DNA of 64,000 nt from Antedon mediterranea. Taxonomy: Eukaryota; Animalia; Echinodermata. This document shows positions 1-64,000 of the stretch, in pieces. The notes below the pieces were generated by a model. It was not told the DNA's origin and made no database searches. It saw only the letters and a list, made by a program, of their open reading frames with translations. The translations under genes and the position numbers were made by a program. The DNA lies in contig NC_092673.1 in assembly GCF_964355755.1 (NCBI RefSeq), positions 2,790,001-2,854,000 of the forward strand. The letters run 5' to 3'. How positions within the stretch are numbered: position 1 is the first letter of the stretch; the number at the start of each line of letters is the position of its first letter.

Positions 1-79
1 TCTCTCGATTAACAAAATGTGGACCAAGAATATGTTTTAAATGTTTATTGTGAAATAATGTCAGTAAATAAAGGCTAAT

Positions 80-2841
80 ATGACACGAAAGTGTTTAATA
101 ATTATTCTATGTGGTATTCCAGCAGTAGGAAAATCAACGTTCGCAATAGATTTATTAGAAAAATTAAAAACCAATGATGCTGATGAGCTTAGAAAAGTAG
201 CCACTACGTGGGTTTGTTTTGATGATATTATCCCAAACGATGGTCTTGATGTAGAGTATCTGGTGTCAAATCCAAACGATGTAAGGGCCTAGAGTTTTTA
301 CTAATTTATTAGTAAAAAATGTGTATGATATTAATGCATAATATAATAATATAATACTGCTTTACTGTTCGGGAGATGCGGAGCATTGTTTGTAATATCC
401 TTCGTGATTCGTAATATCCTTCGTAATTCGTAATATTGCAGGATCCTTCAGATGAGATGTTGAGCAGTTCAAACAACCATGTATGCATGTGAAAAATAAA
501 CTTTCATACTAATATTATTTAATCAGTATTTTTAAAATGTTCTATTATCTGGTTACAGGAATCAAAGCGTCATGGGATTTGGAAAGAATATCGAATAAGT
601 ATACTAAGAACAGTTGATGAGATTATATCCAAGATTGTTAAAGATGGTGCGCCACTATTGACTGAACAACCAGAACAAGATGATGGAACGGACAATATTT
701 ATAAATATGTACGAACGAAAGTCCAGAAGCAGTTCAAATCAAGCTTACAAAAATTTCTCAAAACGAATGGATGTAGTTGTAGTGACAGTAAAGATGAAAA
801 TTATGAGATGGGGACATTTTTGGATCAAGATGTTTTAAATAATACCAATTTTATCTTTATTTTAGATGATAATTTTTATTACAAAAGTATGAGATATCAA
901 TATTTTCAAATTTGTAAAAAATGTAAGTATAGTACATACAATGTTAACTTTTGACTTATAATTATTTTAAAGTAAGAAAAATCATTTTCTCAACACTTTA
1001 TCTTCTTTTTTGGTTTCAGATAGTATTTCTTTTTGTCAGATTCAAATTAATTGTCCACTAGAAGTTGCTGTCATCAGGAATCGCTCACGAAGAAGCAGAG
1101 TTGCAGATGACACAATCATTGACATGGCAACTAGATTTGAAGCACTAAGTGGCAGCGGCAAAGATTCCTGGGAAATGATGTCAATTGAAATAGATGGCAG
1201 TAAAGAACTGACTGAAGACACTTGGTAATTCAGGCAATCAATGCATACTGCACATAATTATTTTCACACAATGCTTTGGTTTTGTCATTCTTTACAATTG
1301 CACACCGTCTAAACTCTTAACATTAACAATCTTTCGCATAGCATATGAATGATGTAATTTCCACCTAGTTCGAGCCTTGTGGTTGTAACGCTTTAGAGAA
1401 AATTTATTTAAGTGCTATACAAAAGACAATTAGTATTATTTAATCCAATCCAACTTTGGATACTTAGCGAGAATATATTAAATGGGTGTGCTACTGTACA
1501 CCTAGGTTTATTGTTATCATTACCATACCCAGTCTGTCTAAACCTAACCCTAAAGATAATCTCAGCCATTTGAACAATCTTCTGCAATAAAACATATTTA
1601 CATAGAAAATTAGTATTAAGTATGTGTGTATGTAGTATGTCTTCATGTAGTTTTCTTTGTTCCAATTATTTTTGTATAGGCTTACTGTTTTTGCATTGGT
1701 ACAAAAAGCATGGTCTCATCCAGTACCACCAGTTGAAGTTGAAGACCATCTACAAAAAGTCTGTTTAGAAATTATATTATAAGATTATTATCAGATTTGA
1801 ATTAAATATGAGTGGAGTTGTGGCTTGGTGGTTATGATGCTTGGCTACCAATCCAAGGGTCCTGGGTTCGAATCCTGTCATAAATCACAAATTACAACTG
1901 CACTCACAAAGACTTGTAATAAGACTTTGTGTATGGGAGCATCTTGTGTATTTGTGTCTTACAAAACAATATAATTAATTTAAAGTTAAATGATAGTGAT
2001 GTTCTTTTAAGGTTTTCCTCCAATCTAATTATTTTTCATATCTTTCAAACTTAAAGGAACTCAACTTATTGAGATTCAAAACAATATGTATTAAATGTAA
2101 ATTGAAAAGAGTGATGCCATTTAGATATTCAAATTCTTGTATTTAATTTTTGCAATTTCAGGAGGAAAGCAGACTCGGTTGTTTAAAGAGCATAATCCAC
2201 CAAGGAGATCAAACTCTAAGACGGCTGATTAGTGAGAAGATGAAGATGAATAAAGGTTAGTATTATCTATGGATTGGTTCAAGATGCTTCATTCAGTAAT
2301 CATAGGATTATAAATTAGATGTTAAAATGTCAGAAATCTCGATACATTCTCATTATTTAAAATATTGATTTGATAAATGTTATACAACATTAATGACAAT
2401 TTTGATGATGGATTCCAAAAATTGATATTTTTAATTATTTAAAAAAAATATATTTGAATTTCTATATTTTTGCAATAAAATTCATTTTGTAATATGTATT
2501 TTTATACAGGATAACATAAATTGTTATATCATCACTTTGCAAAGGAGCGAAAATATTCCGTAACAAGTATATTCACGTTTTCACAACAAAAAGCCCCCTC
2601 AAATGTTCTGTCTTTAACCCTTCAGGAAATAATAAATATGATGTAACTTGCCTTTATAGAAGAGGGAATGCCTAAATCACAGATGAAAGTACAATCGTTG
2701 AAACTAAACCAGGCCAGACAAGAAATCTTGGAATCACTACGAGAAGGCACATTAACACCCCAATTATCAGATGACTGGGATATCGAAAATAAGTTGCGTG
2801 CAATTTTTAATCAACATCTTGACGAACATAAGAAAGTTTAA
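80..2841 (+). CDS. PSTK: L-seryl-tRNA(Sec) kinase (phosphoseryl-tRNA kinase), 6 coding exons
   Basis: Exons 80-280, 559-922, 1020-1224, 1680-1758, 2162-2255 and 2660-2841 join in frame at GT-AG sites. Motifs: P-loop LCGIPAVGKST, CFDDII, FILDDNFYYKSMRYQYFQ, CPLEVAVIRNRSR and C-terminal IIHQGDQTLRRLIS, all typical of eukaryotic PSTK. Confidence 0.9.
1810..1962 (+). mobile_element. tRNA-derived SINE, 5' part
   Basis: Pol III A-box-like TGGCTTGGTGG and B-box GGTTCGAATCC, followed by a body (gacttgtaataagactttg...gagcatcttgtgtat) shared with copies at 59807-60040 (+) and 10280-10375 (-). Confidence 0.7.
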
Positions 2842-2941
2842 ATGAACAGTTTTCAAAATAATTATTCAATATCGGCTGTTCTCAAATTTTTGTCTGGCTA
2901 TTATTTTCATTATGATCCAGAGTCCTTGTTTTCAACCATAA

Positions 2942-3120
2942 GGGAGCTTTCGAAATAGCAACACGGGTTAGTAGAGACACGCAAGTCAGAAACAACCCTG
3001 CATTGCCTTCCTCCAGGCAATGGCAAATCGCTGAAATTTTCTTGTATCCGCATGCGCATTATAAATTGCATGCTCGGTTGCGTGTCGCACACCGTCACGT
3101 TACCCGTTTCGAAAGCTCCC
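2942..3120. mobile_element. MITE with GGGAGCTTTCGAAA terminal inverted repeats (PIF/Harbinger-like)
   Basis: GGGAGCTTTCGAAA at 2942 and TTTCGAAAGCTCCC ending at 3120. Flanks are TAA and CAA, and the interior is GC-richer than the surroundings. Confidence 0.6.
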
Positions 3121-3269
3121 CAAGTCGTCTTCAAATATTCTTCATTAACTGACTTAAAACTAGGATGTACAAATGATAAATATTAATTAACATTGTCACT
3201 TTTATAATAAATTTATTATTTCAAAACAAAATATTGATGGATCGGCTAGTGTATACAATTGCAATACTG

Positions 3270-3362
3270 ACCTTTTATTTCAATGACTTAAGGAGCTTAA
3301 TTGCTTTTTATTTCAATGACTTAAGGAACACACTTGCCCCTTTTTTTCAATGACTTAAGGCT
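3270..3362. repeat. Three imperfect ~30-35 bp tandem copies of ttttatttcaatgacttaagg
   Basis: Direct repeats visible at about 3273, 3305 and 3342. Confidence 0.7.
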
Positions 3363-3711
3363 CTCGCTTGGATTTTTGTTGTGGAGATCACATAGCAAAC
3401 TACACCAATTTTTAATGAAAAATCAAAATATGATGTGTTGGTTTATCATTTAAGATAAACTTTAAAAAAGAAACAAACAAAAGAAAAATTATTGTTTTTT
3501 TTTAAATGGAAGTTCATTAAATAATGAGGCAGATACATAGAAATTATAAAGTAAAGCCTTTTTAAACCCTGTACTTTTAAAAGTACTGAAGGCCATAGCA
3601 ACGGTCACAGCAACCAAAGTGTTTCAGTTGACCACTGGACAAAGGAGATAGATGGAGGTAGGCTTAGAAAACAAGAATTTAAAACTACTATGATGATGAA
3701 GTCAGTCAGTT

Positions 3712-3848
3712 AAGCTATGTCTACACTATCAAACTTTATGTGACAAAAAATTTGATGTGCCCATATATGGCCATGCTGATATCATATTACTACTATATTT
3801 GGGAATATCACTACCATATTTGGGTATTTTTAGTGTAGACAGAGCTTT
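3712..3848. mobile_element. Copy of the dominant ~160 bp MITE family (TIR AGCTCTGTCTACACTATCAAAC)
   Basis: Terminal inverted repeats enclose internal atatcactaccatatttggg repeats. At least 13 full or partial copies: about 3712, 9048, 14349, 25148, 30073, 33232, 39596, 41719, 42140, 43863, 44190, 57931 and 63943. Flanks are mostly TAA/TTA. Confidence 0.85.
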
Positions 3849-4199
3849 ACAGGTTGCTATATCATGTGTATCGTTCCCTCAAATAGATAATAGATATCAT
3901 GCATCCTTACGAGGCCTTCGTAGCAATATTGTTGTTTGGGTATGAACATGGAATTGAACCCAAACATTTGTGGTTAAGAAATTAGCACCAAGCTACAGCT
4001 GCTACTCTAAATAAACCGGATATTTCAACCAGATATTTTAACCGGATATTTTCAGACTTAATCAGTCAATCATCATGAAACCTCATGTCATGTCTATTAA
4101 CATTTTGTTTCATTCAACTGAAAGGACTTAAATTCAATAAATGCGCCACATAGCTTATTTATATAACTTGATTTGACCTTTGACACTCGACATTGTCTT

Positions 4200-7100
4200 C
4201 TACATTATTCCATGTTTCTCTTTATACCGTCTGAAAAAATAAAAATAATTATTTACATTTTATACATTAGACTATGCCAGGGACTGTAAAATGGAATTAA
4301 AAAAGTTTTCAGTAATAATATATAATGCCCATTTTAACAAAATATATCTTAAAGAAAACAAATATTAAGTTAGATATTTATTACATACCTTCTGGCATTG
4401 TCAAGCAATGCAGATTTTCTTTCTTCAAAAGACTGCATTCGTTCATGCGAGTTTCTACTAAATGTAGCTGCAGCATACTTCGCAGACTGAAATTTAAAGA
4501 AATCTCAATTTCAAGAAACTAAATTCTCAGCCAAACCAGCAAAATTTCTGTTTGAAGTCAATTGGAATGTGAAACCTCCTGTGAGATTATAGTCTATCAT
4601 AGGTTACCTTCATTCTATAATAGTCAAACCCATTTATATACCCCTACTTTAAACATATCTTGGAGACTCTTGTACAAAATGGATCCGTACAAAATGGCGG
4701 CATCTAAACAGAACGAGCTCATAATTTAACCGAAAACCCCAAAAGACTGCAGATATGGGGAACCAACAAAAAAGACCTTGAGACAGTCACGATAACTACT
4801 AGTCGTCCAAAAGTGGTGTCCCTTTAGGACTTTATCGACGTGAAGTACCGGTACAAAATGTTTGAATATACAACTACAATCAACTTAGTTCGTGGCTGTA
4901 AATTGAGCGAATTAATAGATAACCGCAACTATGATCAGATGGTGTCCATATTAACACCATTGAGGACAGAAATCCAGCCACTGGGATACTTGTTTCATAA
5001 ACCTCCTGATGGCAACTGGGGTATGCTTGATGTCCATGGCAAAGAAATGGAGATGGCAGGAGGACTATCCCGAAAACTTAAGCGCGTCTTGCTATACGGC
5101 ATGGATGACATGAATGGAAAAGAAACTATGAGATCGCTAGCCGAAAAAATTATCACCCTATTAAAACTCAACTTTGAGGCCGTACCAACAGGGTCCACAT
5201 CCCACGTGACATGCTTTGCAACCTCAATAATCGCTAAAGATAAAAGGTCTCCATCCTCTTCATCACAAGAAGAAGATTCTGATTCACCAGAATTCAAAGG
5301 ACATGTTTTGCCCGATCCATCATCGTCCCCAGTAACTACCCGTCCCAGATTGTCCTCATCTAAATCGAGTGACAGTGATGAGTTGGAGGCACATATCTCC
5401 ACTCCCGACGTTCTCATTTTCAATTGGCAACAACTTGGCAAACCAATGAAAGTAAAGCTGGTTGTTTCGGTGAAAAAAGGTGATACGGATGGTGTCGCTG
5501 ATCTTATAAAACCACTATTATCCAGATTGCCTTACCAAGGAGATAATTGGATCTTCGGACTGCATATAAATACGATGACAGCAACCATATGTGGAGTCGA
5601 GCATAAACTCCGGAATGACGAGACATGGACAGGGAACCCAGTTAATGTTTACGTTTCCTCACCTATCTTCTTCAAAACGGTAATGCAGGCCTTCAGTATA
5701 GAACGCTTCTGGGAGATGATATTGCACATTGGTACTATACTTACAAACTGAACTAAATACAAACCCCTTTATGTATACATGTATGTGTACTGTATAAATG
5801 TCATAGCCAATCTCACTCTGTTCGAAACTGATTTATAAAATCCATTTGTATGCCATTTGTACTGATAAGTTTGCCATCAATAGCCTATGTACGCTAACAC
5901 AATCTATGATCATTACATAAAAGTGGGTTTTTTATTAGAATGGGGCAAGTCTTACCGTCTTGATTTTAATTTTTGTAGTTAAGTGTTTGCATAATTTAAT
6001 TGATTTTGATATATTTGAATACCTTACAATTAATTCTCGGTATCCAGAGTCCCTCACCTTTAAACACATGTATGCTAGAACTAATGCATTTTAATACTCC
6101 CTGTTTGTTAATTTCCCTCGAATATGGGAATGTATCCCGCATGAAGTTCGTAACAAAGTCCTGTTTAACTTTGGGGGGTTTAGAAGGGATTTGAAAAAAT
6201 GTATTACTGATATTGAATTCATCTAGACTATCTCTGTGTTTTTATGTCTATTGCGTTTTTCGTACTATTAGTTGGGAATGCCACTCGACAGTGCAGTTCT
6301 TTTGAACTGATCCACTTTTGGTTACCCGCAGGTGCTGATAGTACTTTTGTTCTGTTTTGTTGAATGATGCCGTACCTTGTTTATGATTTTTGTATGTTAC
6401 CTGGAAATTGAATAAAATAAAAAAAAAATATATATTCCAGTATGCAAATTTGTTCGCGTGAATCAAAAAATACATGCGTATTCATGTTTCCATCTTCCAA
6501 ATCACCCTCTGTGACGAAGTCTAGTTTCTAGAGTTTTTCGCTTCAGTGAAATTGGTAAATTGGTAGTGCAAATTGTTTCTACTCTTTGTGAAGCGAAAAA
6601 TTGCGCAACCAATCAGAGCTCATGAAATGAGCTTTGACACGTTCATGAGCACTCATGTGAATCAAAAAGCTCATCAGACATGCCATGAACATAAAAATTG
6701 CTATTCGTTCTTCTAGTTGAAAAGGGTAGCGCAATTTTTTTCCAATGCGAAACGGTTGCGAATGTGTTAGGATGTTCAGAAATTAAATAAACTATTTTAA
6801 AAACGTTTTTATTAGCCTTACCCCAGGTGGTACTATAGGTGGTTTCGAATCTTTTTGACTAGATGACAAAGGACTGGACAAAGACTCGGGTGTATATGTA
6901 ACTCTTTTTTCTAGTATATTTGAAATTGTTGTATCAATGCTATCTGTTCGAGCTGAAATGTAAAAAATTAATTAATATTAGTTACATGTTAATAGTTGAC
7001 TTATTTTATCACCAACATTGTTTGACTAGATAAATAACATTTGTTCGGTTGTTTAGATACCTTTACATGTGTTGTCTCCCTAAAAAAATTATTAACATTT

Positions 7101-10100
7101 TTGTTGTTGAACATGCCATTTTAATGTAACATAATCATTATTCACTTTGGTTAAATGTAACTGTTTATTTTGTCTTTTTATAAGTGAAATTTTAGAAATC
7201 TTTATTTTTCAGGATTTTAGAGGACAATTCATCTTTAAAGTATATAAAAAATATACAGGCCCGCCCTAGCCGGGCGGGGCCGGCCTAGCCTAGCCGGGCG
7301 GGGCCGGCCTAGCCTAGCCGGGCGGGGCCGGCCTAGCCTAGCCGGGCGGGGCCGGCCTAGCCTAGCCAGGCGGGGCCGGTCCAAGCCTATACCTATATCC
7401 TGTAATATAACTTGAATGGGAACATCAACTAAAACTTCTTTAACTTGTTTAGCCATTTTATGTTGACGTGAAGTGGCTTCAATTTTGTTTTCTGTTAGTC
7501 TTGCTCCTGAATGTTTCAAAAAGAAAATCAGAATAATTAAATTATTTATACAGTAATGTTAATAATAATTTCTTTTGGGCTTGAATATAAAATAATTGTT
7601 TTGACATTTTATGTCAACACTCTGCTCCTTAATATGACACTGATCTTGTTTTGTTCACATTTCTCAATGCTAACCTGATGGATGTTGAAACAACATTCTT
7701 TTTGCATACGCTACTTTATCGGCACTTGTATGATTGGTTGCCAGAATCTTTAATTTTTCTGCCATTATTGTCTGTACCTTATGGGCAAATTCATCAACGC
7801 TATGAGATTCCTCTTTATGAATAACTGGTAAAAATCTGCAAAGACATTCAAATTATTAGATAATCAGCAAGGAGGCACCAGATTGACACTGTATAACAGA
7901 ATTTGACTATGATATAGGAGTCACATACATATGTGACACTGTATAACAGAATTTGACTATGATATAGGAGTCACATACATATGTGACACTGTATCACAGA
8001 ATTTGACTATGATATAGGAGTCACATATATACAGTATGTGACACTGTATCACAGAATTTGCCTATGATACTGGGGCACATACAAACAATTTATCACTTGT
8101 CATCATTTTGTAAAATATGCTCTTACTTTAAATGAATAACTGTCACAGGAACAAAGAAAAACCAACAGATATCCTGCCACCATCGACTACCCAACACTTC
8201 TAAGCTGACTGGAAATAATGGACGTGTAGCGGTAACTAGCACTGGCTGGACTGGTTGGTCAAGTGAAAATGACCATGAGCTACAGTATATACAAGAAAAA
8301 CGGATTTACCCTTTAAAATGATAGAGCTACAGTTTTGATATTGAACTAAACACCTGATAAGTGAGATAACTACTAATATTTTATTTAATCAATATAGTCT
8401 ACCTACCTATATTTAAGTAAACCATGTGTTCCATTAGTAACAGCACCCTCTGGAAAGCTGAGGATTGGCAGTTTCTTTGTTAGACAATGTTGTTTTACAT
8501 TTTGAATTAGAATGTCTCTACCTTGCTTGGCTCCCATCTCCTTGAATCCAAGAAGCCATGTTAAAACTGAGGGGAGATTCCATACACTTGGCTAAAACAG
8601 TAAAACAAGAAGCATGTAACAAGCACTTAACTTATATTTGCCTCTCTCCACCCAGGTGTATAAAATTGGTACCGGTTAGATCAAGACACAACTTTGCGCT
8701 GATTACTAGCTGCATTATTATGGGAGTATGTTTCCATGTGTGTTTTATCCAAAAAATTAATGGGGTAATAATGTGCAGTGCATTGAGAGCTTGCTTATAT
8801 GCGCTATATAAAAATAGTTAGACATGCACAGTAGTTCCCCTATATGAGGGGACACCACTGAAAAGGGGTTGGCTGTAGTGTAAAAATATATATTCTGTGT
8901 CTTCCCTGAATGTGGATGTTCTGAGACATGCATTTAACTTCCTTGTGAAGAGTTAAAATCTGTCTCATTTCGTACTGGTCAGTAATTCCACCTCACCTTG
9001 AAAATATTGAATTAACAAAATAAATGCTGCTATTACCATTTACTGTAAAGCTTTGTCTACACTATCAAACTAGTTTGATAAAAAAGTGTTCTCAAATAGG
9101 GTAGTGATATGCCCAAATATGGTAGTGATATAACATCATCATGTCCATATATGGGCACATCACATTTGGTTGTCACATAAAGTTTGATAGTGTAGACAGA
9201 GCTTTAGGACCACCACATTTGCATAAAAAAAAACCACTTACGATTACAGAAGGCAAGATAAGGTCAATAGCGGCATGATCTAACGTTGAAACGTGATTGG
9301 CCACAATAACTTTTGAATTTGGATCACAATTTTCAATCCCTTCTTGAGTAACACACAAGCCAAGAACAAGAGAAAAGACACGCAAAACAAACCTAAGACA
9401 AAATATATCAAATACAAATTTATTGTGTGTTTTAAATTTATTTCATTTTTTTTATATGCCATTTTAATGTAAAATAATAGTTACTCACTTTTACCTGAAA
9501 AAAATGTAATTTAAACCAAAAATACTTAAATTGTCTGTCAAACAATGGTTAACGTTTCTCTTGTCTTTTTCTAAGTGAAATAAATATTTTGTTGTCATTT
9601 TCTAAGTGAAATAAATCATTTTTGTTGTTTTTATTACAGAAGTAAACTGCAAAATGGCCTATTTAAAGTCTGAATTATTAATCTTCATTTTTCATGTTTT
9701 TGTTTGTTCTTTAAATAGTGTTTTAGTTTTGAATAAATTTAAAAATTTCAATTTCTACTTAATTAGTATTAGTATTTAATTGTTACTTGTTAATCAGTTC
9801 TGAGAGTCACTTGTTGCAACATTTCAAATCAGTATTTGCTCCTGGTAAACTAAAAAATATAGATATAAAGTTTGCGGTACACCACGTATATTAGTTCTGA
9901 AAAGAACTGTTGAGTTTCTCGAGAGGACGATCAAAGCATATTGATCGAAACGTAGAGAAACTCAACAGTTCTTTTCAGAACTAATATACGCAGTGTACCG
10001 CAAACTCTATATCAACATTTGATACTAAAAAATGTTTTTGTTAACTTAGCAAATAATGTAACTATTATTATTGTTATTGGTTAAATACTTACGCTCTTAT

Positions 10101-11029
10101 TGGAGAAGACTTTGGAAGAATACAAGAGATGAGGAATGTATGCAATCCAATAAATATTCTAATAGTCACCAGAAAAAGACCAACTGGAAAGTATGGAACC
10201 AATAGGTATGCTACTAATCCACTTGGAAACCTATACAAAAATGCATTTCAAAATATATACTTATGTTTACTTTACTTTACTTGCTAAGGATAACCATAAG
10301 CGAATTAATTCATTATCCTGCTTAAAGGTGGCAATCCTGTTCACAAGACAACATATACACAAGATGCTCTATATAATATAAACATAGAATTAAAACTGAC
10401 TCCAAATAACGAGAGGCAAGCCATGATTTGGAGTTAGTATATACTATGTGTTATTTAAACCTAATCAGTGCATCTATTGATATATTCATTCTTATTGATA
10501 TATTAATATTAGTTTGTTGTTTTGTGAATGTTATTGTATGTTTGTTAATAATTAAACCAGAATGATTTAATTGACACAACTGTGGTCATCTTCTCACATT
10601 CCATAGTTGTTTTTTTTATAGGTCACTATGCATACAGTACACTATGTACACAGTGCATTATGTATACCTAATGCAATGCAATATAAAAGGAGAGCATACA
10701 ACTGACCCACTAATTTTATATAGAGCACAATTAGTCAAATTGTATTTTTGTAAGCGTTCCTAATGATCAGCTTTGGCTAGATGGACCACCCTTGTAAAAT
10801 ATTGTTAAAAATAAAATAAATAAATAAACAATATAAATTTTTTTAACGATACAAAGTGGCAATATTTTCTATTTTTCCACCTCCACCATTCTTCTAATTT
10901 TAATAATAATCACAATAATATTAATAAAGAAAATAATTGACAGATCAATGAATTATAAATAAATTGTATTGAAACCTACCGGTTCCTACTAAACAGATTC
11001 CTGATATCCTCTACACTGTTTGATGTCAT
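4200..11029 (-). CDS. AUP1: Lipid droplet-regulating VLDL assembly factor / ancient ubiquitous protein 1, about 10 coding exons
   Basis: Exons approx. 10980-11029, 10093-10230, 9242-9392, 8407-8591, 8128-8280, 7674-7836, 7393-7507, 6822-6952, 4389-4486 and 4200-4230. N-terminal hairpin YFPVGLFLVTIRIFIGLHTFLISCILP; acyltransferase-like motif VANHVSTLD; CUE domain MAKQVKEVLVDVPIQVILQDIARTDSIDTTISNILE; C-terminal G2BR-like FSRNSHERMQSFEERKSALLDNARRRY. Confidence 0.9.
4858..5751 (+). CDS. Intronless ~297 aa hypothetical protein with a degenerate PD-(D/E)xK-like motif, nested antisense in an AUP1 intron
   Basis: Continuous ORF of about 900 bp in AT-rich DNA, GC-richer than its flanks, lying wholly in AUP1 intron 4487-6821. 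Contains TPDVLIF...KLVVSVKK followed by a helix and IFGLHIN. Confidence 0.5.
   Translation: MFEYTTTINLVRGCKLSELIDNRNYDQMVSILTPLRTEIQPLGYLFHKPPDGNWGMLDVHGKEMEMAGGLSRKLKRVLLYGMDDMNGKETMRSLAEKIITLLKLNFEAVPTGSTSHVTCFATSIIAKDKRSPSSSSQEEDSDSPEFKGHVLPDPSSSPVTTRPRLSSSKSSDSDELEAHISTPDVLIFNWQQLGKPMKVKLVVSVKKGDTDGVADLIKPLLSRLPYQGDNWIFGLHINTMTATICGVEHKLRNDETWTGNPVNVYVSSPIFFKTVMQAFSIERFWEMILHIGTILTN
7258..7380. repeat. GC-rich 24 bp minisatellite (ctagcctagccgggcggggccggc) x about 5
   Basis: Near-perfect tandem units inside an AUP1 intron, about 12 bp from the donor site. Confidence 0.9.
7884..8070. repeat. 50 bp tandem repeat x about 3.7
   Basis: tgacactgtataacagaatttgactatgatataggagtcacatacatatg repeated in an AUP1 intron. 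Confidence 0.9.
8615..8820 (+). mobile_element. SINE fragment with core-domain-like motif and LINE-like tail
   Basis: cctctctccacccaggtgtataaaattggtaccg resembles central cores of invertebrate SINEs. The end (gcattgagagc...gcgctatataaaaat) resembles L2-type 3' tails. Confidence 0.45.
9862..10013. mobile_element. Inverted-repeat Penelope-like terminal relic with a hammerhead-like centre
   Basis: Near-perfect ~59 bp inverted arms (9862-9920 and 9955-10013) around gaggacgatcaaagcatattgatcgaaacgt, which is a stem cgatca/tgatcg followed by GAAA. Confidence 0.55.
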
Positions 11030-11504
11030 TTCAGATCCTTGTACAACACACTCACAACTTTACACTAGAATTAAACAAATTAATACAAATAATAAAGAAG
11101 TTTTGTTGTTCGCAGGAGTTGATGAATAGTGAGCACTTAAAAGCCTTATTTATATGTTAGCAAGAAAGTCTCAGGGCTATGATTACTCTCATGAAGTTTT
11201 ATTGTGGATAATGGTAAGGCTAGGTAATTTTGTTTTGTGTTGAATTCACTAAATCAGAAGTCAGCTTCATGGCGCATGTTCAGTTAAAATAAACCATTGG
11301 GAGGTATATGTGCAACGACGACAAGGAACACTGTTGATAAGCTATTTCATCTTCTTTATTTTTCAATTATTATTAAACAGCTTATTTATTTATGAAAAAC
11401 GATCACTAAAATGGCCTTTTGTATATTCCATGCCCTCTCTCACTCCATGACCAAAGGAACCAGTTTAGTAGGCCCTGGCCCAGGGTCATACTGCCTTATA
11501 CTAA

Positions 11505-11792
11505 TGCACTTGTCAATTGTATGACCCATTATACGACCCCCGGGAGAGGTGCGTCATGTGACCTACCTTTAGTTGACCATGAAGCACCCATTTTGACGCA
11601 CTGTGACCATGTGTTTATGATATTTTTAGTGGTAAAGTGACGGACATTGACACACTATCGTTCATGTCGATGTGTGCGACGATCTTCTAGGTTTTTTGAC
11701 GCACCCCTGCATCAGTAATTATTAGTAAATGACGCACCAATAACGCACCTCTCCCGGGGGTCGTATAGTGGGTCATACAATTGACAAGTGCA
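11505..11792. mobile_element. MITE with ~50 bp TIRs and TAA target duplication
   Basis: TGCACTTGTCAATTGTATGACCCATTATACGACCCCCGGGAGAGGTGCGT at the left and its near-exact reverse complement at the right, with TAA on both sides (Harbinger-type TSD). Confidence 0.8.
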
Positions 11793-13564
11793 TAATCTAT
11801 GCGGTAGGGCCTCTGTATCGTCCGTCATGCTAACATGTTTTAAATGTTCAATTTTATTGCTAAAGACTGCCATCTGTGAAAAGCGATGTTTTGTTGCAAA
11901 GAAACTGACGATTTATGTGTTTTTAAATGGAAAGTTTAACAATAGTTTAACTGATTTTTAAAAAACTTGTTTCTGCTCTGGAAAGAAAATAAATTTTAAA
12001 TAATTATACAAAATATATCAATAAATGTAAATTGACTACTAAGCTAGGCTACTATATTAGCCTACTAGGCCTAGACTAGAGGATGTATTATTAGTAACAT
12101 GTAGGCGCCCTACTTGATCACTTTTTATCATAAAACCCTGCGGGGCGTAGATTTAGTATGACCGGACAGTTAGGCCTCTCCACGCCTATTATTATCATTA
12201 TCAAGAGGTCAGTCAGGACGGTAGGGTAGGCCGACTGACTGCACATTTAACGAAGAGTTCGGAGAGGACAGGCCTAGCAAGTTATTAAAAATAGGCCTAC
12301 TAAACCTATCCTAGGCCTTGATATAGCCTATAATAATGCTCAATAACTTATTTAATAATAAACTAGTAGACATAAATATTTAAAATATTAATAAAACCAT
12401 TTGTTTACCTATTATTTTAAACTACTTATAATTATTTATTTTTTTGCAATGTGTCGAAGAAATCTCCATGATGCATAGCCTGCAAAGTACAGGCGTGTTG
12501 AAACAAACGGGGCCGTACCCCAGTATCCAATAGTTATTTAAACTGACGGAGGCTAATCATCACTTCTTCTTCTTTTAGAAACATAGCGATAGAGCAAATC
12601 ACGAATGAATCTAAGGAAGAACTATTAAGTCACTGCTTTATTTCCCATCATTTATCAGTAGGCCTATTAAACTATTATAGATTTTTAGACTCCGACTGAT
12701 TAAAACATTTCTTAGAAAAACAATCTTCGTTTTAATATCGAAAACGCTATATCCAAATGATCGTGCTCCAATTATTTTCACATTAATACTATAAAGGTCG
12801 GTTTTATATTTCGCACTAACCATCCTCTTGGTAATGCACGTGTGTCCTACATACCCTAGGACCTAAATGAGGTTTACATATGAGACTTATGTATTTTATT
12901 TATTTTTTGAAATTAAATTAATTCAAGACAATTTTCCCGTCTGTGTAATTCGGTTCGAAATGAAATTAATGCTTATAGACCACTTATAATAATTTATTTG
13001 ATTATGATTGTAGGCCATTACATTAAATAACTTAAACATTCAAATTTACCAATCAATCAATAATTATCAATCAATACCATATCCAATAACATTATTTTTG
13101 CCATATCAAAAGAAATTAATATAAATAATTAATATCATCCTCATATTAAAATATTATTTTAGGCCTATTAATTATCATTGTCAATGGATATTACCGTAAA
13201 CAGGCCAAAGAGTTATTATGACATGTTTATTTTAAGCCAATTTTAATCACTAGAACTAAAGTAATATTAGAAAAGATGTAGTGTGTAATTTAAACGGTTT
13301 AAACAAACATTATGAAAAAAAAAACAATCGATTCTAATCATAGTGTATAATAATAGATGGCGTAGAAAGCATCGTACATCGAATGAATTGTAATATCCGA
13401 TCCACTAGCAGCATCTAACGTTCAACTAACAAGTGTAATCATCGCAGACACGGTTATACCGGTACCTTATCAGGTGGTTAATAATTAAACGGTAGGAGGA
13501 GGAGGAGGAGCAGGAGCTGCAACAGGTAAATAGCGGGTTTATTAATGTGGCCTACATAAAGAAA

Positions 13565-13672
13565 CCATCGTAAAAGGGAGAAATATCGTAGGAAGGTGAA
13601 ATATCGTAGAAAGAAGAGATATCGTAGGAAGAAGAAATATCGTAGAAAGAAGAAATAATATCGTAGAAAGAA
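13565..13672. repeat. Purine-rich ~18 bp tandem repeat (aaatatcgtaggaagaag)
   Basis: About 6 degenerate units. Confidence 0.8.
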
Positions 13673-16600
13673 AGACATCAGATGATAATACTTATTAAAG
13701 AAATCGTCATGTAAGTACTGTTTGTTTCAGCTTATTACTGGTAAATAAACCTCTCAAACTATAAAAAAAATTAAGTGTTGTAATATTAGGCTCAGATAGG
13801 TTATCGTTGTAATTAAATATAATTAAGTTTTCAAATTTTATAATGACTATTACACATTTTCCCGCATGTCTCTCATTTGAATCCTGAATCTTAATTATCT
13901 CATGCAATGCATGCAGTATAATTAAAATCATTATTATTGTTATAATTTACTGAGAGAATGATTCGTCTTCATTTATCGGTGTCAATTATCTTGTCTCTGT
14001 TCTCAAGACCTGATTAAGAAACTAATTATCTTGATTCAGTTCAATAACACGGACTAATCAACCAACCCGGTTCTTAATTTCGTCGCGTTTGAGTAATTAA
14101 ATAATTATTTTACACTCTTGTTTAACCATGCAATAATATTTTAAAACGATTTCCAGGAATGCATTCCAAAAAACATATTTTAATATATTATTTTGAATGC
14201 ATTACTGGATTAAAATCATGTAAAGACATTCTGAACTAAATTAAGTTTATTTCAGATATGTTTTGTGGTAAATTTTTAAGAGATTTATATAAAAAAAAAA
14301 TGAAGTGTGAGGGAAGAACGAGACACATTCACTAGGCCTAATAGTTTTAAGCCATATCTACACAATCAAAATCGTGATGTGCCCAAATATGGTAGTGATA
14401 TACCCAAATATGGTAGTGGTATGACATTATGTGCACATCACATTTTTTTGTCACATAAAGTTTGATAGTGTAGACATGATAGCTTTACACTCATGTTTGT
14501 CCTGAAGTAACATAATTACCATACTTATTACATACATATTTAGTTAATGTACCAGGCCAACAGACTTTAACGATCTCTTATATTATACAACTAAAATCTA
14601 AAACTAAAACAAAATTAAGCAATTTTAATACAAATAAAAGTATACATGAAATCGTTATTGAACTTTTTAAATAATTTTTTGATATTTGTTCCAATAGTTT
14701 AGGGAAGGAAACAAATCATCAGAATTACGATTTCCTTTCGAATTAGGAGTAAGAAATGATTTTGTAAACAATGGAATGTGACAGCATGAATACGTTTTCA
14801 ATTTAACAAAATGTTATTCATTAATTTTAAAATTCACATACTGGTTTTAAAAAAATCGTAAAGACATTTTAAATTTATTAAAATGATAAAACTGAAATTC
14901 CTTATATTTTTCCATACTAATCAATAAGTTGAATTTAAATCCATCGCCACGGCTACTAGATGACGATGCCTTTAAATTCAATAAACCAATTTATTTTGAT
15001 TACTGAAGTACTTTAGTTATAAATTTTATTTTGAATTTTGATGAGGCCGAAACACTTTTGTCTAACTGTATTGTTCCGTTGTTTGTAAGTGTTTTGACGG
15101 TCCGGTCAAGTGTTATAAGAATGCTTATTATATGAAATAATCAGCCTAAATCCATTCAGGGGCCTGTAACAGGTGGAGACTCATGATGGGACAATTTTAA
15201 CTCCTTTCAAATAAAAACACTTAAAAATTATACCTACACTGAACCAAATAATAATGATAAACATATCATAACTGTACAATTAATATATAAAATATTCTGT
15301 ATACGCTAGCCTAAATGTTTAATATTACAAAGTTCAAATCACTGCACAACGTAACATTGGATAATAACTGTACGTTTATTAAAGGATTGTTTTGAGTTCA
15401 ATTACAGAAAAACCAATATGAATTGACTGTTTTTGGACAATTGTTGTTCAAATTCACGATGCCTTCTTCAAAGGTATGTTATCGAATGCTGATTAAACTA
15501 TGCGAAAGGTCGTCATTTATTAGAAATAATATTCTGTATTTGCGGTCGTGGTTGGAAATTGAAGGAGGTTTGGGAAAGGATATTAAAAGAAAGAATGCAA
15601 AAATAATATTAAATCACGCATTGCCAACGTAGGTAGATCACAACAACAAGCTCCATGACGTATAACGCTGCAACATGAAATCACGCCTCTAGCGTAAATC
15701 CCGTTACGTATACGTACATCTTTGTAATAACATAATAATTAATTTGCAAAATATAATAGTTTTGTTTTTTAATTTTGTTGAATCTATAACATAGTCTTGG
15801 TTAAGCTTCAACTTCTATGTTGCCTTCAGTTGAAAGACAAAATTGCTCGTCAATAGAGAGAAAACTGATTCAAATTATTAATTTTAATATCTCAATATCC
15901 AAAAATATGATATTCGTTTATTAACATATTGATTCTCTCTTTAAAATAATAATAATAACAAAAATAATAATAATAAAATAAAACGTAACACTAATTGTAT
16001 AATACCGAAGTTTGAAGGATTTAAAACAAATCAGAATTTTATGAAACGTGATTTCAATTGTCTCAATTCTTCTTCAACAACATTGTTTTTGAATAAGCTT
16101 TTTATTAGAAGCAATTCAGTGCCTTGATGCTTAACTCGTGTTGAGAATTACAAAGCTTTACAACGCTTATAAATTATTAAATTGTATTTTTCGTGTTTTC
16201 AATTCATGTCTTGACAATGATTTCTGTTCTTCTGATATTGTCAAGAATATTATAGTTATCTTTGAATAACTGGAGCACTAATATATTTTATTGTTAAAGA
16301 ACAGAAGCGGTACCCTCGGGATGGCATTGGTAGGGGTGGATAAACATTAATTTGAACCCGGGTAATTGGATGATGGGTAGAGTAAGAGCTAAATTTGATG
16401 GGTAGGAACCCAGGAACCTACTAGGGTAAAACCAGGGAGATGCTCGCTTGGTAAAACTGAGCCTATAATATAACAGGCACTCTCGTATAATAAACCACTA
16501 GCAAAATGTAATATTAGTTATAGGCTAGTCTGGAAGATTAAATCTCCAATCGGTAAAAGTTAAACCTCTATAAAATCTGCGCCCATTATCCAGGCGTCAT

Positions 16601-17270
16601 AGACGCCAATTTTGAAGTCTCGCAAAAGTCATTTTTTTTCTCTTAATGACTAGTGCATGTTGAGCATTATAGAAAATATACGGTAAATTAGTGTTTGTCT
16701 TTCCAAACGCAAGACATGACGTCAATGCACTTCCGTTTAATTTGGGTGAAAATAATGTTCTAGGCCTACTCCTCAGACTCACAATTATGGAAAACACAAT
16801 GAAATGTTATCATCGCATAATAAATTGTGTTTAGAATGTTTGTTTTATAAAAAAGGAAACATAACTAAGGTCCGCTAACACAGATACAATTAGACTTTTA
16901 AGTTAATAAGGAATGTTGTCTCTTCGGACCATTTACGCCTGTTTTAAATGTATAGGCCTTATACAACAACACACATTTTACTCAACTTATTCCATAAGAA
17001 CACGACTTATTTCTAGGCCTTATGGCTGTATACTTTTGTATGTGTTTTAGAGGGCCTTATAATATTGAACATGAATACAGCAATGTAGTGTTTAATTATA
17101 CTCATCGAGTCTTGTTCATCAAGTGTGGAGGTTGAAAGACTAAACAAATTTAACAGAAGAATATACAGAAGATTTTTTAATTAAGTCTTTTAAATTTAAA
17201 GTGAGCCGAAATTGCTTACTTCATGATCACGTGGGAGTGTTTCTGACAGCTTAGACACATTGTATTGTTA

Positions 17271-17451
17271 AAGCGTGGTTCCCACTAGCGACGGAACGCA
17301 AGGACGTAACGCAACACAAATGAATTGACCAATCACAAGCGATGACTTATTCGCTTGTGATTGCTAACTGTCTATAACTTAGCTTGCCATTGGTTAAAAC
17401 GCTTGCGTTGCGTTTACGTCCTTGCGTTACGTTCTAGTGGGAACCAAGCTT
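17271..17451. mobile_element. MITE family with TIR AGC(T/G)TGGTTCCCACTAG, copy 1
   Basis: Self-complementary ends. A reverse-complement copy lies at 18411-18590, with related copies at about 18765-18912 and 30440-30643. Confidence 0.85.
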
Positions 17452-18248
17452 AACTCACAATTTTCCAAGAAACAGTTGATTCTGGCAGTTGTGTTATAGA
17501 TCAAAATCGATCGACTGCACATCATTGGTTAAAAATCATAAGTACGTTGTAGAAGGGGAATCTACGATGTGTGTTTTCATTTCATTCATAATCTATGGTT
17601 TCTGGTAGGAACAAGATTACCACACAATTAAAGGTTATCTTTCAAATTTATATTCGTAACGGTAAGTTACATTATGTTTTATACATTGGTGGTAAAGAAA
17701 AATTATATTCGTAAATATTTATTATATTTCTTGTTTTTTTGGTAAAAATTAATTATACTCGTAAGTTTAATTTATGTTTCATATTTTGTTGGCTGAAAGA
17801 ATTTAAGTTAGGTTTACTATTTGTAAATGTTGGTTAATAAAAAAATAATCTCCATTTTACTTATTTCTTCTTACTCATATTTACAGTAAAAAGTACTAAA
17901 GCACGTTTCCAGCGATTTTTTAAAAACAAAATTATGATAATTTTAATTTATTTTACATTTATTTTTAATTGTTAGCAAATTTTAATAAAAGCTATTTTTT
18001 TATGGAATTTGCGAATTGTAAATTATGAAAGTGAATAAATTAAATATTATTATAGATTTGAGTATATGGATATAAAAGTACATTAGTTTCTAACCTTTTG
18101 TCATGTATTTTGTCATATATTTTCTTTCTTCGATTATCGGTCCGTTTATCGGATTGAAAAGATTAATAAGTAAACGTATTTTCATTCCTTTCCCTTACAG
18201 CACTTCATCCGATATTATACGATTATAAGTTGAAATTACCAGGGCGTG

Positions 18249-21200
18249 ATGACCGAAAGCAACCATGTTTTTAGGATTACGGAAAAAGTTTATCGTATGC
18301 GACAGTCGAAAAATTTCTTATTGTTTATCGTGTTTATGGCTCTTCTACTCGACAACATACTTGTGACAGTCGTAGGTAATGTATACATTAATTTTATTCT
18401 TTAACCTTTAAAGCTTGGTTCCCACTAGAACGTAACGCAAGGACGTAAACGCAACGCAAGCGTTTTAACCAATGACAAGCGAAGTTATAGACAGTTAGCA
18501 ATCACAAGCGAATAAGCCATCGCTTGTGATTGGTCAATTCACTTGCGTTGCATTACGTCCTTGTGTTGCGTCGCTAGTGGGAACCACGCTAAAGAAACGT
18601 GACTTCCTCAAATGGGATTTTAATTATTTTAGTGTAATTCTATCAGTGGACAATGAAGTCGATGGGGCTAATGGTTGGATGATGCCTCGGTTGACTATAA
18701 TTAATTCAATTTAATTAATTGATGTAAACTAAAATACAACTTAGTAGTGTAATTCCCATATACCTTGGTTCCTCCTACTAAGACGCAACGCAAGTACGTA
18801 AGCCGCAACCCGATCAAATCATTCCAAATGCTGCTTGTGATTGGTCAATTCGCTTGTGTTGTTGCGGGCGCGGGTTACGTCCTTGCGTTGCATCCTAGTG
18901 ACGTGGGAACGTAAGTTTTGTAGTTGAATAGTCTCATCATATTGACAGAGTACGTTTACAGATATAAAAGAAGACCAAAAGAACTTCATTTTGCATGATT
19001 TACTAATTAAACTAAACTAATTATTCTCATTGATATTCACGTGACGTCACACAGTGTCACACACTCTTGAGAGATCTTTAAGTATGTTTTTCACACGTAT
19101 TTTATTAGTACATGTTGTAGATTTATTAGACACAACCAGCACACATCGTAAAGGCAAGAATGACACATTTCAATCAATTTAGTCAGAAAATAGACTTAAT
19201 TATTTTCTTTAGGACTAGCAGAACAAAAAAAACCTATAGGGCCTATGCCTATTTGTCATGTTACTACAATAACAATATAACAGATAATACCTGGCCTGAA
19301 ATGGCTGGTTTCGTTGCTAATCTCTTTCAATCATTTTTTATAATTAAAATCAGATAAGGCCTACAGTTATCAAATTACAAATAATGTGATAGCTTTGAAA
19401 ATTAACGTACAGTTAAAATATTTATTTTGATTGTAGGCCTAAGTATTTATTTTTTCAATATTGCATGTTATATAAGGTAATGTATTTCAAAATTAAAATA
19501 TCTTTTATTTTGATCGTAATTATTATTTTTTTTTAAATTGCATTTTATACAGTGCCTATAATTCCGGATTTCTTATATGAGCAGCAAGCGGAAGATAGAG
19601 AAAAGGCATTGCAGGCGACAGAATCAGGCGAAGTATATGAAGAATTGTATGGAAATTATAGTTATTCTGCCAATTATACTCCCATCGAACCCACAGTACC
19701 TGAAATACCTGTCGAAGATACTGTTAGACAAGAAAGTGTGTACATAGGAATACTGTTTGCTTCTAAAGCTATTGCTCAGCTTATTACGAATCCGTTTGTT
19801 GGACCACTCACAAATAGGTGTGTACCATGCTGGACTGTATCTAGGCAAAATCCGTAAAACAGCATTTTATATGACACCTGTATCATAGGCCATAACCTAT
19901 ATCTTCCATGATACATCCATCACATGTGATACACAGGAGTTGCTGTATTACGGGATTTGCCTAAGATACTGGACCGTATTGCCATGTGGAGATAATCGGG
20001 TAGTCATTGAGAAATAACTCCGTGACCAATAGTTATAGGAGACAAATAGGGCTAATACAAATCAATGCTTAGCATGTTTAAATTAAACACGTCAAATTGC
20101 ACTGATTTTTTAAAAATTATAACCAAATACATTAAAAAATATTTTCCACGAAAAAGTACTAATGAATGACCGTTCAATAGTGCGTACTATTGCACGCCAT
20201 GTGACCCACAATCGTCCAATAAAATGACAGGAATTTATTTAGGTGTTATATAATACAAATCATTGCTTAGCATGTATAATTTAAATACGTCATATTGCAC
20301 TGATTCTTGATAATAACAAAATAGACCAAAACTGTTCTCTATATAAAATATTCAAGATACGTATCGTCGTTGATGATCAAAATTAAAATTTTAATTGTAT
20401 ACCGATTGAAATCGACAAAAATTGGATAGTGAAGATGCAGTTCATTTTTTCTCGGGGACGTTTTTGACATTTCTATTATTCATTTTAAATTTTAATATCG
20501 TAATTTAAAATTAATAATTATACGTATAATTATACGATGTAAAGTCAGATATCTGCTTGCCACGAAATATGATAAACGGTTATTAATGTTGATGTGAAAA
20601 GCCTCTAGGATATACCAGTGACAGGTCAGTATCCTCCTTTATAACACAAAAAACAACTCAAATTAAAATGTTAAAGAAAAATCTAATCTAACGATGTAAA
20701 TTTATAAGTATTTGCATTAGTTATACCATAGAGTCAAGTCGTGTTTGAAATAATAATTAGGGTTACTCATTTAGCTTCGATATTGAACGTTCGGGTCTTG
20801 CCGAGTCAATTAAATTAGCGATTTTTTTGTTTTTACGACGCCACAATACATTTCGCTACAATTGAGTTGAAAAGTCACCTGTACTATTATCTCAAACCTT
20901 ATCTGAAGCTTTTTATTTATTTATTAGTCAACAAAATAAAATGAATATTACTGGTAACAGGTTGTTAAGCATCAATTTGATCAATTATTATACTGTTATA
21001 TATTTCAACTAAACTCAATACTATCCTCAAAGAGACGTGTCTACCAATTGTCATAACATAAATAAAAAAGTATATATTATAGGCTTAAATAGATTATTAT
21101 ATATATAAATATATTAAATTCAAAGGCAAATTTCTGAAAAAATGATAATGCTGTGGGTATCAGTGGCTGGATCTCATTGGAGATACAAAATAAGCACTGA

Positions 21201-24200
21201 CAAATGACAATGCTGTGGGTATCAGTGGCTGGATCTCAATGGAGATACAAAATAAGCACTGACAAATGACAATGCTGTGGGTATCAGTGGTTGGATCTCA
21301 ATGGAGATACAAAAAAAATAGGGAAAAGCTAACTACATCAAAACGATAAAGTAAAACAGCAGAGCTTTCGGCCAACACTAGCTCTTCATCAGTATATTAA
21401 TAAATATATTAATATATAAATATTATTTTTTTTGCAATAGAAATAAATATCTGCTTTTATTCTTACAGGATTGGATATCATATACCAATGTTTACTGGTC
21501 TTATTATTATGTTTATTTCAACACTTGGTAAGTGCTTCACAATTCAGGTGAAAGTTTATTACTTTCATCATATCTTCCGAGAATTACAAAAATAATTAAT
21601 AGATGTAACATTTTTGTGCCAAATAACTTGTTATTGGGGACTACAGTACTAGAATATTAATTTCACCTATCATGCCTTAAACATTAAAAATGATTACATT
21701 TCAGTTTACCGTTTAATTTTTATTTATAAAGAAATTCATTTCAACTCTGTATATTATTGAGGTCAAATTACGATAAATTGTACTTCAGATTAAACGGTAA
21801 TAGGGGAAATTACGATGTTGCAATTTGTCATCCCGAAGAAGCATAATTATAGCAATGTTCATTGTGTTTTTTCTTATCTTTAGTATTTGCATTTGGTGAG
21901 AGTTATGGCGTCTTACTCACGGCTAGGATGGTGCAAGGAATTGGCTCCTCGGCTTCAACGGTCTCTGGTAAGTAGGCCTACGTGGTCCCACTCCGGGACG
22001 CGATGACGTCGTACGCGCAACTACGTGAATAATTTGACCAATCACGAGCTTCTGAATGCCAATAAAAACACCTAAAATTCACTGCACTCTTTAAATCTGA
22101 TTCTTAGACATTTTATATATACAGTACTCTGCAATTTATATATACAGTACTCTGCGAGTTATATATACAGTAGGCTACTCTGCGAGTTATATATACAGTA
22201 GGCTACTCTGCGAGTTAGGCCTATATATATACAGTATACTCTGCGAGTTATATATACAGTAGGCTACTCTGCGAGTTAGGCCTATATATACAGTATTCTG
22301 CGAGTTATATATACAGTACTATGCGAGTTATATATACAGTAGGCTACTCTGCGAGTTATATATACAGTAGGCCTACTCTGCGAGTTATATATACAGTAGG
22401 CTACTCTGCGAGTTATATATACAGTAGGCCTACTCTGCGAGTTAGGCCTATATATACAGTACTCTGCGAGTTATATATACAGTAGGCCTACTCTGCGAGT
22501 TAGGCCTATATATACAGTACTCTGCGAGTTATTATACAGTACTCTGCGAGTTATTATACAGTACTCTGCGAGTTATTATACAGTACTCTGCGAGTTATTA
22601 TACAGTACTCTGCGAGTTATTATACAGTACTCTGCGAGTTATTATACAGTACTCTGCGAGTTATTATACAGTACTCTGCGAGTTATTATACAGTACTCTG
22701 CGAGTTATTATACAGTACTCTGCGAGTTATATATACAGTAGGCCTACTCTGCGAGTTAGGCCTATATATACAGTACTCTGCGAGTTATATATACAGTAGG
22801 CCTACTCTGCGAGTTAGGCCTATATATACAGTACTCTGCGAGTTATTATACAGTACTCTGCGAGTTATTATACAGTACTCTGTGAGTTATTATACAGTAC
22901 TCTGCGACTTATTATACAGTACTCTGCGAGTTATTATACAGTACTCTGCGAGTTATTATACAGTACTCTGCGAGTTAGGCCTATATATACAGTACTCTGC
23001 GAGTTATATATACAGTACTCTGCGAGTTATATATACAGTACTCTGCGAGTTATTATACAGTACTCTGCGAGTTATTATACAGTACTCTGCGAGTTATTAT
23101 ACAGTACTCTGCGAGTTATTATACAGTACTTTGCGAGTTATATATACAGTAGGCCTACTCTGCGAGTTAGGCCTATATATACAGTACTCTGCGAGTTATA
23201 TATACAGTAGGCCTACTCTGCGAGTTAGGCCTATATATACAGTACTCTGCGAGTTATTATACAGTACTCTGCGAGTTATTATACAGTACTCTGCGAGTTA
23301 TTATACAGTACTCTGCGAGTTATATATACAGTAGGCCTACTCTGCGAGTTAGGCCTATATATACAGTACTCTGCGAGTTATATATACAGTAGGCCTACTC
23401 TGCGAGTTAGGCCTATATATACAGTACTCTGCGAGGTATTATACAGTACTCTGCGAGTTATTATACAGTACTCTGCGAGTTATTATACAGTACTCTGCGA
23501 GTTATATATACAGTAGGCCTACTCTGCGAGTTAGGCCTATATATACAGTACTCTGCGAGTTATTATACAGTACTCTGCGAGTTAGGCCTATATATACAGT
23601 ACTCTGCGAGTTATTATACAGTACTCTGCGAGTTATTATACAGTACTCTGCGAGTTATATATACAGTAGGCCTACTCTGCGAGTTAGGCCTATATATACA
23701 GTACTCTGCGAGTTATATATACAGTAGGCCTACTCTGCGAGTTAGGCCTATATATACAGTACTCTGCGAGTTATTATACAGTACTCTGCGAGTTATTATA
23801 CAGTACTCTGCGAGTTAGGCCTATATATACAGTACTCTGCGAGTTATATATACAGTACTCTGCGAGTTATTATACAGTACTCTGCGAGTTATAGGCTACT
23901 ATTACTTATAGCTTCCAATCATAGACGGTCCTTACACACACATATACAATCAATATATTAATTAGTCAAGAAAAATGTCTAAAATGTTTCAATATTAAAC
24001 TATTTATTTTTTTTATTAAACTATCAATTTTCAACCCGGAGAGAAAACTAAATTCGACTGCAAGTCGTAATGTCTTATTATGACGAAAACAAGAATGATG
24101 ATTATGATGAAACATAACGTAGGCCTACACTTGTATCATAAATATATATGAGTTTGATATCATCTTGTATACCAATATAAAACGTTTATTATAATAGTAA

Positions 24201-27200
24201 ATTCAGGAAGGCATTCGTAATAACTACTTAATATTGTATATCCATATTCTTTGATTAAAATCTACTACTTAATAGTCTGTGGATTTAATTATAGGTTGTA
24301 CCATCGGCAATAATCATGATTTATTTGTGCGTAATATTATAATAATATACTCATACTTCATTTTTCCTGTGTAACAGCCCCTATTCAGGCGAAACTCTCG
24401 TGACAAGAGAAAGGCAATGCTTCAACATTATCAAGCCAATCCAATTCCTATTCAGGGGATAACTCTATTATGGAGACACTTTGTTAGGGCCCGAATTTAT
24501 TTCTATTTTTGCCAAAAAAAATTACGCAAAACTACACTACTAATGTGGATGAAGATAAACAGGAATAAAATAGTACATATGATAAATAATCCATCAGCTA
24601 ATAGTTATATTTATTTTTAATGCCATAGTAATGGCTGGTAATTTAGGTATTCAACATTAATATTTTTAATGCTAGGAATGGGCTTACTTGCTCAGCGGTA
24701 CACGGACCAAGAGGAGAGAGGAGCTGCAATGGGAATTGCATTAGGAGGCCTAGCATTCGGTGTTTTAAGTAAGTTTAGGCTACTAAAAAACGAATTGATA
24801 TATAAATATGGTAGTGGTCATTAGTACTTCTATTTTTCTATTGAATATTCACATTTCAAGCGTGTATGGTTAGGGCTTTTTAATTTCAAACACAGGACTA
24901 TCTACAAGACTACACATTGGTTTGCACTAAGTTTTCGTCTCTTATTGGTAATAGTAAAAACAGTTTCTTTCTTTTATAGTTGGTCCCCCTTTTGGTGGTT
25001 TGATGTACGACTTTGTTGGCAAAGAATCTCCATTTTTGGTGATAGCTGGACTAGCATTACTTAACGGTTGTAAGTAACTTAAAATAACACACAGTTTTTG
25101 CAAACCAAATGACGATGTCAAAATAGGCCTATGTTCTTACGCTCTCATGTCTACACTATTTCAAATGTGATATGCCCATTATGGACATGATGATGTCATA
25201 TCACTTATACCATATTTGGGCATATCACTACCATATTTGAGTGAGAATCCAGAGGTAAAGTCTCCCAAAAATATGGAAGAAATCTACAACACAAAATCGG
25301 ACCCGTGTTTATTATTGCTGTCTTTTTCAATTGTGTTAATATAATCAGTGATGGTTTAACCATGATTATACAGTAAACAGCATTTAACTTAAGCAATCTA
25401 CCTGGTAAACGTGCCGTTTTCAATTACATTCCTAGTTTATATTTGGATGATCAACGATTGCTTTAATATACCAAAACTTGGAGCTTCTGAAACACTACCT
25501 TTAGATTGAACGTGACGGCGCACTTCCTGTCGTCTGCTGTGTGTACACATCGCGCGCAACCATAATTAATTTTTATCTTGAAGACATTTAAATACGAACT
25601 AAGACGTCAGCGTTATGGCAATCAAAGACTAATCATTTTTAGTTTGAACTAATTATTTATCTAGAGATAAATGTATATTATATTTGAAAGAAAACAAGTG
25701 TTGAATACGGTGAGACCGCGCTATACAAAATTTATGACTTTTAGTTGACGTCATAAACCCAATACCTCCCCCACCCCAGGATCCTCCCCTGCAATACCCA
25801 CTCCTTTTTTGGCTGTTTTCTGTTTTCTCACTTGATTCATATTAATTTTATCCACAACATAATTATTATTATTTAGTTTTGCAGCTATCTGTGGTGGATC
25901 CAGTCAGAGAAGATTCAAATTCAGTAATGGAAGGGACGCCGTTACTGCAACTTTTAAAAGATCCATATATCCTCATTGGAGCCCGTAAGTTCGTTACTTT
26001 GCTACTCCGTAGATCAAAGGGTTTATCTGTGGTTGCGACACGATCAGTTCCACGATCAGACACCGCGCGCCGCGAAGTATATGTACAAAACTACTGTTGT
26101 CGCAGCCAGACATAAGATGAAAGGACTGTTACGAATTCGTATCTTGACAAGGCGAGCTCAGTGTCATGTTGTTAGATTGCCTTGAGCACGGCTACTGCAG
26201 TTGCACCCGTTTCCAAAAACACCATTGCTATCATTCAATGCATCAATCTAATCTGATTTATGAACGGTTTTTTTCTTGTCATTTTTGTTTAGTAACAATA
26301 ACGGGTGGAAACATGGCAATGGCGTTATTGGAACCTTCATTACCAATGTGGATGATAGAGACGATGAACCCAGAAAAATGGCAACTTGGTAAAATGCTTA
26401 AACTGTTTCTCATTAAACATTATGATAAACATTATCAGAACACCTAATATAACAATACAATACTATAGGCCTACCATTAGTAAGATCGTCGTTCAAAGTT
26501 GCAGGCGCAAAAATGGAATAACCTACTAACTAAAATTAAACATTCAACAATATTGCTTCATTTAAAGTTACAGAGAGCGATCTAATTTTTGTCACAAAAC
26601 TAAATATTTGTTCCCCTGACAGGACCACAATGCAAAACGTGTTTTCTTTTACCTGATTGTGTAATCCTGTATAAAGATGTAATCTTCTTTATGTGCCGTT
26701 TTGTCGTGTTAATGTTACCAAGAATGGATTTATTTCACGTATTTGTCTTCTTTTTAATAATTGTGTTGTTAAAGATAATTCTATTGATCTCTTTTTTGAC
26801 CGTTATAATTGTTTTTGTAATAAAATTAGTAAAATTGTATAAATTTGTATTGCTAGATTTTAAGATTTATATATATTTTTATATGGTATAGTTTATTCCA
26901 TTCTGTAAGGGGCGGGTTTCCCGCTGTTGAATGAGTTTGAATAAAATAAATAAAATAAAATAAATAAAATTGATAAATAAATAAATAAGTTACATTAAAA
27001 ACATTAATTTTACCTACAAATTCAATCTGTCAATAATGCACCAATAATTAAAATTACCGCTTACAAACAACTAAATAAAACCCCAATTTAATAATAGACA
27101 CATTTATTTAATTAAAAATCGTTCTTTTTGTCAATAGGTATAATATTTTTGCCTGCAAGTATATCGTATTTGATTAGTACAAATATTTTTGGACCATATG

Positions 27201-30200
27201 GCTACCGAATCGGCAGGTAAGAACCTCTTACATTACCGTACAGTACTATGGTAATAATCATCATCTATATATAGGTAATTAGGTCAAAGGTCATCATCAA
27301 TAATTATTAATCACTAATTGTAATCTATAATTGGCATCATTAGTTCAATAAGTGTGACATGAACATTTCAATTGCTTTCTTTGTTTGTTGGTAATTACAC
27401 ATTAATTAGTAGTATTATTCGACTGCTACACTTCATATTAGTATAATAGTTATTTGCATGCTAAGATTCCATTCACAGAACAACAATGATATAATAAATA
27501 ATTATTTCTTATTGAATTAAATTTTCCTAATTAGGGTATCTTAATGCATCATACGTCATATTCGATAACGATTCAAGGAATCTCATGTAAATTAATTACA
27601 TAATTACGTAATAATGTTCCATAATTAAAATGAGTAGAAATTAACTATCAACATCTGTTTTCAAAATTAAGGATAATTAGGATAGCGAAAGTTGACAATA
27701 CTTTAAATATGTGTATTTAATGTGTCTTTTTCTAGGTGGCTGTGTGCGATGCTTGGTATTTTGATAACAGCAGGGGCAATGGTGTTGGTAAGTAACACAA
27801 AAGTTCGTTATAATTATCATAATCTTCCCAACCTTTCCAAAGGTTCGTTATATACAGTACCCCATCCAAGGTTCGTTATGTACCCACCCCTCCCAAGCTT
27901 CGTTCTATACCTCACCCCTCCCAAGCTTCGTTATATCTCCACACCTACCCCTCCCAATGTTCGTTATATACCCGACCCCCACCCATCCCAAGTTTCGTTA
28001 TATACCCCAACCCCTCCCAAAGTTCGTTCTATACCCCACCCTTCCAAGGTTCGTTCTAGCTCCCCACTTCTCCCAAGCTTCGTTCTAGTATACCCTCACC
28101 CCTCACCAAGGGTCGTTCTATACCCACCCTCCCAAGATTCATTCTATATCCCAACCCCTCCCAAGATTCATTCTATATCCCAACCCCTCCCAAGATTCGT
28201 TCTATATCCCAACCCCTCCCAAGATTCGTTCTATACCCACCCTCCCAAGATTCGTTCTATATCCCGACCGGTCCCAAGATTCGTTCTATACCCACCCTCC
28301 CAAGATTCGTTCTATATCCCGACCCGTCCCAAGATTCGTTCTATACCCACCCTCCCAAGATTCGTTCTATATCCCGACCCGTCCCAAGATTCGTTCTAGT
28401 ATACCCTCACCCCTCACCAAGGGTCGTTCTATACCCACCCTCCCAAGATTCGTTCTATATCCCAACCCCTCCCAAGATTCGTTCTATACCCACCCTCCCA
28501 AGGTTCGTTATATACCCCAACCCCTCCCAAAGTTCGTTCTATACCCCACCCTTCCAAGGTTCGTTCTAGCTCCCCACTTCTCCCAAGCTTCGTTCTAGTA
28601 TACCCTCACCCCTCACCAAGGGTCATTCTATACCCACCCTCCCAAGATTCGTTCTATATCCCAACCCCTCCCAAGATTCGTTCTATATCCCAACCCCTCC
28701 CAAGATTCGTTCTATATCCCGACCCCTCCCAAGATTCGTTCTACATCCCGACCCCTCCCATGGTTCGCTACTGCAGTAACTCAATTAAAAACAATTCGGT
28801 ATGTATAATTATTATAAGAGAAAATGATGGTAAATATTGATAATAAATGAGAACAAAATCATGTATATAAACACATAACAAAAATATAATGTTAGAACAA
28901 ATATGTATTCATTTCTATATTTATATGAAAATGTATATGATGGAAATACAAGTGGGATTAACCTAACCAAAAAAAACCCCAATTTGACAGCTCCATATTT
29001 TATGCTAAACTTAATAATGTTACGTAGGCCTATACATTTGTTCATTTTTCAGATATCATTCAGCACATCTATTCCAGATATTATTACTCCAAATTTACTA
29101 CTTGGTTTTGCTGTCGGTAGGTCATTTTAGGTTTTTATTTTAGATTTTCATTCTATTTTCCATCTCCACCCCACCCCCCGCTCCCAAGAATATTTGAATC
29201 ATCAACAAATTATTCATCAGCATATTATAATATTTCGCTGTCAAACTACCTCTCTCTCTTTCTCATAGGCCTATTTCTGTAGCGTATACCATTTCATAAC
29301 ATAAGCAAACAACGAAAAAGCTACAGTTGTACATTAAGTCAATATAGTTTTTAAGTGTATTTTTAAAAATCTACTTTTAAGGTATGGTAGACTCCACAAT
29401 GCTGCCACTGATGGGATACTTAGTGGATATTCGTCACGTGTCTGTTTATGGAAGCGTGTACGCAATTGCTGACGTAGCTTTTTGCATTGGCTTTGCTATC
29501 GGTACGTTTTATACATACATTTTATGTCAAGTATTGTATTATTATTATTATTATGAACATTTTGAGTTCAAGCCAAAGGCTTTTCGTAATGTATTATACT
29601 AAGTAGAAGTTTCTACAGCTGGGGTATCGGGTGATGCATTATTTCTAAGGTAATATATAATTGACTTTATTTAAAATGATAATTAAAACTGATTATTTAT
29701 ACAAACATTTTAAAAATGATGTTATTTTTTTTAAACTGAACAAACGATACTGAAATATCTTTAAAGCATAATACAATAGCATCACTCTTTTGGATACCAC
29801 TGCTGTGTATAATATAAGAAAGAACTGATCATGCTTTAAATTAATTTGTACATTTTTTGATTATTAAGTACGGAATAATATTTTCTTCTTGAAGGTCCGT
29901 CTTTAAGCGGAGAAGTGATGTCAATAGTGGGGTTTCCATGGTAATGTATACTATTCCTTAAATTATGGTATTTAATTAATTTATTATTTATTATTTTAAT
30001 CTATTATAATTGTAATTAGGCCTAATAATGTGCACATAATTCACCCATTTCAATATTTTGTTATGTTTTATAAAGCTCTGTTTACACTATCAAACTTCAT
30101 CATGTGATGTGATGTGCCCAAATTTGTTGTCACGGTGTACATAATTAATCAATAGTAAAATAGATGAACATTTGAATATTTTTTATAGGATGATTCGTGG

Positions 30201-30879
30201 TATGGCCGTGCTTAATATAGCGTTTGCACCACTCTGTATTTTTCTACGAAATCCACCGCCAACAGAAGACAAACAGGTAGGCCTATAATGTTTGGTAAAA
30301 TAATAATGTTTGTAGAATTGTTGTTGAATTAATGTTTGATGATGGTTTGCCCAATTAATTTACAGAAATGACTATACTGCCTAAAGGCCAATTTACACAG
30401 ACGAGCAGTAATACAATATAGAATCTATGTTATTCCTTAAGCTTGGTTCCCACTAGCGACGTAAACACGTTTGGCGTTATATTACAACACCAAACATTGT
30501 GCTTTCCCCCGCCTGCGTGAAATTAAACATACTATACGATGTTTGCAGCACTATTGCATCGTCGGTAATCCCCACTTTAATTCAGCACTTTGCGTCGATA
30601 CGTCGCCGGGTTACGTTGCGTCGCGTTCTAGTGGGAACCACGTTTTACCGTTACCGCTCGTCTGTGTAAATTGGCCTTAATACACTTGTTACAATTCCGA
30701 TAATGATTTTTCATTTCCTAATAGAATTTAGAATTATGTTGATATATTGAGAATAACTTATTACATTTTTTTTGCTTGATTATCACTTTTAGATGATTCT
30801 GATGAATGAAGAGATGCCAATTACGTACGTTACTTCGAAGCAAACCGACTACCAGGCGGTTGAAGGCGTAGAAAAATGA
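18249..30879 (+). CDS. SLC18A2: Vesicular monoamine transporter (SLC18A1/A2 VMAT-like, MFS), about 15 coding exons
   Basis: Exons approx. 18249-18375, 19553-19817, 21469-21527, 21883-21967, 24676-24768, 24980-25069, 25877-25984, 26293-26388, 27138-27216, 27736-27787, 29053-29116, 29382-29501, 29895-29941, 30189-30276 and 30793-30879. Motifs: [105 protein letters not shown]1 and the intron-rich structure fit VMAT rather than VAChT. An invertebrate gene would be co-orthologous to A1 and A2, so the symbol is approximate. Confidence 0.9.
18411..18590. mobile_element. MITE family TIR AGCTTGGTTCCCACTAG, copy 2 (inverted relative to 17271-17451)
   Basis: Near-exact reverse complement of the 17271 copy, lying in the VMAT intron just after the first coding exon. 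Confidence 0.85.
21148..21313. repeat. 61 bp tandem repeat x about 2.7
   Basis: atgctgtgggtatcagtggctggatctcaatggagatacaaaataagcactgacaaatgac is repeated. Confidence 0.9.
21357..21394 (-). ncRNA. Minimal hammerhead-ribozyme-like motif (Penelope-type)
   Basis: The minus strand reads CTGATGA-agagctagtgttggcc-GAAA-gctc. Both conserved hammerhead core boxes are present but stem II is weak. Confidence 0.4.
22115..23900. repeat. ~1.8 kb intronic minisatellite, core 22 bp tacagtactctgcgagttatta with variant units
   Basis: About 70-75 units. Variants carry aggc or aggcct insertions and recur in higher-order patterns. Confidence 0.95.
26000..26185. mobile_element. Interspersed repeat, reverse-complement copy of the element at 59272-59498
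   Basis: gcagccagacataagatgaaaggactgttacgaattcgtatcttgacaaggcgagctcagtgtcatgttgttag matches the reverse complement of 59283-59356. Confidence 0.75.
26475..26990 (+). mobile_element. Degraded LINE 3' end (L2/CR1-like) with (aataa)n tail
   Basis: Remnant [17 protein letters not shown] coding at about 26484-26525 and an A-rich simple-repeat tail at 26940-26990. Confidence 0.45.
27825..28768. repeat. C-rich ~25-30 bp minisatellite (cccaagattcgttctatatcccaacccct)
   Basis: About 33 units directly downstream of a VMAT donor site. A ~150-170 bp block at about 27985-28140 recurs at about 28500-28650. Confidence 0.95.
30383..30679. mobile_element. Nested MITEs: outer TIR AGGCCAATTTACAC, inner AGCTTGGTTCCCACTAG family
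   Basis: Outer ends aaggccaatttacacagacgagcagtaa and ttaccgctcgtctgtgtaaattggcctt; inner element at about 30440-30643. An uninterrupted relative of the outer element lies at about 55618-55793. Confidence 0.75.
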
Positions 30880-32576
30880 AAAACAGACAGATATTCTCTA
30901 ATATTAATTATTATCAAAATGGGTCGCTAAATAAAACAAATATGCCATAAATTATTTTTCATAGACTAAAACGTAGAATAAAGTAATTTTATCGATGTAT
31001 TTTTTTTTCTTTGTTGTTATTTAACCTTTTCAACCTTTAAACAAAACTATTCCATTATTTTGTATACGTTGACAAATTACTCACTTTTATTGCTGATCAT
31101 AAAAACAAAATATAGGTTAGTTAATTTTTTCCAAATACCAATACCCCGTTTATTGGATCAGTTTGAGACAATGTAAATATATTTTAACAGTAGGTAAATG
31201 ACCAGTATAACTTGGTAAAAACTACCGGATTACCAAATATCTATGGCCACGTTAATGAATGCTTAATGAGATGGCCTATCAGTGCTAGGAGGAAAGATGT
31301 TCCAATACTGACATTCGAAGTATATTTTTTGCTAATTTTACCTAAAAGCCGATGTATTCAGTATAGACCTTGTTACGCATGCGCATTAGAAGTCTGTGGA
31401 CAGATTTATTCAGGATGGATGCATATGTAGAAGAAAGCGAGCATGAAATGAAAAAATCGACAATAATTAGGAAAACAAATGAATGTAAGTGTACGCTTGA
31501 ATCACTGGTTGGTTCAAACATTGTCATGTAATTGTCTGTAAAATTATATGTATTCTCTATAATTTGTTTTCGTTATGTCAAGAACAGTAACCAAATAAAG
31601 TCAATCAAACAAAACATTTTCATTTATTATTTTAAGCGGCGCCTTATTTTACTTCTCGCATAGCGTCAACACACGGATATAAGTGGTGATAAAAGTGGTG
31701 TACAAGTGTTTTTACTGTGGATCTACTTAAGATTCGTTGGCTGTTTTCAATTGGAGGATATCAACTGATTAATAATACTCCTTGTTTCCTAAGTGAATGA
31801 TTCAAGATACAAAAAGAATACGTAATATTGATGGTAAGAGCAGTTTAATAAGCATTGGGTAATATCGAGTAACCTTGAAATAGAACAATCGTATTGTTTC
31901 ATTGTTTAAGAAAATCTTCGATTTAAAAACTGAATAACATACATCAATATTCTTAATTTAAAACACGTTTAGTTAATTATGTCGGGTCGATTTCTTTACA
32001 TTGAAATTCCCCGTCGTGAATAATACCACGTGGTCTAAAGAAAAGCAGTGGATTACATATCACTTCGATTTCGTTTTAAATAATTACATTTCAGCGGTAG
32101 ATTATTTCTGAATGGTATTTGTTTTTTGGTATTTACAACTGGTTCACTTAAATGTGAACTCTATAGATTCATCCCCACACCTAACGTTCGAGTTAAAGCA
32201 TAAAGCTATGATGATGGTGGAGGTTTTCTTTCTGTAGTAGATAATAAGATGATATTCAATGTAGATGTAGCCTAGAGAGTTAGGATCCGATCGATCCGTT
32301 CCTAACTGGTGGGAACCGGCGGGACGGAGTTGTCCGAATCCTCGAAACTACCACCGATTAATCATGGTAATACAATCATTTAGGCGTGTCTTTAATCAAG
32401 TGTCATCTGGGTTTTAAAATTGATAGTATGCTATTGGGATGATAGGCCTACTCAGGGATAAAACAAAGGAAATCGCTTAGATTTTAAGCGGACGTTTAAG
32501 TATGGGCTTGAGACGTTTAATAATGTAGACAATGCTTTGAGATCGCTCATTTTTACTCGGTTACAGGTTAGACAAG

Positions 32577-35500
32577 ATGGCCACAACATCATATATTCTG
32601 GTAAGATACACGATTTATGGTGTAAGTAGTTGTTTATAGTTAGTTTAGTAGTTAGATATATATTTTATTTAGGGTTTGAACTACTAAAGTGATCAAAATG
32701 AGTATACATTAATGTCGAGGCTATACTGTATATAGCTAGGCCTATTGTATTAACCACGTGACTATGTAGCGTCGGTTTATTTATAATATATATATATATT
32801 TCCTTTAGGCCTATATTTATAATAATGTAGACACTAATTTGTTCTTGAGCTATGGAGAAATTTGTACTCTGTATTATTTTTTCGGAAATAAAAGATGAAA
32901 TGAAATTAAAAATCGAAGGATACGGCGGACTGCGCATGTTATGTTTATTATTGTGTATTAATGTATACTTATTGTTTAGATGCTTCCAAAAGCTTTCCAA
33001 CTAATTTCCATTATGGACTGCACCTAATTTTACAGATACTTGCTTTGGTAATTTTTGCTGCTGCGGAAAGAGGCGATGTGGAGGTATCGCGCCGAGTAAG
33101 AGCTGCGTCCGATGTAGTTTTGAAATTTAAAGGATGTCGCATGTAAGTTGATATCAATACATTACACAATAACAAAGAGTTTATTTTTAATAATCTATTA
33201 GGCCTATCTGCTACTGTCAAAGTGTATCTTAAGCACTGTCTACACATATCAAACTTTATGTGACAACAAAATGTGGCTGATGATTTCATATGACTACCAT
33301 ATTTGGGCACATCACATTTTTTTGTCAAAAAGATTACCTATAAAAAACCAGTTCAACAGTTCCTAATCCCTTTGTTTTCACAGATTTAATGTGGAATGTT
33401 TACATTTGCAAGGAAACAACGAATAAGACTAGTACCTATTTATCGCGGTGATTGCGTTCCACATTTCATTTCATTTCATTTATTCCACATTTATTTAGTC
33501 ATCAATTACATTACATCATAATTAAAGTACAACTGAAAACAGGGATCCTGCATAAAAAAGCTGTAGCTTCGTTTTTTTGTAGAACCCTTCTACATAAGAA
33601 CAAGTATATAGAACTTAAATAAAACAAAGGTGTTGTTAAAAAATGTTCCATAGATATAATGATAACAGTTTCATCATTATTTCAATCCCTAAACACAAAT
33701 CTGGGTCAGAAAATAATAGTAACGATTAGATATACATAAATAATTTTCTTGTGATAGCATGGTATACTACTGTTAAGCATTTCCCTAAAGGGCAAATCAA
33801 ATACAAATATATAAACTGAAAGATACACAAATTATGATAAATAAGTTAACAAACGTTTCATAACTAAACAACTTTTTTCATTAAACATGCAATATATTTT
33901 GTAATAGATAACATAACAAAAAAATATGCAGAAAATAATGTAAATATATATATGAGATTCTGTAATTGTTGAATAAAGGTGGTAGTTAACCACAAAAGAT
34001 AAAAAAAAAAATAATAATAATTTTCTATTTATTTACTGATATATTTTTTTATTTTTACAGTACTAGTGACCAAGCAAAACTAATAACCGCTCTTTATGGG
34101 GAAATACTAAACGTTCCAAGAAGGACTGGGAGAAGCGTTCGTGCTGCTGGTCTATTTGGTGTCAGTAGCAGCTTACAGACAACGGATGAACCGACAGTGG
34201 AGCCAACAGCAAATGTAACAGGAAGTGAATCATTATTGGAAGCCAAAAATGCAACAGACGCACCTCAAGAAAGTCTACAAGACATCAACAAAACCAAAGA
34301 AGAGGCAGGACACGGCAATATAGAAACCAACTTGCAACGGCAAACAACGCCGAAACCAATCGATAACTACCAGGATCAGGATGGCGGGAATAACCCGTCT
34401 GGCAATAAATGGAGTTCTTGGAGTTCTTGGAGGACATGGTCAACGGGACAACAGGAACAACCACATAATCCAATAAATAACCAAGACCAAGGTGTAGACC
34501 AGAACCCGTCTGGTAATGATTGGAATTCCTGGAGGACATGGTTCACAGGGCAACAACAACCACAAACCGACCAAAGACCAGAGAGAGGACAGAACCCGTC
34601 TGGTAATACCTACTGGGAGACCTGGTCTACATATGGACAGCAACCAACTGGGAGCAAAGACCATGATTGCGAAAATGATAAAGAGCAGTCAGAGATAAAC
34701 AGAGGACAGGCGGCTTCACTAGGTCATCGGGTATCTGGAATACAGGGCCCAAGGGGAGAAAAAGGCGGGAAAGCTCCATCTAACTCTGACAATACTAGAT
34801 CAAGTTGGTGGAGGACATGGCAAGATCAAGGCACACAAGCGCCGTCTAATAGTCCAGAGCCATCAACAAGTCAAAGTCCATATCGTACTGCAAGGGCCAA
34901 TTGGTGGAGAACGTCTAATTGGCAATATGGTCCTACAAGCCAAGTATCAAATCAGAGGAGACAGGGAACACGAGACGGTCAAGGAACTTATTCAAGTAGT
35001 TCATCTTGGTCAAGTTGGTGGACAACTTCTACTGGACAACAAGGCCCTTCGGGTAGTCAAGGACGTAGAGGTACTCAGGGTAGTCAAGGTGGACAAGGAA
35101 CAAGAGGAGAACAGGGCCCGACTGGAAATCATGGACCTCAAGGCGGGCAAGGGCAAACAGGAAGACAGGGTTCATCAGGTAGACAGGGACCAAGAGGAAA
35201 CGAAGGACGGTCAGGTGACCAAGGTCCACGAGGCGTACAAGGACCGAGGGGAAGTCAGGGGCCATCAGGTGGTCAAGGAAGACAAGGACCAAGAGGAGGA
35301 CAAGGACCATCAGGTAGTCAAGGACCTAGTGGTAGCCAAGGACCTCAAGGAAGACAGGGTCCACATGGAGGTCAAGGACCTCAAGGAGGACAGGGTCAAC
35401 GTGGAGGTCAAGGACCCCAAGGAGGACAAGGGCCAAGGGGAGGACAAGGACCATCAGGTAGCCAAGGACCTAGTGGTAGCCAAGGACCTCAAGGAGGACA

Positions 35501-37140
35501 GGGTACACGTGGAGGTCAAGGACCCCAAGGAGGGCAAGGGCCAAGGGGAGGACAAGGACCATCAGGTAGCCAAGGACATAGTGGTAGCCAAGGACCTCAA
35601 GGAGGGCAGGGTCCACGCGGAGGTCAAGGACCTCAAGGAGGACAAGGTCCACGTGGAGGTCAAGGACCTAAAGGAGGACAAGGACCAAGGGGAGGACAAG
35701 GGCCGAGTGGTAGCCAAGGACCTCAAGGAGGACAGGGTCCACGTGGAGGTCAAGGGCCTCAAGGAGGCCAGGGTCCACGTGGAGGTCAAGGGCCTCAAGG
35801 AGGACAAGGGCCTCAAGGAGGACAAGGGCCTCAAGGAGGACAAGGGCCAAGGGGAGGACAAGGACCAAGTGGAGGACAAGGACCTCAAGGAGGACAGGGT
35901 TCACGTGGAGGTCAAGGACCAACTGGAGGTCAGGGAGCATCGGGTAATCAAGGACCACAAGGAGGACAGGGTCCACGTGGAGGTCAAGGACCAACAGGAG
36001 GACAGGGAGCATCGGGTAGTCAAGGACCTCAAGGAGGACAGGGAGCATCGGGTAGTCAAGGACCTCAAGGAGGACAGGGAGCATCGGGTAGTCAAGGACC
36101 TCAAGGAGGACAGGGAGCATCGGGTAGTCAAGGACCTCAAGGAGGACAGGGAGCATCAGGTAGTCAAGGACCTCAAGGAGGACAGGGAGCATCGGGTAGT
36201 CAAGGACCTCAAGGAGAACAAGGGCCCAAAGGAGGTCAAGGGGAATCAGGCAATCAAGGACCCAGCGCGAGACAAGGTTCATCGGTCATCCAAGGGCCTA
36301 CTGGACCACAAGGAGGTCAGGAAACACAAGAACCACCACGGGGTCGTGATTCGTCAACGAGCCAGACGACCAGGTACTCATGTTCTACAATAACTAAGAG
36401 CAAAACTATTACCAAGGGAAAAAACAAAAGTGGAAAATCAGTATCTGTATTTCAGGGAACACTTTCCGATGGAACGAAATGGTATCAGACCATAGACAAG
36501 ATAAAATGCAAGTAAGTAACCTGTAGTGACAATGATGAACACGTATCATTCACACCCAATAAGTTTCAATACCTGGTTAATATTTTACCTAAAATAATCT
36601 ATATATATTTAAAACAAGGCCATATACATGGCTGGATCATCAGTCGCGTGTTCAAATTTGAGTTAGTGTTTAACAACCGACCGACCGACCAACCAACATA
36701 GTGAGCTATAGCGTCTAAAAATAATTTTGATATGACATTTTTGGCAATTTCCATTGTTAGGCTACACATTGTAAACTATTAAACCAACTCTTTGCAAAAG
36801 AATGTCTTTGCACAGACACCAGAGATCTGGAACCAACCTCGTTCCATCCGTTACACTACATCCCTTTTTCAATTCAAATCTCTCTTGAAAACTCACCTAT
36901 GTTGCGTTGTGCAATGTTCGATATTATTATTTTTTTATACATTAAATTTCAAATTAAATTGTTATTTTTAACAGGGGTAGATGTGGTGCAAACGGACAAT
37001 CTAAATGCGCTGTTAAATACTGCTATCGACAGGTCTTGGTTTACACAGGCTGCGGAGACGCTCAGTTCGGCGTTAATCTAGAGTTTCAAGAGGTCAAACA
37101 ACCATGTAGCTGCATATGCAAAGACGATCGCTACCAATAA
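32577..37140 (+). CDS. Secreted ~915 aa protein: signal peptide, Trp-rich repeats, long Gly-X-Y tract, C-terminal Spaetzle/neurotrophin-like cystine knot (gene A)
   Basis: Exons 32577-32600, 33036-33142, 34061-36511 and 36975-37140 join in frame (2748 nt) at canonical sites. N-terminus MATTSYILILALVIFAAA. C-terminus YSCSTITKSKTITKGKNKSGKSVSVFQGTLSDGTKWYQTIDKIKCKGRCGANGQSKCAVKYCYRQVLVYTGCGDAQFGVNLEFQEVKQPCSCICKDDRYQ. The first-exon choice is less certain. Confidence 0.8.
36800..36900 (+). mobile_element. L2-type LINE C-terminal fragment in the last intron of gene A
   Basis: Degenerate ...PEIWN...FKSLLKTHL coding remnant, similar to the clearer copy at 61057-61200. Confidence 0.45.
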
Positions 37141-37596
37141 TAAGCCAGGATTATGGTGGGCTACATAGGGTGTGACTGATAATTCATATGATGCATTAAA
37201 GCGCGTACCATCGATGTACGATGCCAAGAGTTATCAACAACCGTTTCACAGTTTAATCTATTTGTTTGTAAAACATAATATGAAAACGAATGTAGTTTAT
37301 ACTATTTCATTTTAATCTCAACGTTTTGATCAACTTGTTTTATTTTGTATAATGATATGAATATGAATGAATGAAACAAAAATGCAAATACGGCCGTTCC
37401 CTACAAATTTAACGCATAATGAGCGTATTGTTTTAAAAAAATGACTCTTTGTATATAAAATAAATAAAGATTAAAAATGAAAAAAAAAAACACACAAACT
37501 ATTGCATTCTCTAGAATAATGACGATCACATGTATGAGGAAAGAATGGAAAGAATGAATGAATGAATGAACAAACAAACGAGTGGATGATACTAAC

Positions 37597-38496
37597 AAAC
37601 GACTGGAAGAGAGGACAGACTAATGGATGGAGCAGTGGCCAGGCCACTGGAAGAGAGGACAGAGAACTGAAAGAGAGGACAGACGACTGAAAGAGAGGAC
37701 AGACCACTGGAAGAGAGGACAGGCCACTGGAAGAGAGGACAGAGGACTGAAAGAGAGGACAGACCACTGGAAGAGTGGCCAAACCACTGCAAGAAAGGAC
37801 AGACGACTGAAAGAGAGGACAGACCACTGGAAGAGAGGACAGACCACTGGAAGAGAGGACAGAAGACTGAAAGAGAGGACAGACCACTGGAAGAGAGGAC
37901 AGACCACTGGAAGAGAGGACAGAAGACTGAAAGAGAGGACAGACCACTGGAAGAGAGGACAGACCACTGGAAGAGAGGACAGAGGACTGAAAGAGAGGAC
38001 AGACGACTGAAAGAGAGGACAGACCACTGGAAGAAAGGACAGGCCACTGGAAGAGAGGACAGAGGACTGAAAGAGAGGACAGACCACTGGAAGAGTGGCC
38101 AAACCACTGGAAGAGTGGCCAAACCACTGGAAGAAAGGACAGACGACTGAAAGAGAGGACAGACCACTGGAAGAGAGGACAGACCACTGGAAGAGAGGAC
38201 AGAAGACTGAAAGAGAGGACAGACCACTGGAAGAGAGGACAGACCACTGGAAGAGAGGACAGAAGACTGAAAGAGAGGACAAACCACTGGAAGAGAGGAC
38301 AGACCACTGGATGGAAGAGAGGACAGACCACTGGAAGAGAGGACAGACCACTGGATGGAAGAGAGGGCAGACCACTGGAAGAGTGGACGACGACTGGAAG
38401 AGAGGACAGACGACTTGCTTAAAGAGAGGACAGACCACTGGAAGAGTGGACGACGACTGGAAGAGAGGACAGACGACTTGCTTAAAGAGAGGACAT
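37597..38496. repeat. 20 bp purine-rich minisatellite (agaccactggaagagaggac) x about 43
   Basis: Tandem units with alternating variants (agacgactga, agaagactga, agtggccaaacc). It explains all the overlapping long ORFs at 37471-38548. Confidence 0.95.
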
Positions 38497-40056
38497 AGGA
38501 TTTAAAATGCGTGTCAAAAATTGACGCGAACGAATAAAGATCCTCCATATTCCAGGTCTACAGTACACTACTATAGAATAACATTGTTTCCTTTGCAAGA
38601 GAAGCCTTTAGTCCTACGTATGTTACCTACAACTTTATCCGTAGGTTGTAAAGAAGTTCTTATTTGGATATCCATTCTTCAATACTTACCACAACATCGA
38701 GGGACTACACACAATTTACCACAAACTACGTCAACAATAATAAAGAAAAACATTAACACAAAATTCCAATTGATTTCCAGTCAGTCAAAACTGTTTCCGG
38801 CCTGTTTCCTAAAAGCATTAACAATAACAATTCGTGGTCAACGTATTTACGTCAGTAAGTATACAAAAAAGTGTCTATCCTCGCACCACGTGACTTCGAC
38901 AACCAAGTGGGACACTGTTACATTAATGTCTGTGACGTCATATCGACGAAACATTACTAATTTTAAATGCAATATTAAACTATTTTAATTTTACACATCA
39001 AGAATGATTTATAGTAATGGAAGAACGTGACTATATTTTTATATTACTTAATTTGATTGTGTGTGCTTAAAATAGGCTAAATGAAAATAAATATTAATCC
39101 TAACTACCACTATCGATTATAATTTATTGTATTACGTCACGTAAATTCCATTAGGAAAAAAAAAAAAAATTTTTTTCTAATTTGTTTTAGTAGGCCTACT
39201 AATATTAAAGATATATTGTGCCCTTGAAAACAATAATTTAAAAAAAAGTTTTTGATAAATATGCCATTTTAATGTCACTAATATGACCAAAAGTTGGACC
39301 GAAAAAAAAATTGTCTTCTTGAAAATACTGTAACTTAAAGCAAAAAATAGTCAACGTGACGGGAAGTCAATGTTTTTTTTGGTTGAATTTAACCGTTTGT
39401 CTTTTTACAAGTGAAATCCCTTTTTTAAAATTTTGTTTTCTACAGAAGTGATTAATTTTATTTAAAACTGCGAATGGCCTATTCAAAGTCTTTTAAAACT
39501 CATTAACCTACATTTTTATGTTTTTGGGGGACAATACATCTTTAGTAATAATAAAAATCCTGATTTGATTAAAACGCATTTTTATATTTAGGTTAAAGCT
39601 CTGTCTACACTATCAAACTTTTGTTCCAAAAAATGTGATGTGCCCATATATGGACACGATAATGTCATATCACACCATATTTGGATATATCACTACCATA
39701 TTTGGGCACATCACACTTTTGTTGTCAAACTAGTTTGATAGTGTAGACAGAGTTTAAGATTCTCAAGGTAATCTAACTTCTTTTTAAAGTTGTACAGAGT
39801 GCGACACAAGAGTTATGTCACTGACACACATACACAAATATTGGTCCTTGGTTCAACTAGATAAATCATTATGGAATTATAAATAGGATTAAAAGATTAC
39901 AAATAATCTGATATAATATCGACATCATCTGCCAATGATTCTATTATTAAATGTGTTTTATTTCCGTTCCCATTAGATACGGCCACGTTCAGATTTACGT
40001 GACCACCAACATTCGAAATCGTTCCAGTTGACTGGTCACAAGCCGCGTGCCATAGA

Positions 40057-40063
40057 TATAAAA
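40057..40063 (+). promoter_or_regulatory. Candidate TATA box of gene B
   Basis: TATAAAA about 80 bp upstream of the ATG of the first coding exon. Confidence 0.4.
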
Positions 40064-40140
40064 TGTAGTCGTAGTTAGCAATCACTTTAGTAACTTTTGA
40101 GCATTCGGACCTTACGTTTCGTATACGTTATTTTTGCTGC

Positions 40141-42054
40141 ATGATCAAATTGAGAAAAATGGTGAGTATGATAAAAATTGTTTAAACATATTGAAAATTA
40201 TGTGAACGAATTATGTCAATGTACAGTAAGACTTATAATTAACTAGGACTAAAATTTACGAACCTTTTTTTGCGCGACGACTAGAATATTACACATACTT
40301 CGTACTGTTCTTGCTATAATTTTAATATCGGAATATTTGAAACCTTCATTTAAAATTTTGTTTTAATAGATGTTATTGCCAATGATAGTTATTGTTCTGG
40401 TGGTGGTAGTTGACGGTGGCAGTCTAGGTAAAACGAAGGGGCCGGTGTTGAGAGGCTTAACGTCCCGTAACTATCAGAAACGATCGGTTTTGAATATGCT
40501 TAAAAGAAATGAAATAGGCCTACAGCAAAATAAACACGTTTCAAAAATTGAAGACGATGAAGATGTGTACATGTTCGTTGGTGAATGTACAATGTAAGTT
40601 ACAATGAATGTCTATTATATATGAATATATTATATTCATCATCATAAAATCTTATATTATGCATGTAATTATTATACTGCATATTATACTTATTTATATA
40701 AACAAAATAAGTATCATTGTGCAATGTAATGTTCGGAAATAGTGAAAAGAATGAAATACAGTATTTTGAAAAAAAAAAAACAAAATACGGTTTGCTTTAT
40801 ATATTTGTTCTTCATTTAGCAACATCTTTATACAGGATTACACAATCAGGTAAAAGAAAACCTGTTTTGCATTGTGGTACAAAATGGATACAAAAAAAAT
40901 CAGGGAAAAAATGTTTAGTTTATTGTGGAAAATATACATGGCTGCAGTCGCGTGCTTAAGTTAGTTTTTACCGACCGACCGACCGACATAGTGAACTAGA
41001 GTCGCGCTGCTACACAACATAGCCAGCAATAAAGGGAACACCCATATAAATTTGTCTGTTTTTTCTCAAGGATGTCTGGTTCATCTCATGGGGGTAAAAC
41101 AAAACCTATATCCGTATTGAGATACAAGTGACGTCAACGTTTACGTGTGGGTGGCACTATTAATTGACATTAACAATTACAGTAATTTAACGTCAATCTT
41201 CGTTTTTTTTTATTGTTTTTTGAAAATTATTTTTTTAGAACGAAAAAGCAAACCAATCTTATATTAAAGGCCTTTGGTGGAATTCTTCGTCAAGATATTT
41301 TTCTAAATGATGATGGAGAAACTGCTGAAAAAAATGTTTTGTACCGAGATTTAAAAGACAAAGATATTAAGAAAAGATACCAAGAGATCAATCAACATGA
41401 GATACGAAGAAGTCTTCTTGTTCATAATGAGAAATCATTAATGGCATTAATTAAAAGGGCTGGACGAAGAAATCAACCAGATAAAGAGGATACATCTGGA
41501 ACACAAAACAATGACATCGAGAAGAGTGCTGGGAAAACGCCTGAACGAATCGGGTATACCAGACATTGAGAGAAAGTGGAATTATTTTACGGCGAAAGTG
41601 TTGATTCCAGGATGAAAGTTTACCAGACTAAAGATAAAAAATGCAGGTAATGATCATTTTATAAACTTTTCAAACCGAGAGGCTAACCATCATTTCCTTA
41701 AAAATTGTTTACGCACTTAAGCTCTGTCTCATTATACTATCAAACTAGTTTGAAAAAAAAAGTGATTTCCCAAAATATGGTAGTGATATACACTCAATAT
41801 GGTAGTGATATGACATCATCATGTCCATATATGGACACATCACATTTTTTTTGGTCAAGTTTGATAATGTAGACATGGCTTAACTCAGTTGATTATCAAC
41901 TTTAAAAATCTTGTTTATTTTTTCCAGATCACATTTACAAATTGCATTAAGTCATCGAAACGAATGCTACACACCAGCATTGGTCGTGAAAGGGTGTGGT
42001 GACGGTGATTTTGGTGTCAAACTGGAATTGCAACACATTAGGTGTGGTTGCTAA
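40141..42054 (+). pseudogene. Paralog of gene A lacking the Gly-X-Y tract, with in-frame TGA at 41567-41569 (gene B: pseudogene, null allele or readthrough gene)
   Basis: Exons 40141-40161, 40370-40593, 41239-41646 and 41928-42054 have the same intron positions and phases as gene A. EDVYMFVGECTI|TKKQTNLILKAFGGIL aligns with SDVVLKFKGCRI|TSDQAKLITALYGEIL, and ECYTPALVVKGCGDGDFGVKLELQHIRCGC* aligns with YCYRQVLVYTGCGDAQFGVNLEFQEVKQPCSC. Confidence 0.7.
40925..41010 (+). mobile_element. Short interspersed element with (ccga)n microsatellite between gtcgcg motifs
   Basis: atatacatggctg..gtcgcgtg...ccgaccgaccgacc..catagtgaacta..gtcgcg. A second copy lies at about 36622-36715. The layout recalls Helentron/DINE-like non-autonomous elements. 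Confidence 0.5.
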
Positions 42055-42576
42055 TCACCACTGGTGAGGCCAGGAGTCAGGCTAGGTATTACAGGAATCA
42101 TATCTTCATGATATAATTGTTTATTCTTAAGCTAGTTTGATGATGTTCCTAAATATGGTAATGATATTCTTAAATATGGTAGTGATATGCTTAAATATGG
42201 TAGTGATATGGCATTATGTGCACATCACATTTTTTGTCACAAAGTTTGATAGACAGAGCTTTAGATTAATGTACAGGCCTACATTTACATATCTTTATCG
42301 ATATCGTGAAGAATCATTTAATTTATATTCTTAATGAAAATATCTACAAATGCTATAAGAAGACAGAAGTGCAATAACATATTTATAAAAAACTTTATTT
42401 CAATTTCAGTATAAAAGTCGATTGTTTAAAACCCATTTAATTAATATTTAAAACAATAAAACACTACAAAATAATAGGCAAACATGTATTTAAAAATGTG
42501 TATAAAAACACCAATATATATAATCTGCATATCTGGGCTTATCTAGCACCACAATTAAATTTATGATTGAAAGTTT

Positions 42577-45500
42577 TCACGACTTCTGTTCTTCTGTTTC
42601 TGAAAAGATATATTTGCATTTATGAATTAAAATATGCATATTAAATTTATCATTATTTATAATTTATACTAAATGTGCGACTTTTTTTATATTAAAATTA
42701 AAATAGATTAATTTATTTAGAAAGAAAGTATACTTGTAATCAATTCATTTAAAATTAGAACACATAAATTACAGTACAGTATATGATAAAGAATTGCATA
42801 CGTACATTTCATATTTATTAAATAAATAATATTTTATTATTTATAAATGTGCAATTTATTTTATATTAAAATTAAAATAGATTTATTTAGTAAGACAATA
42901 TACTTACAATAAAATCATTTCAAAATAGAATGCATAAACTACAGTATAATGTTTAATAAGGAATTCCATACATGGTTCATATTTATTAAATTAATAATAA
43001 ATTTGTATATTTGTAAAACATTGTGTAGTTTACCTTTGGTTGAGTTATGTTGTTTTTCATCAGTAATTTCTGTTTTTGGTTTTACATCTAAACTGAGTTT
43101 AGTTGGACTGGTGATTGAGTTATTGTTCTTCGTTGGACTGTCACCCCTGTCAATCAAGTCCCATGGGGGCGGGGCTTGGTCTTTGATACGTCGCAAGGCA
43201 TATTTGAAAATACCGAACCCAGACATTCCAGTTGTAAACCAGTATTTTTCGACTTTGTATAGTCCTGTAAAAATATAAAAAAAATAAATTGTTTAGGTCA
43301 CCTTCTATAAAAAAAACACAAATATATACGGAATACTAATCAAGAAGGCCCCTGGTTCGTCAGCATACGCTGTTTAGGGTCACCCTCTATAAATAAGGTA
43401 AAAAAAAAACACCATTTTTTAAATATATGGTCATTCAAAACTTGTTTCAATAATGTAATTGTAACCAAAACTGAAAACAATGAAATATCATATGCTAAAA
43501 ATAAAATATTATATAAATAACACTAATAACTTGAAGAGCTTCAATAAGTATTAACCATGTCTACTAAATCGATTTGAATAAGTGTTTATTTTTTTTTTTA
43601 ATGAATTTAAATTATTATATTACTTTTCCTAAGTATAGAGTAATAATGAACACATACCATCGTAGCGATAGCCATCTTCTGGTGCGAAAGGACTGTCAAG
43701 TTTGTAGCCACGGATTACGCGAACCGGTTTGCCGTTATCAACATTGCGACTTAACGCTAAGTTAACTGCAACACAATTTATGTTAATAATAATATCAACT
43801 TATAAAGGAAAAAAACAGAGTGGGGGACATGTGCAGACTTCAATTTTATGTGCAAGGTATAACCCTCTGTCTACACTATCAAATTAGTTTGACAAAAAAA
43901 GTGTGATATGCCCAATGGTAGTGATGTGCCCAAATATGGTAGTGATATGCTATCATCATGTCCATACATGGTCCACATCACATTTTGTTGTCACATAATG
44001 TTTGATAATGTAGACAGAGCTTAAGGTACACTAGTTATAAAAGGTGCAAAGTCAATAATATTGTTCAAATGAAGGGCCTACCTTTGGCTAAGGTTTGGTC
44101 TTTCGACTGTGGTGCAGTTCTCAGATTCTTTGGATTAGCTTTTGTTCCTTTCAGATCTCTTCCACCTAAAAAAAAAACAATTACTTTTTAAGCTTTGTCT
44201 ACACTATCAAACAAGTTTGACGAAAAAAATCATGTGCCCAAATATGGTAGTGATATGACATATGGGCACATCACATTTTTTTGGCAAAGTTTGATAATGT
44301 AGACAGAGCTTTGCCGCCTTATTATTCTAGTAATCATTTTATACTCTTGTAGGATAACTATCCAGTGTAAATTAAACATGGTTCTCAAATTTGGGGTGGA
44401 GGGAAAGCGGTGCACATGGTGGGTTTTGTAATTCTATCAGCATCTTACCAGATCCAGTGTATGTGAAGCAGTCACCAAGATCGATGTCATCTTCATAACC
44501 CCCAGATAGCGCTAGAGAGTAGCAGCCTTCCTGTTCATTGCCATGAATACCAGCTACTGTTGGCCTATGAATGCCAGCTGCTGAGCATTCCATTCTAGAC
44601 CACCACCAAGTACCAACCTCTACCCCTAAAAATTTAACAAGAATTTGTTATTTGACATACTTGATACAATATTAAGTATATAGAACAATGATGTTCAATG
44701 TACATTGTTGTTTTCAAATCTTCTGATAAACGTTAAGCACACGTATATTTTAATTCAATATTTATAGTTCATTTTATTTGTCCAAAAGGAAATTCATGTT
44801 AACATACAATTGTAAAAAAAATTAGTTGAAGGTTAGTAATACAGAAAAAGACAAAAATATTTGAAAAATATGACAGAGCTACAATAAACAATGAAATTAA
44901 CTTTGTTGATTAAAAAGCTGGATTGATTCTTCCCAAGCATTGTATTATCATTAAACTACACACCTGGTATACTGCCATATGAGTTCTCTCTTGGAAGTGC
45001 TTTCTTCTTTGGCTTGTAGTCAGCATCCTCAGAGAAAGAGTCCTCCTGCAGCTCCATGCCTTCTAGTGCTTTCTAAAATATTGATTTAAATCACAATAAA
45101 CATATATTAATTACTATAAAAAAAATTCTATATGCAAAAATTTTTATTATTATCGTAACACTTATTTGTGCACTTTGTATTTAACAATAAATACCTGTCC
45201 TTTGAGTCTTCGGGATCGACGGTGACCATTAGAAAAATCACTGCCATCTTCTGATTTGAACTCGACACCTTCTTCACGAATGACCACCTTTCGCGGTGTT
45301 TCTGGACGGGATTCTCGCTTTCTTTTCACAGTCTTCTTTACAACTTTAGGAAGTCTTTTAAACTACGCAGAAACAATTTTAGCATTATGACAAATTATAT
45401 ATTTAGTTTACTGCATCAATGGTTGCATTAAAAGGAATAGTAAGCTATACTACGGCTATGATACGGCTGGGTCTCCACAGTCCCCCTCTAAATTTCGCAA

Positions 45501-45782
45501 ATTGTAATGCAAAAGATAAGACATCAAATTAAGAACACTTTATTTCACTACTTTAAGGAAGTCCCGCCCCCCCCCCCCCAACCCCTATTTCATAAACATG
45601 GCACTGAAATACATGAAGATAAATCTATACAAGTACAATTTATTTTTTTTTAAATTAAGAAATCAATAATAATATTTTAAATAACTTACAGGATTGAGAA
45701 TGCCCAGTTCAGCAAGAACCTTCTTGTTTTCCTCAATATTTTTCAATCGAATCTTTTCATATTCTGATAATGCAGTTGGCAT
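42577..45782 (-). CDS. Stand-alone SRA/YDG domain protein (UHRF1-like SRA only), 330 aa, 8 coding exons
   Basis: Exons 45690-45782, 45195-45362, 44964-45072, 44449-44625, 44082-44165, 43658-43765, 43034-43264 and 42577-42599 (993 nt) are in frame. SRA motifs: [77 protein letters not shown]. Confidence 0.9.
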
Positions 45783-46739
45783 TTTGACTGGTTCTCTTCT
45801 TATATTATAAATGACAATATGATATCTGTTGATAATTCAAACAAATAATGTAATGTAAATTACCCTTTACAATTCTACAATAAGATGTCCAATGAAGGGG
45901 CCTCTACTGTGGCGAGGTGCTGGATACAGGTGACCTCTGGGTCTATGTACTGAGGACGTACTGCCTTTCTAAAAAGCTGTTGCAACGCGGCCTGACATAC
46001 CACCACAACATGATGGATGGTTTGGGTAGGCCTCTAGCTAGGCTAGGCTAGGCCTATATGTTATATTGTCATTGATATGCTGAATTCGGTTAATTTACAA
46101 ACATTGATTGCCATTTATAAATATACAACTAGGCTAGTTTATGTCAACTAAAACAATATTAACATTACATTTTACAAGAAAGACTTACGCAAATAACACG
46201 TGCTTTCTATTGTATGACAGGTGGATTTTAAATTGGATTATGAAACCCAGAAATCGCGCGAAAATGTATTTTATTCAACCAGTTTTTGCAATAACAACAA
46301 GGGTTTAAAAATATATTTCTATATTAAAAAGTTAGTTTTATTTTAGGATTTGTATCAAATAAATATATTTTAGTTGATAAACCTAAATAAGATAATAAAA
46401 CGTTTTGCAATCAAATTGTATTTAAACACATTTTTTCTTAGATTAGGCTAGTATGTCTTGCCTGCTGTGTTTACTCAACCGTAACATTTACATCTAGCTA
46501 GGCTAGGGAGCTATATATCCAATACCAAATTGGCGAGTAAATCATGTTTTACTTTAAATTAAATTTATACGCTCTTCCACAAGGTCAATTGTTAGTTATA
46601 CATACAGACTATATTAAAACAATGATTTTGAACACGTAGGGCATTTCTTTGAATTCTTTCCTATTGTCGTTTTGTGGTAATTTACAGCTTTTTATATGTT
46701 TAACAAACGTACATAATCAATTGCGTCTGCATCATGCTA

Positions 46740-46860
46740 GACTACAACTTCCGGTAGTGACGTAATCAGCATATTTTTGGTAATAAAACTTTTTCACTAA
46801 GCTAGGGAATCTTCTGATATCAATATTTATTAGACCATACTTTAGTTAGCCAATCAAAAT
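46740..46860. promoter_or_regulatory. Promoter motif cluster upstream of the SRA gene
   Basis: ETS site ACTTCCGGT, CRE/ATF-like TGACGTAA and CCAAT box GCCAATCA lie within about 120 bp. Confidence 0.45.
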
Positions 46861-46904
46861 AAACGTATAAACAATTTTGCGGCGATGTTGTTGAGGTAAA
46901 ATAT

Positions 46905-48830
46905 ACTGTGTTTTACAATAACCAATTTGGTTAGAGTAAAACACAATGATAAAGAATAGGAAACATTTAATAATATGATAAATGTCATTACATAGCAATT
47001 TATCACTGTGTTTTACTATAACCAATTTGGTTAGAGTAAAACACAATGATATAGAATAGGCAACATTTAATAATATGATAAATGACATTTACATAGCAAT
47101 TTAGCACTGTGTTTTACTATAAACAATTTGGTTAAAGTAAAGCAGAATGATAAAGAATAGGAATTTAATAATATGATATATGACATTTACATAGCAATTT
47201 AGCACTGTGTTTTACTATAACCAATTTGGTTAGAGTAAAACACAATGATAAAGTATAGGAAACATTTAATAATATGATATATGACATTCACATAGCAATT
47301 TAGCACTGTGTTTTACTATAACCAATTTGGTTAAAGTAAAACACAATGATAAAGAATAGGAAACACTTAATAATATGATAAATGACATTTACATAGCAAT
47401 TTAGCACTGTGTTTTACTATAACCAATTCGGTTAAAGTAAAGCAGAATGATAAAGAATAGGAATTTAATAATATGATATATGACATTTACATAGCAATTT
47501 AGCACTGTGTTTTAATATAACCAATTTGTTTAGAGTAAAACACAATGATAAAGAATAGGAAACGTTTAATAATAATGATTATTTACATAGCAATTTAGCA
47601 CTGTGTTTTACTATAACCAATTTGGTTATAGTAAAACACAATGATAAAGAATAGGAAACATTTAATAATATGATGTATGACATTCACATAGCAATTTAGC
47701 ACTGTGTTTTACTATAACCAATTTGGTTAGAGTAAAACACAATGATAAAGAATAGGAAACATTTAATAGCATGATAAATGACATTTACATAGCAATTTAG
47801 CACAATGTTTTACTATAACCAATTTGGTTATAGTAAAACACAATGATATAGAATAGGAAACATTTAATAATATGATAAATGACATTTACATAGCAATTTA
47901 TCACTGTGTTTTACTATAACCAATTTGGTTATGGTAAAGCACAATGATATAGAATAGGAAACATTTAATAATATGATAAATGACATTTACATAGCAATTT
48001 ATCACTGTGTTTTACTATAACCAATTTGGTTATGGTAAAGCACAATGATATAGAATAGGAAACATTTAATAATAATTATTATTTACATAGCAATTTAGCA
48101 CCATGTTTTACTATAACCAATTTGGTTATGGTAAAGCACAATGATATAGAAGAGGAAACATTTAATAATATGATAAATGTCATTACATAGCATGCAATTT
48201 AGCACTGTGTTTTACTATAACCAATTTGGTTAGAGTAAAACACAATGACAAAGAATAGGAAACATTTAATAATAATGATTATTTACATAGCTAGCAATTT
48301 AGCACAATGTTTTACTATAACCAATTTGGTTATGGTAAAGCACAATGATATAGAATAGGAAACATTTAATAATATGATAAATGTCATTACATAGCAATTT
48401 AGCACTGTGTTTTAATATAACCAATTTGGTTAGAGTAAAACACAATGATAAAGAATAGGAAACATTTAATAACATGATAAATGACATTCACATAGAAATT
48501 TAGCACTGTGTTTTACTATAACCAATTTGATTAGAGTAAAGCACAATGATAAAGAATAGGAAACATTTAATAATAGATAAATGACATTTACATAGTAATT
48601 TATCACTGTGTTTTACTATAACCAATTTGGTTAGAGTAAAACATTTTAACTATGATAAATGATATTTAGCACTGTGCTGGATACAGTAAAACACAAATAA
48701 AGAATAGGAAACATATAATAATATGATACATTTACATCCAAATTTAGTATTGTGTTTTACTATAGCCAATTTGGTTACAGTAAAACACAATGATAATGAA
48801 ATATTTATTATATGATATTATTTACATAGC
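46905..48830 (+). repeat. ~100 bp satellite x about 19, left arm of the foldback structure
   Basis: Unit catagcaatttagcactgtgttttactataaccaatttggttagagtaaaacacaatgataaagaataggaaacatttaataatatgataaatgacattta. Each unit contains an internal palindrome. Confidence 0.95.
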
Positions 48831-48879
48831 AAAATATTATATTAAACATATCTTATTATCTAAACGTTATGAAAAGAAT

Positions 48880-50730
48880 AGGATACATATAATGTAATAA
48901 TATAATAAATAAAAGTTACATAGTTTATCATCTTGTTTTACAGAACCAATTTGGTGACACAGTTAAACACAGTGATAAAGAATAGATACTGTTTTAGGTT
49001 ATATAACCCTAACCCTAGTTTGAAGCGACATAATAAATTCATCGCGAAAAAGTACGTATCGTATTTAGAAACTTTTGAAATTTGTTAGATATGTTTAATA
49101 GGTTCTTACGTCTATAAAACAAACAAAAAATATAAATTTCACAAAAAATTCGTGATTTTAATAATTTGCATTTCTAAAAATGTACACTTATGAAATACCA
49201 TACATTTTCCAACACATTTTTACTTCATTGATGATTCCCAGAAATCAAAATAAAACAAATTATGATATTTCTTTTACATTATAGATGTAAGAACCTATAT
49301 TGAACATGTACCAAATTTCAAACGTTTTTTAAGACGATACGTATTTTTATCGATGAATTAAGTATGTGATCGCTTCAAACTAGGGTTAGGGTTAAATAAC
49401 CTAACAGTTCCATTCTTTAACACTGTGTTTAACTTTTAACCAAATTGGTTTTAGTACAACACAATGATAAACTATGTACATTTTATTTTTCATATTACAT
49501 TATAGGATACATATAATGTAATAATAATAAATACAAGTTACATAGTTTATCATCTTGTTTTACAGAACCAATTTGGTTACACAGTTAAACACAGTGATAA
49601 AGAATAGACACTGTTTAGGTTATATAACTCTAACCCTAGTTTGAAGCGATCACATACTTAATTCATCGCGAAAAAATACGTATCGTATTCAGAAACATTT
49701 GAAATTTGGTAAATATGTTCAATAGGTTCTTACGTCTATAAAACAAACAAAAAAATAAAAGTTTCAAGACAAATTCGTGATTTTAATAATTTGCATTTCA
49801 AAACATTTACACTTATGAAAGACAATACATTTCCAACACATTTTTACTTCATTGATGATTCTCAGAAATCAAAATAAAACTATTAGGATATTTTCTTTTG
49901 CATTATAGATGTAAGAACCTATATTGAACATATCTACCAAATATCAAACGTTTTTCAAGACGATACGTATTTTTAGCGATGAATATTAAATATGTGATTG
50001 CTTCAAACTAGGGTTAGGGTTAAATAAACTAAAACAGTTCTATTCTTTATCACTCACTGTGTTTAACTTTTAACCAAAATGGTTATAGTAAAACACAATG
50101 ATAAACTTATATGTAAATTTTATTTTTCATAACATAAAATGTTTGATATTCTTTATAATATTTAATATTATATTTTAGGCCTACTATTAATGACGTATAA
50201 ATGCACACTACATCTGAAATAACTTTCTACTTCATTGGCGATTCTTACCAAAAAAAAAGAACTAATTTTGTTATGTATATAGAGCAACCTATTATAACAT
50301 GTCTTGTATGATTTTTATCTCGTTTCAATGACATTTTATACTACAATTCAAATGAAAAAGCATCACAAAAAAATACGTCTGGTATTCAAAAAGTTTCTAA
50401 ACTCGGTACACAGAAAAAAGGAAATGTTGAAAATGTATGGTCTTTCATAAGTGTGAATTTTTAGAAATGCAAATAATGGAAATCATCGATTTGTCTTGAA
50501 ATTTATAATTTTTTTTGTCTTATTGAACATATCTATACAAAATGTCAAACGTTTCTGAATACGATACGTTTTTTTTCTCGATGAATTTATAATGTCGCTT
50601 CAAACTAGAGGGTAGGGTAGTAACCTAACAAGTATCTATTCTGTATCACTATGTTTAACTGTGTAACCATATTGGTTCTAATAAAAAACAATGATAAACT
50701 ATGTAAATTGTATGTTTCATATATTACATC
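48880..50730. mobile_element. Two tandem ~620 bp palindromic elements plus an inverted partial third copy
   Basis: Copies at about 48880-49503 and 49505-50130 each have ~230 bp inverted arms containing taaccctaacccta/tagggttagggtta. The region 50430-50730 is a partial reverse-complement copy. Confidence 0.8.
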
Positions 50731-51351
50731 TTTGCCAAAAAAAATTATTGGGAATGTCAAATTTCTTTTTCATGACATATATCTACAAATTTCAGAAGCT
50801 TTTGAGTACGAGTATTTTACGCGATGTTTTTTTATCCTCATTTTAATATTTTGGTCAGGTCTGATTTTGGTAATGTAATTCACATGCATAAAGTTTTGTA
50901 TCCAAAAATTGTTTATTCTTGGGTAGAAATGAGGAAATAAATAGTATTCCTGTATAATATAATAATCAATAATAAAGTATAAAAAAAAGTGTTGTGTAAA
51001 CGAACGTTTTTTACGCTTCGAATTTTCTGTTACATTATGTTTGAATTGAAGCTACAGATATTGAATCATGGACCTATAAATTAGTAATTTATAGGTCCAT
51101 GATTGAACATATCGTCACTCACCACACATTTTTTGTTTTGTATTTCGAAAGTATTTATTCTAAAGAACAATTGATGCAAACATCAACTGCGTATCTTATT
51201 TCATTAATTAATTATATTAATTATACTTTGGCGATTATTCGTCACACGAAGAGTCGAATATCGATTCGTCTCGTCATGGGAAGAAAACGTGCATTGCGCA
51301 CACTGTTTACGCGCCTCAACAATAAACGGCGAATATGCGATTCGTCACTTA

Positions 51352-52280
51352 TGGAACGCCGTTTTACACAAGTTTTTGGCGATGATAAAAATTGCGTCGA
51401 TGATGAAATTTCGTCGATGAAAATTGCATCGACGCAATGTAGATTGCGTCGATGCAATGTAGATTGCGTCGACGCAATTTACATTGCGTCGATGAAAATT
51501 GCATCGATGAAAATTGCGTCGATGAAAATTGCGTCGATGAAAACTGCATCGATGAAAATTGCGTCGATGAAAACTGCATCGATGAAAATTGATGTGATGA
51601 ATTTAATTGATTATGAAAATTCCAAATGGTTTTAATTCAATCAATGATGAAAATGACTACTAGTAAAGTAAATGATGATGTTAATAATGATGTTAATAAT
51701 GTTATTATGTTGCTAAAAATTGACGGTTTCTGAATATTTTGATATGATAAACATGTTTACCGCTTGCGCTTGCGCGCGTTATAGACAAGCGCACAGTGAG
51801 CGCGCACTAAAACAATGTTGAAATATATGCACTGATTAACATTTTAGTGATTTATTGTCAACACATTTTAGCAATGGATCCATTATTGTCCTTTCGGACA
51901 CATTATATCTTCTAGCTAATTGCTTCCGTTAATCCACCAGTTCAGTACATAAAATTCAGATGTCCAGCATCCATGACATCATATTTAAATCATACCGGCA
52001 GGGAGATTGCAAATTTCATCGATGAAAACTGCATCGATGAACATTTTTTTTTTTTCATCGATGCAGTTTTCATCGATGCAGTTTTCATCGACGCAATTTT
52101 CATCGACGCAATTTTCATCACATTAACGCAATTTTCATTACATCGACGCAATTTTCATCGACGCAATGTTCATCACATCATTACATCAATAATATATTCA
52201 TCGACGCAATTTTCATCACATCGACGCAATTTTCATTGCATCATCGACGCGATTTTATCATCGCCTAAACTGGCATTCCA
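51352..52280. mobile_element. TA-flanked foldback-type element with 15 bp subterminal repeats (gatgaaaattgcgtc)
   Basis: Termini TA|TGGAACGCC ... GGCATTCCA|TA. The 15-mer arrays at 51380-51592 and 52012-52265 are reverse complements of each other. Confidence 0.8.
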
Positions 52281-52654
52281 TACTAATTGCGTGTGATCTG
52301 ATTGGTGTATTATAAATAAATTCATCGCGATGAATTTTTCAGTAGATGTAATGAGACAGTTCAGTAGATGTAATGACAGTTAATTTAATTGTTCTGCTCT
52401 TTTTGTACAAATCTATACTACTTTATATTATGGATTTTGTAGTACTGTTAAAATTATTAAATCTCTGGAAGTGTGTTTTACGAGTTACGGAGTATGTCCG
52501 CAAATTTATGCGTTTACGGTTTTAAAATGTGAGTTTTAAATAGCGAACATGATCTTGTTAGATGCACTACGCACGCAGTATTCCAAAATGTCTTACTAAT
52601 TGGGAGAAAATCATATTGTATCATATCATATTATATCCATTCTTTAAATTCATA

Positions 52655-54042
52655 TTCTTTATCCAAAACTAAATTGGTATAGTAAAACACAGTGCTAGCA
52701 ATTTATCATATTATTAAATGTTTCATATTCTTTATCATTGTGTTTTACTCTAATCAAATTGGTATAGTAAAACACAGTGCTAAATTGCTATGTGAATGTC
52801 ATTTATCATATTTTTAAATGTTTCCTATTCTTTATCATTGTGTTTAACTCTAACCAAATTGGTTATAATAAAACACAGTGCTAAATTGCTATGTAAATGT
52901 TATATATCATTTTATTAAATTCCTATTCTTTATCATTGTGTTTTACTCTAACCAAATTGGTTATAGTAAAACACAGTGATAAATTGCTATGTAAATGTAA
53001 TTTATCATATTATTAAATGTTTCCTATTCTTTATCATTGTGTTTTACTCTAACCAAATTGGTTATAGTAAAACACAGTGATAAATTGCTATGTAAATGTA
53101 ATTTATCATGTTATTAAATGTTTCCTATTCTTTATCGTTGAGTTTTACTCTAATCAAATTGGTTATAGTAAAACACAGTGCTAAATTGCTATGTAAATGT
53201 TATATATCATATTATTAAATGTTTCCTATTCTTTATCATTGTGTTTTACTCTAATCTGATTGGTTATAGTAAAACACAGTGCTAAATTGCTATGTGAATG
53301 TCATTTATCATGTTATTAAATGTTTCCTATTCTTTATCATTGTGCTTTACTCTAACCAAATTGGTTATAGTAAAACACAGTGCTAAATTGCTATGTAAAT
53401 GTCATTTATCATGTTATTAAATGTTTCTTATTCTTTATCATTGTGTTTTACTCTAACCAAATTGGTTATAGTAAAACACAGTGATAAATTGCTATGTAAA
53501 TGTAATTTATCATATTATTAAATGTTTCCTATTCTTTATCATTGTGTTTTACTCTAACCAAATTGGTTATAGTAAAACACAGTGATAAATTGCTATGTAA
53601 ATGTAATTTATCATGTTATTAAATGTTTCCTATTCTAATTGCTATGTGAATGTCATTTATCATGTTATTAAATGTTTCCTATTCTTTATCATTGTGCTTT
53701 ACTCTAACCAAATTGGTTATAGTAAAACACAGTGCTAAATTGCTAAATGTCATTTATCATGTTATTAAATGTTTCTTATTCTTTATCATTGTGTTTTACT
53801 CTAACCAAATTGGTTATAGTAAAACACAGTGCTAAATTGCTATGTAAATGTAATTTATCATATTATTAAATGTTTCCTATTCTTTATCATTGTGTTTTAC
53901 TCTAACCAAATTGGTTATAATTTATTTAATTTCATTTCAAAAGACATTTACCTAAATTGCTATTTAAATGTCATTTATCAAATTATTAAATGTTTCCTAT
54001 TATTTATCTGGTTATATAGTAAAACACTGTGCTAAATTGCTA
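52655..54042 (-). repeat. ~100 bp satellite x about 13, right arm (reverse complement of 46905-48830)
   Basis: Unit ctaaattgctatgtaaatgtcatttatcatattattaaatgtttcctattctttatcattgtgttttactctaaccaaattggttatagtaaaacacagtg. Confidence 0.95.
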
Positions 54043-54082
54043 TTGTATTAAGGACGAGTTCCGAGAAGATGTATTCAAAGCT

Positions 54083-54136
54083 ACAACCAATCAGAACAGT
54101 GTTAATCAATATAGTCCATGGCTACAGCCAATCATA
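54083..54136 (+). promoter_or_regulatory. Two CCAAT boxes upstream of PYROXD2
   Basis: AACCAATCAGAA and AGCCAATCA about 40 bp apart, roughly 220-270 bp upstream of the ATG. Confidence 0.45.
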
Positions 54137-54352
54137 AACGTCCAAATCGCAATAACCCCTAGGCTAATAGAAATTATTGGTCCGAGTAGCCTTTTCAACC
54201 AGACGTTGCGAGGTTTAAAAAGTAAAACATGATTTACTCGCCAGTTTGGTATAGTTTATATACCTGGGCTAGGCACGTGTTTCACCATCATCAATAGCGT
54301 ATCAAAACAAAGTTAATATTTGTTGTAAACAAGGTTATTTAACTTTGTAGGT

Positions 54353-57300
54353 ATGTTTTTATCACTAGTACCATCTCAGATAACATGTCTTAGATCTTAT
54401 AAATCGCTAGCTAACCTCTCAAGAGCTGGAAAAAGGCACATTTACTCAAGGCCAACTTCCACCTACTCTACCCCGAACGAAGAACCGAAGACAAGTTACG
54501 ATGCGATCGTTATTGGCGGTGGACATAACGGTCTGGTATCGGTAAGTCAAGGTCTAGGCCTAGACAGGTAAACAATTGTTTGAGTGAAATAAGGCCATTT
54601 CTTGAATCATCATATTATTTGATGACAAGTTAAAGTTTAGGTTATTGGAATTTGCAATATAACATTGAATTATAATTAATTAAATGTCAAAAATATTTAT
54701 TATTATTTTTTATTATTTTACCCAACAACAGGCTGCATATTTACAGAAAGCTGGTTTGAATACTGTAGTACTTGAGAAAAGGCATGTGATTGGTGGAGCT
54801 TCCGTCACTGAAGAACTAATTCCAGGTGAAATTCCGCAATGCATGCGTGAATACGTACGAACAGAGTTTCCACTATGTATGGATACTAGTTTTCGTGTTA
54901 TTTTATGTTCAAATTGCGTAGCGCAAGTTCAAATTGCACAATTTAAAGATCTTTGAGCAATTTCAAATTGCGCATAACACATGTAAGGTAAAATCTAACT
55001 GTCTCTTCATTTTTACTGACTTTCAAGAGTGTGACAGCATGGAGCTCTAATTCTATAGCTCCATGGTGACGACAGTATAATCTGGTCTGAAAAAATACTT
55101 AAATACTTTAAAATAGTAAATGTATTTTATTTAACTTTTTTAAGGATTCAAATTTTCTCGATGCTCATATGTCCTAAGCCTGTTAAGACCAGATATTTAT
55201 GACGATCTAGAATTGAAGGTTAGTGTCAAATTAGTGAAATTAAGTAATGAAAATATTTGTTTAATTTGTATTTTTTAAGTTGTTTTTTACATAAATTTTA
55301 AATGAAGTATCTTTCCATTCAGTTTCATTTTAACTAACAAAATAAAATACATTACAAACAATTCTATACCAAGTATTTAAAATTCTATGTTTTTTTTATT
55401 CAGAGACATGGATTGAAAATTCACTTCCGTGAATACAACGCTTTCACACCTATTCTTGAAGATCCTGTCGTTGGAGGTCATCCAAGGTCATTGCTTCTGG
55501 GTTCACATGATGATGAAAATTATAAACAAATTGCTCAGTTTTCAAAAAAAGATGCTAAGGTTAGAACATATGACAAATATTTGATAATGATAAGATTAAA
55601 CGAGAACTTGCTACTGTAAAGGCCAATTTACAGTAATGGTAAGTGGAAAACCATGTAGCTTGTCCCACATAGAATCTATCTATCCTAAGTGGAAACCGGC
55701 CATCCATTCTGCGTTGTGTGTAAATGGTCATAAGAAATGACATATGTTCTATATTGTTATTACCATTAACGCTTGTCTATGGAAATTGGCCTTATAAGCA
55801 GTAAATTATATATTAAATATATTTGTGTTGTTCAAAAGTACAGTACAATAATGTATCACTTTTCTTCCCAGAATTATCCAATTTATGAACATCAGCTTCT
55901 GAATATGGCCAAAGCGCTTGGACCTCTACTGGACAATTCTCCAATAAATCTTGGAAACATGACAGGTTCCCTATTACAGAAGTTGGAGGAGGTGCACTCG
56001 CTAAAGGCCCTACTCTCCACAGGTAATATTTAAAGTATATTTTATAATCTGTATTTTTGTAATTATTGTTCATGATTCCTCATCTTGAAGAAATAATGTC
56101 TTCCTTATAGATATATTGGATTTTTTTGTTGAATATGCCATTTTAAAATACATCTTTATGTTTCATTACTAATCTTGGGATATTCTGAAGTTGATGCCAT
56201 AAATATTATTATATTTATATATATATATAATTATATTTTTTATGTTAAAGGGCAAGGGATTGGATCGGATCTGCCAGCTTTCTATGAACTGCTCACTGCA
56301 CCAGCTATAAAGGTATAGGATGTAAATACAGTTTAATAGTGCTATTAGGCTGTGATGAGAGATTCATTAAACGTTTAAATATAAACATTGTCTGTTACTG
56401 TATACAGTTTTTGCTTTTATTTATTATATAACTTTACGTTATTAGTTATAGTTTATGTACAGTATTGAAATCATCTTCCCATACAGGTTCTTGAAAAGTG
56501 GTTTGAATCGGAGCCTTTGAAAGCAACATTGGCAACTGATGCAGTAATTGGAGCCATGTTGAGTCCAAGCACGCCAGGCAGTGGGTATGTTTTAGCAGGC
56601 TTGAATGAGTATTCGAATCTTCTGACCTCAGGAGCAGTTGTGTAATGCATGGGGCAAAGGCCCCTGGCTTAGCACTCCTAAGAGGACCTCCAATGCTGGG
56701 TAGTTGTATTTGGGTTCCTATTGCACTGGAACCTCCAATGCTGGGTAGTTGGATTGGGGCTGCTCATGCCTGGGACTCCAACATGCACTGGGATCTTTAA
56801 CGCTGGTTAGTTGCATTGGAGCTGCACTTGGCCCCTTAAGCTCTGGAGCATCTGGGTTTAGCCAGTGAGTGCTCATAGCAGTACTGCTTAGGAGAACTAT
56901 GAATATTATTGTATCATCATTTTACTAACATTTCAGTTCAAGCAACAATTAACTCTTGTGCTCTTTTGTTAACAGCATACAAATAATGAATTTGTATGAG
57001 TTGAGTAAAGAGAATATTATGAGTTAAAAAATTCACTGTTTTTTTTAGTCAGGCTTTTAAAGAATGAAATATTCTCTCCATTCAACAAATACAAAATGTT
57101 CATTATTTATTTATATTTATTACTAAAGTAAACTTTTATTCAATAAATCTGCTTCTTCCGTCTTCAATATTGAAGGCTATATAATATAACATTTAATTGC
57201 ACTTTCAATTTATTAATAAACCATGCTTATATCATCATACTAATGGTATTGTTTTTTTAGCTATGTTTTGCTACATCATGTCATGGGTGAATTAGAGGGT

Positions 57301-60300
57301 AAAATAGGAGCATGGGGGTATGTTGAAGGGGGAAATGGTGCGCTTTCTGAGTGCATTGGTAAATCTGCTAAAGAACACGGTGCCACTATTTTAACAGAAA
57401 AGGTGAGAACATTGCAGAAAATGCTAAAACATAGTAGTGGTACATTACATTCTGTATACTGTACAATCAAGCAAAAAAAAGTTTAATTAGCAGAAATTGT
57501 AATAATTAAATTATTTATGTTATCATCATTGTACTATTTATTGTACTATTTACTATAAATCACCAAGTTTTTATCCCTTAATTGTGTATGCACTATGAAT
57601 TATTTTTCTAGTCTAATCTGTAGTATCATTTTGAGTTTTACAATTCTTTTTCATAATTGATTTAAATCTCTATTCCACTAAGTAATCTTTAACATTTTTA
57701 GCCAGTGTCTTCAATAATGTTAAATGCTGATAACAAAGCATGTGGCGTTGTCTTAGAGGATGGTACAGAGATCCACAGTCACATTATACTATCAAACGCT
57801 ACACCACATGTGACGTACAAACAGCTTGTGCCAGAGGGATCCCTTCCCAGTGACTTTGTTGAAGAAGTCAATAAAATTGATTATACTTCACCAGTTACAA
57901 AGATAAATGGTGAGAAATATGTTACTTCTTAAAGCTCTGTCTATACTGTCAAACAAAAAAGTGTGATGTGCCCAAATATGGTAGTGATATGCCCAAATAT
58001 AGTAGTGATATGACATCATCATGTTCATATATGGGCAAATCACATTATTTTGTCACATAAAGTTTGATAGTGTAGACAGTGCTTTATGTAATTTATTTTA
58101 TCATAGTTCACATTTGATATATTTTGTTTACCTTGTTTTTGAAGCAATAACATGTAAAAAGTGTTCCCCGAATTGGTGGTGGTCACAGTGCTAAAACATG
58201 CAAAACATCAACTTTCCCAATACCGGACACCTTTGAGCTAATATGCATGGTTTTCCTTAAAGTCTGGTATTCGGAATGTGTTTTTAATGGTAAAAGGGAA
58301 TTTAATACCTTTTGGTCCTTAAGAGAAGTCTGGTATTGGGAGAGTTTCCGGTTTTCAGAGACTCCGGTATTGGGAGAGATGACTGTATTATTAGTGTTCT
58401 CTTAATAGGATTGTCATCTGTGTTGAAGTGTCTCAAATGAGGAGTTCTACTATATAGTTTTAATTAGACAATGCCTTTTTATTGTTTCTTTTTGCCAGTG
58501 AAACCATAGGAAATGCCGTTTGTATATGTATTTTAGTTAAATGATGATTTTACATTTCAGTGGCTGTTGATCGCATACCTAATTTTCTTGCAATGCCTAC
58601 ACCAAAGAACAAACCAGGCCCACACCATGGTTGTACAATTCATCTTAACTCAGAGACTTGTCCAATGATAGAGGATGCATACAAGGTGGCTATGGAGGGC
58701 AAACTCCCTGAAAAGTAAGTATCATGTGCCCTTTTAAAAAAAATAAGTATGTTACCACAACAACACCCGTCCCCACAGTGCCATAACACCACACCACACC
58801 CCCCACCTCTTGTGAAACATGTCATCAATCTATTTTTTTCCAAAAACATTTTTTTTTCAAATTTTAGGCCAATGATAGAGATGTGTATACCATCGTCCTT
58901 GGATCCTACCATTTCACCAGAGGGTCGTCATGTAATCTCGTTGTTCACTCAATACACACCATATCATTTCAAAGATGGGCGTGATTGGGATGGAGATATG
59001 ATGGATAAATACAGAGACATAGGTAACTAATTTAATCACTTTGTTTGTTTCAATTAATACATTTTCTGTCTTGTTTGACATTTTTTAGTGGTCTAAGTAC
59101 AAATATAGGTGTTTATAATGAGTGTTTTACCTTGTTTGTAATTCCAGTATTTGATGGCATTGAGAATTATGCCCCTGGGTTCAAAGACAGCGTAATTGGT
59201 GCTGATGTTCTTCCGCCTCCTGAACTAGAAAGAATATTTGGACTAACAGGAGGGGTAAGTAATTGGTTTATGCAAGGCAAACTAACAACAGGACACTGGG
59301 CTCGCCTTGCCAAGATAGGAACTCGTAACAGTCCTTTGATCTTATGTCTGGCTGCAACAAATACCAACAGTACTGTACTATGTACATATTCTCTCTGATG
59401 CTCTGTGTCTGTTAAGAGGAGTGGAACTGATCGTGTTGCAGCCACAGATAAACACTTTGATCTCCTGAGCTCAGCATCCTGTTGTTAGATTGACTTGGTT
59501 TATGTAATAAAAATAACTATGTAATAATATAATTGATTTTTAGATAACTACAGTATTCGTTTATTAATTTTTCCATTAATACAATTCAATTCCTGTTGTA
59601 TCCTAAATAATTTAAATAATTTTCTAAATCCGATATTTTTCTTTTATAGAATATTTTCCATGGTGCTATGTCTCTAGACCAGTTATACTTTGCTAGACCG
59701 GTTTCATCTAGAACTGGATACCGGTCTCCACTAAGCGGTCTTTATCTCTGTGGTAGTGGTGCCCATCCAGGTAATGAAGCCCTCAACATGTTATTGGCAT
59801 TATCACGAGTGGAGTTGTGGCTTGGTGGTTATGATGCTGGGCTAGCAATTCAACGGTCCTGGGTTTAAGTTCTGTCATATGTCAGGACATTTTTCTAATG
59901 ACAAATCACAACTCCACTCCCAAAGGCTTGTAATAAGACTTTGTTTATGTAGAGCATCTTGTGTATATGTTGTCTTGTGAATGGGATTGCCACCTTTAAG
60001 AAGGATAGTGAATGAATTTGCTTATGGTTATCCTTGACAATGTGCCTAAATATATAAAAACATAACAAACAAAAACAAAACAAACATCAATTACTTTAAG
60101 TCATGGAAAATATGGCTTTCATTATAAAGTCATGGAAAGAAAGAAAATATATTTTTATTTTTATTTATTTATTTATTCGGTATATAAAAATATATTACAA
60201 AACGTCAGTCAAGGACTGAAATGAATTGTATTACAAATAACTAAAAATTAGTTAAAATTGCTATAAAAATAGAAACATCTTATTAAAATTAGATATCGTA

Positions 60301-60608
60301 CCATAAAATTATAAAACATACATGAATAAAAAACCTTAAAACATTCACTTATTACTTATATAAGATGACGCCATTTTTACAGTTATTTTGCATTAATATC
60401 TGTCATGTGAAACTGATCAAAAGTCATGTGGTTTTTGCTGTACATTTTATGGAAAGTCATGGAAACTCTGTATGAACCCTGTTGTAATGAATACAGAATT
60501 TTTCTTTTCTCAGGTGGTGGTGTGATGGGAGCACCTGGACGAAATGCTGCAAGTGTTGCCATTAAAGATCTGAAGCAGAAACGAAAACGGATAAAGATTA
60601 TTAAGTGA
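54353..60608 (+). CDS. PYROXD2: Pyridine nucleotide-disulfide oxidoreductase domain-containing protein 2 (phytoene-dehydrogenase-like), about 14 coding exons
   Basis: Exons approx. 54353-54541, 54732-54826, 55145-55218, 55404-55559, 55872-56022, 56250-56311, 56488-56584, 57261-57402, 57702-57909, 58561-58714, 58868-59022, 59148-59253, 59651-59770 and 60514-60608. Motifs: [50 protein letters not shown]...[59 protein letters not shown]. Confidence 0.95.
59272..59498. mobile_element. Non-autonomous TIR element
   Basis: Ends caaggcaaactaacaacagga and tcctgttgttagattgacttg are imperfect inverted repeats. A second copy lies at about 26000-26185. Confidence 0.7.
59807..60040 (+). mobile_element. 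tRNA-derived SINE, near full-length
   Basis: Same head as the 1810 copy (gagtggagttgtggcttggtggttatgatgc...gtcctgggtt). The 3' half matches the reverse complement of 10280-10375. Confidence 0.75.
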
Positions 60609-60960
60609 TTGATTCAACGTGTAATTTAATGGCTATAATAGTTATAAACAAATCTTGTTATATATAATTACAAAACAGGTGTATTAATAGACAGAAGTGG
60701 AGTTGACAGGTCGCAGTTCCTCGGAGATGGGTTCAGCTACAAAACATTTTTTTTTAAATGCATAATATATATATATGGTAGTGGTCTAATTTTATGCAGG
60801 AGTGATATTGTTTTTAGCATAGTAGTGTCCATAAGCGCTAACTGTATACAGTCAGTAGCCACCATTTGTGATCTAGTATCATGGTTACAAGGACCAGTAA
60901 CAGGTACACATCCAAATATTTAAAATGTACATGACACAATCTATGCAGTGTAATGCAGTG

Positions 60961-61200
60961 TAATAATAATAATAATAAATAACATTTATAAAGCGCAAGA
61001 GACAAAGGTTTCAAAGCGCTGTGTTTTCCAAGATCTGTACAAGTAATAGCGTGTGATTATGCTTCTCTGAAGAGATGAGTTTTGAGTTTAGTTTTAAATG
61101 TGATTACAGATTTTGATGAGCGTATTTCGAGGGGTAGAGTGTTCCAGAGTTTAGGGGCTGCTACGGCGAAAGCACGATCACCGTAAAACCGAGTGTAGTG
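60961..61200 (-). mobile_element. L2-clade LINE 3' end
   Basis: TRFYGDRAFAVAAPKLWNTLPLEIRSSKSVITFKTKLKTHLF is the typical L2/CR1-type ORF2 C-terminus. It is followed by a gcgcttt...gcgctttataaat 3' motif and a (tta)n tail. Confidence 0.85.
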
Positions 61201-64000
61201 TGTAATGTTATGACCAGTGTAGTAAAATGTGAATTTAATGTCTTGAAAACAGATTCTTAAAATATTTATAGCCCATTTATTATCAACCATGTTTGAAAAG
61301 CAGTTATTTTCTGTCAAGTCAACGTTGTAAGTAAATATTTATACTGTAATATGTACATAATATTTTAGATAGACAGGGTTAGATGTGAATATAGTGTGAG
61401 TACTGTGAAACACATACTGTACATAGTAATACATTCGTAAATAAATTAATGTATGTATTTTTAATACTCTTGTTGCATAGTGTTATTGATTATTATTGGC
61501 ATGGATTATTGATTATTGGTATGGATAATTGATTTGTGTTTCGTAGTCACCAACGTCATCATTCATCCACAGAAAGTTGATGTAGTTTCACACCAAAATG
61601 TCACTCTCTTTATTACCAAAAAGCTATAGGCCTTAAGAACAGTTTATTTGAACCTGTGATACACTTTTGTACCTGAAGTGAAAGGTCACACATAACCTCA
61701 AAGCAAATACACGTTATTATAACATTCACAATAGGCCTACTGTAATTGACAGTGTCAATTTTTATAATCACTTATCAAGGTTTTGACAAACTTTGCATTT
61801 GTACAGCGCATGTTCACCCGTACTGTAGGCTTACTTATTACGTCATATCTTGGTCAAGTACCCCTTGATATATTACCTGAACTAGGTAAGGCGGCGTTTG
61901 ATGTTTTCCGAATTAATTTACCAACCCGGTGCACAAACTAGCGAAAGTCAAATCGGCGCAGGGACGTTTAACCGACACATCGTAACTAACAGTAGTTATG
62001 AACAATTAACCATAAGTTATTCAATTATATTATCAAAGTTCGTATACTTTTGGAACCATGCGATGTACGACAACTTCATCTACAAGAGGGCTCTTTAAAA
62101 TGATGGTGATTTCTGTAGCATTGCTGTATGCTAATTCAGGTAAATAATTGTCTTCAACTAACATGAGTTATTACGTTAAATCAGGGACGAGTTAAACTCC
62201 TCTCCTCCCTGGTTACATCGTTCTTTATTAGGTTATATGCATGATATGCATATAACCTCTTGATTCTGTCAAAATCTTTATTTATTTATTTATTTATTTA
62301 TTTATTCTTTCCTTAGCACTATTTTGTCCGTGCATTATCTTGGCATCAGTTTAATCTAGCTAAGTCAAGTTTTCAGAGTATATTCCTTATGGCCAGGAAT
62401 CGATGTGGTTATATTTTCACGATGCGTAATCAAAAATTACGCGGTCTACGCGCGATTTTACGAAATCACGTTTGTAATCATATCTTCACAAGCATGAATC
62501 ACAATTAAACAAAATTTGGTACTCATAAATTTCAGGTCATATTTCATCATATGGCAATACAATTACGTGCGTAGCGCATATAACGCTTGCGTACGCGCGC
62601 TTAAAATGTTCAAAATTGTCAAAATTTATTTTCGATGAAATTAGAGTACGTTTCAGGCAATTTTAAGCGTTTAAAAAATTGCCATGAGTGCGCAAATTTT
62701 TGCACGCGCACTGCGCGTTAAACGTTAATGCGCACTCTTTTTGCCCGATTTCTGTTTTACAATCTTTCTTTAATAATATCATCATATTTGATTCAGGTTT
62801 CAACTCGGAATTGCGTTATACGAGCACGTCAAAAGTGATTGGCTACGCACGTATAAGTTAACAAAATGGTGAAAATATGCTAAATTTTTAAATTAATATA
62901 TATTGTCAGAATGCAGGGGAACACCTATTTTTTATTTCATTTTCTTGAAGTGTATGTATCATATGTATGATTTATTATCAAATTAAGAGAACCAAAGTTG
63001 ATTAAGTCATCATTAATTGCATATTAAATTTAAAAAAAATAATTTCGACAATCAAACAAATTATGACATTTTCTTAGGCCAAAATAACAAACTTAACATT
63101 AACTTTCTTCCTTCAAAAGTTCATATATTAAAGTTAAAAGTATGTAGTTTGACAGTGCATCATTTGTTTACATTTTAAAGATGTCATCATAGTAAAAAAT
63201 TATAATTCATTTCGGTATGTAATAATCTATTTGCATCAAAGTGGTTACTGCATAGTAAATACACGGAGGAATCTTTCTACAAATTTTAGTCAGTTGTGTA
63301 TGGCTCGGTGGTCTGTGCTCGTGTCTATGGCATTCAAGGTACCGAGATCGAGTCTCACCTTGGGAAACGAAATAAGATTTTTTTTTTATTATCCGTATTG
63401 TTTGTTCAAATTTATTTCTTAGTGTATAGATTATACACATGATTTATAATGAAATCTAGATAAAAATTAACTTATGTCTTTATTATTATGTAACAACAAA
63501 TGTGGTTTATGACATTATACGCATATGGATCTTTGATCGGATTGTGATACCGGCTATGGTGTTCGCGTTAGCAAGGTACTAGGTCCTATCATATATTATA
63601 AATAATTAAAGATTCTGAGAAAATCAATCAATCAATATATCTTTTAAAAATCAATTATCTTTATTTAAATCAATGCATATAACCTATAATTCGTCATAGT
63701 GACGAATTAAATCTAGTTCATATTCTTGTCATATTACATTCATATATTATTTTGTTTATTTCTTATTTACTATAATCATTACCAATGTAAACAGTTGCAG
63801 CAATCAAATTTGGAGACTTTACTAAAATGTGTTTCTGAGTTAACTGTTCATAACAGATTGATAATAAATGATTATCTCTCTCACAAGCCTATAAGACCTA
63901 TAAAGTCTATTTGAACGTTTACAAGTGAGTTTTAAGAAGACTTAAGCTCTGTGTACACTATCAAACTAGTTTGACAAAAAAAGTGTGATGTGCCCAAATA

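Follow-up and report, generated by a model that had tools for sequence, protein, structure and literature searches.

The head-and-stalk collagens, i.e. C1q/adiponectin, the collectins, ficolins, ectodysplasin A, CTHRC1 and gliomedin, have a secreted Gly-X-Y stalk, furin-type trimming upstream of it, and a C-terminal globular head that is a three-fold domain. To our knowledge the known collagen heads are all of this three-fold type, with growth-factor knots being two-fold ligands or polymer caps. The cystine-knot proteins with a C-x-G-x-C ring (PDGF/VEGF, TGF-beta, glycoprotein hormones, DAN/gremlin, CTCK) have in common six knot-spaced Cys, a Gly between Cys II and III, which is where the conserved Gly of cystine knots sits, and a terminal C-x-C. 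The fold has two beta-hairpin fingers, and disulfide I-IV passes through the ring made by II-V and III-VI. The neurotrophins (NGF, BDNF, NT-3; echinoderm NT/NT2) and Spaetzle are made with a signal peptide, a pro-region and a C-terminal knot. The Fig. 1 legend of PMC4079206 defines the cystine-knot growth factor fold by six Cys and a conserved Gly, and other passages of that source state that neurotrophins carry only the six knot Cys and that the fold also occurs in multi-domain proteins such as mucin.

Here we analyse a gene of the feather star Antedon mediterranea, in a window of 64,000 nucleotides (NC_092673.1, positions 2,790,001 to 2,854,000; coordinates below are those of the window), the product of which joins a collagen tract to a probable cystine knot. 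It resembles the head-and-stalk collagens in the features given above, but its head would have a normally dimerising fold, and its stalk is much longer and has no Y-position Pro. No record of a collagen tract paired with a cystine knot was found in the literature searched or in the searchable protein libraries, in keeping with the novelty that a preliminary description of this DNA had proposed.

Gene structure and the N-terminal region

The four exons (Table 1) give a single frame of 915 aa, ending at the TAA at 37140, with GT-AG introns in phases 0, 2 and 2. One contig of sequencing run X1 skips 463 nt between 36511 and 36975 (GT..AG; the shorter flank has 255 letters); a second skips 33142 to 34061 (GT..AG) and also 32599 to 33035, where GT..AG is obtained with the cut at +1 and only 29 letters lie on the short side. 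All three introns of the four-exon model put forward earlier, including the 36511-36975 joint, are thus joined at GT-AG, with all splice support coming from this one run of one study; X1, the kind of which is guessed, was taken as RNA because its contigs hold GT-AG joints. X2-X4 read through the 36511-36975 intron, and X2, X3 and X5 through the 5' introns, all being of one sample. The 5' and 3' parts probably belong to one mRNA, as judged from the continuous genomic frame, the contigs having been compared on either side of 35051-36249. An alternative acceptor at 36760, which would give a truncated product, is without contig support and was rejected. A stop-free +1 frame across the tract was likewise set aside as a shadow; the variation is at the third positions of Gly codons, and the frame is fixed by the spliced exons.

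Table 1. Positions of the features of the four-exon gene and its tandem paralogue within the window
Feature	Position	Strand	Remarks
Exon 1	32577..32600	+	ATG and start of predicted signal peptide; joint in run X1
Exon 2	33036..33142	+	Predicted signal-peptide hydrophobic core (to ~residue 18), furin-type RRVR (33090-33101), Cys42
Exon 3	34061..36511	+	Pro-region, Trp-rich region, Gly-X-Y tract, linker, first half of Cys-rich domain
Second furin-type site RSVR, residues 68-71	34131..34142	+	Sequence motif
Ser/Thr/Gln/Asn-rich (Trp-rich) region	34395..35033	+	213 aa with 18 Trp and 8 matches to W-x-x-W
Gly-X-Y tract, residues 369-779	35034..36266	+	137 uninterrupted triplets (411 aa)
Predicted knot, first half (Cys818, Cys860; finger 1)	36375..36511	+	Strands predicted; alone no knot match
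Exon 4	36975..37140	+	Predicted knot second half: Cys864, 872, 877, 887, 905, 907, 909; finger-2 hairpin; stop
AATAAA	37459..37464	+	Candidate poly(A) signal
Tandem paralogue	40141..42054	+	Exons 40141-40161, 40370-40593, 41239-41646, 41928-42054; 259 codons + stop

The protein has one hydrophobic stretch above 1.6, at its N terminus, and no membrane anchor, which points to a product that is likely secreted, as cystine-knot growth factors are. The signal peptide of the preliminary description is accordingly predicted here too, and its two upstream basic sites are recovered as RRVR (residues 27-30) and RSVR. Further basic motifs, RTAR (319-322) and RR (343-344), lie in the Trp-rich region, the W-x-x-W matches of which correspond to the consensus for C-mannosylation. 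The Trp-rich region has no Pfam match.

The Gly-X-Y tract

The tract consists mostly of Gly-Pro-(Gln/Arg/Ser) alternating with Gly-(Gly/Ser)-Gln. It scores 88.4 bits against Pfam Collagen (PF01391; cut-off 27.2) and has the long Gly-X-Y repeat that characterises the collagen superfamily, and the proposal of a secreted collagen-like spacer is supported. Gly occupies the first position in 137/137 triplets, with 49 of these codons changed at position 3 and none at positions 1-2. Of 27 distinct triplets, 19 occur within the first 25, and the periodicity therefore does not stem from repeat copying alone. The C-terminal domains that define fibrillar and type IV collagens (COLFI or C4 (NC1)) are absent: the one here has only ~100 aa and neither half of it matches those Pfam families.

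The composition is unfavourable to a stable triple helix, with X=Pro in 50 triplets, X=Gly in 40, Y=Gln in 89 and Y=Pro in none. Charged residues number 31 in 411, with only 2 Lys available for cross-links. A passage of PMC8233474 ties both the absence of Y-position Pro and Gly-Gly-Y (40/137 triplets here) to low triple-helix stability, and reports Gly-Pro-Arg (13 copies here) as stabilising; according to a part of PMC13673506, polyglycine can join a triple helix when clamped. We therefore predict, from composition, a collagen triple helix of low stability.

The same figures, i.e. no Y-position Pro, frequent Gly-Gly-Y and few charges, would also suit a tract that is not a triple helix but is elastic, forms a gel or folds within one chain into a polyproline-II bundle; the knot would then join two chains by their tails, as happens in mucins and von Willebrand factor. 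The hexapeptide is similar to the elastomer repeats of Gly, Pro and Gln in glutenin, spider silk and cnidoin, and the mismatch between two-fold and three-fold symmetry would disappear. Gel-forming mucins and von Willebrand factor are like the feather-star protein in their long low-complexity chain, in a terminal cystine knot that could join chains and in an odd Cys count; they differ in that the feather-star protein has no vWD domains or PTS tract, its spacer being Gly-X-Y, and its Cys pattern presumably differs from that of CTCK. Elastomers, however, need no unbroken register of Gly at every third residue over 411 residues, and here the register is kept also where the triplets have diverged, in the first 25. 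Given this register, and the reported effects of Gly-Pro-Arg and of clamping, we consider this alternative to a triple helix quite unlikely. A polyproline-II bundle would likewise keep the Gly register.

The C-terminal cysteine-rich domain

The domain has nine Cys (818, 860, 864, 872, 877, 887, 905, 907 and 909), six of which have the spacing 41-3-7-34-1 of a cystine knot, with C-x-C at the end and a C-x-G-x-C ring, in which Gly separates Cys II from Cys III. Knot-like spacing arose in 12/20000 shuffles, within bounds set after the sequence was seen, and C-x-G-x-C followed by C-x-C in 281/20000. The III-IV loop of 7 and IV-V length of 34 are close to those of VEGF (6 and 33, respectively). Compared with known C-x-G-x-C ring knots, the domain has a longer finger 1 (41 residues) without Cys and three extra Cys in finger 2, and it is fused to the 137 triplets; the similarity of the finger-2 model to these proteins is weak, and there is no match at the sequence level.

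Modelled alone, exon 4 forms one long hairpin, confident in one of five models (75.5 versus 40.7-47.4). With this model the first 13 Foldseek matches are VEGF-family, IL-25 or IL-17 proteins (best E 0.42, below significance), and 12 of 16 VIA matches are cystine-knot proteins, matched on the C-terminal finger (best Z 3.1, below significance); a Fab-antigen entry among these 12 was assigned from its residue range. The CTCK domain of von Willebrand factor is among the VIA matches (Z 2.1), a point in favour of the tail-to-tail dimerisation considered above. In the ESM Atlas, five of the six matches listed are assigned to an NGF, Spaetzle, IL17 or Noggin family (score 0.84, recognition 2021, below significance). 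With the exon-3 half, Atlas and Foldseek found no knot protein but only unnamed small proteins and chemokine- or enzyme-type matches, all taken as uninformative. Pfam searches with the two exon halves separately found no knot family, Spaetzle (PF16077) included; over these halves, the pro-region, the Trp-rich region and pieces of the paralogue described below, Pfam matches were confined to Collagen and a sub-threshold Pacifastin match. Sequence searches of the PDB returned 0, 1 irrelevant and 0 matches.

A Cys-rich beta module that is unrelated, and knot-like only in its Cys pattern, would make the protein a short collagen restricted to its lineage and capped by an orphan domain. No fold or sequence score is significant for the domain, matches to knot fingers may arise with any long twisted hairpin, and four of the nine Cys are gone from the paralogue. 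Such a module is nevertheless very unlikely, in that three methods (Atlas, Foldseek and VIA, the last two sharing one exon-4 model) converge on knot proteins for exon 4 and that the C-x-G-x-C and C-x-C spacing is rare among shuffles. From the Cys spacing and these weak but concordant fold and embedding matches, the domain, modelled as two exon halves, very probably has the cystine-knot cytokine fold.

The domain had been described as a Spaetzle/neurotrophin-like knot, of which the growth-factor fold stands as probable and membership of the neurotrophins does not. The consensus motif around Cys III-IV quoted in a passage of PMC2772990 is present in 3/3 vertebrate neurotrophins and absent here; the II-III spacing is 3 residues (C-x-G-x-C) rather than the 9 of the same three proteins; and there are nine Cys, not only six. 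Likenesses to neurotrophins are the I-II spacing (41 here, 42-44 there), a Gln seven residues before Cys II and a modest anchored similarity in finger 2. With 8 of 11 candidate loci set aside as non-neurotrophin, pairwise, HMM and hhalign comparisons with the three vertebrate neurotrophins gave nothing significant, the score of the whole domain being reached by 499-757 of 2000 shuffles and the hhalign probability being 0.05; segment 872-907, one of three segments tried, scored above all but 21/2000 shuffles. The best Atlas cluster is NGF/Spaetzle, and affinity to Spaetzle may be taken as a lead from an Atlas score under 0.9.

Release from a pro-protein, cited earlier for the NGF and Spaetzle knots, does not agree here with the positions of the basic sites. 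The furin-type sites are upstream of the collagen tract, and residues 776-822, next to the knot, where neurotrophins have a convertase site, contain single Arg only, with no R-x-x-R or dibasic site; the N terminus would therefore be trimmed and the knot not freed. Compared with neurotrophins and Spaetzle, some 740 residues, including the collagen tract, lie in the feather-star pro-region.

In a related alternative, a cytokine of Spaetzle/IL-17/neurotrophin-like type is anchored or clustered by the collagen rod. It would be displayed in threes, as are the heads of C1q, collectins and ectodysplasin, or an extracellular protease of trypsin type would free it by a cut at a single Arg, as with Spaetzle, a ligand that binds Toll. 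The top Atlas clusters (NGF/Spaetzle, Spaetzle/IL17, IL17) fit with this, as do Arg815, three residues before Cys818 and a possible single-Arg cleavage site, the basic character of the knot (17 K+R versus 7 D+E) and the paralogue, which resembles an ordinary cleaved precursor. Tandem expansion of Spz genes in Daphnia, with a proposed immune role, is described in part of PMC2772990. The absence of the neurotrophin motif and of a furin site adjoining the knot counts against a tethered ligand, and no homologue was found in a protein library that contains proteins of the crinoid Anneissia japonica, while the paralogous exon is only 42% identical. The last two observations speak against deep conservation as a receptor ligand, though fast evolution is possible for immune ligands too; overall we regard a tethered cytokine as rather unlikely.

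Searched with the part of exon 3 that covers the first half of the predicted knot, the libraries yielded 26 candidates, none of them a match; a two-sequence exon-4 alignment, restricted to protein lengths 96-2000, gave 10 candidates and no match. The four phmmer matches among 1.84 billion representatives were all FG-GAP repeat proteins and were discarded as spurious. No orthologue for conservation testing was found in these libraries. The spliced protein itself is seemingly absent from the searched collection, in which a neighbouring gene is present.

A tandem paralogue

Downstream lies a tandem paralogue, which the preliminary description did not mention. It has the same intron phases (0,2,2) as the collagen gene and no collagen tract. 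Its knot-like part scores 107 against that of the collagen gene (0/1000 shuffles), and a pro-region motif scores 45 (1/1000). Basic motifs (KR/RAGR/RR, 154-159) precede the knot-like part, which retains 5 Cys. The paralogue has an in-frame TGA at codon 192 (41567-41569) and is a probable pseudogene; Rfam has no match across 32000-45000, and there is therefore no SECIS support for reading this TGA as selenocysteine. The terminal Cys of the paralogue align ambiguously, so an apparent loss of both partners of two disulfides was not relied on. A collagen-free paralogue suggests that the tract arose within the pro-region of a small knot precursor.

Discussion

The account that we favour, to which we give slightly less than an even chance as a whole, its role being guessed from architecture, is of a secreted, N-terminally trimmed, triple-helical rod with an attached knot cap that networks rods extracellularly. 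The product would be secreted and trimmed at the furin-type sites, and three chains would form a rod of ~120 nm from the 411 residues, at the usual rise of ~0.29 nm per residue. Lacking Y-position hydroxyproline, such a rod would need a terminal clamp. The predicted knot pairs are 818-872, 860-907 and 864-909, and the knot likely remains attached. Cystine knots are as a rule dimers. A rod of three chains would carry three such two-fold heads, and so could not close on itself but would branch; the odd ninth Cys would be free for inter-chain bonds. In the feather star the product might serve as a glue or a coat, or form a gel or a fine fibre. Its origin may lie in a small knot-precursor gene duplicated in tandem, one copy of which grew the Trp-rich and Gly-X-Y tracts in a variable part of the pro-region.

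A more specific form of this account, which we hold tentatively and place on the unlikely side, is that a hydroxyproline-free collagen took over a cytokine-type knot as its assembly cap, with three-fold rods and two-fold heads giving a branched, disulfide-locked network, and that the decayed paralogue records the passage from a signalling precursor to a structural protein in crinoids. If true, collagen would here assemble on a principle other than those of fibrillar C-propeptides, type IV NC1 and C1q-type heads.

A single chain with both a collagen tract and a knot must resolve a symmetry mismatch, and the outcome would be either a new way of networking collagen or a new way of multivalent cytokine presentation. 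The tract needs no Y-position prolyl 4-hydroxylation and should therefore be producible in bacteria and directly testable. The tandem paralogue offers a rare side-by-side view of the origin of a fusion. The spliced protein seems to be off record while a neighbouring gene is on record, a sign that annotation may overlook a class of secreted echinoderm proteins rich in repeats.

Gene structure and splicing

The first gene, at 32577-37140, is a real gene whose four exons join into an open 915-residue frame. The junction 36511/36975, which the preliminary description had named in advance as decisive for its gene model, is present in a contig of X1, a public sequencing run read as RNA-like, as an exact skip with GT..AG borders. 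Both upstream introns are skipped in a second X1 contig, in which the shorter flank of the first joint is just 29 letters long. The 3' part of the gene is present in five public runs, none recorded as RNA; contigs of the remaining runs, all from a single sample, continue across the introns, and the splice evidence comes from X1 throughout. Continuity of the transcript across the repeat (35051-36249) is taken from the unbroken genomic frame, the contig evidence covering the flanks only.

The encoded protein has a single hydrophobic stretch, which is N-terminal and reads as a predicted signal peptide. Six of the eight variants in the runs at 34226-34861 (pro- and Trp-rich regions) change a residue, too few for a test; the linker has two, both silent, and none is listed in the knot-coding part.

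Features of the two genes and their neighbourhood (window positions unless residues are given)
Feature	Position	Strand	Remarks
First gene, exons 1-4	32577-32600, 33036-33142, 34061-36511, 36975-37140	+	Stop TAA 37140; introns GT-AG, phases 0, 2, 2
RRVR	residues 27-30		Basic, convertase-type
RSVR	residues 68-71		Basic, convertase-type
Acidic spacer	between RSVR and Trp-rich region		
Trp-rich region			213 residues; 18 Trp, 8 W-x-x-W matches
Additional basic sites	residues 319-322, 343-344		
Gly-X-Y tract	residues 369-779		
+1 frame over repeat	34723-36393	+	556 codons stop-free, Glu/Asp/Lys/Val-rich; judged a shadow frame, could mislead gene callers
Purine-rich tandem array	37600-38500		Units of about 20 bases, directly downstream of first gene
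Paralogue	40141-42054	+	Four exons, intron phases as first gene, signal-like start
Second copy of exon 4	41965-42051		Found by tblastn
Cys, then Leu-Ile, then Gly-x-Ile-Leu motif	33135 and 34061-34110; paralogue 40580-41300		
Short dispersed repeats	33220-33330, 36630-36715, 39600-39760, 41720-41880, 43860-44020		Likely miniature transposon families; first two at very high depth in all runs
Exon, presumably seryl-tRNA(Sec) kinase-like	523-954	+	
Open frame	4828-5751	+	307 codons, Ser-rich middle
Vesicular amine transporter exon	19537-19857	+	19558-19794 tested: 100% identical over 79 residues to the Antedon mediterranea protein, 63% to that of Anneissia japonica; places the window in this feather star (Crinoidea) or in a congener very close to it
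Exon, presumably SRA-domain-like	44372-44647	-	
Exons, presumably PYROXD2-type oxidoreductase-like	55338-59398	+	

The Gly-X-Y tract

The tract comprises 137 triplets without a break and matches Pfam Collagen at 88.4 bits. Its Gly codons show no changes at positions 1 and 2 (0/137) and 49/137 at position 3, and its first 25 triplets are of 19 distinct kinds, which together argue that selection acts on the three-residue register and that copying is not its only source. The X position is Pro in 50 triplets and Gly in 40; the Y position is Gln in 89 and Pro in none. On the available text of PMC8233474, the lack of Y-position Pro and the 40 Gly-Gly-Y triplets predict a weak triple helix, Gly-Pro-Arg being reported there as stabilising; polyglycine, when clamped, is able to join a triple helix, according to the abstract of PMC13673506. 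An elastic or polyproline-II chain in place of a helix, with the knot dimerising, would suit this predicted weakness but is a reading we consider improbable.

The C-terminal domain

The C-terminal domain (100 residues, nine Cys, spaced 41-3-7-4-9-17-1-1) very probably has a cystine-knot fold, as first proposed, given its Cys spacing and the weak but agreeing knot-protein matches of exon 4. Members of the superfamily have in common six Cys that do not vary and a Gly that is conserved; the NGF family retains only the six knot Cys, and multi-domain carriers include mucin (PMC4079206). Assigning Cys 818, 860, 864, 872, 907 and 909 as I-VI gives C-x-G-x-C plus C-x-C, an order found in 281/20000 shuffles, and in 12/20000 with knot-like distances, the bounds of which were set after viewing the sequence.

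The two exon halves of the domain were modelled separately. Exon 4 formed one long hairpin in one of five models (pLDDT 75.5). With this model, VEGF-family, IL-25 or IL-17 entries filled the top 13 rows of Foldseek (best E 0.42, none at 0.001), and knot proteins made up 12 of the 16 VIA rows (best Z 3.1, rmsd 2.6, 51 aligned; NGF, Z 2.4). In ESM Atlas, five of the six rows listed for exon 4 were NGF/Spaetzle, Spaetzle/IL17, IL17, Spaetzle or Noggin clusters (best 0.84, a lead only). The exon-3 half, modelled as three strands, had no knot match in ESM Atlas or Foldseek; that the C-terminal cap is not a knot is nonetheless very unlikely, given the Cys spacing.

The proposed neurotrophin likeness held only in part. 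The comparison set was three vertebrate neurotrophin genes, presumably NGF, BDNF and NT-3, from 11 metagenome loci; they lie intact within metagenome contigs (L002, L005, L009), presumably as host DNA. Against these three, the whole domain aligned no better than shuffles and hhalign gave no significant match. When three segments anchored on Cys were compared, 872-907 alone gave a good score (21/2000 shuffles; finger 1, 239/2000), for which reason Cys872 is favoured as IV. The neurotrophin motif of PMC2772990 (section 10) is absent from the domain and present in 3/3 neurotrophin controls. With the motif absent and no whole-domain similarity, the domain is therefore described, as a working prediction, as cystine-knot-cytokine-like, yet not a neurotrophin; Spaetzle is a candidate family for it.

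The tandem paralogue

The paralogue, absent from the preliminary description, lacks the collagen tract. Its knot part is homologous to that of the first gene (score 107, 0/1000 shuffles; 42% identity in exon 4). The pro-regions of the two genes share, where exon 2 meets exon 3, a motif (score 45, 1/1000 shuffles) which we take to resemble one at the N-terminus of trunk, of noggin-like precursors and of the precursors of invertebrate neurotrophins; Pfam gave no match to the pro-region pieces carrying it. In place of the first gene's about 740 residues the paralogue has about 110, charged, with basic sites at 154-159 ahead of a knot-like part of only five Cys. It has an in-frame TGA at codon 192, no Rfam elements were found near it, and from its sequence it is probably a pseudogene or null allele. 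The simplest history is that a small knot precursor was duplicated in tandem, the Trp-rich and Gly-X-Y tracts growing in the pro-region of one copy and the other decaying, a direction of change that we infer.

Novelty and possible role

Searches of the protein collection with each knot half returned no homologue, though half-domain queries of ~50 residues may overlook distant relatives; since the collection includes Antedon and Anneissia proteins, the spliced product seems unannotated. No collagen-plus-growth-factor-knot protein was found in the literature covered, most subscription papers and supplements lying outside the search, and the preliminary remark that the architecture is not a recognised one has stood within both searches. 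The available text of PMC9793003 mentions neither neurotrophin nor cystine, and that of PMC11336682 deals with a larval adhesive pit and names no such collagen-knot protein. Collagens with a head and stalk are already known, as are polymers capped by a knot; their combination is new within the literature and protein searches.

Every convertase-type site of the first-gene protein is upstream of the tract, and trimming there would not part the knot from the tract; the 36-residue linker between tract and knot has Arg only singly. In this the predicted N-terminal trimming is like procollagen processing and unlike growth-factor release, in that it would not free the knot. A tethered or multivalent ligand is the main rival reading, less likely than the network-former described next.

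Cystine knots usually dimerise, so the heads of a rod made of three chains would be expected to bond outward, the odd Cys being spare; as a disulfide-rich terminal clamp, the knot domain would also meet the stabilising need of a weak helix. The favoured reading, if not quite an even chance, is that the protein is a network-former, with the knots linking the rods, a role predicted from its architecture.
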